NCBI GenBank assembly: GCA_046317855.1
Contig: JBKCVM010000147.1
Location: 3,956-67,955, forward strand
DNA from: Oligoflexia bacterium
Lineage (GTDB): Bacteria > Bdellovibrionota > UBA1018
Length of the DNA stretch: 64,000 bases
Direction: 5' to 3'
This document shows positions 1-64,000 of this stretch, one piece after another. The notes beneath the pieces were generated by a model. The model ran no database searches. It saw only the letters and a program-made list of their open reading frames with translations, and was not told the origin of the DNA. The position numbers were made by a program, and so were the translations under genes. Within the stretch, counting starts at the first letter, position 1, and every line of letters begins with the position of its first letter.

Positions 1-1
1 T

Positions 2-4181
<4,180 letters not shown>

Positions 4182-4196
4182 GAAGTCTTGGCCCGC

Positions 4197-4286
4197 GGAG
4201 AGGTGGCAGAGTGGTCGAATGCGCCGGTTTTGAAAACCGGAGTGGGGGCAACCTCACCGGGGGTTCGAATCCCTCCCTCTCCGCCA
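4197..4286 (+). tRNA. tRNA-Ser (anticodon UGA), 90 nt with long variable arm and encoded CCA
   Basis: Acceptor GGAGAGG pairs with CCTCTCC. Anticodon stem CCGGT/ACCGG with loop TTTGAAA gives anticodon TGA. T-loop TTCGAAT; discriminator G plus CCA. Lies 15 bp downstream of serS. Confidence 0.85.
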
Positions 4287-4339
4287 CTTTGGGGTGTTGG
4301 ACACCTTTTACTTAAGCGCCGCGTCATTGAGTTAAAACT

Positions 4340-5068
4340 ATGTGGCTTTTGCTGGCGGGCCTGATGGCCGGACTCATGGATTCGATCGCGGGTGGCGGGG
4401 GGCTGATCACTCTGCCGACTCTGCTGCTCCATGTCGGGCCCGGCGCCCACGCCATCGGCAGCAACAAGATTCCGGGTTTCATAGCAGCGTTCACTGCGCT
4501 GGTGGTTTACGCTCGCAAGGGACATTTGGACTGGCGCGGGGGGATCGCGTTTTCGGTGGCGTGTGCTGTCGGAGCCTTCGGCGGGTCTCAGGCAAGCCCC
4601 CACATTCCGCCTGAGTTTTTCAGGTACCTTCTGGCCGCTACTGTGCCGCTTATATTGGGGTTCGTTTTTTTCGGAAATCTTCTGCGCCGCAAGCTCGCTC
4701 ACGAGCACATTGCTCCGCAGTTTGGCCGGATCATCACAACCGGGCTTGTCGTGGGTTTTTACGACGGCGCCTGGGGCCCGGGCGGCGGCACCTTCATGCT
4801 TCTTGGCCTCATGGGCGTTGCGGGAATGGGACTGTTGCCGGCAATTGCGACTTCAAAGTTGGCCAATTCGTTCTCGGCGCTTTTTTCGGGAATTGGTTAC
4901 TGGAGCGCGGGGCTAGTGCGCGTCGAAGCAGGAGTTGCCGTCGCGGCCGGCGCCGTGATCGGCGCAACCATTGGTGCGCGAATGGCCTCGGCCAGAGCCG
5001 AGCGCGTAGCGCGGCCGGCGCTGGTGGCGGTGGCGATGCTGCTTCTGTGGCGCGTCTGGGCCATGTAA
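4340..5068 (+). CDS. TauE/SafE family (DUF81) sulfite/anion exporter-like membrane protein
   Basis: 242 aa, highly hydrophobic, with two Gly-rich internal repeats (GGGG..L..P.L, GAWGPGGGTF) typical of the TauE/SafE family. Confidence 0.7.
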   Translation: MWLLLAGLMAGLMDSIAGGGGLITLPTLLLHVGPGAHAIGSNKIPGFIAAFTALVVYARKGHLDWRGGIAFSVACAVGAFGGSQASPHIPPEFFRYLLAATVPLILGFVFFGNLLRRKLAHEHIAPQFGRIITTGLVVGFYDGAWGPGGGTFMLLGLMGVAGMGLLPAIATSKLANSFSALFSGIGYWSAGLVRVEAGVAVAAGAVIGATIGARMASARAERVARPALVAVAMLLLWRVWAM

Positions 5069-5146
5069 ACAGATTTTTCTTTTCCTCAGGCATCGGCCGT
5101 TTGTAGATTGCGTCGGCAAACCATCAACTCAATAAAGGAGGCTATT

Positions 5147-5764
5147 ATGAAGACTTTCAAGATGTCCCTCACCCTCGCATTCTCCCTGGCCCTCGCGGCC
5201 TTGTTCTCCCTTCCGGCAATGGCCAGCACGGCAGCGACCGCGAAGACCTATAAAATCGACGCTGCCCACTCGAGCGCCAGCTTCAAGGTTAAGCACCTGA
5301 TGAGCAAGACGGCTGGCAACTTTCAGGATTTCAGCGGTTCTTTTACTTTTGACGAGAAAAACCCCAAGAGCTTTTCGGGTTCGTTCACGATCCAGTCGAA
5401 GTCGATTTTTACTAATAACGCCAAGCGCGATGAGCATCTTCGCGGAGCAGATTTTTTCGACGTGGCAAAGTTTCCGACCCTGACTTTCGAGGCCAAAGAA
5501 TTCAAGGCAGCTGGCAAGGGCAAGTACAAGCTGGCCGGCGACCTCACCATGCACGGCGTGACCAAGCCCGTGAGCTTTGACGTCGAGTACCTGGGCGGGG
5601 GCAAGGATCCGTGGGGTAACGAAAAGGTCGGGTTTACGGCCGCCACCAAGGTCAACCGCAAGGATTTTGGCCTCACCTGGAACAAGGTCCTTGAGGCCGG
5701 CGGCCTGCTCGTGGGTGAAGAGGTCGAAATCGAAGTCCAGATCGAAGCCGACGCCACCAAGTAA
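5147..5764 (+). CDS. YceI-like periplasmic protein
   Basis: Signal peptide, then YKIDAAHSSASFKVKHLM...GNFQDFSG (YceI family signature region). RBS AAAGGAGG lies 6 nt upstream of the ATG at 5147. Confidence 0.8.
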   Translation: MKTFKMSLTLAFSLALAALFSLPAMASTAATAKTYKIDAAHSSASFKVKHLMSKTAGNFQDFSGSFTFDEKNPKSFSGSFTIQSKSIFTNNAKRDEHLRGADFFDVAKFPTLTFEAKEFKAAGKGKYKLAGDLTMHGVTKPVSFDVEYLGGGKDPWGNEKVGFTAATKVNRKDFGLTWNKVLEAGGLLVGEEVEIEVQIEADATK

Positions 5765-5855
5765 GTGAACTGGTCCCCGTCGCTATGAAGCGCCGGTTCA
5801 TATTGAAAACCGCCCGGGTGGCTGTTAGGTTCTGGCCCAATTGACCCGGGCGTGC

Positions 5856-5945
5856 GGAGAGATGGCCGAGTGGTCGAAGGCACACCCTTGCTAAGGGTGC
5901 AGGGGAGAAATCCCCTCGAGAGTTCGAATCTCTCTCTCTCCGCCA
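5856..5945 (+). tRNA. tRNA-Ser (anticodon GCU), 90 nt with long variable arm and encoded CCA
   Basis: Acceptor GGAGAGA/TCTCTCC; anticodon stem CACCC/GGGTG with loop TTGCTAA gives anticodon GCT; T-loop TTCGAAT; discriminator G plus CCA. Confidence 0.85.
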
Positions 5946-6056
5946 TTTTTCAAATAGCCCAGGCGCCTCTCTGTCAAAAACTTGCCGTCCCTCCGCGTTT
6001 GACAACCCGAACGCCGGCTGCACACAATGTAAAGGCAGAGGGGGAGCTGTTCAGCC

Positions 6057-7103
6057 ATGAGCGCATACGCCAATCCACAAAATCAGTCCCAAGCCGCCTC
6101 AGGCCTTGGGCAACTGGAGGGCTTGGCCGGAACGCTACGGGCCTTGGAGTCAGCTCTTCATCAAGAAAAAGAAAAATCCCGCAAGCTGGCTGCTGATTTA
6201 GCAGCCCAGTCGAATGCACAAGAGCAGGCCCTCCAAGAGCTGCGCACCCGCAATCGAGAGCTCGAGCTCAACCAAGAAAAATATAAAGCCGCGGTGTCGC
6301 TTCACCTCGAAAATGAAAACAAGATTTCCCAGCAGTACAAAGGTCTCAACGCGGAGTATCTGCGTCTGAGGGACGAGCTCAATCAGTACCGCGCTGCTTG
6401 GGCCGAGGTCCTTCAGCGTGAAAAAGAGGCAAAGCTCATCATTGCAGAGGGGGATAAGGCCCGAGAGCGAATTCGAGACCTCGAAAGGCAGCTGGACTCT
6501 GCTCTCGGGGAACAGGCCGAGTCCAGAAAACGCATTGAGCAACTGGAGCGCCACTCTAAGAGCTATCAAGAGGAGCTGCAGGCTGCGCTCATCCGTCTTC
6601 ATAGCGCTGAGAGTAAGTTTTCAGAGCTATCAAAAGAGTACGAGACTTTTAGGGCTTCAAAGCGAAACATGGACGAAGAGTTAGCCAAGATTGAAGCCAC
6701 GATGAGCGAGCGCATGCAGTGGGCTGCACTCAAAGAGCGTGAAAAGATTAGGACTGAGCTTGAGAAAGAGGCGGCCCAGGACCGCGAAAAATCGCGAGAA
6801 GCCTTTCACGAAATTCGCATCTCACTTGAGGCGCAGTTGGCCCGTCTTACGCAGAGTGTGATGGCAGAGGAGCGCCGCTCTCAGCAGCTCAGTAGCGTCT
6901 TGATCACAGAAAAAGTGCGGCATCAGGATGAGCTCTCCTTGTTGCAAGAAGAAGTACTAGGAATGCGCAAGATCCTGATTGAGGCCGTGGATTCGGAGGT
7001 CGATTTGGAGCTTGTGCTGGAGCAGCTCGACCAACAGCAGCAGCGCATCGCCGCAGCAAGAGCTAAGGCCACCGTGATGGCGCAGCCGGATGCGTCAATT
7101 TGA
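6057..7103 (+). CDS. Coiled-coil protein (Gln/Glu/Leu/Arg-rich, 348 aa), function unknown
   Basis: Heptad-type composition over essentially the whole length, with no enzymatic motifs. The 3' end overlaps the downstream GIY-YIG gene by 14 bp. Confidence 0.5.
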   Translation: MSAYANPQNQSQAASGLGQLEGLAGTLRALESALHQEKEKSRKLAADLAAQSNAQEQALQELRTRNRELELNQEKYKAAVSLHLENENKISQQYKGLNAEYLRLRDELNQYRAAWAEVLQREKEAKLIIAEGDKARERIRDLERQLDSALGEQAESRKRIEQLERHSKSYQEELQAALIRLHSAESKFSELSKEYETFRASKRNMDEELAKIEATMSERMQWAALKEREKIRTELEKEAAQDREKSREAFHEIRISLEAQLARLTQSVMAEERRSQQLSSVLITEKVRHQDELSLLQEEVLGMRKILIEAVDSEVDLELVLEQLDQQQQRIAAARAKATVMAQPDASI

Positions 7104-7947
7104 TCAGAAGTTTGGAGCCCAATTCTTAGCCGGCGTTCCTTTGCTTCCCGGGATTTATCGCTTTTTCGATAGAGACGGTGAGCTCATCTACGTGGGCAAG
7201 GCCATTCGGCTAAGGAGAAGGCTACAGCAGTACCGCAACTCCACACGACTCAGGCGCCACAAAAAGATGCGCAAGATTCTCAAGGAAGCTACGCGGCTTG
7301 AGTTTGAAGTGTGTGCCTCACATCGGGAGGCCTGCCTTCTTGAGCTCGATCTGATCCAGCGTTTGAGACCTCGTCTTAACGTGAGCGGCGCATATTCGTT
7401 TCTGTACCCCATGGTGGGAGTTTCGTACGACGTTGGATCATCGAGGCTTGTGCTCTCGCTAGCGGGTCGGGCTCCGGAGCAGAGTGCCAGTGCGGGATCG
7501 GCGTCTTGCGTCCGGTGGCATGGGTGTTATCGCTCGCGCGCGTGGACTCGCGAGTTCTTTTTTTCGCTCGTTGAGCTTCTTGAATTCTCGGCTCATCGTG
7601 AACCGACCCGCTCAGTGATGTCTGCACCGCAAGGGCGAGAGCGCAGTGTGGTGCGGATTGGGTTTAGGCAGGTTGACCGCGACTGGGTTGAAGGACTTGA
7701 GCGACTCCTTCGAGGAGAGGAGGCTGAGGAATTTTTATCTCGATGGATTCTTCAGCTTGTGGACAATGCGGGGGCTCGCGCTCGGAGTGCCTGGGTCCAA
7801 GATCAAATCAAAATCATGACAGCATTTTACCGGCGAGAGTGCCTCAGCTTGAAGCGCGCGCGTGAGCAGTCGGATTTTCACCAGTACCCAGTAGCCAGAG
7901 AACTCAGAGATAGGATCTTTCTTGAGGCACGGCTCCGACTTCAATGA
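7090..7947 (+). CDS. Cho-like excinuclease (UvrC N-terminal homolog, GIY-YIG nuclease, 285 aa)
   Basis: PGIYRFFDRDGELIYVGKAIRLRRRLQQY matches the UvrC/Cho GIY-YIG motif. REACLLELDLIQRLRPRLN matches the UvrC/Cho second conserved block. Size is similar to E. coli Cho (295 aa). Confidence 0.7.
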   Translation: MRQFDQKFGAQFLAGVPLLPGIYRFFDRDGELIYVGKAIRLRRRLQQYRNSTRLRRHKKMRKILKEATRLEFEVCASHREACLLELDLIQRLRPRLNVSGAYSFLYPMVGVSYDVGSSRLVLSLAGRAPEQSASAGSASCVRWHGCYRSRAWTREFFFSLVELLEFSAHREPTRSVMSAPQGRERSVVRIGFRQVDRDWVEGLERLLRGEEAEEFLSRWILQLVDNAGARARSAWVQDQIKIMTAFYRRECLSLKRAREQSDFHQYPVARELRDRIFLEARLRLQ

Positions 7948-8020
7948 GGGGTTTAGCCTCGAGACGGTTTAGGCGGCAGGGGCTCGGGGAGATTTTCCTG
8001 CAGTCTGTGACGCAGGTTCT

Positions 8021-9271
8021 TTACTTCGAGGCAGATTTCTTTGGGCCGTCAATGGCAACCGACAAGGTCATGTCTGAAAGCACATTGGTGACCGAGCGAG
8101 CTCGACCCAAGATCCAGTCGACCGAAAGCAGCAAAGGGAGGTTTTCGATTGGGAGGCCAACTGCTGTAAGCACGAGTGAAAGTGAAATGAAGCCAGCGTC
8201 TGGAACTCCGGCCACGCCCATTCCGGTCAGCATGCAAAGCACGGCCGCGGATAGCTGCTGTGAAAGGGTGAGATCCATTCCCATTGCCTGGGCCACTGTT
8301 AAAAAAGCCATTCCCTCATAGAGCAGAATTCCGTCGTTATTGAGGTTCGTACCCACGCACGCGCCCAGAGCTGAAGCTTGTCTCGAGACACCAAGGCGAT
8401 CGAGCGCTCGAAGCGTAAAAGGCAGAGTCGCAAGGCTTGAGTTGGTGCCGATGGACTGCACGACCGGAGTCCGGGCTTCACTCCAAAACTGTAAAAGGCT
8501 ACGCTTACAAATCAGCCGAATCCAGCCTTGGTAGGTGATCAAAATGTGGAGCGTGAGTCCCAAGAGGGCAACTCCAAGGTACGGAAAAAGACCTGACAGC
8601 GGACCGTAGCCAAAGCGAGCCACTGCTGAACTCACTGCGCCAAAAACGGCAAATGGGATGGCTCGCGTGATAAAGAAAAGAATTCGCTCCGAAAGCCGCT
8701 GCCCCAGCGCCAGGGTGTTCGAAAAGCGGGTGAGTGCATCTTCTTCTTCTTTTGGATGAGCCTGGCGGGCCTGGTGCTTGCGCTCACCCCGGATGGCTAA
8801 GCCCAACAGCAGGGCTAAGAGAATGACTGGGATCACTGCATTATCCACAAATGGCTTTAGGGTGCTATCCGGGATCCAGCTGCCTAAGTTTTTCATCCAG
8901 TCCAACTTAAGATCGTTTGCAGTGGGAGTGGTCGCAGAAATCGCCGACATCAGATCACCCGAAAGCCCTGTCCTCCAGAGCTCGCGCAGGGCGTCGCCGG
9001 GTCTCAGCCAGTGTGAGAGGAGAATTCCGATGGTGAGCGCTAGGGTTGCGTTGATCGCAGCGATCCCCACCATACGAAGCCCACTCTTGAGCCTAACCTC
9101 AGTGGAGTGAACAGCGTTGACCACGGCAAAAAAAAGAAGCGGCACAGCCACGGCCTTGATGAGTTGAACCACCCATTTGGAAACTTCAGAAAGGAGGGGG
9201 GCGACCGGTCCGGCAAATGGACCTGCCACGAGTCCCAGTAAAAGCCCAATGATGAGTGGAAGGGTTCCCAT
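8021..9271 (-). CDS. Dicarboxylate/amino acid:cation symporter (DAACS/GltP family)
   Basis: 416 aa polytopic membrane protein with conserved symporter segments (GxxxNxDG region; GVPDAGFISLSLVL hairpin-loop-like motif). Confidence 0.8.
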   Translation of the reverse strand: MGTLPLIIGLLLGLVAGPFAGPVAPLLSEVSKWVVQLIKAVAVPLLFFAVVNAVHSTEVRLKSGLRMVGIAAINATLALTIGILLSHWLRPGDALRELWRTGLSGDLMSAISATTPTANDLKLDWMKNLGSWIPDSTLKPFVDNAVIPVILLALLLGLAIRGERKHQARQAHPKEEEDALTRFSNTLALGQRLSERILFFITRAIPFAVFGAVSSAVARFGYGPLSGLFPYLGVALLGLTLHILITYQGWIRLICKRSLLQFWSEARTPVVQSIGTNSSLATLPFTLRALDRLGVSRQASALGACVGTNLNNDGILLYEGMAFLTVAQAMGMDLTLSQQLSAAVLCMLTGMGVAGVPDAGFISLSLVLTAVGLPIENLPLLLSVDWILGRARSVTNVLSDMTLSVAIDGPKKSASK

Positions 9272-10905
9272 TAGGCTCGCCGGTCCAAGTACTCATTGTA
9301 AGTGCCTTCGTAAACGCGGAGCTCGCCCTTACCGAGTTCGAAGACTTTGTTAGTCACTTGGCGCAAAAAGTGGCGGTCATGACTTACGAGGAGCACAGTT
9401 CCCTCAAAGCCTTTGAGGGCTTCGAGCAGCATCTCGCGCGAGCGAATGTCGAGATGGTTGGTGGGCTCATCCAAAATTAAAAGATTGTTGGGTCGCGCCA
9501 GGAGAGTGGCTAGAACGACGCGGCTTTTTTCTCCGCCGGAGAGGACTGCAACTTTCTTGTAAACGTCATCACCGCTGAATAAAAATGCGCCCAAAAGATT
9601 TCTGACATAGCCAATGGTGGCTTCAGGAATGCGGTCGTGGATTTCGTCAAAAATCGTCTTGTTGGGATTCAGGACGTCGAGGGCATGTTGACTGAAATAC
9701 CCAATGTTGATGCCGGCTCCCACTGACAGGTCGCCTGCCGTGGGCTCGGCTTGACCCGCTACGAGTTTGAGGAAGGTGGATTTTCCGGCGCCGTTGACTC
9801 CCACCACTGCGACACGGTCCAGGCGTTTGACGAGTCCGGTGGCGCCCGCAAACACAGTGTGGTCCGTTCCGTTTTCTTTTTTCCAAATCTTCTGAAGCTC
9901 TTTGAATCGGACAACGTCGTTTCCTCCCCGTGGTGGAACAGGAAATTCAAACGACACGGACCGCTCCTCAGTCGGAATCTCAACGCGGTCGATCTTCTCA
10001 AGCTTTTTGATACGCGACTGAACTTGGGCGGCGTGCGACGCACGGGCTGCAAAGCGAGCGATGAACTCTTCTTCTTTTGCCAACATGTCTTGCTGCTTTT
10101 TGTGCTGAGCAAGCAGCTGTTCACGGCGGATTTCACGCTCGCGCTCGTAAAAGTCATAATTTCCCGAGTAGCTGGTGACTGTCTGATTGGCGACCTCGAC
10201 AACTCGCGAGACGATGCGGTTCATGAACTCACGGTCATGGCTTGTCATGACGAGTGCGCCCTTGAAGTTGCGGAGCCACTCTTCCAGCCAAAGGATGGAT
10301 TCTAAGTCCAGATGGTTAGTGGGCTCGTCCATCAGCAGTACATCAGGCTGGAGTACGAGCATCTTGGCGAGTTCGATCCGCATTTTCCAGCCACCGCTGA
10401 AGCTCTCGACACGGGCAGAATGGTCATCCGGCCCGATACCAAGCCCCGTGAGGACTTCACGCGCGCGGGATTCGAGCGTGTAGCCGCCGCGGCTCTCAAA
10501 TTCGAGCTGCAGTTCGCCCATGCGCTCGATGACGGTATTCATGCGTTCCATCGATGCTTCGTCATCCATTTTGGAAGAGAGCTCTGTGAGCTCGTCTTCG
10601 AGCGCTTTGAGGCGGCTAGCCAGCTCTGAAACCTTGCCCGCTCCGGCCATGACTTCTTCAAGGGCCGTGCGGCCCTTCATTTCACCAACCTCTTGTGAAA
10701 AATACCCGATCACCCACTTGTCCGGGCGGGTCACCGTGCCAGAGTCAATGCCCTGCTCGCCCATGATGATTCGAAAAATGGAAGTCTTGCCGGCGCCATT
10801 GGGGCCCACGAGGCCGATCTTTTCTCCGGGTTTGATCTGCAAGCTTGCGCCCTTGTAGAGGACCTTCGAGCCGTACTGCTTATGGATGTCGGATAGGGCG
10901 ATCAC
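9271..10905 (-). CDS. ABC-F family ATPase (two tandem ABC domains, no transmembrane domain)
   Basis: Two Walker A motifs (GPNGAGKTS, GVNGAGKST), two ABC signature motifs (LSGGEKSRV, FSGGWKMRIELA), and an inter-domain linker. Confidence 0.85.
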   Translation of the reverse strand: MIALSDIHKQYGSKVLYKGASLQIKPGEKIGLVGPNGAGKTSIFRIIMGEQGIDSGTVTRPDKWVIGYFSQEVGEMKGRTALEEVMAGAGKVSELASRLKALEDELTELSSKMDDEASMERMNTVIERMGELQLEFESRGGYTLESRAREVLTGLGIGPDDHSARVESFSGGWKMRIELAKMLVLQPDVLLMDEPTNHLDLESILWLEEWLRNFKGALVMTSHDREFMNRIVSRVVEVANQTVTSYSGNYDFYEREREIRREQLLAQHKKQQDMLAKEEEFIARFAARASHAAQVQSRIKKLEKIDRVEIPTEERSVSFEFPVPPRGGNDVVRFKELQKIWKKENGTDHTVFAGATGLVKRLDRVAVVGVNGAGKSTFLKLVAGQAEPTAGDLSVGAGINIGYFSQHALDVLNPNKTIFDEIHDRIPEATIGYVRNLLGAFLFSGDDVYKKVAVLSGGEKSRVVLATLLARPNNLLILDEPTNHLDIRSREMLLEALKGFEGTVLLVSHDRHFLRQVTNKVFELGKGELRVYEGTYNEYLDRRA

Positions 10906-10926
10906 GCCCCGGGATCTACCCCAGAA

Positions 10927-11460
10927 TCAGGGGTGCGCAAAGGTGGATTCGCCCCGCACTGCGGCCCAGGCGGCAAGCACGGCACCCGCCAGCCAGAGGG
11001 CGCTAAAAACAGCCGAAGCCGAGTGCAAGTGTCCGTTCTGCAAGCCTGCCCACATCAAAAGCGCCCACGAAAGGGCCATGATTGGCGTGAAGATCCAAAA
11101 CCCCATTCGCACCGAGACCCTCCGCTCGTCACGCGACAAGAACGTGCGCGCCGCAAGCCCGGTAAGCAGGCTGAAGGCCACCCCGCAGCCCAGGCCGCAC
11201 ACGGCATCGCCATAGGATGCCAAAAAGGCGAGCGGATCAAACTCAAGGCCCAGCGGATGAAAGCCGAACTGCGGGCAGACCAGTAGCGACAGAGCCGCGG
11301 CTACTGAGTGAATGCCGAGCACCTTGAAAAGAAGCAAAAGGTAACTGGGCTCAAGCTCCTGCCTCACGAGGGTCTGCAGTTCATCTCGAATGATGGGTGA
11401 GGGCTGGAGCTCCGGTGATTGAACAATCGAGTCCCAGGAGTCATCGTGCACGGGCTTCAT
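10927..11460 (-). CDS. Putative membrane-bound anti-sigma factor (177 aa, several TM helices)
   Basis: Overlaps the upstream ECF sigma gene by 4 bp (translationally coupled). Hydrophobic TM segments and no ZAS motif. Assignment is by position only. Confidence 0.4.
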   Translation of the reverse strand: MKPVHDDSWDSIVQSPELQPSPIIRDELQTLVRQELEPSYLLLLFKVLGIHSVAAALSLLVCPQFGFHPLGLEFDPLAFLASYGDAVCGLGCGVAFSLLTGLAARTFLSRDERRVSVRMGFWIFTPIMALSWALLMWAGLQNGHLHSASAVFSALWLAGAVLAAWAAVRGESTFAHP

Positions 11461-12029
11461 CGAACGTTCCCTCCCGAAAGCGAGCGGAGCTTTTTTACTG
11501 CGCGGCTCACGCGCTGGCGTGCTGAGGCGGACGAGATGCCCAGGCGCGCGGCAATGGCTTCGAAGGAAAACTCACGCAGGTACCTGAGCTCAAGCACTTC
11601 ACGATGTGGGGGCTCCAGCCGGTCGAGCAGGGGCTGGGCCAGCACGGGGTCTTGTCCGGTACCTGGCGGGTTCTCGGCTTGCGGCTCCGAAAGGGTCTCG
11701 AGCACCGCTTCGGGAGCCTCATGGCCGGGCCGGGCCGGGTTCTTGAATTCACGCCGGAGCGCGTCAATGAGCTGGGTGCGGATGAGCGAAAAAAACCACG
11801 GCCCGAAGGGTTGGCTGGGATGGTACTGGTGGCGGGCCCGGTGCAGCTTTAAAAAAACGGCCTGTAAAATCTCTTCGGCTCGAGCACGGTCACCAATCCG
11901 AGTGACGAGGTACCCCAGCACCTGCCCAGAGTGGCGGGCGTAGAGTGTATTAAAGGCATGGGCGTCGCCGGATTGGTAAAGCTTCATGAGGGACTCATCG
12001 TTTGGTTCCGTTTTTGCCTTCTCCGTCAT
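11457..12029 (-). CDS. ECF-family RNA polymerase sigma factor (sigma-70 regions 2 and 4)
   Basis: DESLMKLYQSGDAHAFNTLYARH aligns with the ECF region 2.1/2.2 pattern (compare RpoE LVERVQKGDQKAFNLLVVRY). C-terminal region 4 HTH (FEAIAARLGISSASARQRVSRA). ATG at 12029 is chosen; the ORF-track TTG at 12047 is an extension. Confidence 0.8.
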   Translation of the reverse strand: MTEKAKTEPNDESLMKLYQSGDAHAFNTLYARHSGQVLGYLVTRIGDRARAEEILQAVFLKLHRARHQYHPSQPFGPWFFSLIRTQLIDALRREFKNPARPGHEAPEAVLETLSEPQAENPPGTGQDPVLAQPLLDRLEPPHREVLELRYLREFSFEAIAARLGISSASARQRVSRAVKKLRSLSGGNVR

Positions 12030-12036
12030 GAATGAA

Positions 12037-12090
12037 TACGCTCTCAAAAAATAATTTGTGACCAGTCACAAGGCATCCTGGCCCTTCGTA
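12037..12090. promoter_or_regulatory. Palindromic back-to-back ECF-type promoters: GTCACA-N16-CGTA on both strands sharing a TGTGAC-CA-GTCACA core
   Basis: Plus strand: GTCACA at 12065-12070, a 16-nt spacer, then CGTA at 12087-12090, upstream of the Cys-rich ORF. Minus strand: GTCACA (complement of 12057-12062), a 16-nt spacer, then CGTA (complement of 12037-12040), 7 nt before the sigma ATG. This resembles the TGTCACA-N16-CGTC class of ECF promoters. Confidence 0.4.
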
Positions 12091-12130
12091 CCTTTCAATG
12101 ACAGGCCATCACTAAAAGGAGATTTTGACC

Positions 12131-12349
12131 ATGAATTCATTCAAGAAATCAATTTACGGCGCCCTATTTGCCCTCTCGGCTGCCGCCATTTCGACCCCAC
12201 CGGCCCTGGCTGCCGGCAAGGAGTGTGCATGTGATTCGAAGTGCATGGAGAGCTGTGCCAAGGGAGACACCAAGAGCTGTTCGTGCAAGACCTGCGATTG
12301 CTCCAAGGACAAGGGCTGCAGTCACGATAAGTGCAATCACAAGCGCTGA
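12131..12349 (+). CDS. Secreted Cys-rich mini-protein (72 aa; signal peptide plus about 45 aa with 12 Cys in CxC/CxxC arrays), metallothionein-like
   Basis: RBS AAAGGAG lies 10 nt upstream of the ATG. Signal peptide ...PPALAAG, then KECACDSKCMESCAKGDTKSCSCKTCDCSKDKGCSHDKCNHKR. Confidence 0.55.
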   Translation: MNSFKKSIYGALFALSAAAISTPPALAAGKECACDSKCMESCAKGDTKSCSCKTCDCSKDKGCSHDKCNHKR

Positions 12350-12415
12350 GCCGGTTGACTCGAGTACGAAATATGCGACACCCTCCTGAGCGGGCGACAG
12401 CCAGGGGGGTGTTTC

Positions 12416-12739
12416 GTGAAGAGTTCAGTGCTTGGGAGTATTTTCGCTTTAGGTGCTCTGCTTTCTGTCCCGGCTTTTTGTGAGGAGTCGGCGGCAGGTG
12501 TCAATCTCAGGTTCAAGGCCGTGGATGTCTGCACGATGTGGGGCAGCTTTCAGGACCGCGACGGCAGGCCCTTTCAGGGCTGCACTCTTTACCCGCGTCG
12601 CATGGAAATCGTCGACTCCTTCAGCCTGCAACAGGAACTGACGGCGCTCGAGCGCCGAATTGAGAAGCTCGAGGCCCTGATCCAGAGGATCGAGGAGCTC
12701 GAAAGTTTGGCTCTTCTCAAGTCCAAGTCCTTCCCCTAA
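12416..12739 (+). CDS. Secreted hypothetical protein with C-terminal coiled-coil (107 aa)
   Basis: GTG start, signal peptide, C-terminal LTALERRIEKLEALIQRIEELE heptads. Confidence 0.35.
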   Translation: MKSSVLGSIFALGALLSVPAFCEESAAGVNLRFKAVDVCTMWGSFQDRDGRPFQGCTLYPRRMEIVDSFSLQQELTALERRIEKLEALIQRIEELESLALLKSKSFP

Positions 12740-12750
12740 AGTGCCGCGTC

Positions 12751-13506
12751 ATGAGTGCGCAGCCCGGTAGTTCGTCAGGTCCTTCCCTTAAGCCCCACAT
12801 CCGCCTAGCGGCCGATCCCCGCTTCAAGCGAGCGGTTGTCTGTGGCGCTCCGGAGCGAGCCGCGCTGATTGCAAGCCAGCTCGAAAATCCGCAGGAGCTG
12901 GCCAAGAACCGTGAGTATCATTCGTACATCGGAAAGCACAAAGGCGTCGAAGTGATGGCCATCTCCCATGGAGTGGGCGCTGCCGGCGCCACGATCTGCT
13001 TTCAGGAGTTGATCGATGTGGGTGTGCAGTCGATCATCCGAGTAGGGACGGCAGGGGGTCTGCAGGACGAAGCGCAGATCGGCGATGTGGCGCTTGCCGT
13101 TGCAGCGGTCCGGCAGGAGGGTGTGACCCCGCTCATGGTGCCGATGGGTTTTCCGGCCGTGGCCGACTCGGCACTGACCGCCGGTCTTGCAGGCGCCCTG
13201 CTCGAAAAAGGCCGCAAGTTCCATCGCGGCGTCGTGCTCACGAGCGATGTGTTTTACCCGGGAATTTTGGACACCGACCTCAGGCTCTACCAAAAGGCCG
13301 GTTGCGTTGCCGTGGAGATGGAGTGCTCGGCGCTTTTTGTTACGGCACTGCTCAGGCGCGTGCGCGCGGCCGGCGTGCTAGCGCTCGATGGTAATCCGCT
13401 TAAGTGGGCTGAAGGAAACTATAATCCTACCGCAGGATCGCTCGACCAGGCGCTTCGCGCCGCAATCGCGGCCGCGCTCGACGCCATCGTGCTGCCGGTT
13501 GAGTGA
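12751..13506 (+). CDS. Nucleoside phosphorylase, PNP/UDP family 1 (purine nucleoside or uridine phosphorylase-like)
   Basis: SHGVGAAGATICFQELIDVGVQSIIRVGTAGGL and VEMECSALF are family-1 nucleoside phosphorylase motifs. Confidence 0.7.
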   Translation: MSAQPGSSSGPSLKPHIRLAADPRFKRAVVCGAPERAALIASQLENPQELAKNREYHSYIGKHKGVEVMAISHGVGAAGATICFQELIDVGVQSIIRVGTAGGLQDEAQIGDVALAVAAVRQEGVTPLMVPMGFPAVADSALTAGLAGALLEKGRKFHRGVVLTSDVFYPGILDTDLRLYQKAGCVAVEMECSALFVTALLRRVRAAGVLALDGNPLKWAEGNYNPTAGSLDQALRAAIAAALDAIVLPVE

Positions 13507-14273
13507 GTTTTTCAAAGCACCCCATCTTATTCGAAGACGCCGACCTGGTGCTGGTGGACAAACCGGCTGGCGTGCTCTCGCACCCCAACCCCGGCGCCAA
13601 GGCCGCGCCAGGCTCCTGCGCCTTTGAGGGAAAGTACGATTTCAACGCCAAGACCTTTGCCACGCCCTCGGGCACGCTCTGGCTTTTGCACCGGCTTGAC
13701 CAAGACACTTCGGGCGTGTTGCTTGCCGCTCGAACCGAAAAGGCTGCGCGCGCGTTGCGCGAAGCCTTTGATGCCGGGCGCGTGGCCAAGCACTACCTTG
13801 CACTGGTGCGCGGGATTGCCGACGAAAAGGGAGTGTGGCGCGACCACCTTGAGTCGTCTCGAGAGGGGCGCGGGGGGCGTGACGGCTCGCGCGTTCGCAC
13901 GCGCGTGGTGCGCGGTCGCGCTGCCAATGCCGAGCTCAAGTTTGTGCGACGCGAGGTTTTTGCCGCGCAGCGGGTGAGCCTGCTTGAGATTGAGCTCGTC
14001 ACCGGGCGCACGCACCAGATCCGTGTTCAGGCCGCCTCACGCCAGCACCCGATTGCTGGCGATGACCTTTACGGCGATTTTGCCTGGAACAAGCGTCTGC
14101 GCAAGGAGTGGGGCCTTAAGCGCTTGTTCCTCCACGCTGCATCGCTTGAGTTTGTGCACCCCGGCACCAGGCGGCGCGTTTGCATCGAGTCTGCGCTGCC
14201 GGGGGAGCTGGAGCGGGTCAAGGGGGACACATCCCCTCTCGTGAAAAGCGTCAACACGTCCACCCCATGCTAG
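13503..14273 (+). CDS. RluA-family pseudouridine synthase
   Basis: HRLDQDTSGVLL catalytic Asp motif and TGRTHQIRVQ motif; 4-bp overlap with the upstream gene. Confidence 0.8.
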   Translation: MSFSKHPILFEDADLVLVDKPAGVLSHPNPGAKAAPGSCAFEGKYDFNAKTFATPSGTLWLLHRLDQDTSGVLLAARTEKAARALREAFDAGRVAKHYLALVRGIADEKGVWRDHLESSREGRGGRDGSRVRTRVVRGRAANAELKFVRREVFAAQRVSLLEIELVTGRTHQIRVQAASRQHPIAGDDLYGDFAWNKRLRKEWGLKRLFLHAASLEFVHPGTRRRVCIESALPGELERVKGDTSPLVKSVNTSTPC

Positions 14274-14282
14274 ACTCAAAGG

Positions 14283-15551
14283 ATGGTTCGTGGGGTGTTC
14301 AGTGCGCGGCGTTGGGACCGCAGCCGTGGCCAGAGCCTGGTCGGGGTATTGAGCGCGATGGCGGGATCGCTCGTGCTCTTTGCTGTCTCTGCACAGCTCA
14401 TGATTCAGATGAATCGTATCAAGTCAGACGATGAGCTGGAGAGCTCCTTTCAGCAGATGACCCAGCTCGTGGGCCTGAGCTTGGCAAATCCGGGCTCCTG
14501 CGGTGAGTTCTTTGCCAATCAGCAGATCACCTACCAGGCGGGGGCTGGCCAAGGAGGGGCTGGATGGCAACATGTTGCAGATCCTGCAAGGCCCCTGGTC
14601 TTGGGTGTATTGGCGCCTCCCACCAGTACCCCTCAGCGGTTTGGGCCTTGGGCCGTTCAGAGTTTGAGTCTGCAGATCGAAGACTGCAAGGTGTGGGATG
14701 CCTCCACCGGTTCTCACGTTTCCTGCATCGGTGCGCAGGCAGGTCAGCCGCTCTCTCAACCCACCGAGTTGGTTGGAACTCTGTCTGTCACCGTCAACTC
14801 AACCCGGCCCTCGACCGGCGTGGCAGTGGTTCGGACGACAGAAAAGTTTCCGTTTTTAGTTCGTACTCCGACTGGTCCCAGCCCTCTGGCTCCCGGAGTT
14901 TCATCGTATGTTTTGCCAGCACAAGGTGCCTGCGGGCTCCAAGGGCCATCCGGGGGACAGCCGCCAGCAAATCTGCGCCAACTGCTCTGTAATTCGCTCT
15001 GCATTTCTCCTTCGGCCATGGTTTCAAGAACGGGTTGTTGGGATCCGATCACCGAGCAGTGTGACTTATCCTATCAGACTTGCGATGCGCTTAGGGTTTC
15101 GCGCGCGGGTGTTAATCGGTGTGAGAAAACAAACTTCCGAAATGAATTTGTTCGTGGCGGTTACATTGGGGCTTCGCAAAATCCTTGCCCTGCAGACGAG
15201 GCGGCCGTTGGATTTAGGCTCAAGTATCCGTCGCTGCACTCTTCTGCAGACTCTCAAATGATCTGCCGTCCCTACGGTCCGGCTCCTACGAACCCTCCTG
15301 AGTCCTGCCCCAGTTGCGCAGTGAGGGTTGAGCGTGCGCCTCCGCCAGCACCAAGCACTCGGGCGGCACAGTGCCTCAATTATTGTGTGGGATTGAGCCC
15401 ACCCTCGGGCCAGTTGACGGCTTGGCTGCATACTGGGGCCAATGCTCAGCCAGTCAGTGGTGGGGGAGTCTCGGCGTTCTGTTCTTGCGGGACTCCTAAG
15501 GCAGGGTTTGAGTTCTGTAGACAACCCAGAACAGGGTGTACCGGACTATGA
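14283..15551 (+). CDS. Large Cys-rich pilin-like protein 1 (prepilin-type N-terminus lacking Glu5, GspK/PilX-like)
   Basis: Basic leader ...RWDRSRG, then hydrophobic QSLVGVLSAMAGSLVLFAVSA. The C-terminal 250 aa carries about 20 Cys and is Gly/Pro/Ser-rich. Confidence 0.5.
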   Translation: MVRGVFSARRWDRSRGQSLVGVLSAMAGSLVLFAVSAQLMIQMNRIKSDDELESSFQQMTQLVGLSLANPGSCGEFFANQQITYQAGAGQGGAGWQHVADPARPLVLGVLAPPTSTPQRFGPWAVQSLSLQIEDCKVWDASTGSHVSCIGAQAGQPLSQPTELVGTLSVTVNSTRPSTGVAVVRTTEKFPFLVRTPTGPSPLAPGVSSYVLPAQGACGLQGPSGGQPPANLRQLLCNSLCISPSAMVSRTGCWDPITEQCDLSYQTCDALRVSRAGVNRCEKTNFRNEFVRGGYIGASQNPCPADEAAVGFRLKYPSLHSSADSQMICRPYGPAPTNPPESCPSCAVRVERAPPPAPSTRAAQCLNYCVGLSPPSGQLTAWLHTGANAQPVSGGGVSAFCSCGTPKAGFEFCRQPRTGCTGL

Positions 15552-16717
15552 GCACCCTTTTGCAAACAATGGTGGTGGCACTCATGGTGCAAGGGACGAT
15601 GCTTGGAGTCATGAGTAACCGGCTCTCGCAAAAAAATGCGCATATGAACCAAATGGTGATGGCAGATCGAGATGCGTTTCAGGGCCAAATCCAAAAGGCT
15701 CTTGCTGCGCCCGAGACGTGTTGGCAGATGCTGCAAAAGGTTGATTTTTCGACTACCGGCACGGCTGCAGGGCTGGTGCTGATGGTTCCAGGAGACTCTG
15801 AGAGCTCAAGTCCGTGGGTCCGGCCAGATATGTCTTGGAATAGCCTACTCATCCAAGAGATCTCGGTAAACACGCAGGACTGCGATTCAAACACCGATCC
15901 ACTTTGCGGTACCTCAGCCAATTACACAAAGAAAGCGACCTTAGTATGGGAAGGTCAGGCCCGCGCTGGGAGCGCCAGAAAAATTGGCGGCACGATCGGC
16001 CCCATTTATGCCGATTACGATAACAAGACCTGTGCGTTGATGCTGCAAGGCACAAGTACGGGTTCGGCCTCTGGCGTAGATTGCCAGAGTTTTGGGGGAG
16101 ACTGTGGCGGAAGCAGAACTCTGCAGCTCACGCTGCGAAATTCTGGCTTTAGTTCCTATCCATTTGCTTCGATTCCGCTAGAAGAGCTCTCGGCTCTGTC
16201 GGGATGGGAGATGTCAACCGAGCTTCGAGCTGCCACAGTGGGCGGATGTCCAGTGGGCTATGCAGTGTCTCAGGTTAACAATGAATCTTGGGCAGTAACT
16301 GGAGCGGCCAATTTTAATTGCGTGCCGCTTGTCCCAAATCTTGGAACACCTAACAACGGCTGCGCGCGGTTAAACTACCAAACTTGCTATTATCAGGGTC
16401 CCTCTCACTTTTACGGACTCTGCCCGGATGGGAGTACCACTCTTAGCTATTACGCTATTTTTACGGGTAACGTCCTTCAAGGGCAGGAGTTTCGTTGCGG
16501 CCCGCCGGTCGGTTTGCAGCCTTGTGATAGTGTGACTTACACACAGCCTTCACTTCCTCCTTCAAACCCTGATTTTTCCGACTTCTTTGGGGTCGAACCC
16601 ACGGCGGGTATTCCAGATCCCGGAAATAACCCAGCCAATCCCATCGGCCATCCCGTCAATGGTGCCTCTTGCAGAACGGGATGTATTCACCTTCCAGGGA
16701 CCACCGCATGTCAGTAA
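15536..16717 (+). CDS. Large Cys-rich pilin-like protein 2 (N-terminal hydrophobic helix, non-canonical leader)
   Basis: N-terminal TLLQTMVVALMVQGTMLGVM helix. C-terminal half is Cys/Gly-rich like its neighbours. The start is uncertain (GTG 15536 or ATG 15548). Confidence 0.45.
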   Translation: MYRTMSTLLQTMVVALMVQGTMLGVMSNRLSQKNAHMNQMVMADRDAFQGQIQKALAAPETCWQMLQKVDFSTTGTAAGLVLMVPGDSESSSPWVRPDMSWNSLLIQEISVNTQDCDSNTDPLCGTSANYTKKATLVWEGQARAGSARKIGGTIGPIYADYDNKTCALMLQGTSTGSASGVDCQSFGGDCGGSRTLQLTLRNSGFSSYPFASIPLEELSALSGWEMSTELRAATVGGCPVGYAVSQVNNESWAVTGAANFNCVPLVPNLGTPNNGCARLNYQTCYYQGPSHFYGLCPDGSTTLSYYAIFTGNVLQGQEFRCGPPVGLQPCDSVTYTQPSLPPSNPDFSDFFGVEPTAGIPDPGNNPANPIGHPVNGASCRTGCIHLPGTTACQ

Positions 16718-17877
16718 CTCCGATCAAACTTAGAGCGGGAATGGGACTTGTGGAGGTCATGGTCGCTGCGTCTGTGATTGCAGCTTCGGTGCTTGGGGGG
16801 TTGGGAGCGGCTGAGTATTATGCCCGTTCGTCTGTCAGCCAAGCCCAAGATCAAGCGCTCTTGCGCCTTTTTAGAGGGATTGAATTGATTTTGAGTAGCC
16901 CCTCAACGTGCGATGCCAATCTCAAGGGGCAGGATGTAGGATCTTCGGGGCGATTTTCACTCAGTGAGTTGAGTGTGTCGGGTTCTGTGGCCGGAAGTGT
17001 GGCAAGCCCCTTTGTGCGCGTCGTGACTCATCAGCAGGGCAGTCAGCCGGCAAACGCCTTTCCACTGGGCGCCTCTGGATCAAGAGCCATCTGGGTCACG
17101 GGTCTTGAGTTTAATCGGGTTGGGCAAGTCGCTACGATTCAGCGTTATGAATTTAGAATCAGTGTGCAGATGCCCAGTGGTGCTGGAATGGTTCGAACTC
17201 TCAATCCGGCAACCGCCACGAGGACCCTTCAAGTTTATCTGGAGGTCAACTCTAACAACCGAGTGAGTCGCTGCGTGACTCCCAGTGCGAGCGGTGCTGC
17301 AGCTCCGCCCACCACGGCTCAGTCGGCCTGTGAGTCTTTGGGGGGTCAATGGGTGCGGGATCCTTCTCCTTCTGCCCTGGGCGAGTGGTGCATTCTTTCT
17401 AGGGTGGTCTGCCATGGGTGGAATCTCAGATACGATCCGGTCTCTCGTCACTGTAATATGGACGACGTCTACAAGGCCGGAGGCTTGGCGATGATCGCAA
17501 CCGGTCCGTGTCCAGAGGGTCAATCTCTTCGGAGTTTAGCGCCGGATGGGACCCCCCTTTGCGACTCACCTCGAAACCCTCAGCCGCCAGTGGTGGGAAA
17601 AGACGCACTCGGTTTAGAGCCCACGGTGACTGCAAACTGCGGTGATTGCTGGATGGATAGCGCCGTAGATTGCTACGCCCACAATCCGGCGATCCAACCC
17701 CCGGCTGAGCCATATGAGAGGCGGATGCGGTTCATGGTTTTCAAGCGAGGTCAGTTTCACAGCTCTACTTGCGCCCTGGGTCCTCCGCCCGGACTGAATA
17801 AGTGTGTTTCGTTTGAGCCAGGCACTGATGCTTGGGATGTGCCTTTTAAAGGTCGGCCCTGCGCCCCATCTCCGTAG
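16708..17877 (+). CDS. Large Cys-rich type IV pilin / pseudopilin-like protein 3 (canonical prepilin cleavage/methylation motif)
   Basis: MSVTPIKLRAG|MGLVEVMVAASVIAASVL: G at -1, E at +5, hydrophobic helix. About 18 Cys in the C-terminal domain. The ORF-track start at 16669 may be an extension. Confidence 0.55.
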   Translation: MSVTPIKLRAGMGLVEVMVAASVIAASVLGGLGAAEYYARSSVSQAQDQALLRLFRGIELILSSPSTCDANLKGQDVGSSGRFSLSELSVSGSVAGSVASPFVRVVTHQQGSQPANAFPLGASGSRAIWVTGLEFNRVGQVATIQRYEFRISVQMPSGAGMVRTLNPATATRTLQVYLEVNSNNRVSRCVTPSASGAAAPPTTAQSACESLGGQWVRDPSPSALGEWCILSRVVCHGWNLRYDPVSRHCNMDDVYKAGGLAMIATGPCPEGQSLRSLAPDGTPLCDSPRNPQPPVVGKDALGLEPTVTANCGDCWMDSAVDCYAHNPAIQPPAEPYERRMRFMVFKRGQFHSSTCALGPPPGLNKCVSFEPGTDAWDVPFKGRPCAPSP

Positions 17878-17897
17878 CCATGACGCGGTGCTTAAGT

Positions 17898-17935
17898 AAA
17901 AGGTGTCGGACACCCTGGGGTGTCCGACACCTTTT
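17898..17935. terminator. Bidirectional intrinsic terminator between convergent genes
   Basis: Perfect 16-17 bp inverted repeat AAAAGGTGTCGGACACC / GGTGTCCGACACCTTTT with a 4-nt loop, flanked by A-tract/T-tract on both sides. Confidence 0.6.
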
Positions 17936-17942
17936 AGACCTT

Positions 17943-18887
17943 TTAGATCTTGATGACCTCAATCCCCTTCTGCCGCTCCCTTGGGAGCTCTGCCGGTAGC
18001 GCAGCCTGTACCTGAACTGCCAGGGCTTCAAGAATGGGCTGCTTGTACTGGGTGCGCCGGTACACCAGGCTCACCTCGCGGCTCGGGACTGGTCGCGTAA
18101 AGGGTTTGAGCAGTTCGCGCCGGTGGCGCGAGAGCGAGCGCGTCGCGAGTAGCGGTAGAAGCGTGTAGCCGTATCCCTGCTCGACGAGATGGATCACCGT
18201 CTCGAGGCTTCCGCTTTCAAAGCGTACGTTCGAAAAAATACCGGGTTTTCCTCGAAGCGAGCAAATCCGCACGATTTGATTTCTGAGGCAGTGCCCCTCC
18301 GAGAGAAGCCAGAGATCGCGCCCGTCGAGTTTGTCTTCGTTGATGGTTTCTAACTTTGCCATTGGATGGCCCGCGCTTACAAAAAGACTGAAGGGCTCAT
18401 AGTAAAGCGGACGCTCCACCAGGCTCTCGACCTCAAGCGGGGTGGCCAAAATTCCCGCATCGATGCGATCCTGCTCGAGCGCCGCGATGATGTTTTCTGT
18501 CGTCATCTCTTCGATCAGTAGCTTGACCTCGGGGTAGCGCGTCGCAAAGTCACCTAAGAAAAGCGGCAACAGGTACGGCGCAATGGTCGGAATCAGCGCC
18601 AGCCTGAAATCTCCCGTGGGTTCGTTTTTGCGATTGCGGCAAAGGTGGTCGAGTTTTCCAACTTCACGCAACACCGACTTGGCCTGCTCGATCACCGCAA
18701 GTCCTTGTTGCGTTGGAAGAATAGGTTGTTTGCTGCGGTCAAAAAAAGTGAGTCCGTACTCTTCTTCGAGTTTGTGCAGCTGCATGCTGAGCGTCGGCTG
18801 AGAGACGTGGCAGGCCTTGGCCGCCTTGCCAAAATGCCGGTGCCGGTCAACCGCAATCAAGTATTCGAGCTGCGTGAGGGTAGCCAT
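17943..18887 (-). CDS. oxyR: LysR-family peroxide-sensing regulator OxyR
   Basis: N-terminus MATLTQLEYLIAVDRHRHFGKAAKACHVSQPTLSMQLHKLEEEYG is close to E. coli OxyR. Conserved redox Cys region (GHCLRNQ) is present. Divergent from ahpC. Confidence 0.85.
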   Translation of the reverse strand: MATLTQLEYLIAVDRHRHFGKAAKACHVSQPTLSMQLHKLEEEYGLTFFDRSKQPILPTQQGLAVIEQAKSVLREVGKLDHLCRNRKNEPTGDFRLALIPTIAPYLLPLFLGDFATRYPEVKLLIEEMTTENIIAALEQDRIDAGILATPLEVESLVERPLYYEPFSLFVSAGHPMAKLETINEDKLDGRDLWLLSEGHCLRNQIVRICSLRGKPGIFSNVRFESGSLETVIHLVEQGYGYTLLPLLATRSLSRHRRELLKPFTRPVPSREVSLVYRRTQYKQPILEALAVQVQAALPAELPRERQKGIEVIKI

Positions 18888-18891
18888 AACG

Positions 18892-18928
18892 ATAGTTTAT
18901 ATCTATCACACGATCAAAACAATCGATT
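18892..18928. promoter_or_regulatory. OxyR-box-like operator in the oxyR-ahpC divergent region
   Basis: ATAG-N7-CTAT (perfect half) followed by the degenerate second half TCAA-N7-GATT with the same 7-nt spacing (consensus ATAG-N7-CTAT-N7-ATAG-N7-CTAT). Confidence 0.4.
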
Positions 18929-18979
18929 TTAGCTTTTGGCGGCCTTGAGGCAGAGTCGAACCATAAGGAGAATTCAAAA

Positions 18980-19546
18980 ATGGCAACTCTGATCAATAGC
19001 AAAATCCCAGACTTTAAGGCCGAAGCGTACCACAACAACGCCTTCAAGACCGTGACTCAGAACGATCTGCGCGGAAAATGGTCGGTCCTCTTTTTCTATC
19101 CCGCCGACTTCACCTTCGTGTGTCCCACGGAGCTGGGCGACATGGCCGACAAGTATGATGCCTTCCAGAAGATGGGCGTCGAAGTCTACTCGGTGAGCAC
19201 CGACACGCACTTCACCCACAAGGCCTGGCATGACACTTCTGAGACGATCAAGAAGATCCGCTACCCGATGCTGGCTGACCCCACGGGCCACCTGACCCGT
19301 GCTTTCGGCGTGCACATCGAAGAGGCCGGCCTGTGCTACCGCGGCACCTTCGTTGTGGATCCCGAAGGCAAGATCAAGATCGCTGAAATCCATGACAACG
19401 GAATTGGCCGCAACGCCGATGAGCTGCTCCGCAAGGTGCAGGCTGCGCAGTTCGTGGCATCGCATCCGGGCGAAGTTTGCCCCGCTAAGTGGACTCCAGG
19501 GGCAAAGACCCTGAAGCCCGGTCTCGACCTGGTCGGCAAGATCTGA
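18980..19546 (+). CDS. ahpC: Alkyl hydroperoxide reductase C (typical 2-Cys peroxiredoxin)
   Basis: FTFVCPTEL peroxidatic Cys motif and resolving Cys EVCPAKW near the C-terminus; RBS AAGGAGA. Confidence 0.9.
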   Translation: MATLINSKIPDFKAEAYHNNAFKTVTQNDLRGKWSVLFFYPADFTFVCPTELGDMADKYDAFQKMGVEVYSVSTDTHFTHKAWHDTSETIKKIRYPMLADPTGHLTRAFGVHIEEAGLCYRGTFVVDPEGKIKIAEIHDNGIGRNADELLRKVQAAQFVASHPGEVCPAKWTPGAKTLKPGLDLVGKI

Positions 19547-19592
19547 GGAATCTTACGCTGAGGCCCGGCGCCTCGGCGGAGATGTTTTCGTC

Positions 19593-19620
19593 GGGGGAAG
19601 GGGGCGTTCCCTCTTCCCCC
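19593..19620 (+). terminator. Stem-loop in the ahpC-ahpF intergenic region (possible partial terminator/attenuator)
   Basis: GGGGGAAGGGGG-cgtt-CCCTCTTCCCCC (12-bp stem, one mismatch); a T-tract follows only after 16 nt. Confidence 0.35.
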
Positions 19621-19655
19621 GACTTCTTGGCCCCGATTTTTTACGGAGGTGCACC

Positions 19656-21284
19656 GTGAGTGACGCAGGCGGCTTGGATCTCGAAATGCTGGAGCAGCTC
19701 AAGGGCGTGTTTGCGCGCCTTGAAAACCCCGTCACGCTTCGAATTGAAAAGGGTGGGGACGAAAATCCCCAAAGCGCAGAGCTTGAGCAAATGCTCAAGG
19801 CCGTCGCTTCCGCTTCTCCCAATGTAAAGGTCGAGCACGGACCCCGCGTTTCTCCTGGCACCGCTCCCGCATTCGAAATCTTGCGCGGCACTCCCGGTGT
19901 GCTGCGCACCGGCATTCGGTTTCGTGCGATTCCGGGCGGGCACGAGTTCAGCTCGCTTGTGCTTGCCATTTTGCATGCCGACGGCAAGGGCAAGCTTCCG
20001 GACGAAGCCGTCACCCAGCGCATTCGCGCGCTTCGCGGGCCGATCCGGCTTCGCACCTACATGTCGCTTTCGTGCGAAAACTGCCCCGAAGTGGTGCAGG
20101 CCCTGAACCTCATGGCAGCCCTGCACCCGGACTTTGAGCACGAAACCATCGATGGCGCGCTTGCGCAGCAGGAAGTCACGGCACTCGCAATCCAGGGCGT
20201 GCCTGCAGTGGTTGCGCCGGGAGCGTTCGAAAGCGAGTGGAACCTTCTGCACTCGGGCAAGATCGCCCTGATCGACCTGCTCGCAAAGCTCGAGGCCCGT
20301 TTTGGAAAAAACGAGGCGGCGGTGACCACCCCAAAAGATCTCGGCCGCTTTGATGTCGTCGTGGTGGGCGGGGGTCCGGCGGGAGCCTCGGCTGCCATCT
20401 ATTCGGTGCGAAAGGGCCTGAGCACGGTCGTGCTTGCCGAACGGTTTGGTGGACAACTGCAAGACACCAAGGGCATCGAGAACATGATTTCGAAATCGTA
20501 CACCGAGGGCGTGCGCCTTTCGGCCGAACTTGCCGAGCACCTGGGCAAGTATCCGGTACGACTTCTTGAGCATAGGCGCGTGAATCGCGTGGGCCCACGT
20601 GACGGCGATGGGTATCGGCGCGTGGATCTGGAGAGCGGCGAGACGCTCGAGGCGCGAACGCTGATCGTGGCCACGGGCGCCAAGTGGCGGGAGCTCGGCG
20701 TGCCTGGAGAGAAAGAACACATCGGGCAGGGGGTTGCGTTTTGCGCGCACTGCGACGGGCCATTCTACAAGCAAAAGCGAGTGGTCGTCGTGGGTGGCGG
20801 AAATTCAGGTGTCGAGGCGGCGATCGATCTCTCTGCCATTGCAACCCATGTGACGCTGCTGGAGTTTAACACCGAACTCAAGGCCGACGGCGTGCTCGTT
20901 GAAAAGCTCAAGACCCTCGGCAATGTGGTGGTCCATACCGGCGCCCGCACCACGCGTGTGCTGGGTGAAGGTGGAAAGGTGGTTGGCCTTGAGTACGAGG
21001 ATCGCGAAAGCGGCCAAGTGAAGCGGCTCGATGTGGATGGAGTGTTCGTCCAGATCGGGCTTCTTCCGAACTCGCAGTTCGTCAAAGGCATCGTTGAAAC
21101 CACGCCCTACGGCGAAATCGTGGTCGACTCCAAGGGCCGCACCAACGCTCCGGGCATTTACGCTGCGGGCGATGTGACCACCGTGCCCTTTAAGCAAATC
21201 GTCATTGCGATGGGCGAGGGCGCCAAGGTGGCGCTCGCCGCATTTGAAGATCGGATGCGCGAAGCCCCTACGCCGCCAGTTTGA
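19656..21284 (+). CDS. ahpF: Alkyl hydroperoxide reductase subunit F
   Basis: N-terminal thioredoxin-like double domain with CENCPE, FAD/NAD(P) binding GGGPAG, redox-active CAHCDG. GTG start preceded by GGAGG. Confidence 0.9.
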   Translation: MSDAGGLDLEMLEQLKGVFARLENPVTLRIEKGGDENPQSAELEQMLKAVASASPNVKVEHGPRVSPGTAPAFEILRGTPGVLRTGIRFRAIPGGHEFSSLVLAILHADGKGKLPDEAVTQRIRALRGPIRLRTYMSLSCENCPEVVQALNLMAALHPDFEHETIDGALAQQEVTALAIQGVPAVVAPGAFESEWNLLHSGKIALIDLLAKLEARFGKNEAAVTTPKDLGRFDVVVVGGGPAGASAAIYSVRKGLSTVVLAERFGGQLQDTKGIENMISKSYTEGVRLSAELAEHLGKYPVRLLEHRRVNRVGPRDGDGYRRVDLESGETLEARTLIVATGAKWRELGVPGEKEHIGQGVAFCAHCDGPFYKQKRVVVVGGGNSGVEAAIDLSAIATHVTLLEFNTELKADGVLVEKLKTLGNVVVHTGARTTRVLGEGGKVVGLEYEDRESGQVKRLDVDGVFVQIGLLPNSQFVKGIVETTPYGEIVVDSKGRTNAPGIYAAGDVTTVPFKQIVIAMGEGAKVALAAFEDRMREAPTPPV

Positions 21285-21645
21285 AGGTCACTTCTTTATA
21301 CTCGACCTGCGGCTGTCGAACGGTACGCCCGGAAACCTTGGCCTTCTTGACCCGGATTACGCCAACTTCTTCGAAGAATCGGATGACCTTGTTCAGGTTG
21401 GAGATGTCGGTGCCGGTGAGCTTGGCCAGTTCGTAGATTGAACGGGGCTTGTAGGCGATGATTGCGGACAGAATTGGAATGTTCCGAACAAAGCGATTGA
21501 AGTCCGTCTTGTTGTCAAAGCTCACCTCAAATTCGGCTTCGCCCCGAAATGTCCCCTTCTGGACCGAGCGGGCTGCTCGCTTGAAGTCTTCAAACACCTG
21601 GTCTGCCGTCTTGCACGAAACTACGAGTCTTTTCACAGGGCTCAT
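21268..21645 (-). CDS. Winged-HTH DNA-binding protein (125 aa), downstream member of a TA-like pair
   Basis: HTH segment SIYELAKLTGTDISNLNKVIRFFEEVGVI. Start overlaps the stop of the upstream 70-aa ORF (ATGA, 4 bp). 3' end overlaps the ahpF 3' end convergently by 17 bp. Confidence 0.5.
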   Translation of the reverse strand: MSPVKRLVVSCKTADQVFEDFKRAARSVQKGTFRGEAEFEVSFDNKTDFNRFVRNIPILSAIIAYKPRSIYELAKLTGTDISNLNKVIRFFEEVGVIRVKKAKVSGRTVRQPQVEYKEVTFKLAA

Positions 21646-21854
21646 ATGGATACTCCCATGGTTTCTTTGACCAGGCTCCGAAAGTCAGCCACCAGTTGGT
21701 CAAGGTCGGTAAATCGGTAGGGCAGCTCAGTGTCGTCGACATGAATATGCGGCCCCTTGGGGTGATGGTTGTCCATTAGGATCCGCTTGTTGCCCGCCTG
21801 ATCAATGCAAACAAGGCCCCACTTCAGTCCGTCCGGGTAACGCTCAGTGCCCAA
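21642..21854 (-). CDS. Small protein with HHP...PHIH motifs (70 aa, TTG start), possible DUF6516/TumE-like toxin-type component, possibly N-terminally truncated
   Basis: ILMDNHHPKGPHIHVDD. Only a TTG start is available, and an in-frame stop lies 8 codons upstream. Translationally coupled to the wHTH gene. Confidence 0.4.
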   Translation of the reverse strand: MGTERYPDGLKWGLVCIDQAGNKRILMDNHHPKGPHIHVDDTELPYRFTDLDQLVADFRSLVKETMGVSI

Positions 21855-21891
21855 AACCTCATGTATACGTCCGTGGGGTCAAATGGCGCGG

Positions 21892-23163
21892 CTAATGGCG
21901 CCACCGTCTGGGCCTGCTACGGCGCTGCTGGCCGGGTTGGGCATGGCCGTTGGGTCGTGCGGGAGCGGGCTTCGCTCCGGCCGGCGCAGATCGAGGGGCG
22001 GACGCAGCAGCCACCAGTGCCGGAGCTTTTCCGCCAATGAGCTTTTGGATGCGCCCCCACATTTCGCGGTCTTCGGGCCCGAGGATGCTCACGGCTTCGC
22101 CCTCGGCTCCGGCTCGCGCCGTGCGGCCGATGCGGTGCACGTAGTCTTCGGGGACCTGCGGCAGGTCGTAGTTGATCACATGTCCGATGTGCGAAATATC
22201 GAGTCCGCGTGCCGCGATATCAGTTGCAACGAGGATTCGAAACTCACCAGAGCGAAACCCGTCCATCGCGCGGTTGCGCTGGCCTTGGGTGCGATCGCCG
22301 TGGATTCTGGCAACGGGCAGGTTGTACTGCCCTAGAAATTTTGCCACGCGATCGGTGCGGTGCTTGGTGCGCGTAAAGATAATGATCGAGCCCGGGCGCT
22401 CGTTGATGAGGTCCAGCAGCACATCATTTTTGTTTGCGGGCTTACCTCCGGCCTTGGGCTGCGCCCCTAGCTGCACGATCGATTGCTGGATTTTTTCGAC
22501 CGGACGCGAGACGGCGCCAATCGACACGCGCGTGGGCTGGTGGAGCATCTGCACGGCAAGTTTTTCGATTTCTGGGGCAAGAGTCGCTGAAAAGAGCAGG
22601 GTCTGCCTCTTTTTTGGAAGGTGCCTCAGGATCTGATTGAGCTGCGGTGCAAAGCCCATGTCGAGCATGCGGTCTGCTTCATCCAGGACCAGCGTGGACA
22701 CGTGCGACAGGTTGACGCCGCGCTCCTTGAGGTGGTCGCAGAGTCGGCCCGGAGTGGCGATGATGATCTGGGGGCGTGACATCAGCGCGCGAGTCTGCTT
22801 GTGCATCGGGGCCCCTCCGATGATGAGTGCAGCCTTGATCTGAGGGCAGAACTGCGCAAGTTCGCCCAGCACTTCGGTGACCTGTTGCGCCAGCTCACGA
22901 GTGGGAACCAAAATGAGCGCCGAAGGACCTAAGGGCTTCTGCTGCTCCAAAAGGTGCGTGATCAGCGGAATTCCAAATGCTGCTGTCTTGCCCGTGCCCG
23001 TCTGTGCGCAGGCAATCAGGTCGTGCCCCTCGAGGGCCACCGGAATGGACTGGGCTTGTACGGGAGTGGGGATTTTGAATTCCATGGCATGGAGTGCACG
23101 GTTCAGGCGCTCAGGAAGTTCGAGGGAGTCAAAAGAGGTCAGCGGGGAAGAGTTGGTAGTCAT
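21892..23163 (-). CDS. DEAD-box ATP-dependent RNA helicase
   Basis: Q motif (PTPVQ), Walker A AQTGTGKT, DEAD, SAT, and HRIGRTARAG motifs. Arg/Gly/Pro-rich C-terminal tail. Start ATG 23163 (MTTNSSPLTSFDSLEL) or GTG 23220. Confidence 0.85.
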   Translation of the reverse strand: MTTNSSPLTSFDSLELPERLNRALHAMEFKIPTPVQAQSIPVALEGHDLIACAQTGTGKTAAFGIPLITHLLEQQKPLGPSALILVPTRELAQQVTEVLGELAQFCPQIKAALIIGGAPMHKQTRALMSRPQIIIATPGRLCDHLKERGVNLSHVSTLVLDEADRMLDMGFAPQLNQILRHLPKKRQTLLFSATLAPEIEKLAVQMLHQPTRVSIGAVSRPVEKIQQSIVQLGAQPKAGGKPANKNDVLLDLINERPGSIIIFTRTKHRTDRVAKFLGQYNLPVARIHGDRTQGQRNRAMDGFRSGEFRILVATDIAARGLDISHIGHVINYDLPQVPEDYVHRIGRTARAGAEGEAVSILGPEDREMWGRIQKLIGGKAPALVAAASAPRSAPAGAKPAPARPNGHAQPGQQRRSRPRRWRH

Positions 23164-23418
23164 ATGAATTGGTCGGGTATAGCAGCGTTTGTGGGACAAA
23201 GATAGTCTGGTTTTCCACACTGACCAAACCGATCCCTGTTTTTGAACGAATCTTGGGCTCTCAAGCCCCGGTAGTTCAAAGTTCAGATCAATGCTCAGGC
23301 CTAAATTATTGCTTCATAGGGGCAGGGAGCAGTTCAGGATTTTCACTTGCTGCCCGCAGCCGCCAAAGGTACCACCGCCGTCAACTATCTCCTGATCTAA
23401 AATAGGAACTTTTTTTCG

Positions 23419-24423
23419 ATGTCATTACTCACTAAAGCGGTTGCACCTTTTTTGTTTAGTATTGCGCTTGCTCCTATGGCTCATGCTGCGCCGGCCCCGT
23501 CATTATCTAATGTCGGGCCTGGAGTTGGATCTGGATCTTCAAGCCTGCCTCCCAGCTCGTCCGGAACCTCGATGGGAACTTCAACCTCGTCGCGTCCGAC
23601 GTCGGGCATCGGCCGATTCTTGGGCTTGAGCTATATGTCTTTTTTCAATGGCCCAGCCCTCAACGGAGATTTTTGGAAAAGTCCGGGCGCCACGGGCCGG
23701 CCGAGTGATTTGGGTTGGACGCTCAATAACAACGCGTCCGTTAAGTATAAGTTTAGTCAAAATTATGCCTTCGATGTGCAGTTTCGTTTTCAGGGGGTGC
23801 TGTCCAATCAATTTGGTGCTCGCTGGCAGGGTGCGCGTGTCGGGATTTCAGGTCTCTTAGGCAGAATCGAAGCGCAGAGTTTTCAGCTGATTTGGACCGG
23901 TGCCGTTAATACCGACGTTCCAGGAATGGGCCAGATCAATCAGGACCGTACCGTGATCATGAATCCCGGGCTCTTTTCAAATCTCACGGTGCGTCCGCGA
24001 GGAAGTCGCTGGTCTTTGTACACTTTCTTGTCGCCCAGAGTATTTCTCTACCGAGATAACCTCGCAATGGAGCCTCAGGCAGCCATGATGGGCATGAACC
24101 CCGGCGATAAGCCGCAGATCGCGTTTTTTGCGATTCCTTCGGTAAACTACGACATCTCTGAAAACACTGCTCTGCGTTCAGGCATCACGATCAACATTTC
24201 TAAGAATGCAAACTCATCCAGCTTTCGCCGGTGGTTTGCGCCGATCGACTTTGGAATCTCTCACAAGTTCAATCAAGCTCTGAGCATCTATCCCAACGTT
24301 TCGGTATCAGGGCCCTGGGATGATGGCATTAGGCAGGACATGGCAGCCCGGCGGGGGAGCTCGGTCATGGATTGGACCAAGACAGCGAGCGTGGGCCTCT
24401 GGCTCAGCGGAACTATCCTATAA
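23419..24423 (+). CDS. Secreted or outer-membrane protein with Ser/Gly-rich N-terminal linker and probable beta-barrel
   Basis: Signal peptide ...PMAHA; low-complexity SSSLPPSSSGTSMGTSTSS; alternating hydrophobic beta-strand pattern; C-terminal aromatic residue. Confidence 0.45.
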   Translation: MSLLTKAVAPFLFSIALAPMAHAAPAPSLSNVGPGVGSGSSSLPPSSSGTSMGTSTSSRPTSGIGRFLGLSYMSFFNGPALNGDFWKSPGATGRPSDLGWTLNNNASVKYKFSQNYAFDVQFRFQGVLSNQFGARWQGARVGISGLLGRIEAQSFQLIWTGAVNTDVPGMGQINQDRTVIMNPGLFSNLTVRPRGSRWSLYTFLSPRVFLYRDNLAMEPQAAMMGMNPGDKPQIAFFAIPSVNYDISENTALRSGITINISKNANSSSFRRWFAPIDFGISHKFNQALSIYPNVSVSGPWDDGIRQDMAARRGSSVMDWTKTASVGLWLSGTIL

Positions 24424-24452
24424 TAAAGAGCAGTTGGATTTGAGGGGTCAAT

Positions 24453-24530
<78 letters not shown>

Positions 24531-24561
24531 TTTTATCTATCCGGAGAACACTAGGGCGTAT

Positions 24562-26292
24562 CTAGGGAGTATCTATGAAGGGTGCGGTGTAACCTTCGCG
24601 CGCAAGGGCTTCGCGAATTAGTGAGACATGGTCTTGGCTAAATGAGCGCTCTGAGCGAGTTCTCAAAAAGACGCCGACCGATGCTGGCCCTCTTTCTCTA
24701 GGGCGAAAGTCGATCGCAATCAGTGTTTCATTTAGTTGCTCTCTCGAGACGAAACCTTTCATTGTCCTGCGTAGTAGCTTTTCGAGTCTTTCGGCCTCGA
24801 CAATGAGGCTCGAGCGCAGCTCTGTGGGAATCATTGCCGGGGTCATGGCCGGGGTTATGGCTTCTGGTCCTTCATAAATCGACGGTACAAACGTAATTCT
24901 AAAGCTATCTGGGGGGGCCTGAGCCATTAAGTTCGTCAAAAAGACCTTCTTGTCGTCATCGTTGAGGGGGCGCTGAGGCATAAAGATGCCATCATCACCA
25001 AAAAAGGAGGCGCCCTTTTGGCTTGGAAAAGTCTGCTCAATGGCAGCATCAAAGCTACGCTTAGTGGCTTCAAAGTGGAGCGTTGCTTTGACTTCACCTG
25101 CGCGAACTGCGCGGATCGTTGCACTTAGGTCTTGCCCGTAAGTATCTGCTAGCGCGCGAGCGGTTTGCTCTATATTGCGCGCGTTCTGCCCTTTTATATC
25201 AGCCGATATGATGCCGAGCTGCGCCTGGGAGAGATCGACCCCTTGGTGCTTTTCGATGAAGATCCCAGGCGAGAACTGATCGATCTCAGCCAAGTAGTTT
25301 TGAAGTCGAAGCGCTTGGTCAGAGCTCAGTCGTAGGCCAAAGGCCTTTTCAAAATCGGTCTGCAGCGAGGCAGTGAAACGATCGGGCGTGGTACTTTCGG
25401 GGGCAACTTTGCGAATGACTTCGATTGCTTCGGCCGAAAGGGTTTGAGCACCACTGCCATCGGTTGATGTTGGAGTCAGTGCGCCCGGGACTGTGCGCAG
25501 AAATTGGATAATTTCTTTTCGGTGGGCCTCACTCTGGGCTGCAGCTGCGCTGAGTGTCTGTCTCACATCTCCAAAGTACTGGATCGGGGGAGGTGTGTTG
25601 CTTTGGATTTGTTTTCTTGCCTGGCGGGCTGCCAGCCCCGCTTCGTCCGGGGTGCTGCCCATTCCACCAAGAAACCAGGTAGAGGGGGCTCGTGCGACCT
25701 TTCTTTTTTCAGAACTCCAAATGGAGACGAGCCCCGGAGAGCGCAGTTCTTGCTCGAAAAGCTCGTTTGTTTTTTGAAGGAGCCGATCGAGCCTCTTCCG
25801 AAACTCGGGATCGCTCCTTTGATTGTTTCTCTGAAAGCAGAGCCGTACTGATTTGAAATCTGAATATTGTCCTAAAAGAGATTTTTGGAGCTCCGGGTCC
25901 TCTGAAAGGGCCTGCCACAAGAGAGACTTGTGGAGATTGGTGAGGGCAGTGACCAGATCCTTATCGCGGACCACACTGTCATTGAGCTCCTTCATCAGGG
26001 AGTTCTGAATATCGATAAAGAGGGCGCCAGGCGGCCCGTCTCCTTGGTTGGCCTTTTTAGAGAGTGCGATGAAGGCCCGATTGTCGGCCTCACCGATATC
26101 AGGGAAGTTGCTAAAGTGACGGCGTAGCGTCACTGCGTTTAGCTGACGGGGATGGGTCTGAACGGCGCGGTTAGCACCAAGGCGACTGAAGTAGGACTCA
26201 CAGCTAGTTCGGAGCTGCGCATGGACAGAGGGAGTTGCCCCCGGGAGCAGAAAGGCGGCGAGGACCCCAAAATGAATCAGCCAAGATTTCAT
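24562..26292 (-). CDS. Secreted hypothetical protein (about 575 aa)
   Basis: Signal peptide MKSWLIHFGVLAAFLLPGATPSVHAQ and no recognisable catalytic motif. The ORF-track start at 26343 is a likely extension. Confidence 0.45.
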   Translation of the reverse strand: MKSWLIHFGVLAAFLLPGATPSVHAQLRTSCESYFSRLGANRAVQTHPRQLNAVTLRRHFSNFPDIGEADNRAFIALSKKANQGDGPPGALFIDIQNSLMKELNDSVVRDKDLVTALTNLHKSLLWQALSEDPELQKSLLGQYSDFKSVRLCFQRNNQRSDPEFRKRLDRLLQKTNELFEQELRSPGLVSIWSSEKRKVARAPSTWFLGGMGSTPDEAGLAARQARKQIQSNTPPPIQYFGDVRQTLSAAAAQSEAHRKEIIQFLRTVPGALTPTSTDGSGAQTLSAEAIEVIRKVAPESTTPDRFTASLQTDFEKAFGLRLSSDQALRLQNYLAEIDQFSPGIFIEKHQGVDLSQAQLGIISADIKGQNARNIEQTARALADTYGQDLSATIRAVRAGEVKATLHFEATKRSFDAAIEQTFPSQKGASFFGDDGIFMPQRPLNDDDKKVFLTNLMAQAPPDSFRITFVPSIYEGPEAITPAMTPAMIPTELRSSLIVEAERLEKLLRRTMKGFVSREQLNETLIAIDFRPRERGPASVGVFLRTRSERSFSQDHVSLIREALAREGYTAPFIDTP

Positions 26293-26466
26293 TTCGGTGG
26301 CCTGATTGCAGGATTTCTCGCCAGATATCAAGGGCCGTATCATTAGGATTCTATTCGGTAAAAGAACAGAGCGGGTTCAGTTTTTCTAAACTGATTCAGA
26401 TCTCAGGATGGGTCTGAATTTTTGATTTCCGGCGCTTGAGAGTCCTAAATTCGGTCTAAAAGAGCC

Positions 26467-27279
26467 CTAGAGCGAACCCAGGGCCTCTAAAAACCGGTCG
26501 CCCACCCGCTCAAGCTCCTGTGGATGGGCCCGATAGTGCTCAGCGGCTGGGCCCGAGAGGATGAGGCCCGGCTCGGGCTTGAGTTCAATCGTCAATTGCG
26601 TGTCGCTTCGGGCTCCTAGCAATGCCTTGACGTTGGCAAAAACCGATAGGCCTCCGGGTTGAGCCACCGTGCCGTCAGGATTGAGTCTGGGACCAAAGAA
26701 AGTACCAAATACTGCGGGCTTGCCCTGCTGATCGCGCAAAAATACCTGTGAAACCATAAGGTCCGTCGGAAAGTTCTCGTCCACGGCCTTGATCAACGTT
26801 GCCATCCCCAACCAACGAAGACTTCGGATGTCGAGGTAAGCAAGAAACTGAGCGTTTCGAGAAAACGCCACTCCCGCGTTGACCTGAACTAGCGGCACAT
26901 CGGTTCCAAGCGGCATGCCGTTTGGCAGAGTGCTCGTGGGCTCCATTTGAACGTACTCGTTGTCGTAGAGCACGCTCATATTGAGATTGAAGCCAGCTTG
27001 AAAGGGTTGGGAACCCTGTACGAACGGGAGCGTGTAAAGAGTGCCATAATCTTTGATAGCAAATTCGTTCGAGAAATTGGCTCGCACTCGCTGGGTGAAC
27101 ACGAGAGAGACCTTGGCAGTGTTGAGGTCAGGAGAAATTTCAAAGACTGCTTTGTCGATATATTTTTTAGTGAACTTGCACCCTGAGCCGGTCAGGGCAA
27201 ACGAGGCCAGCAGGGCAGCAACTGCAAAAGATGCTAAGGGTGCGCAAGACTTAAAGGAGCGTAGAATTTTCATAGTCAT
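26467..27279 (-). CDS. Lipoprotein, hypothetical
   Basis: Signal peptide plus lipobox LTGSG|C after MTMKILRS. Start is trimmed from 27420 to avoid overlap with the upstream gene. Confidence 0.45.
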   Translation of the reverse strand: MTMKILRSFKSCAPLASFAVAALLASFALTGSGCKFTKKYIDKAVFEISPDLNTAKVSLVFTQRVRANFSNEFAIKDYGTLYTLPFVQGSQPFQAGFNLNMSVLYDNEYVQMEPTSTLPNGMPLGTDVPLVQVNAGVAFSRNAQFLAYLDIRSLRWLGMATLIKAVDENFPTDLMVSQVFLRDQQGKPAVFGTFFGPRLNPDGTVAQPGGLSVFANVKALLGARSDTQLTIELKPEPGLILSGPAAEHYRAHPQELERVGDRFLEALGSL

Positions 27280-27307
27280 AAAAGTATCTGGCCTGTGCCT
27301 TTTGTCG

Positions 27308-28147
27308 TCAATCGTGCTTTGGGGCTGCAGGAGCCGCGCCACGAACAAATGCGTCAACCTCACCCAGCACTTGTCGCAACGTGTCTTGAAGAGACGCAAA
27401 CTCTTGGGGCTTAGCCTCACGCGTTGATTCGTTCATGTAAAGCGCGCGATTTAGCTCGATTTGCACCGTGTGGTGCCCTTGGGCTGGCTTTCCGTAACGC
27501 TGTGTGATGCGACCGCCCTTGTACGGCCAATTAATCGAAACTCTTAATCCCGCTCTTGTAAAAGCCTGGACGATGAGAGCAACAAAATCGGGCCGCGAGG
27601 ATTTACCTTCAAAGTCTGAGATCACCACATCGGGTCGGCGAGCGCCGGTGTCGGCGTGGGCCGCAGTGCCCTGGCTGGGCATGCTATGGCAATCCAGGTG
27701 AAAAATCTGTCGCTTGGGGTCGTTGGCTCGGGCCTGGTTCACCAGTCGGGAGATTTCTAAATGAAATGGGTCATTGTAGAGCTCAATCAGCTTTTGGTGC
27801 AGCTCCATCGACAGAGGTGCATTGAGAATGGCCTGTCCTTGAGTGGTCTTGGCCCAGTGAAAGCCCTTGGTGTGAGTGCCCTCGACGAGCGGTGCACCTT
27901 GGACAGTGCCCGCATCAATATCATCGGGCGTTCTGTTGAGGTCCACTGCGTACCGGTGAGCTCGCGCGACCACGTTTGCAACTTTGAATTCTTGTAGGGC
28001 GGGAGCAAAAAGGCGGTCGACAAAGCGGTCGACATCCATCAGCAAAACCGATGGCGAAAGAGATTTGAGCCAAAAGGCCTCAGGCGGGATCCACTCGCCC
28101 GAGTGAGGAATGGTTGCGATCAGCGTTGCCGGCACGGCCTGCTGCAT
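27308..28147 (-). CDS. N-formylglutamate amidohydrolase family (HutG-like zinc hydrolase)
   Basis: IPHSGEWIP N-terminal motif, HSMP motif, and overall FGase-family layout. Confidence 0.55.
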   Translation of the reverse strand: MQQAVPATLIATIPHSGEWIPPEAFWLKSLSPSVLLMDVDRFVDRLFAPALQEFKVANVVARAHRYAVDLNRTPDDIDAGTVQGAPLVEGTHTKGFHWAKTTQGQAILNAPLSMELHQKLIELYNDPFHLEISRLVNQARANDPKRQIFHLDCHSMPSQGTAAHADTGARRPDVVISDFEGKSSRPDFVALIVQAFTRAGLRVSINWPYKGGRITQRYGKPAQGHHTVQIELNRALYMNESTREAKPQEFASLQDTLRQVLGEVDAFVRGAAPAAPKHD

Positions 28148-28197
28148 AGCCTTTAGGCTAGCGCAAACAGAGCCGTGCCGGCCACGAAAAACCCTCT

Positions 28198-28950
28198 CTA
28201 CTTAATCTCGATCACTTTGTTAATGGCTTGTCCGTTCAATGAGCGAACATGAAATAAGGTTTGGCCTTTCCACGGGGACTTAAAAGGCACCTGTCGCTCA
28301 AAAGGGACGAGATTCTGAACACAAGAGGTAGCGCCCGGATGAGTCACTTCAGCAACCGGAAGCACCTCGACAATATTAGCCTTACGCGCCAGGATTTGGA
28401 TCTCTTTGAGTTTGACGCAGTCGCCCGGGAGTTTGCCCTTTAGAGTCACGGTCCCATTCTCGTAACTGAAGTCATCTACGATGGCGTAAAATTTTTCATC
28501 CGGGCTGTTTGGAGATTCTCCCGGTGTCTCTCGTGCGCGAGAAATAGGCATCAGACCGAACTCTTTTTCTTTGGCTTGATCGGTCCGGATTTTGACTGAG
28601 TAATTGCCGGCAGGCAGCATCCCCACATCCACGACCGAAGTGTAAGGGATCATCACTTGTAAGCACCAAGGGGTGTCTAGAACATACGCTTGCTGAGTCA
28701 CGTGAATCGTGCGGGTCTCATGCTCGACTTCGGCTTTGGTGGGGCCCACTTTGAAGCAAGTGTTGATGAAGCTTCCGCTTAAAACGACTTGAGCGTGGTC
28801 ATTGGAGTCAAAGCCGGGAGGTGCAAAGACGGCTTCAGGAATATCTCGGATGATAGATACGCCGCCCTGTGCAAAGGCCAACGGAGCAGCGGCTGATGCG
28901 ACAGTGAGTGCAGTTGCCAGGCTAAAAAGTTTTTTTGAGAGGGTCTTCAT
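28198..28950 (-). CDS. Secreted hypothetical protein
   Basis: Strong RBS AAAGGAGA; signal peptide MKTLSKKLFSLATALTVASAAAPLAFAQ. Confidence 0.45.
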   Translation of the reverse strand: MKTLSKKLFSLATALTVASAAAPLAFAQGGVSIIRDIPEAVFAPPGFDSNDHAQVVLSGSFINTCFKVGPTKAEVEHETRTIHVTQQAYVLDTPWCLQVMIPYTSVVDVGMLPAGNYSVKIRTDQAKEKEFGLMPISRARETPGESPNSPDEKFYAIVDDFSYENGTVTLKGKLPGDCVKLKEIQILARKANIVEVLPVAEVTHPGATSCVQNLVPFERQVPFKSPWKGQTLFHVRSLNGQAINKVIEIK

Positions 28951-29155
28951 GAGCGATTCTCCTTTGATGGACAGCTGATATACCGCGTGAATAGCAGGCG
29001 GCATGCCAAAGGGAAAGAACTTGGATCATTTCAAGTGTGTTTCGAAAACACCTGCAGATAGGCTCATTTTTGAAGAGGGACCCCAAAGAGCCCATCCTTT
29101 GATCAAGGGCGGGCGAGGCACCTTGACTCACGGGTTGGGCTTTTTTGTCTCGGGC

Positions 29156-29860
29156 TCACGCCGCACGATCTGCACTCTCGCCTGATGCCTCGATCCACTT
29201 GCCAAGAGCTTCGAGAGAAGCGGATGCGACTTGCCCAAACGCTATTCGAGAACGCGCTGCGCCAGGGCGATCAGACTCAGTGAGTACTGAGCCAGTAAAG
29301 ACAAACTTATTGGTGGAGTTGGGCTCCGAGAGAAAAATAGTGCACTCCGCTCCAATTAAGTGTTCTGGGATAGCGCGTTCGAGCGCCATGCCACCCATCG
29401 AGATATTTTTGGTGAAGGTTCGAAAAGCATGTTTGTCAGAAATCAGGACAACCTGAAGTTTGATGTTTTTGCGGGGATACTGGCGACGATCGGCCCAGCT
29501 TCTTCTGTCCACACCAGCGCCTCGCCTTTCGCCATCTGATGGAGTGACAGGGCGAGCTTGCCCCAGTGAGCGGACTTGCCCCGCTGAGGGATCGAGAGCA
29601 ACTGTGAGATACTTCTCGAGCCAAGCGATTTGAGCGGACGACATTGCCAGCTCATTGGGAATGGGTGGAAGGCCAAACTTTCGTAACTTGAATGCCGGAA
29701 TCTCAGCACAAGAAAACCACTCTGGCCGGTCCGAGCGGCAAGCCAGCCAGCGCGTCAGCTCTACGGGCTCAAGAGCCGACAGAAAATTGACGAGCTCAGC
29801 ATCGGTGAGCTGTTCTCTCATCTCTCCTGTGGCCGAGTTTTTAGCGCTCCAATAGAGCAT
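29156..29860 (-). CDS. PilZ-domain protein (c-di-GMP receptor-like), about 235 aa
   Basis: C-terminal PilZ signature RRQYPRKNIKLQ ... NISMGGMAL (RxxxR ... D/NxSxGG). Start ATG at 29860 with RBS AAGGAG 12 nt upstream. The longer ORF-track version would overlap the divergent OMP gene by 320 bp. Confidence 0.55.
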   Translation of the reverse strand: MLYWSAKNSATGEMREQLTDAELVNFLSALEPVELTRWLACRSDRPEWFSCAEIPAFKLRKFGLPPIPNELAMSSAQIAWLEKYLTVALDPSAGQVRSLGQARPVTPSDGERRGAGVDRRSWADRRQYPRKNIKLQVVLISDKHAFRTFTKNISMGGMALERAIPEHLIGAECTIFLSEPNSTNKFVFTGSVLTESDRPGAARSRIAFGQVASASLEALGKWIEASGESADRAA

Positions 29861-29930
29861 GAGCAGCGCAATCTCCTTAGTCACTGTTTCGGCATGCAGG
29901 CCAGAAATTTTGAGGCTATCCTTAGAAGTA

Positions 29931-30614
29931 ATGCGGAACCATGGAAGGTGCAGTCTATTTTCGATTATTCTTTTCTTGGCGCTTTGCGCGAGCACACTGA
30001 CTTCGAGTGCTAATCCAGCGCAGGAGGCGCTTGAACGGGATGCCCCCGTGGTTTTCAAAGACATGGGAGTGGTCCAGAACAAGGCAATGAACAAGGGGGG
30101 ACGCTTTCTCTTTGCCCCAGCTTTTTCGTTCGATTTCTCGGATGGTCCGTACACTATGTATTCTGTGGGTGCACGCATCGGTTATGCGCTTTCTGATTTT
30201 TGGGAAGTGTACCTCGTTGCAAATCCCAAATTTATTGCCAACAAGCGCGGGTTCTTCAGTTCTCTCGAAAGAATCACTGCCAATAACAACATTGATTTAG
30301 ATTTAGAGGGCTCCATCGCTCAGGGTGAGTACGGCATACAGCTGCTCTGGGCGCCTTTATACGGCAAGGACAGCCTAGGTATTTCTCGAATTTTGCGCAG
30401 TGATACTTTCCTTCGCTTTGGGGCCTCCCGCATTGCCTATGACGGAGCCTTTGGAGTCAAGTTGGGTCTAGGTATCGGAAAGACCTTCTTTCTCTCTAAG
30501 TGGGCGGGGCTGAGGGCGATCGTTGAGACCTCACTTACCCAGACGATCTACTCAGGGGTGAAAGAGTTCACGCCGATCACTTACGTTGAATCCGGGCTGG
30601 TGTTTTATCTGTAA
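29931..30614 (+). CDS. Small outer-membrane beta-barrel protein (OmpA-N/OmpW-like barrel, about 227 aa)
   Basis: Signal peptide MRNHGRCSLFSIILFLALCASTLTSSA; alternating amphipathic strands; C-terminal ...GLVFYL aromatic terminus. Confidence 0.5.
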   Translation: MRNHGRCSLFSIILFLALCASTLTSSANPAQEALERDAPVVFKDMGVVQNKAMNKGGRFLFAPAFSFDFSDGPYTMYSVGARIGYALSDFWEVYLVANPKFIANKRGFFSSLERITANNNIDLDLEGSIAQGEYGIQLLWAPLYGKDSLGISRILRSDTFLRFGASRIAYDGAFGVKLGLGIGKTFFLSKWAGLRAIVETSLTQTIYSGVKEFTPITYVESGLVFYL

Positions 30615-30638
30615 CCAAAATCTCAATTCGATGGAGCA

Positions 30639-31292
30639 ATGACTGTGAATCAAACGGGTGGCGTTTTTGAAGTCCTCATTCTGCATGGTGGAATCGGAAC
30701 CTGGCTGATCTTTGCCTCTGCTGCTGTTTTGATAGTGATCGGCGCGGAGAGGCTCTTTGCCCTATTTGTCGGGCTTTCATTTCGAACAAACGCCGCTGTT
30801 GAGCAGATTCGTTCTGCGATCTTGGCGCATAACTACACAGATGCGATTCAGGTCTGTAATGCTAAGGCTGCCGCACCCGATCTCCAAGTCGTCAAGGCCG
30901 CGCTCATGGCTGCCGAAAACGGTAGGGAGGCCATGCGCGCATCGCTGGGGGCGTCGCTCCTTGAGGTCACGCATCGGTGTGAAGCCAGGTTGTCTTACAT
31001 TGCTCTCCTTGCCAACGTAGCCACATTGCTTGGGCTTTTTGGAACCATCACGGGTTTGATCAAGACTTTCTCCGCGATGGCCAATGCCGATCCCAGCGAT
31101 AAGGCGCGACTGCTCGGAATGGGGATCTCAGAAGCGATGTACGCAACAGCTGCAGGTCTTGCGGTGGGGATCGCAGCGATGGTGGTTCATACTCTCTGTA
31201 CTGCCAAGGCTGACTCGATTGTTGGGCAGGCTCAAGATGTCGGCTTTAAAGTCATGACTTGGATTGAGCAGGCCGAGCGCAAGCATGGATGA
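30639..31292 (+). CDS. MotA/TolQ/ExbB family proton-channel protein (AglR-like)
   Basis: Three TM helices; conserved C-terminal LLGLFGTITGLIKTF...GISEAMYATAAGLAVGI. Confidence 0.8.
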   Translation: MTVNQTGGVFEVLILHGGIGTWLIFASAAVLIVIGAERLFALFVGLSFRTNAAVEQIRSAILAHNYTDAIQVCNAKAAAPDLQVVKAALMAAENGREAMRASLGASLLEVTHRCEARLSYIALLANVATLLGLFGTITGLIKTFSAMANADPSDKARLLGMGISEAMYATAAGLAVGIAAMVVHTLCTAKADSIVGQAQDVGFKVMTWIEQAERKHG

Positions 31293-31782
31293 TTTTTTTG
31301 AAAGGCCGCAACGAAAGCCGGTCCGCGATCTGAACTTAGTGCCCGTTATTGATATGTTAACGACGGTCCTTTTCTTTTTGCTGCTATCGACGAGTTTTTA
31401 TGGCTTTACGAAACTGACCGTTCCGCCGTCCAAGGTGAGCGTCAATACTGATCCCTTGGTGCCGCCGCCGTTGTCGGCGCGCTTATTGGTGGGCCCAGGC
31501 CCGGAGGGAAATCTCTCTGTGGTAATGAGCTGGGTGGGCGCTGAGCCTGGCAAGCTTGAAGCCACTGCAACCCAGGAGACGCTTGAGCCCAAGGTGAAGG
31601 GCTTGGTTGAACAGTTCTCGCAAAAGCACCCAATGGAGCGCACCGTCCAGCTCGGGCTAGCACCCGGTGTGAATTATCAAGCGCTGATTTGGGCGATGGA
31701 TGGGGCACGCCAAAAACTTCCTGACATCGTCCTCATCTCTCCAGAGGACGCCTTGGCCCGGTTGGGCTCGGGGGGTGGATGA
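31285..31782 (+). CDS. ExbD/TolR family protein 1 (AglQ/S-like)
   Basis: LNLVPVIDMLTTVLFFLL single TM helix typical of ExbD/TolR; 8-bp overlap with the upstream gene. Confidence 0.75.
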   Translation: MDDFFERPQRKPVRDLNLVPVIDMLTTVLFFLLLSTSFYGFTKLTVPPSKVSVNTDPLVPPPLSARLLVGPGPEGNLSVVMSWVGAEPGKLEATATQETLEPKVKGLVEQFSQKHPMERTVQLGLAPGVNYQALIWAMDGARQKLPDIVLISPEDALARLGSGGG

Positions 31783-32267
31783 AACTCTCGTTACTTCCCA
31801 AAAAAAAGCACAGGCATGTTTTAGATCTGCAGCTCACTGCGATGATCGATATCTTTTCTCTGATTGTGATCTTTCTGATTAAAGGGGCGGTTTTTGGCGC
31901 GTCCGATTTACCACTCGATCCATCCGTGAAGCTTCCGGAGAGCAAGAGTAAAGAAATGCTCGACACCGCTCCTCATGTTCAGCTCGTGAGTGGCCGAGTT
32001 CAGTTTTCTGGGGGCAAGTCAGAAGAATCCAAAGCAGGAGTTCCACTTTCGGAGATGGCGGGGGGTCCGGGTTCACAGCTCTTGCTACTTGAGGTGAAAA
32101 ACTACCTTGCCACGCTTGCTCCCGAAGCAAAGAGTTCCGGAGTGCTGCTCAGCTTTATTGCTGACCGAGCCACTCCCTACGCGGATGTGTTTAAAGTGGT
32201 AAAGTTTTTCAGAGAGTCCGGTTTTGACAGCATCCTTTTTGTTGCGTCGGGAAGGGATGGGGCATGA
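31779..32267 (+). CDS. ExbD/TolR family protein 2
   Basis: LDLQLTAMIDIFSLIVIFLI TM helix; 4-bp overlap with the upstream gene. Confidence 0.75.
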   Translation: MKLSLLPKKKHRHVLDLQLTAMIDIFSLIVIFLIKGAVFGASDLPLDPSVKLPESKSKEMLDTAPHVQLVSGRVQFSGGKSEESKAGVPLSEMAGGPGSQLLLLEVKNYLATLAPEAKSSGVLLSFIADRATPYADVFKVVKFFRESGFDSILFVASGRDGA

Positions 32268-33379
32268 CTTTGGGACGGGCTCAGTGGTTGTTAGTGGCCT
32301 ATGCAGCCTTCATGGCTCTACCTTTTTCGGTGCGGGCCGATGGGGTACTACAATCCAGGATCGATCATGATGATCGACTGGGTGCCAGGGTTCGTGTGCG
32401 TGAGATCGCATCGGGCAAACTCGATGCCAAGACTTGGAGATGGCTGGATCTGCAGGTTGCTGCGCATCCCGAATGGGGCGAGGACCTGACGACGCTTGTG
32501 ATCGATAAGGCAGCTGAAGGCCGAGGATGGACTGAGCCACTGAGTGCTCAAGAAAGCTTGGTGGCGGGTGATGAGGCCATGCAAGCCAAACGGTTTAATG
32601 AGGCGGCTCAAGCCTACCGTGCAGTCTTGAATGGCGCTCAGGCGGCTGAGCTTTTACCGGGGCTCGTATGGCATACCCGACTGGCTCTGGCTCGTGCGTT
32701 GTACGCAGCCAAGCGGTTCGATGAAGCTTATGTGGAAGCAAAGAAGATACCTGCAAAGTTTTCTCGGTACCGACATGTGCTTTTTATTAGAATGTGGGCT
32801 GCTTTCAGGGCAGGTCGAGTGGAGCTCGCGCTCGGAGAAATCGCAGCACAGAAGTCTGATTATTTTGGGCCGACGCTGGAGCCCGAGTCATCTCTTCTTT
32901 TGATCTATCTCTTAAAGCGACTTTGTCGTGAAGCTGAAGCTCTTGATGTCATTACTCAGATGGATCAAGTGCTCTCCGACCTAAAGTCCAGGAAGTTCGG
33001 ATTCAAAGACTGGGCAAAGCTAGAGGTTGGAACCCGAACCTTTTTAGAGATCTTGAATCAGCCTGACCCCTCACGAATCCAGTCGAAATCCATGCCGGCT
33101 CGGCAGCGCGAGCGAGCCTGGATTCAGCGGCTGTTGGAATCGAGCTTCGAAAAGAAGCGAGCCCAGTGGATCGACGAGCTTCCTCGAGTGATTGCCTATT
33201 CGAGGCTAGCGATCACCCCAGGGATGGGGTCAGCTCTCAAACCGATCGAAAAAATTAGTAGCCGTGAAAAGCTTCTAGAGCAGGGATATGAGGTTTGGCC
33301 GCTTCAAGGCGAGGAGCAGTGGCTCGATGAGCTCAACAGCTATCGCTATCTTGGGGACTCAGCGTGCGCGCAAAAATGA
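32264..33379 (+). CDS. Secreted TPR-repeat protein (371 aa)
   Basis: Signal peptide; TPR-like helices; 4-bp overlap with the upstream gene. Confidence 0.55.
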   Translation: MTLGRAQWLLVAYAAFMALPFSVRADGVLQSRIDHDDRLGARVRVREIASGKLDAKTWRWLDLQVAAHPEWGEDLTTLVIDKAAEGRGWTEPLSAQESLVAGDEAMQAKRFNEAAQAYRAVLNGAQAAELLPGLVWHTRLALARALYAAKRFDEAYVEAKKIPAKFSRYRHVLFIRMWAAFRAGRVELALGEIAAQKSDYFGPTLEPESSLLLIYLLKRLCREAEALDVITQMDQVLSDLKSRKFGFKDWAKLEVGTRTFLEILNQPDPSRIQSKSMPARQRERAWIQRLLESSFEKKRAQWIDELPRVIAYSRLAITPGMGSALKPIEKISSREKLLEQGYEVWPLQGEEQWLDELNSYRYLGDSACAQK

Positions 33380-36300
33380 ATTGGCGTTCTGCTGCTGTTT
33401 GCTGGGTCATGGCCGCGCCGCTCACCTTGGCATCAGCGGACTCACGAAAGGCGCTCGAGGAGCCGGCGCAGATTTCACATCAGTCGCCTGAGCAGCTCAG
33501 GGCTGCCGCTGAATCGATTGATGGCCTTAGAAAAGAGCTTGAAAGTCAGAATCGCCGCGCAAAGCCTGCTCGGGAGTCTCTGAGTCGCCAGATTCAGCTC
33601 ACCCTACAAGAGGCCAAGGTCCTGATCGCGCTGGGGCAAGCACTTTCGATCGCCCCAGCTGGTCAAACGCGTCCCAAGAAATCTTCACCCCAAGACGTTT
33701 CATCTGCTGACCAGCAGGCTCTTCAGCGAGCAGGCGCTCTACTGACTGATCTGTTAAATCATCCGGCGGCTGGGGCTGCTCTCTCGCCTACTCAGCGGGG
33801 AGTAGTGTTTCGGCTCAGAGGTACAGCAGCTTACGCCCTCTCTGATTACGCAGCTGCCCTCAAAGATTTTGAGCGCTCTCTCGAAAACGATCCGAGTTCT
33901 TCCGAGTCGGGTTGGACTGCGTTCATGGCAGCTGAAGAGTATTTTGAAATTTCTCAGTTTTCTCGTTCTGCTGAGTTGTATCAGCTTGCCCAGTCTCGCA
34001 GCCAGCCGGGGTCCCGCACTTGGGAGTTGTCCCGCTATAAATTGGCTTGGTGTTGGGTAAATCTAGAAAAAATCTCTGACGCCGAGAGAACTTTTTTAGA
34101 AATGATTCGCAACTCAAAGGACGAGCTATTGGCGCAAGACTCCGCTCGGGACCTGGCCTTTGTCTTGGCGCGAGTTCGAAATGAAAAGCAGCTGCTGGAA
34201 ATTTATGAACAGAAACTTTCAAAGACAGGGGCCAGAGGGTTAGCCTTTTTGAGAAAGGCGCTGGCCACCTTGGAGCGCCAGGGGCAGCTGGGAGCACGCT
34301 CAAGATTGAGAGATCGTGTGCTGGAGCTTACGGCTGACCCCGCCGCACGAGTGGCCGTTCTCTTGGACTCTGTGCAAGGTGTTTCTCGAGAGTACGCGTC
34401 TAAGGCCCATGCGCAACGTACCCTTGAAGTTTTGAAGGTAGTCGAAGCACTTCAAAAAACTGAGCCCCTCTCTTCTGAAATCCTCGAGCCGCTTGAGGCA
34501 GCGAGTGAGAGAGTCTGCAAGGTCTTTTCTGAAACCTATGCAGGTCGGACAAAAACTCCGGAGAACTTTACGAAATCAGAACTTGCTCATCAGCTTCAGG
34601 CCCTCTTTCAGGAACATTTGCGTGTTTTTGCAGCGAGCACCAAGAAAGCAAAGCTCCAAGAGTTCTGGCTTGAAGTGTGTGAACTTGAAAACGATACGCG
34701 CTGTTTGATGGCGTTGTCAGAGCAAATGATCCGGGACGATCAGTACCCAGAAGATCAGTTGCAGGCAGTCCGCCAGAGGGCCAAAGACGCACAACTTGTA
34801 GCCCTCGAGCGATTGCAATCGGCCAATGGTGGTTCCTATCGCTTGCAATACAAAAAAGCCCTGACAGAGCGTCTTGCAGATCCTCATGCACAGCGAGGCG
34901 CCGTTGCGGGTGCTAAACTAGCGCAGCTCCAGGTCGAAGAAAAAGATTATGCGGGCGCTGTCCAGACGTTAGGCCAGGTTCTCAAACGTGAGCCCAGTCA
35001 TTTATATTGGTATAGTTACAAATGGGCGCAACTTCAGGCGGGAGATTTTTTGGGTGTGATGGCTGGCCCGGAGGCCCTTGAGCTCAAAAATCTTTCTGGA
35101 GCTCCCGATCCAAGGCTCAGGGCCGTCCTTGCAGAAGCCTCGCTCAAGCTGGCTTCGGGGGCACGAAACTCTGATGATTTCAAAGCCATGGCGGCTCATT
35201 TACAAAAATTTGAGCAGCTTTCAGATGATTTGGCAAAAGTTCATTCAGCACGCGATGAGTGGGTTGCGGCTCTCTTGAGTAAGAAACTTCATGGAGAAGC
35301 GATCCGGAAAATTTCTGAGTTTCCTCTCGCTTGGCAGCAACGCTCAGAGGCGGGACAGTTGAAGTCGAGACTTCTTTTGCAGGTGATTGAAGAGGGGGAG
35401 TTTGGTCTTTTTGGAAAATGGATGCTCCACGTTCAGGATCCTAATGTGGCTCTCTTGGGGCTGCTTTACTGGGGAGGGGCCAAGTCGATTGGATTTGACC
35501 GGGTGAAGGCACTGGACTCAACTCAACGCTCACTTTGGTTGGGTGCGGCTGTTTTAACAAATCCCGACTGGGTGGACCGCTATTTTACGAAGTATCCTGG
35601 CGGCGATCGTCCGATTGCCGATCTGGCCAGGCGTTTTCTCGGCAAGCCTCCCTTGGGTGGGTCGAACGCTCCAGGGAACTCTCCTCTCACAGAGTATGAA
35701 AAGTCGGCGGCCAGGGTATCGCTCGGTAGGCCTCAGCGCGGAGCTCAGAGCGTCAAGCTCACTCAAAAAGTCATTGAAGCCGTCAAGCTGCACAGAAAGA
35801 AAATGGTTGCCGCTCTCAAGGGGCAGCTGCCCCGATCGCAAGTTCGTATTTTATCAGCACAGCGTCGACTCGAGGAGGGTGCTGTGCAATTGATCCTGCA
35901 GTCACCCGTCCCCAAGGGTCTTAGGCCAGAGCAATTGGCCGAGTACCAGGAGGGCTTAAAGCAGCTTGCAAGCGATCACTCTGCGCAGATCCAACAGCTC
36001 GAGGAGGCCCGGGTAAAAATCGAGCTAAAGGCAGATGAACAGAAAAGGGCGCAAGAGGCAGAAGATGCAGCAAAAACACTTCCGGCGCTCAGCGCCCCTG
36101 ATCGAATTGTCCCTTCAGCTCAATTGCGGCCCGAGGCCACTGCAAAGAACGTGGTGAGGATGGTGCGCGCTTGGAATCTTTGGGGGGCGCTGATGGAACT
36201 CGAGAGGCTGAAAGCCAAAAAAGCGGTGGACGGAGAGGACTATTGGAGGCTCCGGGCATGGGTGATTGCCTCACCGAGAGGGCCGGGGGCTGCGCCTTTT

Positions 36301-36387
36301 CAGCAGGATATTTTATTTCGATATGTTCATGACGAATTGACGGATGCCGGAATGCAGCGAGTGATTGAGGACTGGAAAAAGAAATGA
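33364..36387 (+). CDS. Large secreted TPR/coiled-coil protein (1007 aa), AgmU/GltD-like by architecture
   Basis: Signal peptide; TPR-like repeats throughout; 16-bp overlap with the upstream gene. Confidence 0.55.
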   Translation: MRAKMNWRSAAVCWVMAAPLTLASADSRKALEEPAQISHQSPEQLRAAAESIDGLRKELESQNRRAKPARESLSRQIQLTLQEAKVLIALGQALSIAPAGQTRPKKSSPQDVSSADQQALQRAGALLTDLLNHPAAGAALSPTQRGVVFRLRGTAAYALSDYAAALKDFERSLENDPSSSESGWTAFMAAEEYFEISQFSRSAELYQLAQSRSQPGSRTWELSRYKLAWCWVNLEKISDAERTFLEMIRNSKDELLAQDSARDLAFVLARVRNEKQLLEIYEQKLSKTGARGLAFLRKALATLERQGQLGARSRLRDRVLELTADPAARVAVLLDSVQGVSREYASKAHAQRTLEVLKVVEALQKTEPLSSEILEPLEAASERVCKVFSETYAGRTKTPENFTKSELAHQLQALFQEHLRVFAASTKKAKLQEFWLEVCELENDTRCLMALSEQMIRDDQYPEDQLQAVRQRAKDAQLVALERLQSANGGSYRLQYKKALTERLADPHAQRGAVAGAKLAQLQVEEKDYAGAVQTLGQVLKREPSHLYWYSYKWAQLQAGDFLGVMAGPEALELKNLSGAPDPRLRAVLAEASLKLASGARNSDDFKAMAAHLQKFEQLSDDLAKVHSARDEWVAALLSKKLHGEAIRKISEFPLAWQQRSEAGQLKSRLLLQVIEEGEFGLFGKWMLHVQDPNVALLGLLYWGGAKSIGFDRVKALDSTQRSLWLGAAVLTNPDWVDRYFTKYPGGDRPIADLARRFLGKPPLGGSNAPGNSPLTEYEKSAARVSLGRPQRGAQSVKLTQKVIEAVKLHRKKMVAALKGQLPRSQVRILSAQRRLEEGAVQLILQSPVPKGLRPEQLAEYQEGLKQLASDHSAQIQQLEEARVKIELKADEQKRAQEAEDAAKTLPALSAPDRIVPSAQLRPEATAKNVVRMVRAWNLWGALMELERLKAKKAVDGEDYWRLRAWVIASPRGPGAAPFQQDILFRYVHDELTDAGMQRVIEDWKKK

Positions 36388-36665
36388 TTGGCCTAAGAGT
36401 GATGGTCTTATCGCTGGGTATTGGTTTGGCTTTTGGTGCGCCCGCGCAGGCACAGAAACGCGTCAATAAGCCCGGAAACTTTTTGGACTTCGAGGCTGAT
36501 GTGATTGAGGGAGAGAAGCGTCGACCCGACCTATTTATTCAAATGGAGGGCGGAAGCGAGAGTTTGGACTCGGTGCTTTACTCCCGAGAAGACTTTAACG
36601 ATTACCATGAACAGGACCGCAAATGGCGCCCTAAGGCTCGACGTTTCAAGGGAGATAAAAAGTGA
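36384..36665 (+). CDS. Small secreted protein (93 aa) embedded in the operon
   Basis: Signal peptide ...APAQAQ; charged C-terminus; 4-bp overlaps with both flanking genes. Confidence 0.45.
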   Translation: MIGLRVMVLSLGIGLAFGAPAQAQKRVNKPGNFLDFEADVIEGEKRRPDLFIQMEGGSESLDSVLYSREDFNDYHEQDRKWRPKARRFKGDKK

Positions 36666-38380
36666 GGCAGCTCAAGATCTCTAGAAATGGACTTGAGCTT
36701 GCGGCCGTGAGCCTTGCGCAGCCCGTATCCACGTTAGGCAGATCGCCTTCTTGCGACGGAGTGCTGAGGGCTCCTGGGGTCAAACCGGTTCACTTCTTAT
36801 TGGAGGCTCAAGGGTCAGATTCAGGTCAATGGGTTCTGTTCGACATTTCAAACGACAGTGGCGAAGGCGTAGTGCTCGAGACTGGCAAGACAGAATTTAA
36901 GGGTTTCTTTTTTGAACTTTCAGAAGGCGTTCTCGACTCACCTGAAGAGATGGGTGGTGCGATCAGACGTAACCTGCAGGGACAGGGTGGCACTCAGCAG
37001 AGGGCGCAACAGCGGTTGAGCTTGGTTGAAGCCGTCCGAATTCGTCGTGATTCAGGAGCAGTTCAAGAGGTTTCTCATCTGCCTATTTCGGGTCCGTCTT
37101 TTTTGAGAGTTCGAAAATTGCGGCCTTTTGAAGAGATCGCGGGGCTCAAGCTTCTGTATCGAAAAGGGGGAGTTGCGATAGAATTTCAGGCGACTCGAGG
37201 CGGCCCTCAGCGCGTGACTCTCATCAAAAACTCAAATCCTGGAGAAGTGCTTCCGGGTGCGTCGGTTGAACTGGGAAAGTCGGACTGGATACGAATGGAG
37301 TACGGTCCTGACGATCTTTACTTTAGGTGGGTTTCGCCTGTACCTCGGGCTCCGATTCCTAGAGAAGTGGTTGGCAATCCCATCCTGCGCATTGGCTTTC
37401 TCGTGGGGTTTCTGGTCGCAGGGGGAACCGCTTCTTGGGTTGCATACAAGATCAAGAATCCTTCGGAGGCCATTCAGATGCCACCTCCCCGAATTGCAAA
37501 GATCGAAGTCAAAGAGGCCCCTCCGCCGCCACCCGTGTCCGAGTCGCTGAGTAGACCTAAGTCCGCTCAGTCAGAGGCCGCCGGTCCTTCGGCTGCTCCT
37601 CGAGTGGCCCCAAAAGGGGTGGCTAAAACCCGAGCGTTGCCCACTCGACCCGGATTGGTTGCGCCAGTGGCGCCAACCGATGTGAATCAGCTCGGTCTTT
37701 TGGGCGCACTCAAGTCAAAAGCTCCAAAGCAGGGCGAGGGAGTCCGAGCGGATCAGATTTTTGATGAAGGGATGGTAAGCCAGGCTGCAGGCGCTAAGAC
37801 CGGAAGTATTGCGCTTAAGACGCCGCCCTCTGGAGCGCTTGATCTTTCAAAGGCCGGCGGTCAGAAAACTGCGCAGGGTGATGGGCTTCAAGCGCTGGCG
37901 ACGACTCTTTCTGGCAAAGCTAAATACTCCCCTTCGAACGTGGGTGCAGTGGTCTCGGGCTCGGGGGGTAAGCTTCTTGGCTCAGGGCTTGAAGGTCTCG
38001 GAAAAAACTCTTCCTTGGCTTCGGGTAAGGGTGGAGGCGAAAGCTTAGGTTTAGATGATGGCAGCGATAGCGAAGTGCAGGGCGGCTTGGATCGTGAAAC
38101 AGTCCGTCGCGTCATTAAGTCCAATCGAGGAAAGATCCGAGCTTGTTATGAACGCGCATTGCTGAGCCAACCTCAGCTGGCCGGTCGAGTCGTCACCCTC
38201 TTTGAGGTGAGCGCCAAAGGAACGGTTCTTTCTGCATCAGTAAAAGCGTCAGATGTCCAATCGCAAACTCTAGAGAGCTGTCTCGTCGAAGTGGTGCGTG
38301 GAATGGCGTTTCCTTCCTCTCCCACTGGCGCATCTACGAAGGTCAGCTATCCGTTTGTATTCCAGGCCCGCGGCAACTAA
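36662..38380 (+). CDS. FHA-domain protein with Pro-rich linker and C-terminal AgmX/PglI-type (TonB-C-like) domain
   Basis: N-terminal FHA-like TLGRSPSCDGVL...VHFLL; central TM helix; PPPPPV and AP-rich linker; C-terminal LDRETVRRVIKSNRGKIRACYERAL...VSYPFVF resembling the TonB/AgmX C-terminal fold. Confidence 0.6.
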   Translation: MRQLKISRNGLELAAVSLAQPVSTLGRSPSCDGVLRAPGVKPVHFLLEAQGSDSGQWVLFDISNDSGEGVVLETGKTEFKGFFFELSEGVLDSPEEMGGAIRRNLQGQGGTQQRAQQRLSLVEAVRIRRDSGAVQEVSHLPISGPSFLRVRKLRPFEEIAGLKLLYRKGGVAIEFQATRGGPQRVTLIKNSNPGEVLPGASVELGKSDWIRMEYGPDDLYFRWVSPVPRAPIPREVVGNPILRIGFLVGFLVAGGTASWVAYKIKNPSEAIQMPPPRIAKIEVKEAPPPPPVSESLSRPKSAQSEAAGPSAAPRVAPKGVAKTRALPTRPGLVAPVAPTDVNQLGLLGALKSKAPKQGEGVRADQIFDEGMVSQAAGAKTGSIALKTPPSGALDLSKAGGQKTAQGDGLQALATTLSGKAKYSPSNVGAVVSGSGGKLLGSGLEGLGKNSSLASGKGGGESLGLDDGSDSEVQGGLDRETVRRVIKSNRGKIRACYERALLSQPQLAGRVVTLFEVSAKGTVLSASVKASDVQSQTLESCLVEVVRGMAFPSSPTGASTKVSYPFVFQARGN

Positions 38381-38433
38381 CAGGACATCCTTGTTGATGT
38401 TCTGATCAATTGCAGCTAACCAACGGATAGGGG

Positions 38434-39321
38434 TTGGGAAAAATGCGGCTTTCATTTCTGCTCTGCGCTTTCAGTTTGGCTTTTGCTTGGCATCCTTCAT
38501 CGCATGCTGCGTCAACATTGAAAGTACTGACTTATAATGTTTGGGGGTTGCCACGGCCGCTTTCAAAAGATCCGGTGGGTCGGCTCGAGGCCTTTTGTGC
38601 TTTTCTCAAAAAGCAATCTCTGCAGAGCGCTCATCCGTGGGATGTAGTCTTACTCCAGGAGGTTTGGAAGCCGTGGATGGCGCGGGGCCTGAGATATTGC
38701 GGTTACCCTTTTTCTGCCCGGCTAGACAAAAAAAGCTTTGGCACGGGTTTGATGATTTTGAGTCTGCATCCAGTGACGAGTGCCAACCAATTCAATTTTG
38801 AAAATGAGCCGTCCTGGTGGGACTCTCTGACGACTGGAGAGGCCTTCTCGGATAAAGGCGTTCTCTCGGCAACGATTGAACACCCCGACTTTGGACCGAT
38901 CTTTTTTGCTAATACGCACTTGGTGGCCAATTATGGCCTCTATAAAACTTTCGAAGACGAGAGGCGCGGGCAATTCAGAGAGCTTGCAGCTCATCTGTAT
39001 GATCGTGCGCGCGGCATCCCTCAGATTTTGGGAGGTGATCTAAACGTCGCTCCGTATGGACTCAAGTACACTTTGCTTTGGGAAGAGCTTCATTTCTTAT
39101 TCCCAGGATTTCGACGTTTTATGTCGATGCTCCCGGTGAGCACTCGCTCACTGAGTAATCCTTTTTCTAATGAAGAAGAAGGGCACATTGACCATCTTTT
39201 TGGTCTAAACGGCGCTAAGCCAATCAAGGGTTCTGTGGTCTTGGATGGTCGGCGCGAGATTTTCTCTGACCACTATGGCTGGGAAACTTCTTTCGAGGTA
39301 GAGCCCCTCAACTTAGACTGA
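38434..39321 (+). CDS. Secreted endonuclease/exonuclease/phosphatase (EEP) family hydrolase
   Basis: Signal peptide; LKVLTYNVWGLP N-terminal EEP motif; catalytic His/Asp near the C-terminus (SDHYG). Confidence 0.65.
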   Translation: MGKMRLSFLLCAFSLAFAWHPSSHAASTLKVLTYNVWGLPRPLSKDPVGRLEAFCAFLKKQSLQSAHPWDVVLLQEVWKPWMARGLRYCGYPFSARLDKKSFGTGLMILSLHPVTSANQFNFENEPSWWDSLTTGEAFSDKGVLSATIEHPDFGPIFFANTHLVANYGLYKTFEDERRGQFRELAAHLYDRARGIPQILGGDLNVAPYGLKYTLLWEELHFLFPGFRRFMSMLPVSTRSLSNPFSNEEEGHIDHLFGLNGAKPIKGSVVLDGRREIFSDHYGWETSFEVEPLNLD

Positions 39322-39374
39322 TCGCGGTTGGATTCGATTCAGTCTCAGCAAAATCCGATGGTCCTGGTTTCCTG

Positions 39375-39767
39375 TTGTGCTGCCGAGGTGATTTCAACGT
39401 GATTTCAAGAAACAAAGTTCTGCGTGTTTTTTATTTTATCGCCGCTCTTTTTGTTGGGACACAGAGCCCGCTAGCGCAGGGGAGTGATCTGAGTGAATTT
39501 GCCGAAGGACTCTTTTCTGTTGAAGTGGTTTTCGAGCCCGGAGTGTTTCATTTTCGCTCCAGGCCTACTCTTGCGCGAGTGATTGCCTCCATGCTCGAAC
39601 GGGAAGGTGTCAGTGCGTTGGTCCCTCGCACTCGCGTGAACGTGGATATGGAGGGCGGCGTCTACGCTGTTTTGATGCTTGAAACCGAATCCAGCCTACT
39701 TCAGTTGAAATCGATCTTTACGGAGGCAGGTTATCCGCCCAGTAAGGTCGAGCCCGTCATCCGGTAG
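39375..39767 (+). CDS. Small secreted hypothetical protein
   Basis: N-terminal hydrophobic signal-like segment; no recognisable motifs; start uncertain. Confidence 0.3.
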   Translation: MCCRGDFNVISRNKVLRVFYFIAALFVGTQSPLAQGSDLSEFAEGLFSVEVVFEPGVFHFRSRPTLARVIASMLEREGVSALVPRTRVNVDMEGGVYAVLMLETESSLLQLKSIFTEAGYPPSKVEPVIR

Positions 39768-40533
39768 ACCAGCCGCCGTCCACGACGATTTCGGTTCCCA
39801 CCACAAAGCCTGCCAGGGGATTGCACAGCCAAAGCACTGCATCTGCAATTTCTTCGGGTCGGCCCATGCGCTTAATGGGAGCCCCGGAGGCCAAAACTTG
39901 GGCGGCCTTTTCGTCGCCTCCAGTAAACCGATCGATCATTGGAGTGTGAATCACCCCGGGGCAAACAGCATTGATTCGAATGTTTTTCGAGGCGTAGTCC
40001 AGAGCGGCAGACCGAGTGAGGCCCACCACTCCGTGCTTACTCGCAACATAGGCTGCCATCGCGGCAAAGCCATTGATCCCTGCGATTGAAGAGCAGTTGA
40101 CGATATTTCCGGAGCCCTGTCGCTCCATGACAGCCAGTTCTTCTTTCATGCACCAGTAGACGCCAGAAAGGTTGATTGCGAGTGTCCGGTTCCAGTTTTC
40201 TTCACTCGACTGCGCCAATGGGGCGGACGAACCCTCAACTCCAGCGTTATTAAAGGCGTGATCGATCCGGCCAAACTTTTCGACCGCTCGCGTTATGAGT
40301 CTCCGATCCTCTTCGGGTTTTGAGACATCGCATCCCACGAAAATTGCTTCGCCACCCTGTCCGGCAATCAGATCTACGGTCTCGATTCCGGATCTTTCTT
40401 GGGTGTCGGACACCACAACGCGCGCGCCCTGGCGCGCAAAGGCAATTGCTGTGGCGCGACCGATTCCGGAGGCAGCGCCGGTGACGAGGGCAACCTGGTT
40501 TTTAAAGGGGCTGGAGATTGAGTGCGTGTTCAT
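39757..40533 (-). CDS. SDR-family oxidoreductase
   Basis: VALVTGAASGIGRATA cofactor-binding motif; catalytic YVASK; NAG motif. Confidence 0.8.
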   Translation of the reverse strand: MNTHSISSPFKNQVALVTGAASGIGRATAIAFARQGARVVVSDTQERSGIETVDLIAGQGGEAIFVGCDVSKPEEDRRLITRAVEKFGRIDHAFNNAGVEGSSAPLAQSSEENWNRTLAINLSGVYWCMKEELAVMERQGSGNIVNCSSIAGINGFAAMAAYVASKHGVVGLTRSAALDYASKNIRINAVCPGVIHTPMIDRFTGGDEKAAQVLASGAPIKRMGRPEEIADAVLWLCNPLAGFVVGTEIVVDGGWSTG

Positions 40534-40628
40534 GGGGTTTCAATTAGCCGGAGAGCTGAGGGGGCGCCACTAGTTAGGGTGAGCTTATCTGTTTCTTAAC
40601 CTAAATAGGGCGGGGGGGTTGACGCCCG

Positions 40629-40657
40629 GGCCTTGTTTTCACTAGAACAATCGATGG
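40629..40657 (+). promoter_or_regulatory. Sigma-70-like promoter candidate upstream of the 40680 ORF
   Basis: TTGACG, a 17-nt spacer, then CTAGAA; about 22 nt upstream of the start codon. Confidence 0.25.
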
Positions 40658-40679
40658 GTTTTCAATCCAGGGGGGTTTC

Positions 40680-41303
40680 ATGCAACGTCGTTCTATCGTC
40701 TACGTGCTCACTTCATTGGTTTCGTTGGTTTCGTTATCGGGCACCCAAACAGCGTTTGCGCAGTCGATGCGCTCTGAGCTTTCGCAAGAATTTGTTTCTG
40801 ACTACGCTGGCAGGCCTGCCGACTACGCCACCTTCATCAAGAGTGGGCTGATTGGCGCAGCCACTCAATGTGGCTTTGAGCTTTTAGATGGGCGAGATCA
40901 GCGTCTTCCGAGTGCGGTGCTTTCGCGTGACGTTGAGCAGGTGCTGGCTCGCGTGAAAGAGAATGGTAAAGTGATCCCTCACGTACTTTTTGACACTTTG
41001 GTCAGTCAGAACCGTCGAGACGTGACTTCGTTTGTCTGGAAAAAGAACGGAGGCCAGATCCTTGAAATGTCCGTGAACACTGACTTCAACGACATTGCCG
41101 TCCAGGCCCACTTGGGAGGACGAGTTGCTTTCTCTCGGAGCTCACGCGGTAATCACGAAGTCCGAACCGAGTGGCGCGTGCGCGCTCCGAACGGAGGTGT
41201 CAAGAAGGTCACTGAAGACGAATTCCGTGACTATCTGAAGACGAGGGTCGTGGATTTTTACGGCGAGCGCATTTGTAGAGATCTCTACCGACCTGCAAAT
41301 TAA
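40680..41303 (+). CDS. Secreted hypothetical protein (207 aa)
   Basis: Signal peptide ...SGTQTAFAQ; no recognisable motif. Confidence 0.4.
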   Translation: MQRRSIVYVLTSLVSLVSLSGTQTAFAQSMRSELSQEFVSDYAGRPADYATFIKSGLIGAATQCGFELLDGRDQRLPSAVLSRDVEQVLARVKENGKVIPHVLFDTLVSQNRRDVTSFVWKKNGGQILEMSVNTDFNDIAVQAHLGGRVAFSRSSRGNHEVRTEWRVRAPNGGVKKVTEDEFRDYLKTRVVDFYGERICRDLYRPAN

Positions 41304-41320
41304 GTGAGTTCACTGCGGGG

Positions 41321-41737
41321 GTGCTCATGAGTCGGTGCCGGGTTTGGACTTTTCTGTTTCGTCTGTCACTCTGTCTCTTTTCTGTGGCTAGCCCCCACGC
41401 TCTGGGTTCTGTCCCAAGAGAAGACGAGTGGCGAGATGTTCCGTCAAGCTTGGAGTCGCCTCATCCCTATCCAAACCGGGCTAACCTGTTGTTTGAGGCC
41501 AGTGTTCCTGGGGCAAGATGGATGCGGGTGGTGTTCTCAAAAATCGAAACTGAGTTTTTCTACGACAAGATCACGATCGAAAATCCAGGCGGGCATGTTT
41601 TTGATTCGTTCACGGGTTTTCCAAAAAATCTGGTCAGCCTACCCGTGCCCGGGGAAGTGCTGATGATCCGACTTCGGTCAGACCGCACGACCCGGGGCTA
41701 CGGATTTTCAGTGGCTAAGTTGCAATACTCCTTGTGA
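41321..41737 (+). CDS. Small secreted protein with Cys-less CUB-like domain
   Basis: After the signal peptide: LESPHPYPN...W.RVVF..IETEFFYDKITIENPGG...LMIRLRSDRTTRGYGF. This mirrors the CUB blocks (SPnYP; W.I; yDyveI.DG; F.SD.s...GF) but without the four Cys. Confidence 0.4.
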   Translation: MLMSRCRVWTFLFRLSLCLFSVASPHALGSVPREDEWRDVPSSLESPHPYPNRANLLFEASVPGARWMRVVFSKIETEFFYDKITIENPGGHVFDSFTGFPKNLVSLPVPGEVLMIRLRSDRTTRGYGFSVAKLQYSL

Positions 41738-41742
41738 GCTCC

Positions 41743-42549
41743 TCAGAGCCTCAGGCGTCGCCCCCGGCGGGACAACTCCTGCATGAAATGATTGAGCCGT
41801 ACGGCCTGCGACCTTGAGAGAGAGCGTTGTGATTTGAATTCAAGCTGCGAGGGTTCGGTGGCGTTGGCAATCAGGCTTGTCATCATGCGCGGCGATACTT
41901 GCTGAAGCGCAGGCCCTACATCGACAAACACGGCCAGTCCGCTCTGACCGCTTTCTGATGAACTAAAAAGCCCAGCCACTCCACGAATTCCATGATCTCC
42001 AGTAAATGGAAAAAAGAGATCGGTACCGCCGATGGCTGATGCAAGGCGGTCAAATTCGCGGATGACGACCGCTGTTCCGACTAGGGCAGTTCTCTCTCCA
42101 AAGGCGACATAGGCACGGCTTCGTTCTTGAATAGGAATCGCCACGGCCGTGACGCCGGTAGGCAAAGCAACAGGAATGGGTTTGCCGTTGGGGAGCTGCG
42201 ATGAGTCCACTGATCCGTTCAAGCCAGGGATCTCATCTAGATGAATGCGCACACCGAGTTCAGTGCCGATGCCCAGGGCGTCTCTCATTGAAATCGCACC
42301 GTAAAAACGTCCAGGTTCTTTGGGGTCGGCAATCGGGACAACAAATGAAGGGAGCTGAACGCCGGACGTGTTCAGCATCAGCTTAAGATCTCCAATGAGC
42401 TGTCCATTTTCTTCAGAGGTTTGAAACTTGGCCTGAGTGACAAAGCTTCCGGCCCCTTTCTTTCCGCAACCTGCGGCGTTCAGCGTCAGGGCAAAGAGGG
42501 CAGAAGAGAGAGCAAAAAGACGGGTTTGAGAATTGAGGGACTGGTTCAC
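41743..42549 (-). CDS. Lipoprotein, hypothetical
   Basis: Signal peptide plus lipobox LNAAG|C. Confidence 0.45.
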   Translation of the reverse strand: MNQSLNSQTRLFALSSALFALTLNAAGCGKKGAGSFVTQAKFQTSEENGQLIGDLKLMLNTSGVQLPSFVVPIADPKEPGRFYGAISMRDALGIGTELGVRIHLDEIPGLNGSVDSSQLPNGKPIPVALPTGVTAVAIPIQERSRAYVAFGERTALVGTAVVIREFDRLASAIGGTDLFFPFTGDHGIRGVAGLFSSSESGQSGLAVFVDVGPALQQVSPRMMTSLIANATEPSQLEFKSQRSLSRSQAVRLNHFMQELSRRGRRLRL

Positions 42550-42676
42550 GAGAAACTCCTTTCGGTACTGCCAGGGGTGGCTCGAGATTAGTTAATAATT
42601 TTTAACAATAATAAAAAATAAACGCCAGTTTTTTATGGGCGCCTATAAAAACAAATAAAATCAAATATTTAACGAT

Positions 42677-43270
42677 TTACCAACTTTTGGATCGAATTGC
42701 TCCGGTGTCCTCGTCCACGCCACTAGCCGGCTGGCGCTGAGAGGGGGTGCTTGGAGTTTGGGCCGAGCGAGCTGGACTCGCAGTCTCTGAGCGCTCGGCC
42801 AGAGCGGGATGACCGTCGGGATAGAGTTGGGTAGGGGGCGCCTCGAGCGCGTACGAAACAAATGCTTTTTCGGGGGCGCCGTTTGTTACGATCCACTTGT
42901 CATACTCGGCTCCGCTCTGAGGGTCTTGGTAAACTTTGAACCCTTCGGCAATGGGGATCCCAAGAATGGCGCGACGAATCAGTTGCTCTTTGGGATTGGT
43001 CTTAAAGCGATATCCAATCACCATCACTTTTCCACCGTGTTTGGCGTCATCTAGCTGAAGTGCCAGACCTTGAAGCGCCCCCGCCGGGTATACGTGGATT
43101 TCGAGATTATCTTTCCACTCGATCACGTTCACTTTGGCGCGTGACCTTCCGCGGCCATCCAGTCGGTCATAGTCATCGGCAAGGCCCCAAGAAATACTCG
43201 AAGAAATACTGAGAGCACCCATCGTAGCTGCCGATAAAAGAACACTCACCCATACAAAAGATTTCTGCAT
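42677..43270 (-). CDS. Secreted hypothetical protein (197 aa)
   Basis: Signal peptide; Pro/Ser/Thr-rich C-terminus. Confidence 0.4.
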   Translation of the reverse strand: MQKSFVWVSVLLSAATMGALSISSSISWGLADDYDRLDGRGRSRAKVNVIEWKDNLEIHVYPAGALQGLALQLDDAKHGGKVMVIGYRFKTNPKEQLIRRAILGIPIAEGFKVYQDPQSGAEYDKWIVTNGAPEKAFVSYALEAPPTQLYPDGHPALAERSETASPARSAQTPSTPSQRQPASGVDEDTGAIRSKSW

Positions 43271-43456
43271 GTCCTACTGATCGGCAGGCGGGTGCAGGCT
43301 CTCTACTGTGTCCAGAAAGACAATTTGAAAGAAATGAGGGGCTCCCCCTAAATCCTGGGGAGGATTCAATTTGGGGTGTAGTCTCTCGTGGGCGGTGGCT
43401 GAGAAATCAGCGAGGATTGTCGCAACCCCCCAGTTCAAAATGAAGGGAGTCGCAGG

Positions 43457-43756
43457 ATGATCTATGAAGTGAACATTAAAGTAGAGTCGCAAATTGCAGC
43501 TCAATATGCGGAGTTTTTAAAGAACCACATCCCAGAGCTACTCAAGATCGACGGCTTTGAATCGGCGGAGTGGTGGACTGAAGTCGATGCGGATCTGACC
43601 TCTGTCTTGTGGGTGATTCACTATCGGGTCAAGAGCCGGGCCCTGCTTGAGCGCTACCTTGCCGAGGACGCTCCGAGGATGCGAGCTGAGGCGATTGCTC
43701 GATTTGGTGAGCGTTTCTCTATTCGTCGTAGGATTTTGAGCCCTTATCGTCCGTAA
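43457..43756 (+). CDS. Small cytoplasmic hypothetical protein (99 aa), DUF4286-like
   Basis: MIYEVNIKVE...FLKNHIPELL pattern; no signal peptide. Confidence 0.35.
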   Translation: MIYEVNIKVESQIAAQYAEFLKNHIPELLKIDGFESAEWWTEVDADLTSVLWVIHYRVKSRALLERYLAEDAPRMRAEAIARFGERFSIRRRILSPYRP

Positions 43757-44553
43757 GGACCACTGTGGCAGGATACGCAGGCCTGGCCTAGATTTCGTGA
43801 CTTCTCAAAAGCGTTAGGATCCCTGCGATGAGCGACGGTCAACACCGCTTTGACATCATTTTTAAGAGCGCCAATCAGGTCACCATTTCCATGAAACACT
43901 CCGGTGGCTTCGAGAGCCTCAGAAATTCGAAGCATTTCAGTCGCGCTGAGTGAGAGGGCATCATAGTTTTCTCGTTGAGCCTCAAAACCAGTGACCAGAA
44001 AGTTATAACTGCTCGCGAGCCCGTGCATGTTCTTGCATAAGAAAGGGTTACGCCCAGGCTTGTTGCAGGCAGTGTGCACCACCTCCCAGTTGTAATTGGC
44101 AATATCGGTCCAAAGGTGTCCGCTTGCGGCACCTGTTCCCTGACCCGTATGACAGGCGGCGCATTGGGCCTTGATCTGGTTTGCCGTAACGAGCGCATTT
44201 GGGCTGGATTTTGTGGCCTCCGCAGCTAAGCGTGTAGTCTTCTCGATCACTGCTTTGAGCGGACTCAAGTGATTTTCAGGTGCGCCGCTCGCCGATTCTT
44301 TGAGCGCATCTTGTGCCACCGCGGCCATGTCTAACCCAAGAGCCGCAAGTAAAGGATAGTTGACCTGCAACAGCTCGCGTTGGGCTTCTAAGAAGTTGAG
44401 CCCGCTGCGCAGATGGTTCATCTGGCGGCAAAGTTTCTGGTTGCGCACGGGGTCATCGCACAGGCCTGCCCTTGCAGAAGCCGGCATGAGGATTTGAGAG
44501 CCCAGCAGTACAGTAGCGCCAACCCAGAGGATGATTCCTTTTTGCTTTGTCAT
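43744..44553 (-). CDS. Periplasmic diheme c-type cytochrome
   Basis: Signal peptide; two CxxCH motifs (CAACHTG, CVSCHSG). Confidence 0.6.
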   Translation of the reverse strand: MTKQKGIILWVGATVLLGSQILMPASARAGLCDDPVRNQKLCRQMNHLRSGLNFLEAQRELLQVNYPLLAALGLDMAAVAQDALKESASGAPENHLSPLKAVIEKTTRLAAEATKSSPNALVTANQIKAQCAACHTGQGTGAASGHLWTDIANYNWEVVHTACNKPGRNPFLCKNMHGLASSYNFLVTGFEAQRENYDALSLSATEMLRISEALEATGVFHGNGDLIGALKNDVKAVLTVAHRRDPNAFEKSRNLGQACVSCHSGPYGR

Positions 44554-44624
44554 GGCGATCTTCTCCGCTGGAAGGGCTTGCCACTCCAGTCAAGTTTTTG
44601 CAAACCCCTGAGAAAAAACACGGC

Positions 44625-45848
44625 TCAGAGAGGTCTCAGGGCTTGAAAATCGAACTCTGTGGTCACCATGAAGTGATCGGAGGGGTCGGTTTTGCGTCTG
44701 CGAAAGCTCTGAGGAACGGGCTTGGGTTTTCCGTGTGTATCGAGATACGGGATGATTTGGGCTTGCTTGATCCATTCGGTTGAATTTGGGCCTCCCGAGA
44801 CCAAGATCGCATCCAGCTGCAAGAAGACGGGGGCCTCTTCTGCTGGAAAATAAGTGTGAGTGATCCGCTCTTCGATCGGGACGCTTTTAGTCTGAGGAGC
44901 GAGATCAAAAGTGTCTTTTAATTTAGCCAGTTCTCGAAGGGGTTGAAAAGCTGCTGCGTTACGAACGTCGTCATTAAAATCAGCTGCAAAGAATATTGGA
45001 ACTTGGTCTCCAAACTGATGACGATAGTGGGCAATCACTTGGGCTGCAGTGAGGGCTTCTTGCGCGCGGATTGCTGCAGTGTCCTGGCCTGCGCTGTCTA
45101 GCCGTTTAGATTTAAAGTGGGAGCCGGCCACTAAGAAGCGTGGAGGATCGCTCGGCTTTGAGCCAATTTCTCGGATGATAGCAACTGCGAGGTCTCTAGA
45201 AAAAACAGTTCTTTCTAGGGATGGATCTAGGGATGGATGCGCGATATTTCTAAAGCTTTGGATTTCAATTTCGAACGGGAGATCTTTTTTAAAGAGAAAA
45301 CCGACCTGAATGAACGGGTCGTTTCCCTCGATGACGGCCGGAACGTATTTTCCGTTCAAGTGATGGAGGTTGAGGTGATCTAAGAGCGCATGGCTTTCGA
45401 CCTCTTGAATGACGAGAATGTCTGGATTGGCCCGAAGAATCGTAGAAGCGATTCTTTGAACGTCGTGAAGAGGTTTGGCAATTTGCCCATCCGGAGCGCC
45501 TGCAGAAAACGAGAGTGCCTCGGTGCCCGGATCTCGGAGTAGACGTTCTTTTGCTGCTGGACTCACGAGATTGTGAACGTTGTACTGGCCCAATGTCAGG
45601 GTTGAAATACTGCGATTTGGGCCCAGCGACAGAGTGACTCTGGGACCCCAGTCTGGCAAGCGATTAGGTTTTTTGAGGCCGGCGATGGGTTCACTGAGCC
45701 CTGGCGCAAGGGGGTGTTTGGGTGTGGCCACAAAGGCCAGAAGCATCTTTGGGCAGTTGGGCCCGCCCGCTAGAGTCAGGTTAGGGGCCAAGAGCGACAG
45801 GGCCGCTGCTTTGAGAAGAGCTATAGAATAGCCTTTAAGACCAAGCAC
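44625..45848 (-). CDS. Secreted EEP-family hydrolase (nuclease/phosphatase-like, 407 aa)
   Basis: Signal peptide; EEP motifs TLGQYNVHNL, ILVIQEVE, and a C-terminal DHF catalytic-His region. Confidence 0.6.
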   Translation of the reverse strand: MLGLKGYSIALLKAAALSLLAPNLTLAGGPNCPKMLLAFVATPKHPLAPGLSEPIAGLKKPNRLPDWGPRVTLSLGPNRSISTLTLGQYNVHNLVSPAAKERLLRDPGTEALSFSAGAPDGQIAKPLHDVQRIASTILRANPDILVIQEVESHALLDHLNLHHLNGKYVPAVIEGNDPFIQVGFLFKKDLPFEIEIQSFRNIAHPSLDPSLERTVFSRDLAVAIIREIGSKPSDPPRFLVAGSHFKSKRLDSAGQDTAAIRAQEALTAAQVIAHYRHQFGDQVPIFFAADFNDDVRNAAAFQPLRELAKLKDTFDLAPQTKSVPIEERITHTYFPAEEAPVFLQLDAILVSGGPNSTEWIKQAQIIPYLDTHGKPKPVPQSFRRRKTDPSDHFMVTTEFDFQALRPL

Positions 45849-45920
45849 TTGAAACCCCTCACCTCGAATTCTTGGCAGAACTTCCCAGTTTCTGCCCGAT
45901 TCGATACACTGAAGGGAGGT

Positions 45921-46586
45921 ATGAAGTCGAGCCGGGACTATCGCGGCTATCGCGACTATAAAGATGCTCTTTTGGAACGTCTCCTGCGCATTCCGAGGTT
46001 CAATTTTTTGGAAAACGCCGGCGGTTTTAGCTTGATAGAGCTCATGGTCAGCGTGGCAGTGATTGGGGTACTGGCCGCCGTTGCCGTCCCTAAGTTCCAG
46101 AATTTTCAGCGTAAAGCTAAGGCCGTCGAAGCCAAGATTCAGCTTGGGGCGGCCTTTCGGTCTGAGAAGATTTTTTTTACCTCCTCGGGGCAGTACTCAG
46201 TTTGCTTGGCTGAACTGGGGTTTTCTCCGGGGTCAGGTCGTCGCAGATTTACTGTAGGCTTTATGCCGAGCGGCAATTTTGACTCCTTTAAGGGAGGCTT
46301 GACCTGCACGCAAGGCGAGGGGGCTACTTTTTTTCAGCCGCTGGGGGGGCCTGCGCCTTCGTTGATGACTTGGACGGATATTAATGCATCGGGCTTTAGG
46401 ATTGGGGCTCTTGGAAATCTGGACTTGGCCTCCCTCGGGCTCTTTAACACTGCTTGGGCACAGGAAATGGGTTCTGCTGGCCAATCGTCGGGACCGATTG
46501 ATGGCTTTCAAGTAGACCAAGAGGGTAGCATCACCGAGGTTAGTGAGGCGTTGATAAGAGGTCCTTTACAGGGTGCATCCTTCTAG
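45921..46586 (+). CDS. Type IV pilin-like protein with unusually long charged leader
   Basis: ...ENAGG|FSLIELMVSVAVIGVLAAVAVP canonical prepilin motif (G at -1, E at +5). The leader MKSSRDYRGYRDYKDALLERLLRIPRFNFLENAGG is 35 aa long when counted from the ATG at 45921 through the cleavage-site Gly. GGGAGG lies immediately before the ATG. The ORF-track TTG at 45849 would abut the divergent gene. Confidence 0.5.
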   Translation: MKSSRDYRGYRDYKDALLERLLRIPRFNFLENAGGFSLIELMVSVAVIGVLAAVAVPKFQNFQRKAKAVEAKIQLGAAFRSEKIFFTSSGQYSVCLAELGFSPGSGRRRFTVGFMPSGNFDSFKGGLTCTQGEGATFFQPLGGPAPSLMTWTDINASGFRIGALGNLDLASLGLFNTAWAQEMGSAGQSSGPIDGFQVDQEGSITEVSEALIRGPLQGASF

Positions 46587-46619
46587 AAAAATTTTGTTTT
46601 CTGAAGCAAGACTCTGCCT

Positions 46620-47831
46620 ATGTCTGCAGGCTTGCTCTCGCACCTCCAAGATTGGCTAAGTTTGTCTCTGCGCTGGGTTCACCTGGTGGCCGGTATTTCG
46701 TGGATCGGAAGTTCGTTTTACTTTATGTGGCTGGATGCCAGCCTCGAGCCGCCTGAGGCCACCGATACTGAAGCTCAAAAACGGGTCGAAGGTCAGCTTT
46801 GGATGGTCCACAGCGGTGGCTTTTATCAGGTTCAGAAAAGAAAAATTCGTCCGGGCGAAATGCCCAAGACCCTGCACTGGTTCAAGTGGGAGGCCATGTT
46901 CACGGTCCTCACGGGTCTGGCCCTACTAGTGAACCTCTACTACCTTACGGGCGGAGTTTATCTGCTCGACTCGAACGTCTCGAGCATCTCACTTGGTGCA
47001 GCGTCTGCACTGGGGCTCGGGATTCTGGCGGTCTCGTGGTTTGCTTATGACGCTCTCTGGAATTCTAACTTTGCCCAATCCCGCTCGGGTCTTGCGACCA
47101 CACTTTGCTACGTGGCGCTTGTGGCGATGGTCATAGGCCTCTGCAAGACTCTGAGCGGCAGAGCGGCATTCATCCATGTGGGCGCGGTGATGGGCACAAT
47201 CATGGTGCTCAACGTCTGGGTGCGCATTCTCCCCGCGCAGCAGAAGATGATTGATGCAACGGCCGAGGGCAAGATCCCTGATTATGGCCATGGTCTGGCT
47301 GCCAAGCGCCGCTCCGTTCACAATAGCTACATGACCTTTCCTGTGCTCTTTGTGATGCTGAGTAACCACTACTCTATGACTTTTGGTCATGCGCAAAACT
47401 GGCTCATATTGCTCCTGCTTATTTTTGCAGGTGCGGCGATCCGTCACGTGATGATCGGAAAATCGGCAAACGCCAGGTGGGCCGCGCTTCCGGCTGCAGC
47501 AGCCCTTCTTGGGGTGATCGGGATGACTGCGCCCGCTGGGGCATTGCAATCAGCAGAGCTCGGTGAGCCTATAGCGTATTCTGAGGTCCATTCTATTATT
47601 GAGCGGCGTTGTACTCAGTGCCACTCGTCGCAGCCGACAGATGATGTATTCAAGGTAGCTCCCAATGGCGTGATGTTTGATGCACCAGAAAAAGTAAAAG
47701 CAATGGCTGAAAAAATTCAGTTTCGTGTGGTGATCACCAAGACCATGCCTATGAATAACAAGACAGGCATCACTGATGATGAGCGAGAGGTTCTCTCAAA
47801 ATGGATCAGGCAGGGGGCTAAACTTCAGTGA
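46620..47831 (+). CDS. puuD: Urate hydroxylase PuuD (membrane cytochrome-c type)
   Basis: N-terminus LRWVHLVAGISWIGSSFYFMWLD typical of PuuD; multiple TM helices; C-terminal CTQCHS heme-binding site. Confidence 0.7.
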   Translation: MSAGLLSHLQDWLSLSLRWVHLVAGISWIGSSFYFMWLDASLEPPEATDTEAQKRVEGQLWMVHSGGFYQVQKRKIRPGEMPKTLHWFKWEAMFTVLTGLALLVNLYYLTGGVYLLDSNVSSISLGAASALGLGILAVSWFAYDALWNSNFAQSRSGLATTLCYVALVAMVIGLCKTLSGRAAFIHVGAVMGTIMVLNVWVRILPAQQKMIDATAEGKIPDYGHGLAAKRRSVHNSYMTFPVLFVMLSNHYSMTFGHAQNWLILLLLIFAGAAIRHVMIGKSANARWAALPAAAALLGVIGMTAPAGALQSAELGEPIAYSEVHSIIERRCTQCHSSQPTDDVFKVAPNGVMFDAPEKVKAMAEKIQFRVVITKTMPMNNKTGITDDEREVLSKWIRQGAKLQ

Positions 47832-49195
47832 GTCTTTTAGCGGAAAAAAATCATTTCTGGGTCCGCGGCTCACAAGTAGTGCTGCCGTTTTCAAGCGCTC
47901 CAAAGCCGGCAGCTTTTGAGGTCCGAGACGGAAAAATAATTCAAGTGCTTGCCTCTGACACTTCGGTCCCAGATCAGAGTCTGCCTGTCCTGAGTATCAA
48001 GCGCGCGCTGGTGCTGCCGGGTCTTGTCGATACTCATGCCCACATCAATGAGCCGGGGCGCACTGAGTGGGAAGGATTTGAAACCGCGACTCGTGCTGCA
48101 GCAGCTGGCGGAATTACAACCGTGATTGATATGCCGCTGAATTCAATTCCGGCAACCACTTCTCTAGCAGCACTCGAGGCAAAGGCGGCTGCGGCTGTGG
48201 GCAAGTGCCAGATTGATTATGGATTTTGGGGAGGAGTGGTTCCAGGCAATGCGTCTGAGCTGGAGCCCATGGTTCGTGCAGGGGTTTTTGGGTTTAAGTG
48301 TTTTTTGTGTCCCTCGGGTGTGGATGAGTTTGAGCATGTCGTTGAGAAAGACCTCACAGTAGCGATGCCGATCCTTGCACGGCTGGGGGTTCCGCTTCTT
48401 GTTCATGCCGAGATCGAATCACCCGTCATGCAGTCCAAGAAAGATCCACGGACCTATCGAAGCTTTTTGGAATCCCGGCCCCAAAAGTGGGAGGTCGATG
48501 CGATTCGTATGATGATCAAGCTGGCGCGACAAACCGGTTGTCGAACTCACATCGTGCACCTTTCGGCATCGGATGCCCTGGCGGATCTGGCTGAGGCGCG
48601 GCGGGCCGGAGTTCCAATCACTGCTGAAACTTGCCCTCATTATCTTGCGTTCAGTGCCGAAGAAATTCAGGACGGTGCCACCCACTTTAAGTGCTGTCCT
48701 CCGATTCGTGAGGCCTCGAATCGTGAAGAACTTTGGAAGGGGCTCACCCGTCGTGACATTGAGTTCGTGGTCTCGGATCACTCGCCGTGCACACCCTCGC
48801 TCAAGCTGAGTGAAACCGGAGATTTTGCAAAAGCCTGGGGTGGAATTTCGGGGCTTCAGTTTGGCCTTCCGGTTGTTTGGACTGAGCTTAGGTCACGCGG
48901 TTTTTCTGCTGGTGATCTGGCTCAGTGGATGAGTTCGCGCACCGCAGCCTTTTTAGGACTGGGTAGGCGCAAAGGTGCGATTGCCCCGGGTATGGACGCC
49001 GACTTCGTGGTCTTTGATCCGGAGGCAGAAAGCTCGATTGATGAAACCCAGGTGCTGCATCGCCACAAGCTCACGCCGTATTCAGGCCGTCAGGTGCAAG
49101 GCAGGGTGCTCCAGACTTTTCTGGGTGGGGTGGAGATCCTGCCCGGGAGCGCTCCTCGGGGGCAGCAGCTTAAGTTTGAAAGGCAGGACAAATGA
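47828..49195 (+). CDS. allB: Allantoinase (cyclic amidohydrolase)
   Basis: DTHAHINEPGRTEWEGFETATRAAAAGGITTVIDMP metal-binding His pair and the DHSP/HxH blocks of allantoinase/dihydropyrimidinase-type amidohydrolases; 4-bp overlap with the upstream gene. Confidence 0.7.
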   Translation: MSLLAEKNHFWVRGSQVVLPFSSAPKPAAFEVRDGKIIQVLASDTSVPDQSLPVLSIKRALVLPGLVDTHAHINEPGRTEWEGFETATRAAAAGGITTVIDMPLNSIPATTSLAALEAKAAAAVGKCQIDYGFWGGVVPGNASELEPMVRAGVFGFKCFLCPSGVDEFEHVVEKDLTVAMPILARLGVPLLVHAEIESPVMQSKKDPRTYRSFLESRPQKWEVDAIRMMIKLARQTGCRTHIVHLSASDALADLAEARRAGVPITAETCPHYLAFSAEEIQDGATHFKCCPPIREASNREELWKGLTRRDIEFVVSDHSPCTPSLKLSETGDFAKAWGGISGLQFGLPVVWTELRSRGFSAGDLAQWMSSRTAAFLGLGRRKGAIAPGMDADFVVFDPEAESSIDETQVLHRHKLTPYSGRQVQGRVLQTFLGGVEILPGSAPRGQQLKFERQDK

Positions 49196-50247
49196 ACGCG
49201 ACCGTATCGGCGGCCCCGCAGGGCAGTCACCAGCATTTTTTCGTCCCATTTACCGAGCTTTTGGATCTTGCGTCTGAAAAAGTGGGTGGAAAGGCGCTCT
49301 ACGCCAACGATGATTTTTTTGCCCCGAAAGAGAATTTACTCAAAGCCGAGCCGCCAGTTTTTATTGCGGACAAATACACCGAGTTTGGAAAGTGGATGGA
49401 CGGCTGGGAGAGCCGTCGCAAACGCAACATCGGCCCTGGAAATGATCGCGATACGTGCATTATCCGATTGGGTATCGCTGGGAGCATCAGCGGTTTGGAT
49501 GTCGACACTTCTTTTTTCACTGGCAACTACCCAGAATACTGCTCGATTGACGCGATAGAGTGTGTTTTGGACGAGCAGGCGCTTGATGCCGGTGCAAAGT
49601 GGATTTCTTTGGTGAGCAAGTCCAAGCTTCAGGGCGGCAGCCACAATTTTTTTTCCGTCAATGACGGTCGACGGTTCACGCATCTGAGGCTCACGATTTT
49701 TCCGGATGGGGGAGTGGCGAGGTTGCGAGTGCATGGGCGTCCTGCGGTGGATTTCAAGACCGCTGGGCAGTTGGACCTGGCTGCCGCAGCAAACGGCGGT
49801 AGCGTCGTGTCATGTAACGATAGTTTCTTTGGTCCCAAGGATAATCTGATCCTCCCAGGGCGTGCTCGGAACATGGGCGAAGGGTGGGAAACCCGCCGTA
49901 AGCGCGGTCCCGGAAACGACTGGATCATCGTGAGGCTTGCCACATCAGGTCGGATTCAAAAAATTGAGGTGGATACCAACCACTTCAAAGGGAACTTTCC
50001 GGAGTCCTGCTCCGTGGACGCTTGCTGGGTTGAGGGAGAACCCTTGCTGCCTGCGGACTTTAGAGATCGGAAGGACATTCAGTGGGTTGAGGTGCTTTCG
50101 CGCACCCAGCTTCAGGCTCACCATCAGCACTTTTTTGAAAAGGAGCTCTCAGCGGCGGCAGGTTCTGGAAAGTTTAATTATGTCAGACTCAACATCTACC
50201 CGGATGGGGGTGTGAGTCGCCTCAGAGTTTATGGAGTGCGGGCGTGA
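49192..50247 (+). CDS. alc: Allantoicase (two allantoicase repeats)
   Basis: Two internal repeats, each with DDFFAPKENLL / DSFFGPKDNLI and GWETRR motifs. Confidence 0.8.
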   Translation: MNATVSAAPQGSHQHFFVPFTELLDLASEKVGGKALYANDDFFAPKENLLKAEPPVFIADKYTEFGKWMDGWESRRKRNIGPGNDRDTCIIRLGIAGSISGLDVDTSFFTGNYPEYCSIDAIECVLDEQALDAGAKWISLVSKSKLQGGSHNFFSVNDGRRFTHLRLTIFPDGGVARLRVHGRPAVDFKTAGQLDLAAAANGGSVVSCNDSFFGPKDNLILPGRARNMGEGWETRRKRGPGNDWIIVRLATSGRIQKIEVDTNHFKGNFPESCSVDACWVEGEPLLPADFRDRKDIQWVEVLSRTQLQAHHQHFFEKELSAAAGSGKFNYVRLNIYPDGGVSRLRVYGVRA

Positions 50248-50750
50248 CGCTTGATGAGTTCAATCGTCTCTCTGAGAGGGAGGCCGTTGAGGGCCTGATG
50301 CTGTGTTGTGGTTCCAAAGCTTGGTCAGAACAAATGGCGCGTCGCAGGCCGTTCCGTGTCATCGACGCGCTATTTGAAGCGGCCGACCAGGTTTGGTTCT
50401 CTCTTTCAAAATCTGATTGGCTCGATGCTTTTTCACATCATCCTCGCATTGGTGAAACACAGTTGCGCCAAAAGTTTGCTGCTACGGCTGCATGGGCCTC
50501 ACAAGAACAACAGGGAACTGCCAACGCTTCTGAAAACATTTTGAAAGCGCTTGCTGTTGGAAATGCTGAGTATGAAAAGCAGTTTGGGCATGTGTTTTTG
50601 ATCTGCGCGACCGGTAAATCTGCAGAAGAAATGCTTTTAGCCTTGGACCAGCGCATGAATAACGGGCCTGAGCGCGAGCTCAAAATTGCGGCGGGAGAGC
50701 AGGCCCGCATCACTCAGCTCAGGCTCAAGAAATGGTTGGGAGTCCAATGA
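50244..50750 (+). CDS. uraD: OHCU decarboxylase
   Basis: 168 aa; FSHHPRIGE signature. Confidence 0.8.
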   Translation: MTLDEFNRLSEREAVEGLMLCCGSKAWSEQMARRRPFRVIDALFEAADQVWFSLSKSDWLDAFSHHPRIGETQLRQKFAATAAWASQEQQGTANASENILKALAVGNAEYEKQFGHVFLICATGKSAEEMLLALDQRMNNGPERELKIAAGEQARITQLRLKKWLGVQ

Positions 50751-51103
50751 TGAATCCACGAAGTCCAATCACCACTCATGTCCTTGATTTAAGCTTGGGT
50801 CAGGCGGCTCAGGGAGTTCCTGTGCAGCTCGAACGTTCGGACGGAAAAGGGGGTTGGATGGTCCTCAAGTCGGCCACAACTAACTCGGACGGGCGGGTTG
50901 AAGATCTCATGGCACGCGGCTCTCGGGCCCAGGCGGGCGTCTATCGGCTAACCTTTAACATTCAGGCCTATTTTTTGGAGCGCGGAGTGGCCACGTTTTA
51001 TCCTGAAGCTGCGATTGTTTTTGAAATCACTCAGCCCGCTGAACACCACCACGTACCTTTGCTTCTCAGTCCATTTGGCTATTCGACTTACCGAGGGACC
51101 TAA
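50747..51103 (+). CDS. uraH: 5-hydroxyisourate hydrolase (transthyretin-like)
   Basis: THVLD N-terminal motif and C-terminal YRGT tetrapeptide (YRGS-type signature); ATGA overlap with uraD. Confidence 0.85.
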   Translation: MMNPRSPITTHVLDLSLGQAAQGVPVQLERSDGKGGWMVLKSATTNSDGRVEDLMARGSRAQAGVYRLTFNIQAYFLERGVATFYPEAAIVFEITQPAEHHHVPLLLSPFGYSTYRGT

Positions 51104-51105
51104 AA

Positions 51106-52464
51106 ATGACGATTCAACTCTCACTAGACACTGCAGCTCTCGAGGCCATTCGAGTCCCTTTGCGTGCAGCCAATCAACAATTTGCTCTGCAAAATCCCGG
51201 GCCTTGGCAGGGAAGGCAGCCCGCGCACACAGTATACGGTGGGGCCCAGCTCTTTAGGGCAGATACCGCTCGTAAGATGGGCGAGACTGCGTTGCGGTCA
51301 CTGGAGGAGTACGCGCCCAGTTCAGACCGTTTAGCCGCAGCATTGGGGCAGAATTCTTCTGATCTTTGGAAAACGGTTTATGGGCGAGTGGTTTCGAAGC
51401 TTAAGCGAGAGGCGGTCGAGGACTTTCGAATCGACTTCGAGGACGGATACGGCACGCGGCCAGATGCTGAAGAAGATGCAGACGCCGCACGCACGGCAGG
51501 CGAAGTGGCGCAGGGAATCAAGGACGGAACACTGCCGCCTTTCATCGGAATTCGCGTCAAGCCATTCAGTGAAGAGTGCGTGCCGCGTGCGGTGCGGACG
51601 TTGGATATCTTTCTAACCACGCTTTTTTCTAAGACCGGCGGGCGCTTGCCATCTGGCTTTGTGGTGACTTTGCCCAAGATCACCCATGTGGCGCAGGCCG
51701 AGGCCCTGGCCTCCTGCCTCGATGCTATCGAAAAAAAGTGCGGCGTGGCCGCGGGCACGATCCAGTTTGAGATCATGGTCGAGATGACCCAGGCTATCAT
51801 CGGGGCGGATGGGGTGGTGCCTTTGAGGGCGTTCGTGGCGGCGGGCCGCGGTAGGTGCATCGGAGCCCATTTTGGTACCTACGATTACACTGCAGGCTGC
51901 GGCATCACCGCGACCTACCAGTACATGGCAAACCCGGTCTGTGATTTTGCAAAGCACGTGATGCAGGTGTCGCTTGCCGGAACTTCCGTTATGCTCTCCG
52001 ACGGAGCCACCAACATCATGCCTGTGGGTCCGCACCGCGCACCCCAGGGTGGAACCCTCTCCGCCCAGCAAAAGGCTGAAAATGAGCAGGTCGTCCACCG
52101 GGCTTGGAAGCTTAGCTTTGATCATATCCTGCATTCCTTAGAGACGGGCTATTATCAGGGATGGGACCTTCACCCAGCGCAACTTCCGATTCGTTATGCT
52201 GCTGTTTATTCTTTTTTCTTGGAGAGCCTTGAGCCCGCAAGCGCGCGCTTGAAGGCCTTTGTTGAAAAAGCCGCAAAGGCAACGCTTTTGGGCGATGTGT
52301 TCGACGACGCGGCGACGGGACAGGGGCTGCTCAATTACTTTTTGCGTGGAATCGCCTGCGGCGCGATCACCGAGGAAGAGGCTCGGGCTACCGGCCTCAC
52401 CCTCGATGAGATTCGTGGCCGATCCTTCATGAAGATCGTGCAGGGCAGGACGGCGGGCAAGTAG
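51106..52464 (+). CDS. Uncharacterised 452-aa enzyme, possibly of the HpcH/HpaI-aldolase / citrate-lyase-beta / malate-synthase-like TIM-barrel superfamily
   Basis: DFRIDFEDGYG resembles the D-x-E-D divalent-metal/substrate motif of that superfamily. Lies immediately after uraH in the same orientation. Assignment is weak. Confidence 0.3.
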   Translation: MTIQLSLDTAALEAIRVPLRAANQQFALQNPGPWQGRQPAHTVYGGAQLFRADTARKMGETALRSLEEYAPSSDRLAAALGQNSSDLWKTVYGRVVSKLKREAVEDFRIDFEDGYGTRPDAEEDADAARTAGEVAQGIKDGTLPPFIGIRVKPFSEECVPRAVRTLDIFLTTLFSKTGGRLPSGFVVTLPKITHVAQAEALASCLDAIEKKCGVAAGTIQFEIMVEMTQAIIGADGVVPLRAFVAAGRGRCIGAHFGTYDYTAGCGITATYQYMANPVCDFAKHVMQVSLAGTSVMLSDGATNIMPVGPHRAPQGGTLSAQQKAENEQVVHRAWKLSFDHILHSLETGYYQGWDLHPAQLPIRYAAVYSFFLESLEPASARLKAFVEKAAKATLLGDVFDDAATGQGLLNYFLRGIACGAITEEEARATGLTLDEIRGRSFMKIVQGRTAGK

Positions 52465-52465
52465 C

Positions 52466-53404
52466 TTAAAGAATTTTAGGTTCTCGGATGTACGCTAGAA
52501 ACAGCACCAATATGGCAGCAAAAAGCAGCCATGCCTTGAACGTTGTCCGGTTAGAAGGCATGAGTGCATGCCAGGAGCCAAAGAGTCGGTCTGGACTTGC
52601 GCCCTCGATCCAAGCGCCCAGCTTGGCTGAAAAATCAGTTAGCTCTTCTGAACTTTGCTCCTGCGCTCGAGCGGGATCGGCTCTTGAGGGATCGCCCCAG
52701 TAACCCCATCGCCGATTACGCCAGCGCTCAAGCATTCGAGAGATGCGCGAGCCCGTAAGCGGAAATGCAGGAGGAAGCGGCTCACGAGGCGCGCGCGCCG
52801 TATCTTGATAGAGCCACATTGCAACTCCAGTGTCTCGCTCTCCCCCGTGTTGCGAAGGATCCACGCCCAGGGCAGAGGTCCAAATATCTGAAGGTTTGGA
52901 CCCTCCCGAGCGCCCGGAGACAAGCGAGGGGGGGCCGTATTGCGAACTTTTCAAGAATTCAAAGAGTCGCATTCGCGCCCTCTTTGCCCTGCGCGAGAGG
53001 ATTCGACCAGCCTCCTCTATGGCTACTAGTGAACGAGGGCTCTGAGTGCCTGAAAAGCACACTAAAAAACGAAATCCCTGTCTTAGCCAGGTCGAGCCTA
53101 CGTCGACCAAGTAGTCTTTAAGAACATAGCCGCGTACGCCAAAGGCCCAAGCCCGCGTATTGGGATCGACCCCCAGAGGTGAGCGCGGGGCAATCACTCC
53201 AACCCAGCCTTTGCGCTCGTCCTCGAGCCGCTCAGCAGCCAATCGACACAGTACTTCGGCTTCATCCAAGTCTAATCCCACGGGCAAATGGGGTCCGTGG
53301 TCTTCGATCACACCCACCGGAAAAAACACGACCGTTGTTCCGCGTGGAAGGGCTTCGATCTCGTCAGCCGTCATGCGCTCAAGCCATCGCGGCATCGACT
53401 CCAC
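52466..53404 (-). CDS. Creatininase-family amidohydrolase with C-terminal membrane anchor
   Basis: VVFFPVGVIEDHGPHLPVGLD matches the creatininase-family metal-binding block (PvGs.EQHGpHLP..tD); C-terminal hydrophobic helix. Confidence 0.55.
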   Translation of the reverse strand: MESMPRWLERMTADEIEALPRGTTVVFFPVGVIEDHGPHLPVGLDLDEAEVLCRLAAERLEDERKGWVGVIAPRSPLGVDPNTRAWAFGVRGYVLKDYLVDVGSTWLRQGFRFLVCFSGTQSPRSLVAIEEAGRILSRRAKRARMRLFEFLKSSQYGPPSLVSGRSGGSKPSDIWTSALGVDPSQHGGERDTGVAMWLYQDTARAPREPLPPAFPLTGSRISRMLERWRNRRWGYWGDPSRADPARAQEQSSEELTDFSAKLGAWIEGASPDRLFGSWHALMPSNRTTFKAWLLFAAILVLFLAYIREPKIL

Positions 53405-54332
53405 CCAGCAAAAGTTTCAGTGCGTTTCCGCCCAAGATCTTGTCTGCGTCATCTTGTGAGTAGACTCCGCCAGTGACGCCTTCTTCGATTCGCTTTTTTC
53501 CGACCGCGAGATTGCCCCCCACAAACGGCCAGTCGGTGCCAAAGAGCACTCGGTCTGCGCCGAGTCTGCGAACTGCCTCACCGATGATCTCAGCAGGCTG
53601 CCACGAAGTGTCGACCAGGATGTTCGAGTGGAGCTCACCCAGTTGGAGTGCTTTCTCGGGCTCATGAAAATTCATGTGCGCTAGCACAAAGCGGATTCTT
53701 CGATAGGCCTCAAACCAAGGCTCAAAGATTTCTACTTTTCCGAGTGAAGGGTTCTTATAAAAAACTCTATTTTGAATGCAGCCCGTATGAAGAATGACCG
53801 GCAGACTCTTGGATTGGGCCACTTCAAGTAACTCTCGGTAACGCGGACTTTCAGGGCCTTCTCCATCTGCTGAAGCATGGATCTTGAGTCCGCGAGCGCC
53901 CTTGTCAATCAAGTCCTCGAGCAGCTGACCTGGTTTTTCTGTTCCTGGAGGGACATTCATCACAGGGATGAGTCGGTCCGAGCTTTGAGAACAAGTTTCG
54001 AGTACCCACTCGTTTGATGCAAAGGGGGGATGCGCAATTACGACGGCGCGGTCGACCCCTGAGGCGTCCATCGCTTCGATCAAATCCGCGGGAGTCGACT
54101 CAATGAGGAGCCGGGGCAGGGTGCTCAGGCCGCCCATTTGATCGAGTCCTGCACGAGCAAGTTTGGGCAAGAGCCGCATCCATACTTGAGCTTGATGCAT
54201 TTTTTCTTGGGTGGGCTCGAGGAGATGGCGAACCGTTCGACGCGCTTGTTCGATCATGGGGGCAAGAGAGCCCGGCAAGACCTTCTCCATCGGATTTGGA
54301 AAGACATGCACATGAAAATCGATCGTGGACAT
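53379..54332 (-). CDS. Amidohydrolase-2 family TIM-barrel metal-dependent hydrolase
   Basis: MSTIDFHVHVFP N-terminal HxH and ACMSD-like layout; overlaps the downstream creatininase gene by 26 bp. Confidence 0.55.
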   Translation of the reverse strand: MSTIDFHVHVFPNPMEKVLPGSLAPMIEQARRTVRHLLEPTQEKMHQAQVWMRLLPKLARAGLDQMGGLSTLPRLLIESTPADLIEAMDASGVDRAVVIAHPPFASNEWVLETCSQSSDRLIPVMNVPPGTEKPGQLLEDLIDKGARGLKIHASADGEGPESPRYRELLEVAQSKSLPVILHTGCIQNRVFYKNPSLGKVEIFEPWFEAYRRIRFVLAHMNFHEPEKALQLGELHSNILVDTSWQPAEIIGEAVRRLGADRVLFGTDWPFVGGNLAVGKKRIEEGVTGGVYSQDDADKILGGNALKLLLGGVDAAMA

Positions 54333-54373
54333 AGGACTTCCAGTCTACCCGAAGGTGTGCGAAAAACGAGAGT

Positions 54374-54889
54374 ATGCAAACCGAAATGGAAAAAGACATT
54401 GATCTGGTCGCACCTTGGCTCAGAAAAGATCCAACCCGCTGGGCGGCTGGAGGTCTTGCGGGAGCTTTTGGTGGACTGGTGGCCTTAGTTCTTGCGGCAA
54501 TCTATTGCCAGCTGCAGGGAACCGAGGCGCTTTTTCCGGTCAAAGTCATGGCTCTTCCGATTCTTGGGAGTGAGGCGACGGCAGTGGGTGCTGGAATGCT
54601 GTCGATCATAACGGGTCTATTGGTTTTCGAAGCACTTTGCGCATTTTTAGGGGCAGTATTTGCTCACTTTACGTTTACGAATGCTCCTGGACCTCTGCTT
54701 GGAATGGGTTTCACTTGGGGAGCGTTCAGCTGGATTTTTATCAACAATCTTTTTAGTCCTTCTTTTTTGGCGGTTCGTGCAGCTGAACTTTCGCGTGGCG
54801 CAGGATTTGGCTTCTGGATGGCATTTGGACTCTCACTGACATCGGTGGCGTTCTTTGACCGGATGCTTCGGGGCAGCAAGACCTCCTGA
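54374..54889 (+). CDS. Small polytopic membrane protein, hypothetical
   Basis: Four predicted TM helices; no motif. Confidence 0.35.
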   Translation: MQTEMEKDIDLVAPWLRKDPTRWAAGGLAGAFGGLVALVLAAIYCQLQGTEALFPVKVMALPILGSEATAVGAGMLSIITGLLVFEALCAFLGAVFAHFTFTNAPGPLLGMGFTWGAFSWIFINNLFSPSFLAVRAAELSRGAGFGFWMAFGLSLTSVAFFDRMLRGSKTS

Positions 54890-54965
54890 GTTCAAGTTTT
54901 TAGGGTCAAAATTTTGACAACTAAAACTTGTCCGGTTCTCCGGACACAGCTATACGCCCTTTTGG

Positions 54966-55373
54966 GTGAAAGTTCTTATTTTAGAAGATCACGACGGGGT
55001 CCGTGAATCCATTGAGCTTCTGCTTGAGGTTGAAGGGTGCACGGTCGTTTCGTTTGCGAGTGCCACGGCTGCTCTAAAGTACCTTGAATCTGAGTTTGTG
55101 GACTTAGCGATTATTGACTGGAACCTTCCTGAAATGTCGGGAGGGGAGTTTCTGGTAAAAGCGCGTGGGGTGCTTTTGCCCTTGTTCACACCCCAGCTGG
55201 TGCTTTTCTCCGGTGACTTTCGAGTGGCAGATCGGGCCCAAGAGCTCGGAGCAGATGCGTTCTTAGCTAAGCCCTTCAAACCCAATGCACTCAGTGAGCT
55301 TGTTCGATCCCTAGCAAAGCAGCATCCCGTAGTGGGAGCTCCGGTCAGGGACGGCTTTTCAGTTGTAGCTTAG
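54966..55373 (+). CDS. Single-domain response regulator (receiver domain)
   Basis: LILEDHDGV acidic pocket; phospho-acceptor Asp in AIIDWNLP; LAKPF near the C-terminus. Confidence 0.6.
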
Positions 55374-55857
55374 CCTTTTTGTTTATTTTCTCGACGATGG
55401 CCGTCGTGCTTTTTCCGGAAACAAACTTCAAGCTCTTGGCTTGTCCACCCCAGGATTGGACTTCTTTTGCCCCGACCATTTGAGAGGGCTTCCAGTCACC
55501 ACCCTTCACGAGCACCCGAATGCGCTTTCCAAGTTGCTGGATCAGCTCAAGAGGTGTGTCGTGCTCAAACCAAGTGACATAGTCTACACATTCAAGCCCA
55601 GCCAGAACGGCCATCCGGTCTTCGAGACGGTTTACGGGCCGACCAGGTCCTTTAAGTTTGCTCACGGAGGCATCTGAGTTGAGGGCCACTATCAAAGTGT
55701 CCCCTTGCGCCCGGGCTTGCTCTAGGTAGGCCACATGGCCAGGATGCAGCAGATCAAAACAACCATTGGTGAAAACTGCCCTGTTGCTCTTAGCAAGAGC
55801 GCGCTTGAGGGCCGCAGGAGTCTTGATTTTGGATTGTGAGCTGCGTGGTTTCTTCAT
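55345..55857 (-). CDS. RfaE domain II-like cytidylyltransferase (D-glycero-beta-D-manno-heptose-1-phosphate adenylyltransferase-like)
   Basis: [21 protein letters not shown] (HxGH nucleotidyltransferase motif). Confidence 0.75.
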
Positions 55858-56510
55858 CTTCTGGCGCGCACTGGCTGGACGTCAGCAGCAAGGTCATGCC
55901 AGCAGCGGCGATTTCGATTGAACAGCGCCCAGAGGATCCCAAGACCCATGAAAAGGACGCTTGGGATAAAAAAGAAAGATCGCATGAAGATGGCGGCTGC
56001 ACTTCCATTGAGTCGCAATCCCACCATGCGCTTTCCCGGGGTGGATCCTAGGACTACTTCTTGGGCTACGACCAGCGCCCAGCTCAGTGAAATGGCAAAG
56101 AGGAGAGCAAATTCAATCACCCCGGGTTCAAAGAGCACGAGGAGCTCATGGCCTAAAAAAGACATCACGCCAAAAAGCACCAGCAGCGAAAAAGCAAAGT
56201 GAGCAATGCTGTCTGTAAAAAACGCTAACAATCGGAGCATTAAATAGCCCAATCCAAACTTCTCTTGCTCCAGTGGCTCGACGGCTTCTGGTTGGACTGG
56301 AAGCTGAGCCAAGGGCTTGCCCCGAATCAATGGGGTGGTGGGAGCTAAGGGCACAACCGGCGGAGCGATTCGGATCGGGCCTGCAACAGTGGCTCCCGTG
56401 GAGGGAGAGTTTGGGGCGTAGGGGAGGCCCTCCGAAAACGGATGAAATCCGAGCCCTTTGTGGACCGGCTTAAACTGGATCTCAGAACTCTTAGGCGTAC
56501 TTAGGTCCAT
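55854..56510 (-). CDS. RDD-family membrane protein
   Basis: Three TM helices with conserved Arg/Asp positions (RMVGLRL, RRCWHDL). Confidence 0.45.
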
Positions 56511-56540
56511 GCTTCTTTGTCGCTCGAGGTGTTGCGCTGG

Positions 56541-57326
56541 TCAAGTACGGGTAGCAAGAGCATGGCTCATTGCCTGGCTCATGGTAAAGACAGCTGCAGT
56601 CTCAGCTCTCAGGATCAGGGGGCCAAAGGTCGCGGCAAGGAGATTTCCCATCCGGATTTCTGCAGCAAAAATGGTGCATTCGGCCGGGCTCCATCCACCC
56701 TCAGGACCTATGAGCACATGGGTCAAAGACTCAGGCTGGTACTCAAACTCAATCGGCTGAGCTTCTTGAAAACCTGCTCCCGGCTCTACCGCGACCCAAC
56801 GACGGGCAACTTTCTGCTGCAGCACTTGAGAGAGGGGCAGTGGAGGATCCACTTGAAGTCGATGCAGTCGTTCGCATTGCTTAAGCGCTTGATCTGCAAT
56901 GCGCTGCCAGCGCTCGACAAAATGTTGCGAGCCTTTTCGGCTGGTTTCGACCACGCCAAAATCGCATTCAACCGGTACGATCTTGTTTACTCCCAACTCG
57001 ACGGCTTTTTCGATCACCCAGCTCATGGCATCTCCTTTGAGGATCGCCATTTCTAGAACTAAGCCAGTGGTCTCGGCTTGGAACAAACGGGTTTGGATAG
57101 GCGCCGTCGAGTCAGTTTCGAGCCAGAGTGCCTTGTCTCGATGGCGGATCCGTGCAGAAACCTCTGAGCCTCGGCCATTCAGTGCAATGACCCCATCACC
57201 TTCTCTGAGCCGAAGCACCTGCTGCAAGTGGGCGGCCTCTTCGGAGCTCACCATGACAGGAGCTTTTTCTTGCGGAAGCGCGTCACATAGAACGCGGGGA
57301 ATTCGATTGGAGCGGCGTTGAGTCAT
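56541..57326 (-). CDS. rsmE: 16S rRNA (uracil1498-N3)-methyltransferase RsmE
   Basis: PRVLCDALP N-terminus, PUA-like N-domain, C-terminal VLIGPEGGWSPAE...GPLILRAETA. Start at 57326 with RBS AAGGA; the ORF-track extension to 57497 overlaps the neighbouring gene. Confidence 0.75.
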   Translation of the reverse strand: MTQRRSNRIPRVLCDALPQEKAPVMVSSEEAAHLQQVLRLREGDGVIALNGRGSEVSARIRHRDKALWLETDSTAPIQTRLFQAETTGLVLEMAILKGDAMSWVIEKAVELGVNKIVPVECDFGVVETSRKGSQHFVERWQRIADQALKQCERLHRLQVDPPLPLSQVLQQKVARRWVAVEPGAGFQEAQPIEFEYQPESLTHVLIGPEGGWSPAECTIFAAEIRMGNLLAATFGPLILRAETAAVFTMSQAMSHALATRT

Positions 57327-57369
57327 AAAGAGTCCTTGAGAGAAGTCATTGAAGCTTGGGAAGTGTGCG

Positions 57370-58914
57370 TCAATGAACTTGAAACAGGGGCGCCAGGGCT
57401 CCGCTTCGAGACAACTGATGGGGCGAAAGACTTCCCAGCGTTTTCGTATAGAGCACAGCATTCTTCCAAAACCAAAGAGGAAAGTAAGGTAGATCAAGCA
57501 TCATCTGTTCCTGCAGCTCTTGCAGTGCAATGTGTCGTCTGCTCGGGTTGGACTCCGCGGCAACGAGGTCAAGTAGAGCATCCACTTTTGAGTTAGAATA
57601 GCCTGAGCGATTGGATGAGCTGCCAGAGCGCAGTGAGCGCTCAAGAATCGATGCATCTGCGACGCCAATCCACCGTCCTAGAGATAACTGAAACGCTCCG
57701 CGCCTAACAGAGGCCAGAAAAACAGCCTGTTCCACGACTTCAATTTGAAGCTGGATTCCAATCTTTTTCCAAGCGTCTTGAATGATTCTAACGATTTCTT
57801 GCCCTTCTCGAATTGGCGTCGTCTTGAAAGAAAGCTTTAAACCCTGCCGCCAGCCCGTTTGCGGATCTCGCAGAAATCCTGCTTCGTCCAAAAGTTGCGT
57901 AGCCTGGGCCGGGTCATAGGGGATTCTGGCAGGTGAGTGCGCTTCTGGTAAAAAGGGCGCTAAAAAGCTAGTTGCTGGATCGGCCATTCGCGCAAGGCGA
58001 TTTTGAATGATCGAATCGACAGGGATGGCCATAGCTAGCGCACGGCGCACGCGCAGGTCCTTCAAGAAGGGGTCGCGGAGATTGAAGGCAAGGTAACTGA
58101 CGTTGACTCCCGGCGCCTCAACAAGATGAAAACGCTCCGGATGCCTGTTGTGAAGCCAACGCGTCCTCTGTGGGGAGAATCCATTCTGTACGATCGACGC
58201 TTCACCTCTCAGAAGGCGAAGTGTGCGGGTGGTTTCATCTCTTATGATCAGGAGGCGGCCAGCGGGTTCGAACGATCCTTGAGGAGTGCGGCGTTCGAGG
58301 TTCAACTCATTTGTGGGAGTGAGAGAAAACGGCTGAGCACGAAAGCTGCCGCTCGCGATGATCGGCTTTTCAGGCTTTGGGTCCGAACATGGAGTTTGGC
58401 CTTCTTGCCGAAAGTACCTCAGTAGGGTGACGTTTCTGGAAAACCAAGGGTCGCCCCGCAAAAGCTCAAACGTCAGCGTGTCCTTTGTTGCAGAGAGTTT
58501 TTTTATCTCAGGAAGTGCTTGGACTGCCAGCGCCCTGGGCTTACCGGACGAATATTGTGAAAAGCATTGAATCAGGTCTTGAGCGGTGATGGGTCGGCCG
58601 GAATGGTCGGTAGCGCCAGGATGAATTTGAAAGACCCAGCGTCGATACGAGTCTTTGTGGCTCCAGCGGGTGGCTAGGTCTGGAAGGACCTCGAGGCTTG
58701 GACCCATTCGAGTAAGTGCCGCAAAAAGGAGAGCATTGATCCGCTGGCCCGAGGCGTCCAGCGTCATTCTTGGATTAAGGGTAGTTGGAGGCTGATCGAT
58801 GAGGGCGATCACTCTGGGCGTCTCGCTTGCAAAGACCAGTGGGGTCATTTGTGTGGCCAGAGAGATCGCCCAGCACAAAGCCATTTCTTTGACGGTTTTT
58901 TCTTTTCTGATCAT
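57370..58914 (-). CDS. ABC transporter substrate-binding protein, family 5 (peptide/nickel type)
   Basis: Signal peptide; length and layout typical of OppA/DppA-like SBPs (WRVFQIHPGATDHSG..., ...YFPLWF). Confidence 0.65.
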   Translation of the reverse strand: MIRKEKTVKEMALCWAISLATQMTPLVFASETPRVIALIDQPPTTLNPRMTLDASGQRINALLFAALTRMGPSLEVLPDLATRWSHKDSYRRWVFQIHPGATDHSGRPITAQDLIQCFSQYSSGKPRALAVQALPEIKKLSATKDTLTFELLRGDPWFSRNVTLLRYFRQEGQTPCSDPKPEKPIIASGSFRAQPFSLTPTNELNLERRTPQGSFEPAGRLLIIRDETTRTLRLLRGEASIVQNGFSPQRTRWLHNRHPERFHLVEAPGVNVSYLAFNLRDPFLKDLRVRRALAMAIPVDSIIQNRLARMADPATSFLAPFLPEAHSPARIPYDPAQATQLLDEAGFLRDPQTGWRQGLKLSFKTTPIREGQEIVRIIQDAWKKIGIQLQIEVVEQAVFLASVRRGAFQLSLGRWIGVADASILERSLRSGSSSNRSGYSNSKVDALLDLVAAESNPSRRHIALQELQEQMMLDLPYFPLWFWKNAVLYTKTLGSLSPHQLSRSGALAPLFQVH

Positions 58915-58959
58915 TTTGCGTCTCGTTCTTGTCTCGATCGCAGGGGAGCCCTACCATAA

Positions 58960-60309
58960 GTGGCCATGCTCAGTGTTGTGTCTCGTCGGGTGCCGCTGCT
59001 GTTTTTCTCCCTGCTTGGGTACTGTGCGTTTCTTGGGTGGATCGACGCATTGACGGCGCATAAAGTCCACGCTCGCGGCGGGGCAAGACCGGTCGTTGAG
59101 CGCAGCGAGCAAGTCGGTGGGGCTTTAGAGCCAGACGAAGTGCTCCCCCCTAAAATCGAAACCTCTGTCCAAGGGGTGGATCCTGGATTCGTTGTGGTTC
59201 CGCAGCTCAAAAGGCAAGTTGAGTTTTGGAAGCGCATTTATGGCCAGTATGACACGCGACAGGCAGTGGTGCACGACAGTCGTTACATTGACCTCGTTTA
59301 TGAGGTCCTTCGCTACGCTCCAGAAGACTCGCCCCGTGACATCAGTAGAAAGAGCAAAGCCTCAAGAGCGCGCTGGCGCAATGCGCTTTTGGGTCTCCAT
59401 CGCAAGCTCGATGAGCCCTCGAGCTGGAGCGAGGATGAAAAATACGTTTTCAAACTTTTTGAAGGGATTGAAGAGCCCAATAAGTTTCTGAATGCTGCTC
59501 ATCGAAAGCGACTCCGGACTCAGCTCGGTCAAAAAGATCGGTTTCGAGAAGGGTACATTGCCTCGGGAAAATACCTTCCATACATGGAAGCGATTTTCAA
59601 AGCGGAGGGTCTGCCGCTTGAGCTCACTCGGCTTCCGTTCGTAGAGAGCAGCTTCAACCTGAGAGCTAGGTCAAAAGTCGGAGCAAGCGGCATTTGGCAA
59701 TTTATGCGTTCTACGGGCAGGCTCTACCTCAAGATTAAGGGCGGTCTTGACGAGCGCAATGACCCTATTCGTGCCACTGAGGCCGCTGCTCAGTTGCTCA
59801 GGCATAATTACGAATCTCTTGGAAATTGGCCTCTGGCTGTCACCGCTTACAACCACGGACGAATGGGGCTGATGCGGGCGGTGAGGCAAACCGGCTCCGA
59901 TCAATTAGAGGATATTCTTTGGAATTACAGGAGCCGGAGCTTTGGATTTGCAAGTAGCAACTTTTTTGCCTGCCTTCTTGCTGCGATCGATATTGAGCGT
60001 AATGCCGAAGTGATTTTTGGAAAACTCGAGCGCGATCCGCCGCTTCGGTTTTACGAAGTGGAGATTCCGCACTCCATTGCGCTCACTGAGCTAGATCGCT
60101 ATCTCAAGCTGGGCATGGACTCGATCGAGGAATTCAACCCCGGCCTTTCGGCTGCCCATTTTAAGGGGCGGGAGCGGGTCCCGGCCGGCTATCGCCTCAG
60201 ACTCCCGCTGCCCCCAGACACGACTCCAGATCGTGAGTCGCGATTGTTTCTGGTGGGCTATGAGATGATTCCTAAGGTTCTCAAGGGCCCGGCAGTGAAA
60301 ACGCGGTAG
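58960..60309 (+). CDS. Lytic transglycosylase domain protein (MltD-like)
   Basis: Signal peptide; SLT catalytic block LPFVESSFNLRARSKVGASGIWQFM with catalytic Glu. Confidence 0.65.
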   Translation: MAMLSVVSRRVPLLFFSLLGYCAFLGWIDALTAHKVHARGGARPVVERSEQVGGALEPDEVLPPKIETSVQGVDPGFVVVPQLKRQVEFWKRIYGQYDTRQAVVHDSRYIDLVYEVLRYAPEDSPRDISRKSKASRARWRNALLGLHRKLDEPSSWSEDEKYVFKLFEGIEEPNKFLNAAHRKRLRTQLGQKDRFREGYIASGKYLPYMEAIFKAEGLPLELTRLPFVESSFNLRARSKVGASGIWQFMRSTGRLYLKIKGGLDERNDPIRATEAAAQLLRHNYESLGNWPLAVTAYNHGRMGLMRAVRQTGSDQLEDILWNYRSRSFGFASSNFFACLLAAIDIERNAEVIFGKLERDPPLRFYEVEIPHSIALTELDRYLKLGMDSIEEFNPGLSAAHFKGRERVPAGYRLRLPLPPDTTPDRESRLFLVGYEMIPKVLKGPAVKTR

Positions 60310-60347
60310 GCCCAGGCAGGGGGCTGTGTTAGCTTCCAATCCCGAGC

Positions 60348-60947
60348 ATGTTCTTGGTTGGAATCGCCGGAGGCTCCGGCTCGGGTAAGACGACTTTTGC
60401 TAATAAGATCCTTCAGCGGGTCACTGACCCCGGCGTGGCACTGCTACATCAGGACAGCTATTATCTCCCTTCTCTGCCCGAGGGTGCAAACTTTGACCAC
60501 CCTGACGCATTTGACTGGCCGCTCCTGAGGAACCATCTCGAAGCCCTCAAGCAGGGCTTAACAGTCCAAGTGCCTGTTTACGATTATCGTACCAACCGGA
60601 GAACGTTACAAACTCAGCCGGTCGGTCCAAGCAAGGTGATTGTACTCGAGGGCATCTTCACTTTGTGGGATCCGCCGCTCAGGAGTCTTTTTGATCTTAA
60701 AATTTATCTACACGTCGAAGCAGACATCCGGTTTATCCGTCGACTTCACCGGGACGTACGAGAACGAGGAAGAAGTCTCGATGGGATTATTCGACAGTAC
60801 TACGATACGGTCCGGCCGATGCATCATGAGTACTTGGAGCCCACGCGGCAGTATGCCGACATTTCAGTGGGTGAAGAAACAGACGTTGCGGCTGAAGTGA
60901 TTGCGGCCCGGATCCTCTCTGCAACTAGCGGAGCACCTGTTGAATGA
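60348..60947 (+). CDS. udk: Uridine kinase
   Basis: Walker A GIAGGSGSGKTT; uridine-kinase layout; 199 aa. Confidence 0.85.
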   Translation: MFLVGIAGGSGSGKTTFANKILQRVTDPGVALLHQDSYYLPSLPEGANFDHPDAFDWPLLRNHLEALKQGLTVQVPVYDYRTNRRTLQTQPVGPSKVIVLEGIFTLWDPPLRSLFDLKIYLHVEADIRFIRRLHRDVRERGRSLDGIIRQYYDTVRPMHHEYLEPTRQYADISVGEETDVAAEVIAARILSATSGAPVE

Positions 60948-62614
60948 CCGATTCAGCCTTAAAAGTTCTGCCCTTGGGGGGCCTGGGTGAAATTGGTATG
61001 AACTGCATGGTCCTCGAGTTTAACGACGAAATCATCGTCGTGGACTGCGGGCTGCTCTTTTCTGATTTGGACCATTTTGGCGTGGAATTTGTCATTCCAG
61101 ATTTCACTTATTTGGTCGAGCGCCGAGACAAGGTTAGGGCCATCGTCCTCACTCATGGCCACGAGGACCACATTGGAGCGTTGCCTTTCTTGCTCAAGGC
61201 AGGAGTACGCGCTCCAGTTTTTGCCTCAAATTTTACTTCTCTCATGGTCAGGCACAGATTGCGTGAGCACGGGCTTGAGGACTCCACAGACCTTCGTATT
61301 CTCAAAATGCGTGAGCGTGTAGAGCTGGGAAGGTTTGCAATCACCGCTGAATCCGTCAACCACAGTATTGTCGATGCAGCCGCAATTTTTATTGAGACTC
61401 CGCTTGGAAAAGTGGTGCACACCGGCGACTTTAAAATTGATCCGACACCTTTTTATGGCTCAATGCTGGATCTGGGCGCGTTTGGAAAAATTGGAGACGA
61501 AGGGGTTCTTTTGCTCCTCTCTGACTCAACGAACATCGAGCGCTGTGATCCCAGTCTGAGTGAGTCGCGGATTTACGAGCGTTTTGAGGAACTTTTTTCT
61601 AGAGCTCAAGGGTTAACCATCGTGGCCATGTTTGCTTCGAATGTGGCAAGGATGGGCCAGATTTTGCAGATTGCGGAGAAACAGGGCAAGCGTGTGGTTC
61701 TCTCGGGCCGCAGCATGGAGGGCAACGCAAACCTCGCCGTTGAGGCAGGTTATCTCAAAAATGCGGCAAAAGTATTGATCTCGCTCGATCAGATCGATGA
61801 ATTTGATCGGAGCCAAGTGGTCGTGATTTCGAGCGGATCACAGGCTGAGCACGGCGCCGCTCTTCAGCGCATGGCACATGGCGAGCACCGTCAGCTCAAG
61901 ATCACCCCGGGAGATACGGTTCTTTTGAGTTCTCGGTATATCCCCGGAAATGAAAAGGCCATTGGCCGTATGATCAACGAACTATTTAAGCAGGGTGCTG
62001 AGGTTCTTTACGAGACGGTTCACGACATCCACACTTCAGGGCATGCAACTCGACCCGAACTTAAAAAGATGATTGAGACCGTCAGACCTCGGTTCTTTGT
62101 TCCGATCCACGGTGAGTACAGGCACCTGGTGCATCATGCCCGCCTAGCAAGAGAGTGTGGGCTGCGCGAGGACCAGGTCCTAGTAGCAAGCAACGGAGAC
62201 GTCATTGAAATCACTCCAGACCAGATCGAAGTAGTCGAGAAACTGGAGGAACCACGGGTTCTCATAGAGGGTCGTGAGGGTAATGACGTTTCTAAATTAG
62301 TGCTCAAGGATCGAAGACAGCTCGGTGAAAAGGGTGTGGTCTTTGCGCTTCTGGTGCGCAACGCAGAGAGTAGGCGCATTCTGACAGCCCCTGAGATCAT
62401 GACCAAGGGGCTAGCCAGTGAGCAGGTCGAGCAGTGGCTCGTTGAAGAGGCAAAAAACCTCGTCAAAAGGCTGGTCAGGGAGTACGAGCTCCAAGTTTCA
62501 ACTCAGGGAATAGAGTCCGATCTCCAAGAGAACATCCGTATTGAGCTCAGGAGATTTTTTCTATCCAATTTGGGCAAGAAGCCCACTGTGATGCCAATTA
62601 TTTTGGATCTTTAG
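60944..62614 (+). CDS. rnj: Ribonuclease J (metallo-beta-lactamase / beta-CASP)
   Basis: HGHEDHIGALP motif; 556 aa; beta-CASP and C-terminal domain. Confidence 0.85.
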   Translation: MTDSALKVLPLGGLGEIGMNCMVLEFNDEIIVVDCGLLFSDLDHFGVEFVIPDFTYLVERRDKVRAIVLTHGHEDHIGALPFLLKAGVRAPVFASNFTSLMVRHRLREHGLEDSTDLRILKMRERVELGRFAITAESVNHSIVDAAAIFIETPLGKVVHTGDFKIDPTPFYGSMLDLGAFGKIGDEGVLLLLSDSTNIERCDPSLSESRIYERFEELFSRAQGLTIVAMFASNVARMGQILQIAEKQGKRVVLSGRSMEGNANLAVEAGYLKNAAKVLISLDQIDEFDRSQVVVISSGSQAEHGAALQRMAHGEHRQLKITPGDTVLLSSRYIPGNEKAIGRMINELFKQGAEVLYETVHDIHTSGHATRPELKKMIETVRPRFFVPIHGEYRHLVHHARLARECGLREDQVLVASNGDVIEITPDQIEVVEKLEEPRVLIEGREGNDVSKLVLKDRRQLGEKGVVFALLVRNAESRRILTAPEIMTKGLASEQVEQWLVEEAKNLVKRLVREYELQVSTQGIESDLQENIRIELRRFFLSNLGKKPTVMPIILDL

Positions 62615-62644
62615 TTCAGGCTTTTGGAAAAAGAAGGAAGTCCC

Positions 62645-63181
62645 ATGGCGCGTCATCTTTGGCACGATCTCTCTCCCGGAAAAAAGGTCCCACACGAAGT
62701 GTGCGCGGTAGTAGAAATCCCGCAAGGCTCGCGATCTAAGTTTGAAGTGGATAAAGAGTCTGGCCTCATTAAGCTTGATCGACTGCTCTATGGGTCGATG
62801 CACTATCCAGTTAATTACGGGATTATTCCTCAGACTTTGGGTGAAGACGGAGATCCCCTCGACATTTTGGTGATGACTCAGGCCCAGCTCTTTCCGGGTT
62901 GTTTGATTGAGGCGCGGGTGATCGGGGTCATGCACATGCTGGATCAGGGCCAAGTAGATGACAAGATCATCGCCGTGGCCAGTAGGGATGTGACCCTCTC
63001 ACACATTCAAAAGATCGACGACCTTCCGCCCAGCTACCGAGTAGAGCTCGACCATTTTTTTGAGCACTACTCAGAGCTTGAGGGCAAGAAGGTCACGATC
63101 TCTGGCTTCGAAGATCAAGAAGCAGCGGAACAAATCATTCTTCAGGCGTTGAGAGCCTACGTTGAACGTAGACCTCAGTAA
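62645..63181 (+). CDS. ppa: Inorganic pyrophosphatase (family I)
   Basis: 178 aa; DGDPLDILV and conserved Asp cluster; RBS AAGGAAG 8 nt upstream of the ATG. Confidence 0.9.
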   Translation: MARHLWHDLSPGKKVPHEVCAVVEIPQGSRSKFEVDKESGLIKLDRLLYGSMHYPVNYGIIPQTLGEDGDPLDILVMTQAQLFPGCLIEARVIGVMHMLDQGQVDDKIIAVASRDVTLSHIQKIDDLPPSYRVELDHFFEHYSELEGKKVTISGFEDQEAAEQIILQALRAYVERRPQ

Positions 63182-63190
63182 CGTTGAGTT

Positions 63191-64000
63191 CTAGTTTTTT
63201 GACCAGTACTTGGAAGTCTCTGCCTGAGGCTGGATATAGTTCTTTAAAAAACCGGTCGGAGCTGAGGAGAGGGCTCGATACGGATCATTAGCTAAGTCCA
63301 GCAGATACAGCATTGGCTTGAGATTGTCGTTGAATGCTTTGTCGACCATCTTGGGACCTGGATAAAATCCTCCGGCACCGAGAGAATTGGCAGGCGAAAG
63401 TTCAAAAGTGAACGAGAAGATCCCCAGCTGTCCGTAGGACCAGTCCGTGGTGTCGCCGCTGGCAATGTAAAGGTCGCTGGACTGTTGCGGAGTGTATTTG
63501 TTCCAGCTGGCCATGGTTCGGGCCATCTTCTCGTAGACTTTTAGGTCTTCTTGTTTGGGGATCGAGTCATGAGTGTGACCCCAGGGATACAAAATCAGCT
63601 CACTGAAGGTGTGAAAAGAGAGCAGGATCTTGGCGTTGGTTCGCGCCTCGACAAAAGTCTTGAAGAGCTGCGTTTCGGGTTCCGAAAAGGGTTGGGTCCC
63701 CATGTACACGTCGCTTGAAGTGTTGGTTGATGAACCACCCGTTCCCCATTGAAAGCCGTAGTTTCTATTGAGGTCTACTCCAAAGGTTCCGTCTCCGTTG
63801 TTGCGCCGATTCTTGCGCCAGTACTGGTAACGGCCAGTTGCGATATCAAACTCAACACCATCTGGGTTGAGCATGGGTACGATCCAGATGTCTCGAGTGT
63901 CGAGAAGAGTCGCAATCTCAGGTTGGTTTCTGTTCTGGAGCAGATATTGAGCAAACATGAGGGGAACCTCAGCGCTCAGGTGCTCGCGGGCATGATGGTT
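63191..64000 (-). CDS. M14 zinc carboxypeptidase, 5'-partial (N-terminus beyond window end)
   Basis: The reverse-strand frame stays open to position 64000. HAREH zinc-binding motif is encoded at 63971-63985. The rest shows M14 family layout. Confidence 0.65.
   Translation of the reverse strand, partial: NHHAREHLSAEVPLMFAQYLLQNRNQPEIATLLDTRDIWIVPMLNPDGVEFDIATGRYQYWRKNRRNNGDGTFGVDLNRNYGFQWGTGGSSTNTSSDVYMGTQPFSEPETQLFKTFVEARTNAKILLSFHTFSELILYPWGHTHDSIPKQEDLKVYEKMARTMASWNKYTPQQSSDLYIASGDTTDWSYGQLGIFSFTFELSPANSLGAGGFYPGPKMVDKAFNDNLKPMLYLLDLANDPYRALSSAPTGFLKNYIQPQAETSKYWSKN

What the first reader, a model, noticed from the sequence alone, without database searches (positions are those of the whole stretch)
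12029..12131. Perfectly symmetric back-to-back ECF-type promoters (GTCACA-N16-CGTA on both strands) built on a TGTGAC-CA-GTCACA palindrome; sigma gene appears leaderless
In the 83-bp divergent region, each strand carries GTCACA, a spacer of exactly 16 nt, then CGTA. The two -35 hexamers are the two arms of one palindrome (12057-12070). On the plus strand this places a TSS about 33 nt upstream of the Cys-rich gene, which has a good RBS. On the minus strand the -10 ends 7 nt before the ECF sigma ATG (12029). That implies an autoregulated, leaderless sigma transcript. Such a mirror-image single-site arrangement would let one sigma factor drive both its own operon and a divergent effector gene. 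It could alternatively be a 5-4-5 CRP/FNR-type dimer site (TGTGA-N4-TCACA).
Basis: seen in the sequence. Interest (0 to 1): 0.6.

Follow-up and report, generated by a model that had tools for sequence, protein, structure and literature searches.

The report
Mirror-image ECF sigma promoter pair
Two back-to-back promoters for one stress-type (ECF) sigma factor sit between the sigma gene and a secreted cysteine-rich protein gene; the layout is real and conserved across predatory-bacteria relatives (Bdellovibrionota), but it is a tidy example of a known regulatory design, not a new mechanism.

Summary
GTCACA-N16-CGTA occurs once on each strand (12065-12090 +, 12037-12062 -) and nowhere else in 64 kb (0.03 expected). 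The two -35 boxes form TGTGAC-CA-GTCACA. In 14 of 14 related loci chosen by protein similarity alone, the same -35/-10 pair lies upstream of the sigma gene, while the spacers differ. A protein-blind scan of 185,579 genomes for the full mirror motif gave 5 hits, all beside ECF sigma genes. The palindrome is a by-product of packing. Its arm gap is 1, 2, 3 or 15 nt. Three loci with no metal-related divergent operon keep only the sigma-side promoter. That rules out a CRP/FNR-type dimer site. The -35 matches the published ECF41 signature (TGTCACA), but this 190-aa sigma is not ECF41: it has no C-terminal extension, has a downstream 4-helix membrane partner, and shows no significant similarity to an ECF41 sigma. 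The divergent genes vary between loci but most have a recognisable metal-related component, so a metal or thiol stress module is likely. The leaderless claim is unresolved. The ATG lies 7 nt after CGTA, 1-2 nt short of the usual start position, and most orthologues have leaders. Verdict: a well-supported new member of a known kind, of moderate interest.

The parts
12057..12070 (.). Palindrome TGTGAC-CA-GTCACA, made of the two abutting -35 boxes
   Evidence: It is TGTGACCGGTCACA or TGTGACATGTCACA in most related loci. The arm gap is 1-3 nt in most loci and 15 nt in L023.
12065..12070 (+). -35 box GTCACA of the promoter for the Cys-rich gene
   Evidence: These columns are invariant in the intergenic alignment A1.
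12087..12090 (+). -10 box CGTA of the promoter for the Cys-rich gene, 16 nt after the -35
   Evidence: TACG is invariant in A1. The spacer is 15-16 nt across loci.
12099..12100 (+). Predicted transcription start of the Cys-rich gene (T|G step, 9th/10th nt after CGTA), giving a 5' UTR of about 31 nt
   Evidence: Inference from the rule in Todor et al. 2020 applied to the sequence. Not measured.
12116..12121 (+). Shine-Dalgarno sequence AAGGAG, 9 nt before the ATG at 12131
   Evidence: AAGGAG is also present before the orthologous small genes.
12131..12349 (+). Gene for a 72-aa exported Cys-rich protein (signal peptide, 9 invariant Cys), the divergent effector
   Evidence: No Pfam or NCBIfam family matches. 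The family has only 7 clusters, all annotated 'hypothetical'.
12057..12062 (-). -35 box GTCACA of the sigma-operon promoter (GGTCACA if 12063 is included)
   Evidence: Invariant in A1. Present upstream of the sigma gene in 14 of 14 protein-selected loci.
12037..12040 (-). -10 box CGTA of the sigma-operon promoter, 16 nt after the -35
12027..12029 (-). Sigma start codon ATG. Its A (12029) is the 8th nt after CGTA, so the predicted start site falls on or inside this codon
   Evidence: The source annotation of P0001 uses the same 190-aa start. TSS rule. Leaderless status is not established.
11457..12029 (-). [quoted passage not shown]
   Evidence: Pfam Sigma70_r2, Sigma70_r4, Sigma70_r4_2 and Sigma70_ECF. 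TIGR02937 at 91 bits against a cut-off of 42.9.
10927..11460 (-). Gene for a 177-aa four-helix membrane protein, overlapping the sigma stop codon by 4 nt; the putative anti-sigma factor and sensor
   Evidence: CPQFG and three Cys are invariant. It has four hydrophobic segments. The AF2 model has pLDDT 86.4. No Pfam family and no PDB fold match. It always follows the sigma gene.

Best explanation
The 101-bp region between the ECF sigma gene and the Cys-rich gene holds two independent promoters of the form (G/T)GTCACA-N15/16-CGTA. They are placed back to back, so their -35 boxes abut and read as a palindrome. Both are most likely recognised by the sigma factor encoded next door. Proposed working, with all steps inferred: at rest the sigma is held at the membrane by the co-transcribed four-helix protein, through that protein's short N-terminal cytoplasmic helices. 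A metal or thiol-reactive signal acts on the protein's three invariant cysteines and its His-rich loop, and the sigma is released. RNA polymerase carrying this sigma then fires leftward, making more sigma and anti-sigma (positive feedback). It also fires rightward, making an exported Cys/His-rich, probably metal-binding, protein from an mRNA with a leader of about 31 nt and a strong ribosome-binding site. What is shown: the sequence motif, its conservation, and its strict association with this gene pair. What is inferred: which sigma reads it, where transcription starts, what the signal is, and whether the sigma mRNA is leaderless (I put that at about 0.4 for this window).
For: (1) There are 2 matches in the window against 0.03 expected. 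(2) In the alignment of seven orthologous intergenic regions, the invariant columns are TACG, TTGTGAC, GTCACA, CGTA, a T-tract in the sigma-side spacer and two isolated A columns. (3) Fourteen non-redundant loci were found through the sigma, the anti-sigma-like protein or the Cys-rich protein, with no reference to the motif. All 14 carry GTCACA-N15/16-CGTA upstream of the sigma gene. Across 187.8 kb of held DNA there are 42 strict matches against 0.61 expected, and all but one lie in that intergenic region. (4) In the reverse test, a scan of the genome collection for the 20-base mirror motif gave 5 loci. Four are Bdellovibrionota loci with a homologous sigma next to the motif, and the anti-sigma-like gene is also detected in three of them (in L010 the held DNA ends inside the sigma gene). 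The fifth lies beside a SigJ/ECF41-type sigma. (5) The mirror arm tracks the effector. It is present wherever a metal-related divergent operon is present. It is absent in L016, L020 and L021, which lack such an operon. L017 has a third copy ahead of another gene. (6) The DNA-recognition helix of sigma-4 reads SASARQRVSRA. This resembles ECF41 SigJ (EAAARQLASRA), which reads TGTCACA, and differs from the GTV(R/K)SR(I/L)x(R/Y)A of RpoE, AlgU and SigL. (7) No sigma-70-type promoter is predicted in the region. (8) The divergent operons include HMA/CopZ-MerP-like proteins, a MerT-like protein, and TolC/CzcC-like plus CzcB-like proteins.
Against: There is no transcript or start-site data, and no biochemical test that this sigma reads the motif. 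Four of the two-sided examples (L010, L012, L013, L014) were selected by the motif itself, and a fifth scan hit, L011, is the same contig as the protein-selected locus L001. The metal signal is inferred only from neighbouring genes and from Cys/His content. On the leaderless sub-claim: the usual ECF start site (9th-10th nt after the -10) would fall on the T or G of the ATG, not on the A.
Confidence: 0.85

Rival explanations
1. The palindrome TGTGA-N4-TCACA is the operator of a dimeric transcription factor (CRP/FNR-like or another kind) that controls both divergent genes. On this view the CGTA boxes are incidental.
For: The arms are identical to CRP half-sites (TGTGA/TCACA), from my own knowledge of the CRP consensus TGTGA-N6-TCACA. 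The palindrome is conserved in most loci.
Against: The gap between the hexamer arms is 1 nt (L007), 2 nt (most loci), 3 nt (L017, L018, L019) or 15 nt (L023). A dimer with fixed geometry would not tolerate that range. L016, L020 and L021 keep a single arm plus CGTA at N16. L017 has a lone third arm plus CGTA. CGTA is invariant at 15-16 nt on each side, outside any 14-bp operator. No CRP/FNR-family gene was noticed among the called genes of the fetched loci, apart from a LysR-type gene in a few. The window itself was not searched for such genes.
Confidence: 0.03
2. The promoters are real, but a different sigma reads them: a true ECF41-type sigma encoded elsewhere in the genome. The adjacent sigma has some other, unidentified promoter specificity.
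For: Wecke et al. state that the -35 TGTCACA is specific to ECF41. A genuine ECF41 locus (L013) has the identical mirror layout.
Against: The motif travels with this particular sigma/anti-sigma pair through 27-61% sequence divergence, and even where the effector is lost. Published ECF41 regulons are local, consisting of the neighbouring COE gene and the ECF41 gene itself. The adjacent sigma's recognition helix shares the A-R-Q-x-x-S-R-A pattern with ECF41, which explains the shared -35 without a second sigma. The preferred -10 here is CGTA, not CGTC.
Confidence: 0.07
3. The symmetry itself is functional. The abutting -35 boxes make the two polymerases compete or cooperate, giving a fixed expression ratio or an either/or choice between sigma and effector, so the palindrome is selected for and is not merely compact packing.
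For: A gap of 1-3 nt is kept in about 15 loci across deep divergence, including an unrelated ECF41 locus. Each promoter's A/T-rich spacer lies where the other promoter's UP element would be (UP-element positions). For -10-symmetric bidirectional promoters in E. coli, one polymerase binding event is reported to exclude the other (abstract).
Against: L023 works with the same gene pair and a 15-nt gap. One-sided versions exist. No occupancy data exist. Compactness alone explains the abutment.
Confidence: 0.2

Closest known systems
ECF41 sigma factors and their TGTCACA-N16-CGTC promoters (Wecke et al. 2012, PMC3426412)
   Same: Almost identical promoter: -35 (T)GTCACA, a 16 +/- 1 spacer, and a CGTN -10. 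The regulon is local. [quoted passage not shown] One true ECF41 locus (L013) has the same abutting mirror layout. The recognition-helix pattern ARQxxSRA is shared.
   Different: The window sigma is 190 aa with no C-terminal SnoaL-like extension. It has a membrane partner gene directly downstream. It has no COE neighbour. It shows no significant similarity to an ECF41 sigma (BLASTP E = 5.4), and SigJ/ECF41 models are absent from its 25 best NCBIfam hits. The -10 is CGTA in all 33 unique sites, not CGTC.
Caulobacter sigmaF-NrsF (ECF16) heavy-metal response (Kohler et al. 2012, PMC3511200)
   Same: A small ECF sigma is co-transcribed with a multi-pass membrane negative regulator that has a very short cytoplasmic N-terminus and conserved cysteines thought to face the periplasm. 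The sigma operon is autoregulated and the regulon is small.
   Different: NrsF has six transmembrane segments and belongs to DUF1109. The protein here has four and matches no Pfam family. The sigmaF promoter is GTAACC-N16-CGAA. No sequence relationship was detected.
Cupriavidus CnrH-CnrY-CnrX cobalt/nickel system (reviewed in PMC6851896)
   Same: An ECF sigma drives two promoters, one for its own regulatory operon and one for a metal-efflux operon (cnrYp, cnrCp). The anti-sigma acts through a short (45-aa), two-helix cytoplasmic N-terminus, the class II anti-sigma domain. The protein here has two short N-terminal helices of about 39 aa. Some family members control CzcC/CzcB-like efflux genes. 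CnrH is among the PDB sequence hits (E = 1e-6).
   Different: CnrY is single-pass and needs a separate sensor, CnrX. Here there is one four-helix protein with its own Cys/His residues and no CnrX-like gene. The promoter sequences differ.
Bidirectional bacterial promoters built on -10 element symmetry (Warman et al.; bioRxiv 10.1101/2020.01.31.928960; PMC12825309)
   Same: A pseudo-symmetrical DNA sequence drives divergent transcription from one compact region.
   Different: In those promoters the shared, symmetric element is the -10 region, and the two binding events exclude each other. Here the symmetry axis lies between two separate -35 boxes. Each promoter has its own -10, and the predicted start sites are about 70 bp apart.

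Membership tests
ECF (group IV) sigma-70 family sigma factor | [quoted passage not shown] | tested here: met
   Pfam Sigma70_r2 (residues 29-94), Sigma70_r4 / r4_2 (134-182) and Sigma70_ECF; 190 aa. TIGR02937 scores 91.1 bits against a cut-off of 42.9.
ECF (group IV) sigma-70 family sigma factor | Bipartite promoter with a CGT-type -10 about 16 nt after a group-specific -35, upstream of its own gene (autoregulation) | tested here: met
   The sequence and its conservation are shown. Actual use by this sigma is not testable with these tools.
ECF (group IV) sigma-70 family sigma factor | A co-transcribed anti-sigma factor that binds the sigma | tested here: inconclusive
   A four-helix membrane protein always follows the sigma gene, and in the window their reading frames overlap by 4 nt. 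It has no recognised anti-sigma domain and no fold match in the PDB. Binding was not tested.
ECF41 | C-terminal SnoaL-like extension of about 100 aa fused to the sigma | tested here: not met
   The protein is 190 aa and sigma-4 ends at about residue 182. No further domain is present.
ECF41 | No anti-sigma factor; a neighbouring COE gene (carboxymuconolactone decarboxylase, oxidoreductase or epimerase) as the sole target | tested here: not met
   The downstream gene is a membrane protein. The divergent gene is a Cys-rich secreted protein. ECF41 definition taken.
ECF41 | Sequence membership (SigJ / TIGR02957-type models) | tested here: not met
   These models are absent from the window sigma's 25 best NCBIfam hits, whereas the L013 sigma hits NF007214 at 3.1e-62. 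The pairwise BLASTP E-value is 5.4. SigJ is not among the window sigma's PDB hits.
ECF41 | Promoter signature TGTCACA-N16(+/-1)-CGTC | tested here: met
   The -35 and the spacer match: (G/T)GTCACA, N15-16. The -10 is CGTA, not CGTC.
CRP/FNR-type dimer operator | Inverted half-sites at a fixed spacing (CRP: TGTGA-N6-TCACA) | tested here: not met
   The pentamer spacing here is N4. Across loci it is N3, N4, N5 or N17, and lone half-sites also occur. The CRP consensus is from my own knowledge.
NrsF / DUF1109 anti-sigma factors | Six transmembrane segments and the DUF1109 sequence family | tested here: not met
   Four hydrophobic helices. No Pfam hit even at E <= 10 for any of 7 members.
Symmetric -10 bidirectional promoters (Warman type) | -10 elements overlapping on opposite strands, with closely spaced start sites | tested here: not met
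   The two CGTA boxes are 46 bp apart, with the -35 boxes between them. Description of the class.
A named group in the current ECF classification (ECF Hub; Casas-Pastor et al. 2021) | Match to a group-specific HMM | not testable with these tools
   The group HMMs are not available here. The main text of the paper does not mention Bdellovibrio or Oligoflexia.

The most novel reading that the evidence does not exclude
This is an unclassified ECF sigma / four-helix Cys-triad anti-sigma family confined to Bdellovibrionota. It has independently arrived at, or retained, the ECF41 -35 specificity through the same ARQxxSRA recognition helix. It is carried around as a compact, mirror-symmetric bidirectional promoter cassette of about 54 bp. 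The effector arm of that cassette has been swapped repeatedly among metal-homeostasis genes: a Cys-rich periplasmic protein, an HMA/MerT-like operon, and a CzcCB-like efflux system. In about half of the lineages the sigma mRNA has no room for a ribosome-binding site, so it would be leaderless or nearly so.
Probability: 0.45. Interest if true: 0.55.

Novelty: new member of a known kind. Interest (0 to 1): 0.4.

Why it matters
The finding gives a clean, conserved and very compact promoter pair (about 54 bp of defined sequence) for a small, self-contained sigma/anti-sigma switch. ECF switches of this kind are used as orthogonal parts in synthetic biology, and a natural two-output version is handy. 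It also shows that the TGTCACA -35, published as diagnostic of ECF41, is used by a structurally different sigma family that has the same recognition-helix pattern. That is a useful data point for the sigma-4/-35 specificity code, and a warning against assigning regulons from the motif alone. Finally, it points to an unannotated membrane protein family (CPQFG plus CxxxCG) as a candidate metal or thiol sensor, and to an unannotated exported Cys-rich protein as its output, in a poorly studied phylum. None of this overturns current understanding.

Tried and rejected
1. CRP/FNR-type operator: rejected because the arm spacing varies and lone half-sites occur.
2. ECF41 membership of the sigma: rejected on architecture and sequence.
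3. A conventional sigma-70 promoter in the region: none predicted.
4. A known RNA element in the leaders: no credible Rfam match.
5. A conserved leader hairpin bridging an AAGGAG to the second ATG in L001/L007, which would have argued against leaderless starts: the folds are no better than shuffles (z = -0.57 and -1.55), so I dropped it.
6. NrsF/DUF1109 or any other Pfam family for the membrane protein: no hit at E <= 10. No fold relative in the PDB either (best E = 0.86). The AlphaFold-database library was unavailable.
7. Pfam or NCBIfam family for the Cys-rich protein: none.
8. Extra regulon members in the window: none, even with one mismatch.
The narrower A2 gave only 4 loci.
10. A literature search for described back-to-back or overlapping ECF promoters found nothing. 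The ECF41 paper does not mention palindromes.
11. Failed calls with no bearing on the result: 35, 36 and 51.
Full report
**Observation.**
- On the + strand, GTCACA (12065-12070) is followed by exactly 16 nt and then CGTA (12087-12090).
- On the - strand, GTCACA (complement of 12057-12062) is followed by 16 nt and then CGTA (complement of 12037-12040).
- The two hexamers are the arms of TGTGAC-CA-GTCACA (12057-12070).
- A pattern search finds these two sites and no others in 64 kb, against 0.03 expected; none of 100 shuffles reached two matches.
- Allowing one mismatch, with either N16 or N15, adds nothing.
- The palindrome alone is less remarkable (0.12 expected).
- One detail is wrong: the ATG-to-ATG interval is 101 bp, not 83 bp. 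The figure 83 is the distance from an upstream in-frame TTG at 12047.

**The genes.**
[quoted passage not shown] It is identical to a protein annotated in an Oligoflexia MAG, with the same start codon.
- Membrane protein gene (10927-11460, - strand): it overlaps the sigma stop codon by 4 nt and encodes 177 aa. It matches no Pfam or NCBIfam family.
- Cys-rich gene (12131-12349, + strand): a 72-aa protein with a signal peptide and a dense Cys scaffold, preceded by AAGGAG.

**Conservation in relatives chosen by protein, not by motif.** The sigma has only seven clusters at 55-61% identity and one at 42% among 5.8 billion proteins. I fetched their contigs. I then added loci found through the membrane protein and through the Cys-rich protein.
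- This gives 14 non-redundant, assessable loci. All 14 carry GTCACA-N15/16-CGTA upstream of the sigma gene.
- A fifteenth locus (L009) is cut 31 nt upstream of the gene but still shows GCGTATTC.
- In the alignment of seven intergenic regions, the invariant columns are TACG, TTGTGAC, GTCACA, CGTA, a T-tract in the sigma-side spacer and two isolated A columns. The rest of the two spacers varies freely.
All but one lie in the sigma-upstream intergenic region.
- The pooled consensus is (G/T)GTCACA(A), N15-16, CGTA(T/C)(T/C).

**The reverse test.** I scanned one genome per species (185,579 species) for the full 20-base mirror motif, TACG-N15/16-TGTGAC-N1/2-GTCACA-N16-CGTA, with no reference to any protein. 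Five loci matched. For uniform base composition I estimate roughly four chance matches; that figure is my own arithmetic, not a tool result. All five loci place the motif directly upstream of an ECF sigma gene.
- Four are Bdellovibrionota MAGs with a sigma 27-59% identical to the window's. The anti-sigma-like gene is detected in three of them; in L010 the held DNA ends inside the sigma gene.
- The fifth (L013, a Chloroflexia MAG) encodes a SigJ/ECF41-type sigma (NF007214, E = 3.1e-62; PDB SigJ, E = 1.9e-39).

**The palindrome is not the functional unit.**
- The gap between the two hexamers is 1 nt in L007, 2 nt in most loci, 3 nt in L017, L018 and L019, and 15 nt in L023.
- L016, L020 and L021 have only the sigma-side promoter. 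These are exactly the loci without a metal-related divergent operon. L020 is a close relative of L019, has the same neighbours, lacks the HMA operon, and lacks the mirror arm.
- L017 has a third, lone copy ahead of a gene downstream of the anti-sigma gene.

So the working unit is one -35 box plus one -10 box. The palindrome arises when two such units are packed back to back. This rules out a dimeric operator of the CRP/FNR kind.

**Relation to ECF41.** TGTCACA-N16-CGTC is the published signature of group ECF41, said to be specific to that group. [quoted passage not shown] That paper does not mention palindromes or overlap, and I found no other description of abutting ECF -35 boxes.
- The window sigma is not an ECF41 protein. 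It has no C-terminal extension and no COE neighbour, and it has a membrane partner.
- ECF41 models are absent from its 25 best family hits. A direct comparison with the L013 sigma gives E = 5.4.
- Its closest solved relative is Mtb SigL, and only at E = 5.5e-11.
- The DNA-recognition helix of sigma-4 is nevertheless alike. The window sigma reads S-A-S-A-R-Q-R-V-S-R-A, SigJ reads E-A-A-A-R-Q-L-A-S-R-A and L013 reads P-T-A-T-R-Q-L-A-S-R-A. RpoE and AlgU read G-T-V-R-S-R-I-F-R-A, and SigL reads G-T-V-K-S-R-L-H-Y-A.

I take this as a plausible reason for the shared -35. It is an inference and has not been tested.

**Leaderless or not.** In the window the ATG follows CGTA by 7 nt, so its A is the 8th nucleotide.
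- Todor et al. place the likely ECF start at the two positions that correspond to the 9th-10th nucleotide after the last base of the CGTN box, usually at a pyrimidine-purine step. They also report leaderless, A-initiated ECF transcripts.
- The mapped ECF41 starts are consistent with that spacing (with Table 5).
- A start at A12029 is therefore possible (there is a C|A step) but lies 1-2 nt upstream of the usual position. A start at the T or G would remove the ATG.
- No other in-frame ATG, GTG or TTG exists before Met15.
- The DExLM motif just upstream of Met15 is conserved as protein, with synonymous Leu codons CTC, TTG and TTA. This argues that translation starts upstream of it, at 12029.

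Across the family the distance from CGTA to the start codon is as follows:

| Distance (nt) | Loci |
|---|---|
| 7 | window, L001 |
| 8 | L017/L018, ECF41 L013 |
| 13 | L019, L020, L022 |
| 14 | L012 |
| 19-40 | L002, L003, L005, L007, L008, L010, L016, L021 (my own reading of the start codons for L008 and L010) |
| 154 | L014 |

About half of the loci therefore leave no room for a ribosome-binding site, but the window's nearest relatives do have leaders. I rate a leaderless sigma mRNA in this window at about 0.4.

**Likely biology.** The membrane protein family is tiny: 19 clusters, all annotated 'hypothetical', with no Pfam domain.
- It keeps CPQFG and three cysteines invariant down to 22% identity.
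- A confident model (pLDDT 86.4) shows two short N-terminal helices and four membrane helices. The cysteines flank the first loop, and a His-rich loop lies between helices 3 and 4.
- No solved structure resembles it.
- In size and layout it recalls the class II anti-sigma domain of CnrY and the cysteine-dependent multi-pass NrsF. It is not a member of either family.

The divergent genes differ by lineage, and in most lineages the divergent operon has at least one metal-related or metal-binding-looking component:
- the Cys/His-rich secreted protein (window, L001, L002, L005, L008, L023);
- a secreted protein of about 205 aa with no family match, followed by a periplasmic HMA (CopZ/MerP-like) protein and then a MerT-like (L010) or uncharacterised 119-aa (L019, L022) protein (L010, L012, L019, L022);
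- TolC/CzcC-like (L014, L017) plus CzcB-like (L017) efflux components; the L018 contig has the same promoter pair but its genes were not examined.

A metal or thiol stress switch with swappable outputs is the most economical reading. It rests on gene content only.

**Verdict.** The two-promoter interpretation is well supported, the CRP/FNR alternative is rejected, and the leaderless claim remains open. Autoregulated ECF sigmas with a divergent target promoter are textbook, and both-sides motifs were already noted for ECF41. The finding is therefore a new member of a known kind. Its modestly unusual features are a perfectly mirrored, deeply conserved layout, ECF41-type promoter specificity in a non-ECF41 sigma, and an unannotated Cys-based membrane partner.

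**Limits.**
- No expression data of any kind are available.
- Only 64 kb of this genome could be searched for further regulon members.
- The ECF Hub classification and the AlphaFold-database fold library could not be consulted.
- Four of the two-sided examples (L010, L012, L013, L014) were themselves picked by the motif, and a fifth scan hit, L011, is the same contig as the protein-selected locus L001.

Noticed in passing
window 10927-11460 (-); relatives in L002, L003, L005, L012, L014, L016, L017, L019-L023: The 177-aa protein after the sigma gene belongs to an unannotated four-helix membrane protein family: 19 clusters in 5.8 billion proteins, no Pfam domain. CPQFG and three Cys (C62, C88, C92) are invariant, and there is a His-rich loop. 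The AF2 model is confident (pLDDT 86.4), but no PDB fold relative was found.
   Followed up: partly
window 12131-12349 (+); L001 556-822 (-), L002 1970-2218 (-), L005 3648-3896 (-), L008 16-264 (-), L023 3501-3770 (+): The exported 72-89 aa proteins share 9 invariant cysteines (C-x-C-D-x-x-C-x3-C ... C-x-C-x2-C ... C-x4-C) and usually a His-rich tail. The family has only 7 clusters, all 'hypothetical', and looks like a periplasmic metallothionein-type binder.
   Followed up: partly
L013 587-697 (Chloroflexia MAG CAVZON010000006.1): A genuine SigJ/ECF41-type sigma has the same abutting mirror promoter (TGTGACCGGTCACA with CGTA at N16 on both sides). Its ATG lies 8 nt after CGTA, which is the usual leaderless geometry. 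The divergent gene is a deazaflavin-dependent nitroreductase-family protein, not a classical COE gene.
   Followed up: partly
L014 5856-6009 and L017 4020-4544: In L014 a 31-codon ORF (MTHRLSLQKKGSIRNPYYGQSMLTCGERLGR) lies between the promoter and the sigma gene. Its NPYYG..M..CGE motif recurs at the C-terminus of the 174-aa protein in L017, which has its own third GTCACA-N16-CGTA promoter. This may be a metal-binding motif; it was not investigated.
   Followed up: no
L010 453-1733 (+), L012 5512-6430 (-), L019 2147-3422 (-), L022 2146-3407 (-): This is an alternative effector operon driven by the mirror arm. It encodes a secreted protein of about 205 aa with no family match that ends in an aromatic residue or close to one (my guess: a small outer-membrane barrel). 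Next come a signal-peptide HMA (CopZ/MerP-like) protein and, except in L012 as far as examined, a protein of about 120 aa, MerT-like in L010 (weak hit, E = 1.2e-4) and with no family hit in L019 and L022.
   Followed up: partly
window 12041-12056 and the equivalent spacers in L001-L008: The sigma-side spacer carries a T-tract that is invariant among close orthologues. In several loci the other spacer starts with an A-tract. Each tract lies where the opposite promoter's UP element would be, so spacer and UP element may be the same DNA. This is speculative.
   Followed up: no
window 12371-12409 and 12416-12739 (+): After the Cys-rich gene's stop codon there is an imperfect GC-rich inverted repeat (ACACCCTCC ... 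GGGGGGTGT) followed by TTCG, which could be a weak terminator. Next comes a 107-aa ORF with a signal-peptide-like N-terminus and a coiled-coil-like C-terminus. That ORF is not found at the orthologous loci.
   Followed up: no
window 8021-10905 (-) and 12751-14273 (+): Wider synteny is conserved with the loci of P0002, P0005 and P0006. ABC-F ATPase and SDF-family transporter genes lie downstream of the anti-sigma gene. PNP_UDP_1 phosphorylase and pseudouridine synthase genes lie beyond the effector. The ABC-F gene starts 21 nt after the anti-sigma stop codon, so co-transcription cannot be excluded.
   Followed up: no

What the first reader, a model, noticed from the sequence alone, without database searches (positions are those of the whole stretch)
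12131..12349. Secreted metallothionein-like mini-protein (12 Cys in 45 residues) as the apparent target of the ECF sigma/anti-sigma pair
Mature peptide: KECACDSKCMESCAKGDTKSCSCKTCDCSKDKGCSHDKCNHKR. It has CxC/CxxC arrays, His and many Lys. Exported metallothionein-like peptides are rare. Positioned opposite an ECF sigma and membrane anti-sigma, it looks like a periplasmic metal-stress (Cu/Zn/Cd) or redox-buffering module. A disulfide-knotted secreted peptide (toxin or signal) is an alternative. A second small secreted coiled-coil protein (12416-12739) follows.
Basis: partly seen in the sequence, partly recalled or inferred. Interest (0 to 1): 0.55.

Follow-up and report, generated by a model that had tools for sequence, protein, structure and literature searches.

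The report
Exported metallothionein-like peptide under ECF sigma
A small exported protein, one-quarter cysteine and resembling a metallothionein, forms a conserved three-gene unit with its own stress sigma factor and a new type of membrane anti-sigma factor in predatory-bacteria relatives (Bdellovibrionota); it probably mops up toxic metals in the periplasm, but that has not been tested.

Summary
The ORF at 12131-12349(+) is real. It encodes 72 aa: a Sec-type signal peptide plus a 45-aa mature part with 10 Cys, not 12. It is not an orphan. An exhaustive HMMER search found 55 cluster representatives, all 61-139 aa, sharing CxCx3Cx3Cx2Gx4CxCx2CxCx4-5CxHGKC and a variable His/Lys-rich tail. No Pfam or NCBIfam model covers the family. 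Every genome hit that could be placed is Bdellovibrionota.

In 16 of 18 distinct loci the gene sits next to homologues of the window's ECF sigma (11457-12029) and of a 4-TM protein (10927-11460). That protein has invariant Cys near the periplasmic face and also matches no known family. In all 14 module loci scanned (two more were not), the peptide gene and the sigma gene are each preceded by GTCACAA-N14-15-CGTA. In the window the two -35 boxes form the palindrome TTGTGACCAGTCACAA. Their spacing varies from 2 to 24 bp between genomes, which indicates two promoters rather than one operator.

The composition is metallothionein-like: 27% Cys, 20% Lys, no aromatics. Some members have single Cys losses or Cys-to-His changes, and the tails are His-rich. 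There is no Tat motif. This favours a periplasmic metal scavenger, but metal binding is untested. The downstream 107-aa gene is not part of the module.

The parts
12131..12349 (+). Gene for the 72-aa Cys-rich exported peptide. Signal peptide 12131-12211 (residues 1-27). Mature 45 aa 12212-12346. Ten-Cys core C32-C68 = 12224-12334.
   Evidence: Sequence and RBS. ORF list. Identical protein annotated in an Oligoflexia MAG. Family of 55 representatives. Cys count. Signal-peptide heuristics.
12065..12090 (+). Predicted ECF-type promoter of the peptide gene: -35 GTCACAA (12065-12071), 15-nt spacer, -10 CGTA (12087-12090).
   Evidence: The motif is found upstream of the peptide gene in 14/14 module loci scanned. 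No sigma70-like promoter in 10800-13000.
12037..12062 (-). Predicted autoregulatory ECF-type promoter of the sigma/anti-sigma operon: -35 GTCACAA (12062-12056), 15-nt spacer, -10 CGTA (12040-12037). The -10 ends 7 nt before the sigma ATG, so the mRNA is probably leaderless or nearly so.
   Evidence: The same motif lies upstream of the sigma gene in 14/14 module loci scanned. Coordinates read.
12056..12071 (.). 16-bp palindrome TTGTGACCAGTCACAA, made of the two back-to-back -35 boxes separated by 2 bp.
   Evidence: In other genomes the two half-sites are 2-24 bp apart, while each keeps its own 14-15-nt distance to a CGTA.
11457..12029 (-). ECF (group IV) sigma factor, 190 aa from ATG 12029.
   Evidence: Pfam Sigma70_r2, Sigma70_r4 and Sigma70_ECF. 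NCBIfam sigma70-ECF TIGR02937, 91 bits against a cut-off of 42.9. Nearest solved structure is M. tuberculosis SigL, only E 5.5e-11.
10927..11460 (-). Putative anti-sigma factor, 177 aa. Its start overlaps the sigma stop by 4 nt. It has an N-terminal cytoplasmic segment of about 38 aa and four TM helices. C61-PQFG and C87-x3-C91-G are invariant and lie towards the periplasmic side. The TM3-TM4 loop contains H-x-H.
   Evidence: No Pfam or NCBIfam family. Homologues at 54-59% identity. 13-locus alignment. AF2 model with four long helices, pLDDT 66. No PDB fold match. The anti-sigma role is inferred from position and topology.
12377..12413 (+). Strong hairpin just after the peptide stop codon (12-bp G+C-rich stem, only three U after it). 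It could be a weak terminator or an mRNA stabiliser. Its 3' arm contains the G-run that would serve as RBS for the next ORF.
   Evidence: RNA fold of 12345-12425: -33.3 kcal/mol, z = -2.9. The terminator scan did not call it.
12416..12739 (+). 107-aa ORF (GTG start) with a signal-like N-terminus and a C-terminal coiled coil. It is adjacent but lineage-specific and does not belong to the conserved module.
   Evidence: Only weak coiled-coil Pfam hits. No homologue in the 15 other related loci clustered.

Best explanation
A self-contained three-gene envelope-stress module. SHOWN: the gene encodes a small pre-protein with a Sec-type signal peptide. Its mature part is a conserved ten-Cys, Lys-rich, aromatic-free core with a His/Lys-rich tail. 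In Bdellovibrionota it is almost always next to one particular ECF sigma and a 4-TM membrane protein. The peptide gene and the sigma gene each carry the same GTCACAA-N14-15-CGTA motif. INFERRED: the 4-TM protein is the anti-sigma factor and holds the sigma at the membrane through its N-terminal cytoplasmic segment. Its three invariant Cys (CPQFG, Cx3CG), placed by the topology inference near the periplasmic end of TM1 and TM2, together with a His-containing periplasmic loop, sense a thiol-reactive agent. Soft or borderline metal ions (Cu(I), Zn, Cd) are the most likely agents. Sensing releases the sigma, which then transcribes its own operon and, divergently, the peptide gene. The peptide is exported unfolded by Sec. 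In the periplasm it wraps around metal ions as thiolate(/His) clusters, like a metallothionein. This lowers free periplasmic metal and so feeds back negatively on the signal.
For: Family and fixed pattern: 55 representatives, six Cys invariant and four at 91-99%, G45 74/78, H65 60/78. Export: 77/77 have a signal-peptide-like N-terminus, 0 Tat motifs, 0 lipoboxes. No Tat motif argues against pre-assembled cofactors and for metal acquisition after export. Metallothionein-like chemistry: the core is 27% Cys and 19.6% Lys, with 1 aromatic residue in 3798 and about 1% Leu/Ile/Val, so there is no hydrophobic core. Individually dispensable ligands: 12 of 77 scored members, plus P0012 (which lacks the first Cys and was not scored), have fewer than ten Cys (11 with nine, one with eight), through single losses at different positions. 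C57 is replaced by His in two representatives. His-rich appendages: tails are 15% His, 32/77 carry HH or HxH, and P0048 has an (HEG)3 N-terminal extension. Four of 55 members weakly hit Pfam Metallothio_Euk, best E 8.6e-5. AF2 finds no confident fold: pLDDT 54.7 and one short helix. Regulatory link: sigma and anti-sigma homologues are adjacent in 13 of 15 loci and in three further contigs representing two more genomes, and they are the only conserved neighbours. There are 28 motif instances, one before the peptide gene and one before the sigma gene in each of 14 loci. The total is 34 matches in 180 kb against 4.1 expected. The window has no sigma70-like promoter in the region. Sensor: invariant Cys and a His-rich loop in the 4-TM protein. 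Precedent: sigmaF/NrsF, a polytopic anti-sigma with periplasmic Cys, controls small Sec-exported periplasmic scavenger peptides (PMC3511200, PMC11626156, PMC4436054).
Against: No experiment exists for any member. No metal-resistance gene is conserved next to the module; a CDF transporter, an ETR1_N kinase and DoxX genes each occur only in one or two related loci. The periplasm is oxidising, so ten Cys exported by Sec would be expected to be oxidised by DsbA unless metal binding or a reducing pathway prevents it. An even count of ten Cys with rigid spacing also fits five disulfides. There is no detectable homology to any characterised metallothionein: hhalign probability is 5-7% and the window peptide has no Pfam hit. 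The AF2 alignment had only 13 sequences, so low confidence is weak evidence. The promoter motif was defined by pattern search, not by TSS mapping. The anti-sigma role is positional inference.
Confidence: 0.55

Rival explanations
1. Sacrificial periplasmic thiol sink or redox buffer. The peptide is induced by oxidants or electrophiles (HOCl, peroxide, copper-catalysed disulfide stress). Its ten thiols are consumed in place of essential envelope proteins, as MrpX methionines are in Azospira.
For: The module logic matches SigF/NrsF-MrpX (PMC4436054). The anti-sigma has invariant Cys that could act as a redox switch. Lys next to Cys lowers thiol pKa (composition). A LysR-AhpC-AhpF-like cluster lies about 5.6 kb downstream in the window and in a relative.
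Against: No reductase or regenerating enzyme is conserved next to the module, unlike MrpX/YedY. His-rich tails, the (HEG)3 extension and the Cys-to-His replacement point to metal coordination rather than pure redox chemistry. Thiols exported into a DsbA-containing periplasm would be oxidised without any stress.
Confidence: 0.15
2. A disulfide-stabilised mini-protein with five disulfides and a non-metal function, such as a protease inhibitor, a signal, or a toxin or effector of a predatory lineage.
For: Ten Cys with rigid spacing and export to an oxidising compartment. The C-terminal half has Cys spacing resembling pacifastin-type inhibitors, but the hits are not significant, with PDB E-values of 1.1-4.1. 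Bdellovibrionota secrete many hydrolases (general knowledge).
Against: The PDB matches are not significant. There are single, unpaired Cys losses in 12 of 77 scored members and a Cys-to-His change. Aromatic and hydrophobic residues, which such folds normally keep, are essentially absent. AF2 predicts no beta-sheet or confident fold. A dedicated stress sigma/anti-sigma pair is an odd regulator for a toxin.
Confidence: 0.12
3. The peptide is mainly a periplasmic co-sensor or feedback ligand of the anti-sigma factor. It would exchange metal or disulfides with the anti-sigma Cys, as CpxP or CnrX do in their systems. This is not exclusive of the scavenger role.
For: Strict three-gene co-conservation with no other partner. 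Conserved Cys on both partners, on the periplasmic side.
Against: It carries the sigma-dependent promoter, as an output gene does. Two genomes have orphan copies with no sigma nearby (L109, L113). No interaction evidence is available.
Confidence: 0.1
4. A RiPP precursor like the bufferins, whose Cys are converted by enzymes encoded elsewhere in the genome.
For: Bufferin precursors are also Sec-exported Cys-containing peptides, under an ECF sigma with a polytopic anti-sigma (PMC11626156).
Against: No MNIO/DUF692, DUF2063 or other modifying enzyme gene was found at the module loci: none among the neighbours that were annotated, and no neighbour family other than sigma and anti-sigma recurs. No DUF2282 or BUF_6/12Cys signature. 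Bufferin clusters are co-located with their enzymes.
Confidence: 0.03

Closest known systems
SigF/NrsF (ECF16) with bufferin operons in Caulobacter (PMC3511200, PMC11626156)
   Same: An ECF sigma with a polytopic membrane anti-sigma whose conserved periplasm-facing Cys are needed for control. The response is to metals. The output is a small Sec-exported Cys-containing periplasmic peptide that complexes copper. The regulon is small and the sigma gene carries the same promoter motif.
   Different: NrsF is DUF1109 with six TM helices. The protein here has four and no DUF1109 match. Bufferins need adjacent MNIO and DUF2063 enzymes that convert Cys to thiooxazoles; no such genes occur here. The peptide has no DUF2282 or BUF_6/12Cys signature. 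It has ten Cys rather than 4, 6 or 12.
SigF/NrsF with MrpX in Azospira suillum (PMC4436054)
   Same: The sigma/anti-sigma pair drives a strongly residue-biased small periplasmic peptide that acts as a stoichiometric scavenger.
   Different: MrpX is Met-rich, scavenges hypochlorite and is recycled by YedY. Here the peptide is Cys/Lys/His-rich and no recycling enzyme is linked.
Bacterial metallothioneins SmtA/BmtA and MymT (reviewed in PMC7558416)
   Same: Small size, high Cys content plus His ligands, no stable apo-fold expected, and a metal-buffering role.
   Different: Those have no export signal (PMC7558416 places metallothioneins in the cytosol) and are controlled by metal-sensing repressors (SmtB for SmtA; my knowledge), not an ECF sigma. 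There is no sequence homology: hhalign probability 7%, 11 columns. SmtA contains aromatic residues and a zinc-finger-like fold.
Csp1 copper storage protein (PMC7558416)
   Same: A Cys-rich protein that stores Cu(I) outside the cytoplasm.
   Different: Csp1 is a pre-folded four-helix bundle exported by Tat. This family has no Tat motif (0/77), is 45 aa long and has no predicted bundle.
Eukaryotic metallothioneins (Pfam Metallothio_Euk; human MT2A)
   Same: The CxC / CKCKxC(D/K)C motif style, Lys-rich and aromatic-free composition. Four of 55 members give weak Pfam hits.
   Different: Similarity is at motif level only: 10 aligned columns, probability 5%. The window peptide gives no hit. This family is exported and has a His-rich tail.

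Membership tests
Metallothionein (operational definition: small, Cys-rich, aromatic-free, metal-thiolate clusters) | Low molecular weight | tested here: met
   45-aa mature peptide. Family precursors are 61-139 aa, all but one of them 99 aa or less.
Metallothionein (operational definition) | High Cys content in CxC/CxxC-type arrays | tested here: met
   10 Cys. The core is 27% Cys. Three CxC, one CxxC and two CxxxC.
Metallothionein (operational definition) | Absence of aromatic residues and of a hydrophobic core | tested here: met
   1 aromatic residue in 3798 mature-region residues; Leu/Ile/Val about 1%.
Metallothionein (operational definition) | Binds several metal ions in thiolate clusters | not testable with these tools
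   Indirect only: Cys-to-His substitution, single Cys losses, His-rich tails.
Known metallothionein sequence families (Pfam Metallothio_*, SmtA/BmtA) | Significant match to a family model or member | tested here: not met
   The window peptide has no Pfam or NCBIfam hit. Only 4/55 relatives weakly hit Metallothio_Euk. hhalign against MT2A and SmtA gives probability 5-7%.
ECF (group IV) sigma factor with cognate anti-sigma | Sigma2 and sigma4 domains only, about 190 aa | tested here: met
   Sigma70_r2, Sigma70_r4 and TIGR02937 above cut-off.
ECF (group IV) sigma factor with cognate anti-sigma | Co-transcribed membrane anti-sigma immediately downstream | tested here: inconclusive
   A 4-TM protein overlaps the sigma stop and is conserved in 13/13 loci where the region is present. 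No recognisable anti-sigma domain; binding not testable.
ECF (group IV) sigma factor with cognate anti-sigma | Autoregulation: same promoter motif at the sigma gene and at its target | tested here: met
   GTCACAA-N14-15-CGTA precedes both genes in 14/14 module loci scanned. This is a motif only; no TSS data.
NrsF-type anti-sigma (DUF1109) | Match to PF06532/DUF1109 | tested here: not met
   No hit even at E<=10 for six family members.
NrsF-type anti-sigma (DUF1109) | Six transmembrane helices | tested here: not met
   Four long hydrophobic helices in the alignment and in the AF2 model.
NrsF-type anti-sigma (DUF1109) | Conserved periplasm-facing Cys | tested here: met
   C61, C87 and C91 are invariant across the 13 related loci plus the window. 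They sit near the periplasmic end of TM1 and TM2 by the positive-inside rule. This feature is analogous, not homologous.
Bufferin RiPP precursors | DUF2282 or BUF_6/12Cys signature | tested here: not met
   No such Pfam or NCBIfam hit for the window peptide or for 55 relatives.
Bufferin RiPP precursors | Adjacent MNIO (DUF692) and DUF2063 genes | tested here: not met
   Sigma and anti-sigma are the only conserved neighbours. Annotated neighbours show no DUF692 or DUF2063.
Pacifastin/knottin-type disulfide-rich inhibitors | Significant sequence or fold match; beta-sheet core | tested here: not met
   PDB profile hits at E = 1.1-4.1 only. The AF2 model has no strands. The model is low confidence, so the fold test is weak.
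Csp1-type exported copper storage protein | Tat signal and four-helix bundle | tested here: not met
   0/77 twin-arginine motifs. One 8-residue helix predicted.

The most novel reading that the evidence does not exclude
This would be the first genuinely periplasmic, Sec-exported, unmodified metallothionein family. It would assemble metal-thiolate clusters in the oxidising periplasm. It is hard-wired to a previously undescribed class of 4-TM, Cys-based anti-sigma sensor (CPQFG / Cx3CG) through paired back-to-back ECF promoters. Possibly the peptide also resets the sensor by taking metal from, or exchanging thiols with, the anti-sigma Cys.
Probability: 0.35. Interest if true: 0.75.

Novelty: new variant of a known kind. 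Interest (0 to 1): 0.6.

Why it matters
Characterised bacterial metallothioneins are cytoplasmic. Known periplasmic metal buffers are Met/His proteins, the Tat-exported Csp1, or enzymatically modified bufferins. A plain gene-encoded Cys cluster peptide working in the oxidising periplasm would raise a sharp chemical question: how are ten thiols kept available next to DsbA? It would also add a new solution to envelope metal stress. The module defines a new polytopic anti-sigma family with a likely Cys-based sensing site and gives a compact promoter motif (GTCACAA-N15-CGTA). That makes the regulon of one Bdellovibrionota ECF sigma directly testable. These bacteria have sigma factors with 'orphan' downstream genes that were reported as having no homologues (PMC3464611).

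Tried and rejected
- The word-indexed homologue search with the peptide alone returned only itself. The exhaustive search was needed.
I replaced it with a back-translated Cys-pattern scan.
- The Foldseek afdb50 library was not available. Foldseek against PDB found nothing for the anti-sigma model. I did not fold-search the peptide model because its pLDDT is 54.7.
- A palindromic operator for a dimeric regulator is rejected. The two half-sites are 2-24 bp apart in different genomes, while each keeps a fixed distance to its own CGTA.
- A conserved fourth gene or a linked metal-resistance gene is rejected. Clustering of all neighbours and Pfam on 40 neighbouring proteins showed only unrelated or sporadic genes.
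- An extra motif in L080 (3403-3378) and one in the window (59340-59314) lie inside ORFs on the other strand, or far from any start codon, and are treated as chance.
- Supplementary text of the ECF reclassification paper is not held, so the ECF group number could not be assigned.
- Literature searches for exported or periplasmic bacterial metallothioneins and for Bdellovibrio metallothionein found nothing relevant.
- A guess at which ten relatives give the Metallothio_Euk hits was wrong.
- Orthology to B. bacteriovorus HD100 bd0743/bd0745 or bd0881/bd0882 could not be tested because I had no access to those sequences.

Full report
**1. Observation**

The ORF is real. ATG is at 12131 and the stop ends at 12349. 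AAGGAG lies at 12116-12121, 9 nt upstream. The TTG at 12125 listed by the ORF finder is too close to the RBS to be the start.

The product is MNSFKKSIYGALFALSAAAISTPPALA|AGKECACDSKCMESCAKGDTKSCSCKTCDCSKDKGCSHDKCNHKR. The N-terminus has the n/h/c layout of a Sec type I signal peptide with A-L-A at -3/-1. The mature part is 45 aa. It contains 10 Cys, not the 12 reported.

The identical protein is annotated as hypothetical in an Oligoflexia MAG. Near-identical contigs occur in other samples with no change in the gene or in the intergenic region. Upstream on the other strand is a bona fide ECF sigma. Its stop overlaps the start of a 177-aa polytopic membrane protein with no family assignment.

**2. 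It is a family, not an orphan**

The word-indexed search found only the protein itself. Exhaustive phmmer over 1.84 billion representatives found 55 at E<=1e-3, all 61-139 aa.

The alignment shows a signal peptide followed by C-x-C-(D/S/T)-x2-C-x3-C-x2-G-x4-C-x-C-(K)-x-C-(D)-C-x-K-x2-3-C-x-H-G-K-C and then a variable tail. In 78 distinct sequences:
- Six Cys columns are invariant.
- C32 and C55 are present in 77/78, C68 in 72/78 and C57 in 71/78.
- G45 is present in 74/78 and H65 in 60/78.

No Pfam or NCBIfam model covers the family. The only model hit by more than two members is Pfam Metallothio_Euk, by 4 of 55, best E 8.6e-5.

**3. Distribution and context**

I scanned one genome per species with a back-translated Cys pattern and filtered the matches with a family HMM. 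All are labelled Bdellovibrionia, Bdellovibrionales, Bacteriovoracaceae, Oligoflexia or Bdellovibrionota, except two labelled only 'Pseudomonadota'.

Counting the metagenomic relative L003, homologues of the window's sigma and 4-TM protein are adjacent in 13 of 15 loci. Twelve are divergent as in the window. In one (L055) the peptide gene follows the pair on the same strand. Two (L109, L113) are orphan copies. Three more contigs from two further genomes show the same triad.

All-against-all clustering of every neighbouring ORF shows that sigma (14/14) and the 4-TM protein (13/13) are the only conserved neighbours. Pfam annotation of 40 flanking proteins gave unrelated genes. Sporadic exceptions are a CDF transporter (L122), an ETR1_N hybrid kinase (L087) and DoxX_2 genes (L114, and L127). 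The 107-aa ORF after the peptide in the window has no counterpart elsewhere.

**4. Regulation**

The 101-bp intergenic region contains the palindrome TTGTGACCAGTCACAA (12056-12071). Read on either strand it gives GTCACAA, 15 nt, then CGTA (12065-12090 on +; 12062-12037 on -).

The same element occurs once before the peptide gene and once before the sigma gene in each of the 14 module loci scanned, including the co-directional L055. That makes 28 of the 34 matches found in 180 kb, where shuffles give 4.1 (maximum 10).

The distance between the two inverted GTCACAA boxes ranges from 2 to 24 bp among genomes. Each box keeps its own 14-15-nt spacing to CGTA. So these are two independent -35/-10 promoters placed back to back, not an operator for a dimer.

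CGTA is a typical ECF -10 element, as in B. subtilis sigma-W promoters (my knowledge). No sigma70-like promoter is detected in 10800-13000. In the whole 64-kb window only these two sites match well.

The sigma promoter's CGTA ends 7 nt before the ATG at 12029, so that mRNA is probably leaderless. I conclude that the sigma is autoregulated and that the peptide is its direct, and locally its only, target. This rests on comparative motif evidence, not on TSS mapping.

**5. The presumed anti-sigma**

The alignment of 14 homologues and an AF2 model (pLDDT 66) show:
- a cytoplasmic N-terminus of about 38 aa;
- TM1 ending in an invariant C-P-Q-F-G;
- a periplasmic loop;
- TM2 starting with an invariant C-x3-C-G;
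- a positively charged cytoplasmic loop (E..R);
- TM3, then a variable periplasmic loop that is His-rich in several members (HLHAH, HTGHH, GHLH in the window);
- TM4.

It matches no Pfam family, DUF1109/NrsF included, and no PDB fold. Three invariant Cys towards the periplasmic side of the membrane, by topology inference, plus His make a plausible site for a thiophilic metal or a redox switch. The anti-sigma role is inferred from gene order, translational coupling and topology.

**6. What the peptide most likely does**

Evidence favouring a metallothionein-like metal scavenger:
- (a) The core is 27% Cys and 20% Lys. There is 1 aromatic residue in 3798 and about 1% Leu/Ile/Val, so no hydrophobic core is possible.
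- (b) Twelve of 77 scored members have fewer than ten Cys (eleven with nine, one with eight), through single losses at different positions (C57, C68, C55). P0012, which the script did not score, lacks C32. C57 becomes His in two representatives, as expected for ligands but not for disulfide partners.
- (c) A conserved His sits in CxHGKC. Tails are 15% His, with HH or HxH in 32/77. One member carries an (HEG)3 extension.
- (d) There are 0/77 Tat motifs and 77/77 Sec-like signals, so any cofactor must be acquired after export.
- (e) AF2 finds no confident fold: pLDDT 54.7 and a single 8-residue helix. This is weak evidence because the alignment had only 13 sequences.

Evidence against:
- The periplasm is oxidising.
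- An even count of ten Cys with fixed spacing also fits five disulfides.
- There is no linked metal-resistance gene.
- There is no homology to known metallothioneins.

The profile search of PDB gave only insignificant matches. These were pacifastin-type inhibitors at E = 1.1-4.1 and one compositional hit to the TROP2 Cys-rich domain at E = 0.004.

**7. Comparison with known systems**

The closest working analogue is sigmaF/NrsF. There an ECF sigma is held by a polytopic anti-sigma whose periplasmic Cys are essential. It responds to chromate and cadmium (PMC3511200). It drives small Sec-exported periplasmic scavengers: copper-binding bufferins in Caulobacter (PMC11626156) and the Met-rich hypochlorite sink MrpX in Azospira (PMC4436054).

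This module works like that system, but it fails the membership tests. The anti-sigma is not DUF1109 and has four TM helices rather than six. The peptide has no bufferin signature. No MNIO or DUF2063 genes are linked.

Characterised bacterial metallothioneins (SmtA, MymT) are described with the cytosolic copper-handling proteins in the review, which places metallothioneins in the cytosol. The exported Cys-rich copper store Csp1 is a Tat-exported four-helix bundle (PMC7558416). I found no paper describing this family.

Lambert et al. noted that the genes downstream of the B. bacteriovorus HD100 ECF sigmas bd0743 and bd0881 are 'unique to Bdellovibrio' (PMC3464611). Whether either corresponds to this module could not be tested.

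**8. Verdict**

The metal-binding function is the best-supported reading but remains untested.

This is a new protein family and a new anti-sigma family, arranged in a known kind of circuit. Novelty: new variant of a known kind. Interest: 0.6.

Noticed in passing
window 14283-17877 (+): Three consecutive ORFs of about 400 aa with 20, 16 and 14 Cys. The first two have no Pfam hit; the third was not scanned here and has no hit on record. They show no BLASTP similarity to one another. The third (16669-17877) has a prepilin-like N-terminus (RAG|MGLVEVMVA), which suggests type IV pilus or pseudopilin-associated proteins.
   Followed up: partly
window 17943-21284: A LysR-family regulator lies divergent from AhpC (peroxiredoxin) and a 542-aa ORF that is probably AhpF-like. 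A relative keeps the same AhpC and LysR genes a few kb from its module, so an oxidative-stress cluster lies about 5.6 kb from the peptide.
   Followed up: partly
window 12377-12413 and 12416-12739: A strong hairpin (-33 kcal/mol for the folded 81 nt, z = -2.9) follows the peptide stop. Its 3' arm contains the G-run that would be the RBS of the lineage-specific 107-aa secreted coiled-coil ORF (GTG start). Translation of that ORF may therefore depend on read-through or hairpin melting.
   Followed up: partly
window 12027-12040 (-): The -10 CGTA of the sigma promoter ends 7 nt before the sigma ATG, which implies a leaderless or nearly leaderless sigma mRNA. In L003 the corresponding distance is 22 nt.
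   Followed up: no
L127 5224-5995; L114 1230-1538: DoxX_2 family membrane protein genes sit next to the peptide gene in two related Bdellovibrionales genomes. DoxX is also the fourth gene of bufferin operons. This could be coincidence or a thiol-homeostasis link.
   Followed up: no
L122 2659-3519; L087 5534-7768: A cation-diffusion-facilitator gene lies two genes from the peptide in L122. A hybrid histidine kinase with an ethylene-receptor-like (copper-binding) N-terminal domain lies two genes beyond the anti-sigma gene in L087. These are sporadic metal-related neighbours and are not conserved.
   Followed up: partly
L109 7066-7302; L113 5996-6256: Two Bdellovibrionia genomes carry family members with no adjacent sigma/anti-sigma and no GTCACAA-N15-CGTA motif. 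They may be paralogous copies under other control, or the sigma lies elsewhere.
   Followed up: no
protein P0048 (139 aa, metagenomic): This family member has a long N-terminal region before the Cys core that contains AHEGHEGHEGHG, a His-Glu-Gly repeat typical of metal-binding stretches.
   Followed up: no
window 9271-10905 (-): An ABC-F type ATPase (two ABC domains plus ABC_tran_Xtn) starts 21 nt after the anti-sigma stop on the same strand, so it may be co-transcribed in this lineage. In L003 an alpha/beta hydrolase on the other strand separates them, so it is not part of the module.
   Followed up: partly
window 4197-4286, 5856-5945, 24453-24530: tRNA-Ser(TGA), tRNA-Ser(GCT) and tRNA-Pro(CGG). 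No other Rfam family was found in the window.
   Followed up: yes

What the first reader, a model, noticed from the sequence alone, without database searches (positions are those of the whole stretch)
14283..17877. Three tandem genes for large (about 390-420 aa) Cys-rich prepilin-like proteins
Gene 3 has a canonical prepilin peptidase site (RAG|MGLVE, E at +5). Gene 1 has a basic leader, G, then a hydrophobic helix lacking E5 (GspK/PilX-like). Gene 2 has only the hydrophobic N-helix. All three have long C-terminal domains with about 18-20 cysteines each and Gly/Pro/Ser-rich stretches. They are twice the size of typical minor pilins, and no pilus assembly ATPase, PilC or secretin is nearby. They could be pilus-tip adhesins or priming-complex subunits. 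In a predatory organism they could be prey-recognition ligands, or they could form a previously uncharacterised pilin-like secreted family. The genes overlap slightly (15536/15551; 16669/16717), which suggests coupling.
Basis: seen in the sequence. Interest (0 to 1): 0.65.

Follow-up and report, generated by a model that had tools for sequence, protein, structure and literature searches.

The report
Accessory cassette of three pilin-like proteins
Three tightly linked genes in an uncultured Oligoflexia bacterium encode large, disulfide-rich proteins built on a type IV pilin-like N-terminus; they most likely form the tip of a pilus, sit in a strain-specific insertion that changes faster than its surroundings, and belong to a rare family with no existing annotation.

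Summary
Three tandem, overlapping genes (g1 14283/14295-15551, g2 15548-16717, g3 16708-17877) encode 418-422, 389 and 389 aa proteins with 20, 16 and 14 Cys. No Pfam, NCBIfam or PHROG family matches them. The MAG annotation calls them hypothetical.

An exhaustive HMMER search found only four distant full-length g3 homologs, each the last gene of the same three-gene cassette. The g3 family keeps a canonical prepilin site (G|xGxxE). The g1 family keeps G|Q[ST]LVGVLSA without Glu5. The g2 family is leaderless (M[SG][TV]LLQ, Gln where Glu5 would be).

The cassette is absent from the same syntenic site in relatives. It differs 3-10% from a sister strain whose flanking proteins are identical.

Best reading: a stand-alone, variable tip or priming complex of modular minor pilins. 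It resembles Myxococcus KilLMN Tips and S. sanguinis PilABC in function but is not a sequence member of either. The filament type and the ligand are unknown.

The parts
14283..15551 (+). g1: 422 aa from ATG 14283, or 418 aa from GTG 14295. Pilin-like protein with a basic leader, a conserved Gly, then QSLVGVLSA... with no Glu5. It has 20 Cys. Candidate cap subunit of GspK/PilX type.
   Evidence: ORF. Ortholog L1a at 30% identity, E=4e-46. N-terminus G|Q[ST]LVGVLSA conserved. Full-length paralog of the g3 family by hhalign, 93.9%, E=1.6e-7. No Pfam or NCBIfam hit.
14328..14393 (+). g1 putative cleavage Gly (codon 14328-14330) followed by the hydrophobic alpha1N segment QSLVGVLSAMAGSLVLFAVSA.
   Evidence: This is the most conserved part of g1: 45% identity to L1a in residues 1-80 against 17-35% in most other 40-residue blocks (42% in one C-terminal block).
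15548..16717 (+). g2: 389 aa, leaderless pilin-like protein. The N-terminus is M-STLLQTMVVALMVQGTMLGVM, with Gln in register with pilin Glu5. It has 16 Cys. Its start overlaps the g1 stop (ATGA).
   Evidence: a stop codon lies 9 codons upstream and at most 4 extra residues are possible. Ortholog L1b starts MGVLLQAVVLSLMVQ, E=3e-26. Weak relation to the g3 family by hhalign, E=1.2e-4, 55%. In the alignment LLQTMVVAL sits under LVEVMVAAS.
16708..17877 (+). g3: 389 aa from ATG 16708 (the longest ORF starts at TTG 16669). Canonical prepilin-type protein MSVTPIKLRAG|MGLVEVMVAASVIAASVLGG, with 14 Cys.
16738..16755 (+). g3 prepilin peptidase motif: Gly-1 (16738-16740) through Glu+5 (16753-16755).
   Evidence: Motif scan of all six frames; alignment A1.
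17509..17562 (+). Cys-hairpin module CPEGQSLRSLAPDGTPLC inside the g3 C-terminal module. It resembles a unit repeated 3-8 times in fibre-like proteins from elsewhere.
   Evidence: P0008-P0017. The Cys, Asp and Gly are invariant in the g3 family. The repeat has no Pfam family.
17897..17936 (.). Perfect 19-nt inverted repeat with a flanking A-tract and T-tract, lying between the g3 stop and the convergent oxyR stop. Likely a bidirectional intrinsic terminator that ends the cassette transcript.

Best explanation
g1-g2-g3 are three distantly paralogous modular minor pilins that form the tip or priming complex of a type IV filament. Each has an N-terminal pilin module (hydrophobic alpha1N, alpha1C, small beta-sheet) fused to a novel disulfide-rich C-terminal module of about 200 aa.

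Inferred mechanism:
1. The three proteins are made in fixed stoichiometry from overlapping genes and anchor in the inner membrane by alpha1N.
2. Their periplasmic parts are oxidised to 7-10 disulfides each.
3. g3, and probably g1, is cut after the conserved Gly by a PilD-type prepilin peptidase. g2 needs no cut: removing its initiator Met would expose S/G at +1 with Gln at +5.
4. The three alpha1N helices bundle. g3 supplies the Glu5 that docks to the next subunit, while g1 and g2 lack Glu5 and sit at the distal end.
5. A major pilin then polymerises underneath. The canonical pilin at ~45.9 kb in the window is a candidate.
6. The Cys-rich modules are displayed at the tip as ligand-binding surfaces.

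The cassette is a stand-alone accessory unit. It is present or absent between close relatives and diverges fast in its C-terminal modules, as expected for an exchangeable specificity determinant.

What is shown: gene structure, family conservation, N-terminal motifs, paralogy, Cys conservation, accessory status and excess divergence.

What is inferred: processing, trimer formation, tip location and ligand binding.
For: - Prepilin motif: the g3 family keeps a basic leader, Gly-1 and Glu+5 across about 30% identity. N_methyl hits 5 of 6 full-length members, best E 5.9e-6. The family profile's only PDB sequence hits are pilin N-termini, and these are weak.
- Paralogy: g1~g3 at 93.9% probability over 328 columns, including the N-terminus. 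g2~g3 at E=1.2e-4.
- Conservation pattern: the N-terminal ~80 residues are the most conserved region of g1 and g2; in g3 the alpha1C block (residues 41-80, 55%) is, while its first 40 residues are not (25%). The N-terminal motifs of g1 and g2 are conserved in L001.
- Cassette conservation: the three-gene order and tight spacing recur in all five loci.
- Cysteines: all 50 Cys are identical in the sister strain. Cys are invariant in the g3 family. Mature Cys counts are even in the 11 distinct family members counted.
- Accessory status: two syntenic relatives have oxyR abutting rluA with no cassette. Other relatives also lack it next to oxyR.
- Divergence: 73 differences in 1196 aa against 0 in 627 aa of flanking OxyR, AhpC and the 125-aa protein, Fisher p=3e-14. 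The differences concentrate in the C-terminal modules.
- Precedent: tip complexes are capped by a Glu5-less subunit, and the three-protein PilABC set contains modular pilins (PMC10191384, PMC8179133). Myxococcus has stand-alone, disulfide-rich three-gene Tip clusters (PMC12075869).
Against: - No curated pilin family reaches threshold on the window proteins. g3 scores 10.4 bits on N_methyl against a cutoff of 21.2, and g1 and g2 score nothing.
- Models have low confidence: mean pLDDT 55.6 for g3 and 40.9 for g2. The g2 model borrowed the g3-family alignment.
- g2 has no leader, no Gly-1 and no positive charge before its helix, so neither peptidase processing nor an N-in topology is assured.
- g1 could be read as a long Sec signal with a VSA|Q cleavage site.
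- No assembly machinery lies in the window or next to any of the five cassettes.
- Trimer formation was not modelled.
- The flanking genes used as the divergence baseline are strongly constrained, and no DNA was available for dN/dS.
Confidence: 0.55

Rival explanations
1. These are not pilus subunits. They would be three membrane-anchored or Sec-exported, disulfide-rich periplasmic or surface proteins, such as an envelope adhesin or sensor complex. Their N-terminal helices would be ordinary signal anchors or signal peptides, and the g3 G|xxxxE motif would be a relic or a coincidence.
For: - g1 and g2 lack Glu5, and g2 lacks any leader or Gly-1.
- g1 has a possible SPase I site (AVSA|QL).
- The window proteins have no above-threshold pilin family hit.
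- No pilus machinery lies near any cassette.
- The models are of low confidence.
Against: - Gly-1 and Glu+5 are kept in all six full-length g3-family members at about 30% identity, with N_methyl E down to 5.9e-6.
- Signal peptides are normally the least conserved part of a protein. Here the N-terminal helix region is the most conserved part of g1 and g2.
- The predicted 50-residue continuous helix runs well past a membrane span.
- g1 aligns with g3 from the Gly onward.
Confidence: 0.2
2. The cassette is specifically a predation Tip of a Kil/Tad-type (type IVc) pilus. It would be the Oligoflexia counterpart of Myxococcus KilL/KilM/KilN and Bdellovibrio Bd0114/Bd0115/Bd0148, matured by a short Flp-type peptidase and used for prey contact.
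For: - It is a stand-alone three-gene cluster away from any machinery, with many disulfides and variable distal domains, as described for tip1-3.
- Tip-like complexes could only be found by structure, not sequence, outside Myxococcales, including in Bdellovibrio.
- The host is named Oligoflexia, and near-identical AhpC proteins are labelled Bdellovibrionales, a group with predators.
- The cassette is accessory and fast-diverging.
Against: - KilL/M/N are homologs of TadE/TadF/TadG, yet g1-g3 give no TadE, Tad or TadF Pfam hit even at E<=1.
- The g3-family N-terminus matches the PilD-type N_methyl motif.
- The only pilin in the window is of T4a/T2SS type.
- All Kil Tip pilins have a predicted cleavage site, and g2 has none.
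- The predatory lifestyle of this MAG is not established.
Confidence: 0.12
3. The three proteins are the tip pseudopilins of a type II secretion system, functional analogs of GspI/GspJ/GspK. In that case the Cys-rich modules would select secreted substrates rather than external ligands.
For: - The set is a heterotrimer-sized group with Glu5-less member(s), like GspK (PMC10191384).
- The g3 motif is of PilD/GspO type.
Against: - There is no sequence match to the T2SS I/J/K families.
- The genes are not in a gsp operon, whereas gspHIJK normally are.
- The proteins are two to four times larger than GspI/J.
- Presence/absence polymorphism and fast divergence are atypical of core secretion components.
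Confidence: 0.08

Closest known systems
Myxococcus xanthus KilL/KilM/KilN 'Tip' complexes of the Kil (Tad-like) pilus (Herrou et al. 2025, PMC12075869)
   Same: Both are three adjacent genes for pilin-like proteins. Several clusters stand alone, away from the machinery genes. Both have enlarged subunits with extra C-terminal domains of unknown fold and many predicted disulfides. In both, variable distal domains are proposed to set target specificity, and relatives outside the core group cannot be found by sequence.
   Different: KilLMN are TadE/TadF/TadG homologs, and all have predicted cleavage sites. g1-g3 show no Tad-family signal. g3 has a PilD-type N_methyl motif and g2 is leaderless. All three proteins here are large (389-422 aa), rather than one small and two extended. 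No Kil or Tad machinery is known for this MAG.
Streptococcus sanguinis PilA/PilB/PilC minor pilins (modular pilins; Raynaud 2021 PMC8179133; PMC9934059)
   Different: The grafted modules there are recognisable domains (vWA, lectin). Here they are novel Cys-rich modules. The S. sanguinis genes lie in the pil locus of a monoderm, and all have canonical class III signal peptides.
Core minor (pseudo)pilins GspI/GspJ/GspK and PilV/PilW/PilX (HIJK set)
   Same: Both are co-encoded sets that prime assembly and cap the filament, with a large Glu5-less subunit (GspK/PilX-like, compare g1). They give the best structural matches.
   Different: There is no sequence homology to those families. The genes are not in a machinery operon. 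The sizes are two to four times larger, and there are 14-20 Cys. Two of the three lack Glu5, and one lacks a leader altogether.
Type IVb minor pilins CofB/TcpB
   Different: CofB is a homotrimer of one protein encoded in the pilus operon. Here there are three different paralogs in a stand-alone cassette.

Membership tests
Type IV pilin / class III signal peptide protein (Pfam PF07963 N_methyl, TIGR02532) | Short, mostly basic leader ending in Gly (or Ala) at -1 | tested here: met
   Met for g3 (MSVTPIKLRAG|) and all g3-family members. Met for g1 (..RSRG|, and ..PASG| in L1a). NOT met for g2, where at most 4 residues precede the helix and there is no Gly-1.
Type IV pilin / class III signal peptide protein (Pfam PF07963 N_methyl, TIGR02532) | Glu at position +5 of the mature protein | tested here: inconclusive
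   Met for g3 and all six full-length g3-family members. Not met for g1 (Gly at +5) or g2 (Gln at the aligned position). Lack of Glu5 is itself typical of cap subunits such as GspK (PMC10191384).
Type IV pilin / class III signal peptide protein (Pfam PF07963 N_methyl, TIGR02532) | Score above the curated threshold of the family model | tested here: not met
   g3 scores 10.4 bits against 21.2 (Pfam) and 10.6 against 16.3 (TIGR02532). g1 and g2 have no hit. Among relatives, 5 of 6 full-length members hit N_methyl at E<=1, best 5.9e-6.
Type IV pilin / class III signal peptide protein (Pfam PF07963 N_methyl, TIGR02532) | Pilin fold: an alpha1 helix of about 50 residues packed on a 4-5 stranded antiparallel beta-sheet | tested here: inconclusive
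Type IV pilin / class III signal peptide protein (Pfam PF07963 N_methyl, TIGR02532) | Cleavage and N-methylation by prepilin peptidase; incorporation into a filament | not testable with these tools
   This needs biochemistry or proteomics. No peptidase gene lies in the window.
Core tip complex GspI/J/K - PilV/W/X | Sequence membership in the T2SS I/J/K or PilV/W/X families | tested here: not met
   No Pfam or NCBIfam hit at E<=1.
Core tip complex GspI/J/K - PilV/W/X | Encoded within the secretion or pilus machinery operon | tested here: not met
   In the window the neighbours are pnp-rluA and oxyR-ahpCF. None of the five cassette loci has machinery genes adjacent.
Core tip complex GspI/J/K - PilV/W/X | Contains a large subunit lacking Glu5 that caps the complex | tested here: met
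   g1 has a conserved Gly-1 and no Glu5; g2 has Gln.
Kil/Tad Tip (KilL/KilM/KilN = TadE/TadF/TadG-like) | Homology to TadE/TadF/TadG pseudopilins | tested here: not met
   No TadE (PF07811), Tad (PF13400) or TadF hit at E<=1. The homology requirement is taken from PMC12075869.
Kil/Tad Tip (KilL/KilM/KilN = TadE/TadF/TadG-like) | Three adjacent pilin-like genes, possibly stand-alone, with numerous intramolecular disulfides | tested here: met
   The cassette is conserved in five loci. There are 14-22 conserved Cys in even numbers. The disulfides themselves are inferred.
Kil/Tad Tip (KilL/KilM/KilN = TadE/TadF/TadG-like) | Confident heterotrimer model with an alpha1N bundle; genetic link to a Kil/Tad machine | not tested
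   No multimer prediction tool was available. The rest of the genome is not available.
Modular pilins (Raynaud et al. 2021) | An N-terminal pilin module followed by an additional module not specific to pilus biology | tested here: inconclusive
   About 190-220 residues follow the predicted pilin module and have their own invariant Cys pattern. One element, the CPxGxxxxxxxxDGxxxC hairpin, recurs as a repeat in unrelated fibre-like proteins. The fold of the module could not be assigned.

The most novel reading that the evidence does not exclude
The cassette is a new kind of self-contained, exchangeable pilus-tip unit. One subunit, g2, is a 'pre-processed' pilin. It has no leader, so removing its initiator Met alone yields a pilin-like N-terminus with Gln5. 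It would enter a type IV filament tip without prepilin peptidase. If so, the family would define a peptidase-independent route into type IV filaments. Together with the insertion/absence polymorphism and the fast-diverging Cys-rich modules, it would act as a swappable specificity cartridge in Oligoflexia.
Probability: 0.2. Interest if true: 0.75.

Novelty: new variant of a known kind. Interest (0 to 1): 0.5.

Why it matters
Minor-pilin tip complexes decide what a type IV filament sticks to, takes up or kills, and they prime its assembly. Until now, exchangeable three-gene Tip clusters have been shown genetically only in Myxococcus. Outside that group they cannot be found by sequence.

This cassette would add an unrelated sequence family with the same logic, from a poorly known lineage (Oligoflexia/Bdellovibrionota). 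It has a PilD-type rather than a Tad-type signature. There is direct comparative evidence that it is accessory and fast-evolving, which is what a specificity determinant should look like.

The conserved leaderless subunit raises a concrete, testable question: can a pilin-like protein join a filament without prepilin peptidase?

In practical terms, the three families are unannotated ('hypothetical protein'). They could be turned into profile models to find more such cassettes.

Tried and rejected
- Curated families: Pfam, NCBIfam and PHROGs gave nothing on g1-g3 except a sub-threshold N_methyl hit on g3.
- Word-index protein searches returned only the sister strain.
- Collection scans were all empty. 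Genome contigs was scanned with g3 and with the g1-family alignment. Metagenome contigs was scanned with the g3-subfamily and g1-family alignments. Viral contigs was scanned once. The seven-sequence alignment was too divergent to give search patterns.
- Foldseek against the PDB gave no hit at E<0.1. AFDB50 was unavailable.
- The profile search against PDB sequences found only two weak pilin N-termini.
The substitute alignment gave pLDDT 41.
- Phage or tail-fibre origin: rejected. There are no PHROG or viral hits, no integrase and no GC anomaly.
- Mobile-element boundaries: no flanking direct or inverted repeats were found, only the terminator hairpin.
- A sigma-70 promoter in front of g1: none found. 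Co-transcription with pnp-rluA remains possible.
- Further paralogs in the window: none.
- Literature precedent for a leaderless minor pilin: none found.


Full report
**1. Observation**

The region holds three same-strand ORFs: 14283-15551 (422 aa), 15536-16717 (393 aa) and 16669-17877 (402 aa).

Gene calls in a sister strain, ribosome-binding-site context and in-frame stops point to later starts:
- g1 starts at ATG 14283 or GTG 14295.
- g2 starts at ATG 15548, giving an ATGA overlap with the g1 stop.
- g3 starts at ATG 16708, a 10-nt overlap with g2.

- g3: MSVTPIKLRAG|MGLVEVMVAAS...
- g1: ...RRWDRSRG|QSLVGVLSAMAG... with no Glu5.
- g2: MSTLLQTMVVALMVQG... with no leader.

**2. The genes are real and belong to a rare family**

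Pfam, NCBIfam and PHROGs give nothing except a sub-threshold N_methyl hit on g3 (10.4 against 21.2 bits). Word-index searches of 5.8 billion proteins return only a sister strain at 94/90/97% identity.

The window matches an NCBI MAG named 'Oligoflexia bacterium' (MFN7685876-8), where all three proteins are called hypothetical.

An exhaustive phmmer search of g3 against 1.84 billion representatives found just four distant full-length homologs (31-33% identity, E 1e-24 to 3e-33). It also found a fragment and one partial relative, P0018.

Each full-length homolog is the last gene of a tight three-gene cassette of similar sizes: 412/353/371, 437/402/464, 380/354/356 and 408/376/373 aa.

Where DNA was available (L001), the cassette is orthologous gene by gene: g1 E=4e-46, g2 E=3e-26, g3 E=2e-42.

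Pattern scans of the GTDB species genomes, the JGI metagenome contigs and the viral contigs were all empty.

**3. Pilin nature**

All six full-length g3-family members keep a basic leader, Gly-1 and Glu+5, in the form G|[MLF][GS][LI][VT]E. N_methyl hits five of them, best E 5.9e-6.

The g1 family keeps G|Q[ST]LVGVLSA without Glu5. This is the pattern of cap subunits such as GspK. [quoted passage not shown]

The g2 family is leaderless in both loci. A stop lies no more than 9 codons upstream, at most 3-4 extra residues are possible, and there is no Gly-1. Its LLQ(T/A)(M/V)V segment aligns under the LVEV(M/L)V of g3, so Gln replaces Glu5. Ser or Gly at position 2 would favour Met removal (general knowledge). 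That would leave S/G at +1 and Gln at +5; this step is an inference.

Profile-profile comparison gives these results:
- g1 and g3 are full-length paralogs: 93.9% probability, E=1.6e-7, 328 columns starting at the Gly.
- g2 is related to g3 more weakly: E=1.2e-4, 55% probability.
- g1 against g2 is not significant.

The N-terminal ~80 residues are the most conserved region of g1 and g2. In g3 the alpha1C block (residues 41-80, 55%) is the most conserved, while its first 40 residues are not (25%). This pattern is usual for pilins and unusual for signal peptides.

**4. Structure**

The AF2 model of g3, built on seven sequences, has mean pLDDT 55.6. It predicts one continuous helix at 14-63 followed by long antiparallel strands with pLDDT 70-85. 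The C-terminal half is poorly defined.

The g2 model has pLDDT 41 and borrowed the g3-family alignment. It shows the same topology and 8 pilin hits in the top 60. I count this as weak and not independent. The fold of the C-terminal modules remains unassigned.

**5. Disulfide-rich modules**

All 50 Cys are identical between the two strains. Eleven Cys in the C-terminal half of g3 are invariant across the family. Every mature family member counted has an even number of Cys, 11 distinct sequences in all. This fits full pairing in an oxidising compartment, which is an inference.

One element of g3, CPEGQSLRSLAPDGTPLC, matches a unit repeated 3-8 times in long fibre-like proteins from elsewhere. 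That unit has no Pfam family. One carrier protein also has a CTHRC1_C domain and a weak tail-fibre hit.

**6. Context**

Pfam scans of every ORF of 200 aa or more that is not nested inside a larger assigned gene found no pilus ATPase, platform protein, secretin or peptidase. Seven of those ORFs matched no family.

The cassette lies at the convergent junction of pnp-rluA and oxyR-ahpCF. It starts 9 nt after the rluA stop. It ends at a perfect 19-nt hairpin with A and T tracts, which is probably a bidirectional terminator. No sigma-70 consensus promoter precedes it.

A canonical type IV pilin gene (G|FSLIELMVSVAVIG, N_methyl 27.8 bits) lies at ~45921-46586.

**7. Accessory and fast-evolving**

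Two relatives have OxyR 87% and 91% identical to the window's. They keep the whole neighbourhood (ahpF-ahpC-oxyR | rluA-pnp ... ECF sigma, anti-sigma, ABC-F), but oxyR abuts rluA with gaps of about 32 and 166 nt and there is no cassette. Other relatives have yjbQ after oxyR. In other genomes the cassette sits in unrelated places, for example after RNase PH or before a cytochrome oxidase cluster.

Between the window and the sister strain, OxyR, AhpC and the 125-aa protein are 100% identical over 627 aa. The cassette proteins differ at 22, 38 and 13 positions, 73 of 1196 in total (Fisher p=3e-14). In g2, 31 of 38 changes, including two indels, fall beyond residue 247.

There are two caveats. The baseline genes are strongly constrained. 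No sister DNA was available, so selection and recombination cannot be separated.

**8. Interpretation**

The best-supported reading is a stand-alone cassette of three modular minor pilins that forms a tip or priming complex. g3 would be the Glu5-bearing docking subunit and g1 and g2 the distal Glu5-less ones. The Cys-rich modules would be displayed as variable ligand-binding surfaces.

In function this parallels three known systems:
- the Myxococcus KilLMN Tips, which are stand-alone three-gene clusters with many disulfides and interchangeable specificity; Tip-like sets in Bdellovibrio were found only by structure (PMC12075869);
- the PilABC modular pilins of S. sanguinis (PMC8179133);
- the GspIJK and PilVWX complexes.

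Membership in those families fails on sequence: there is no Tad or Gsp family hit, and the N-terminal motif is of PilD type. I therefore file it as a new variant of a known kind.

The main rival, at about 0.2, is a non-pilus envelope complex with signal-anchor helices. The leaderless g2, the sub-threshold scores and the low-confidence models keep that reading alive.

The filament type (T4a, T2SS or Kil/Tad) cannot be decided from this window. Prey recognition remains speculation.

Noticed in passing
window ~45921-46586 (+): A stand-alone canonical type IV pilin gene (...ENAGG|FSLIELMVSVAVIGVLAAVAVPKF; Pfam N_methyl 27.8 bits, above threshold). It lies between an Exo_endo_phos gene and a urate/allantoin catabolism cluster. 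It is a candidate major pilin for the filament that the cassette would tip. Its leader would be unusually long (about 35 aa) if the first ATG is used.
   Followed up: partly
proteins P0008-P0017; single copy in g3 at window 17509-17562: A short disulfide-hairpin unit 'CPxGQxIRAIxxDGT(V/P)TC', spaced by 'TYTAGxGLxLxGTTFSVD', is repeated 3-8 times in long fibre-like proteins from metagenomes. The repeat has no Pfam family. One carrier protein ends in a CTHRC1_C domain.
   Followed up: partly
JGI 3300059473 contigs (no DNA available): In three relatives the cassette is preceded by divergently oriented genes of ~560 aa, 242-390 aa and ~562-591 aa that have no Pfam hits. This may be a conserved partner set, and it is not present next to the window's cassette.
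   Followed up: no
L002:197-1537 (P0018): A 446-aa relative of the g3 pilin module has a long leader and G|FGLVQVLASAAIMG, with Gln at +5 despite a normal Gly-1. It has 22 Cys, and its C-terminal part is made of repeated C-x5-C...GGxW units. It sits at a contig edge next to ribosomal protein genes.
   Followed up: partly
window 13503-14273 (+): RluA is 256 aa here but 245-249 aa in the two relatives that lack the cassette. The extra C-terminal residues, which end 9 nt before g1, may mark the insertion junction.
   Followed up: no
window 21268-21645 (-) and the adjacent ~96-aa ORF: The sister-strain annotation lists an HVO_A0114-type regulator next to a TumE-like protein. This may be a toxin-antitoxin-like pair between ahpF and the DEAD-box helicase.
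   Followed up: no
window 29156-30178 (-), 33364-38380 (+): A PilZ-domain protein (a c-di-GMP-binding type), a 1007-aa TPR protein and a 572-aa FHA-domain protein lie among several ORFs with no family assignment (6057-7103, 23419-24423, 24562-26343, 26467-27420, 28198-29004, 32264-33379).
   Followed up: no
window 46620-52464 (+): A purine or ureide catabolism cluster: urate oxidase N-terminal domain protein, amidohydrolase, allantoicase and DUF6986/HpcH-like protein.
   Followed up: no
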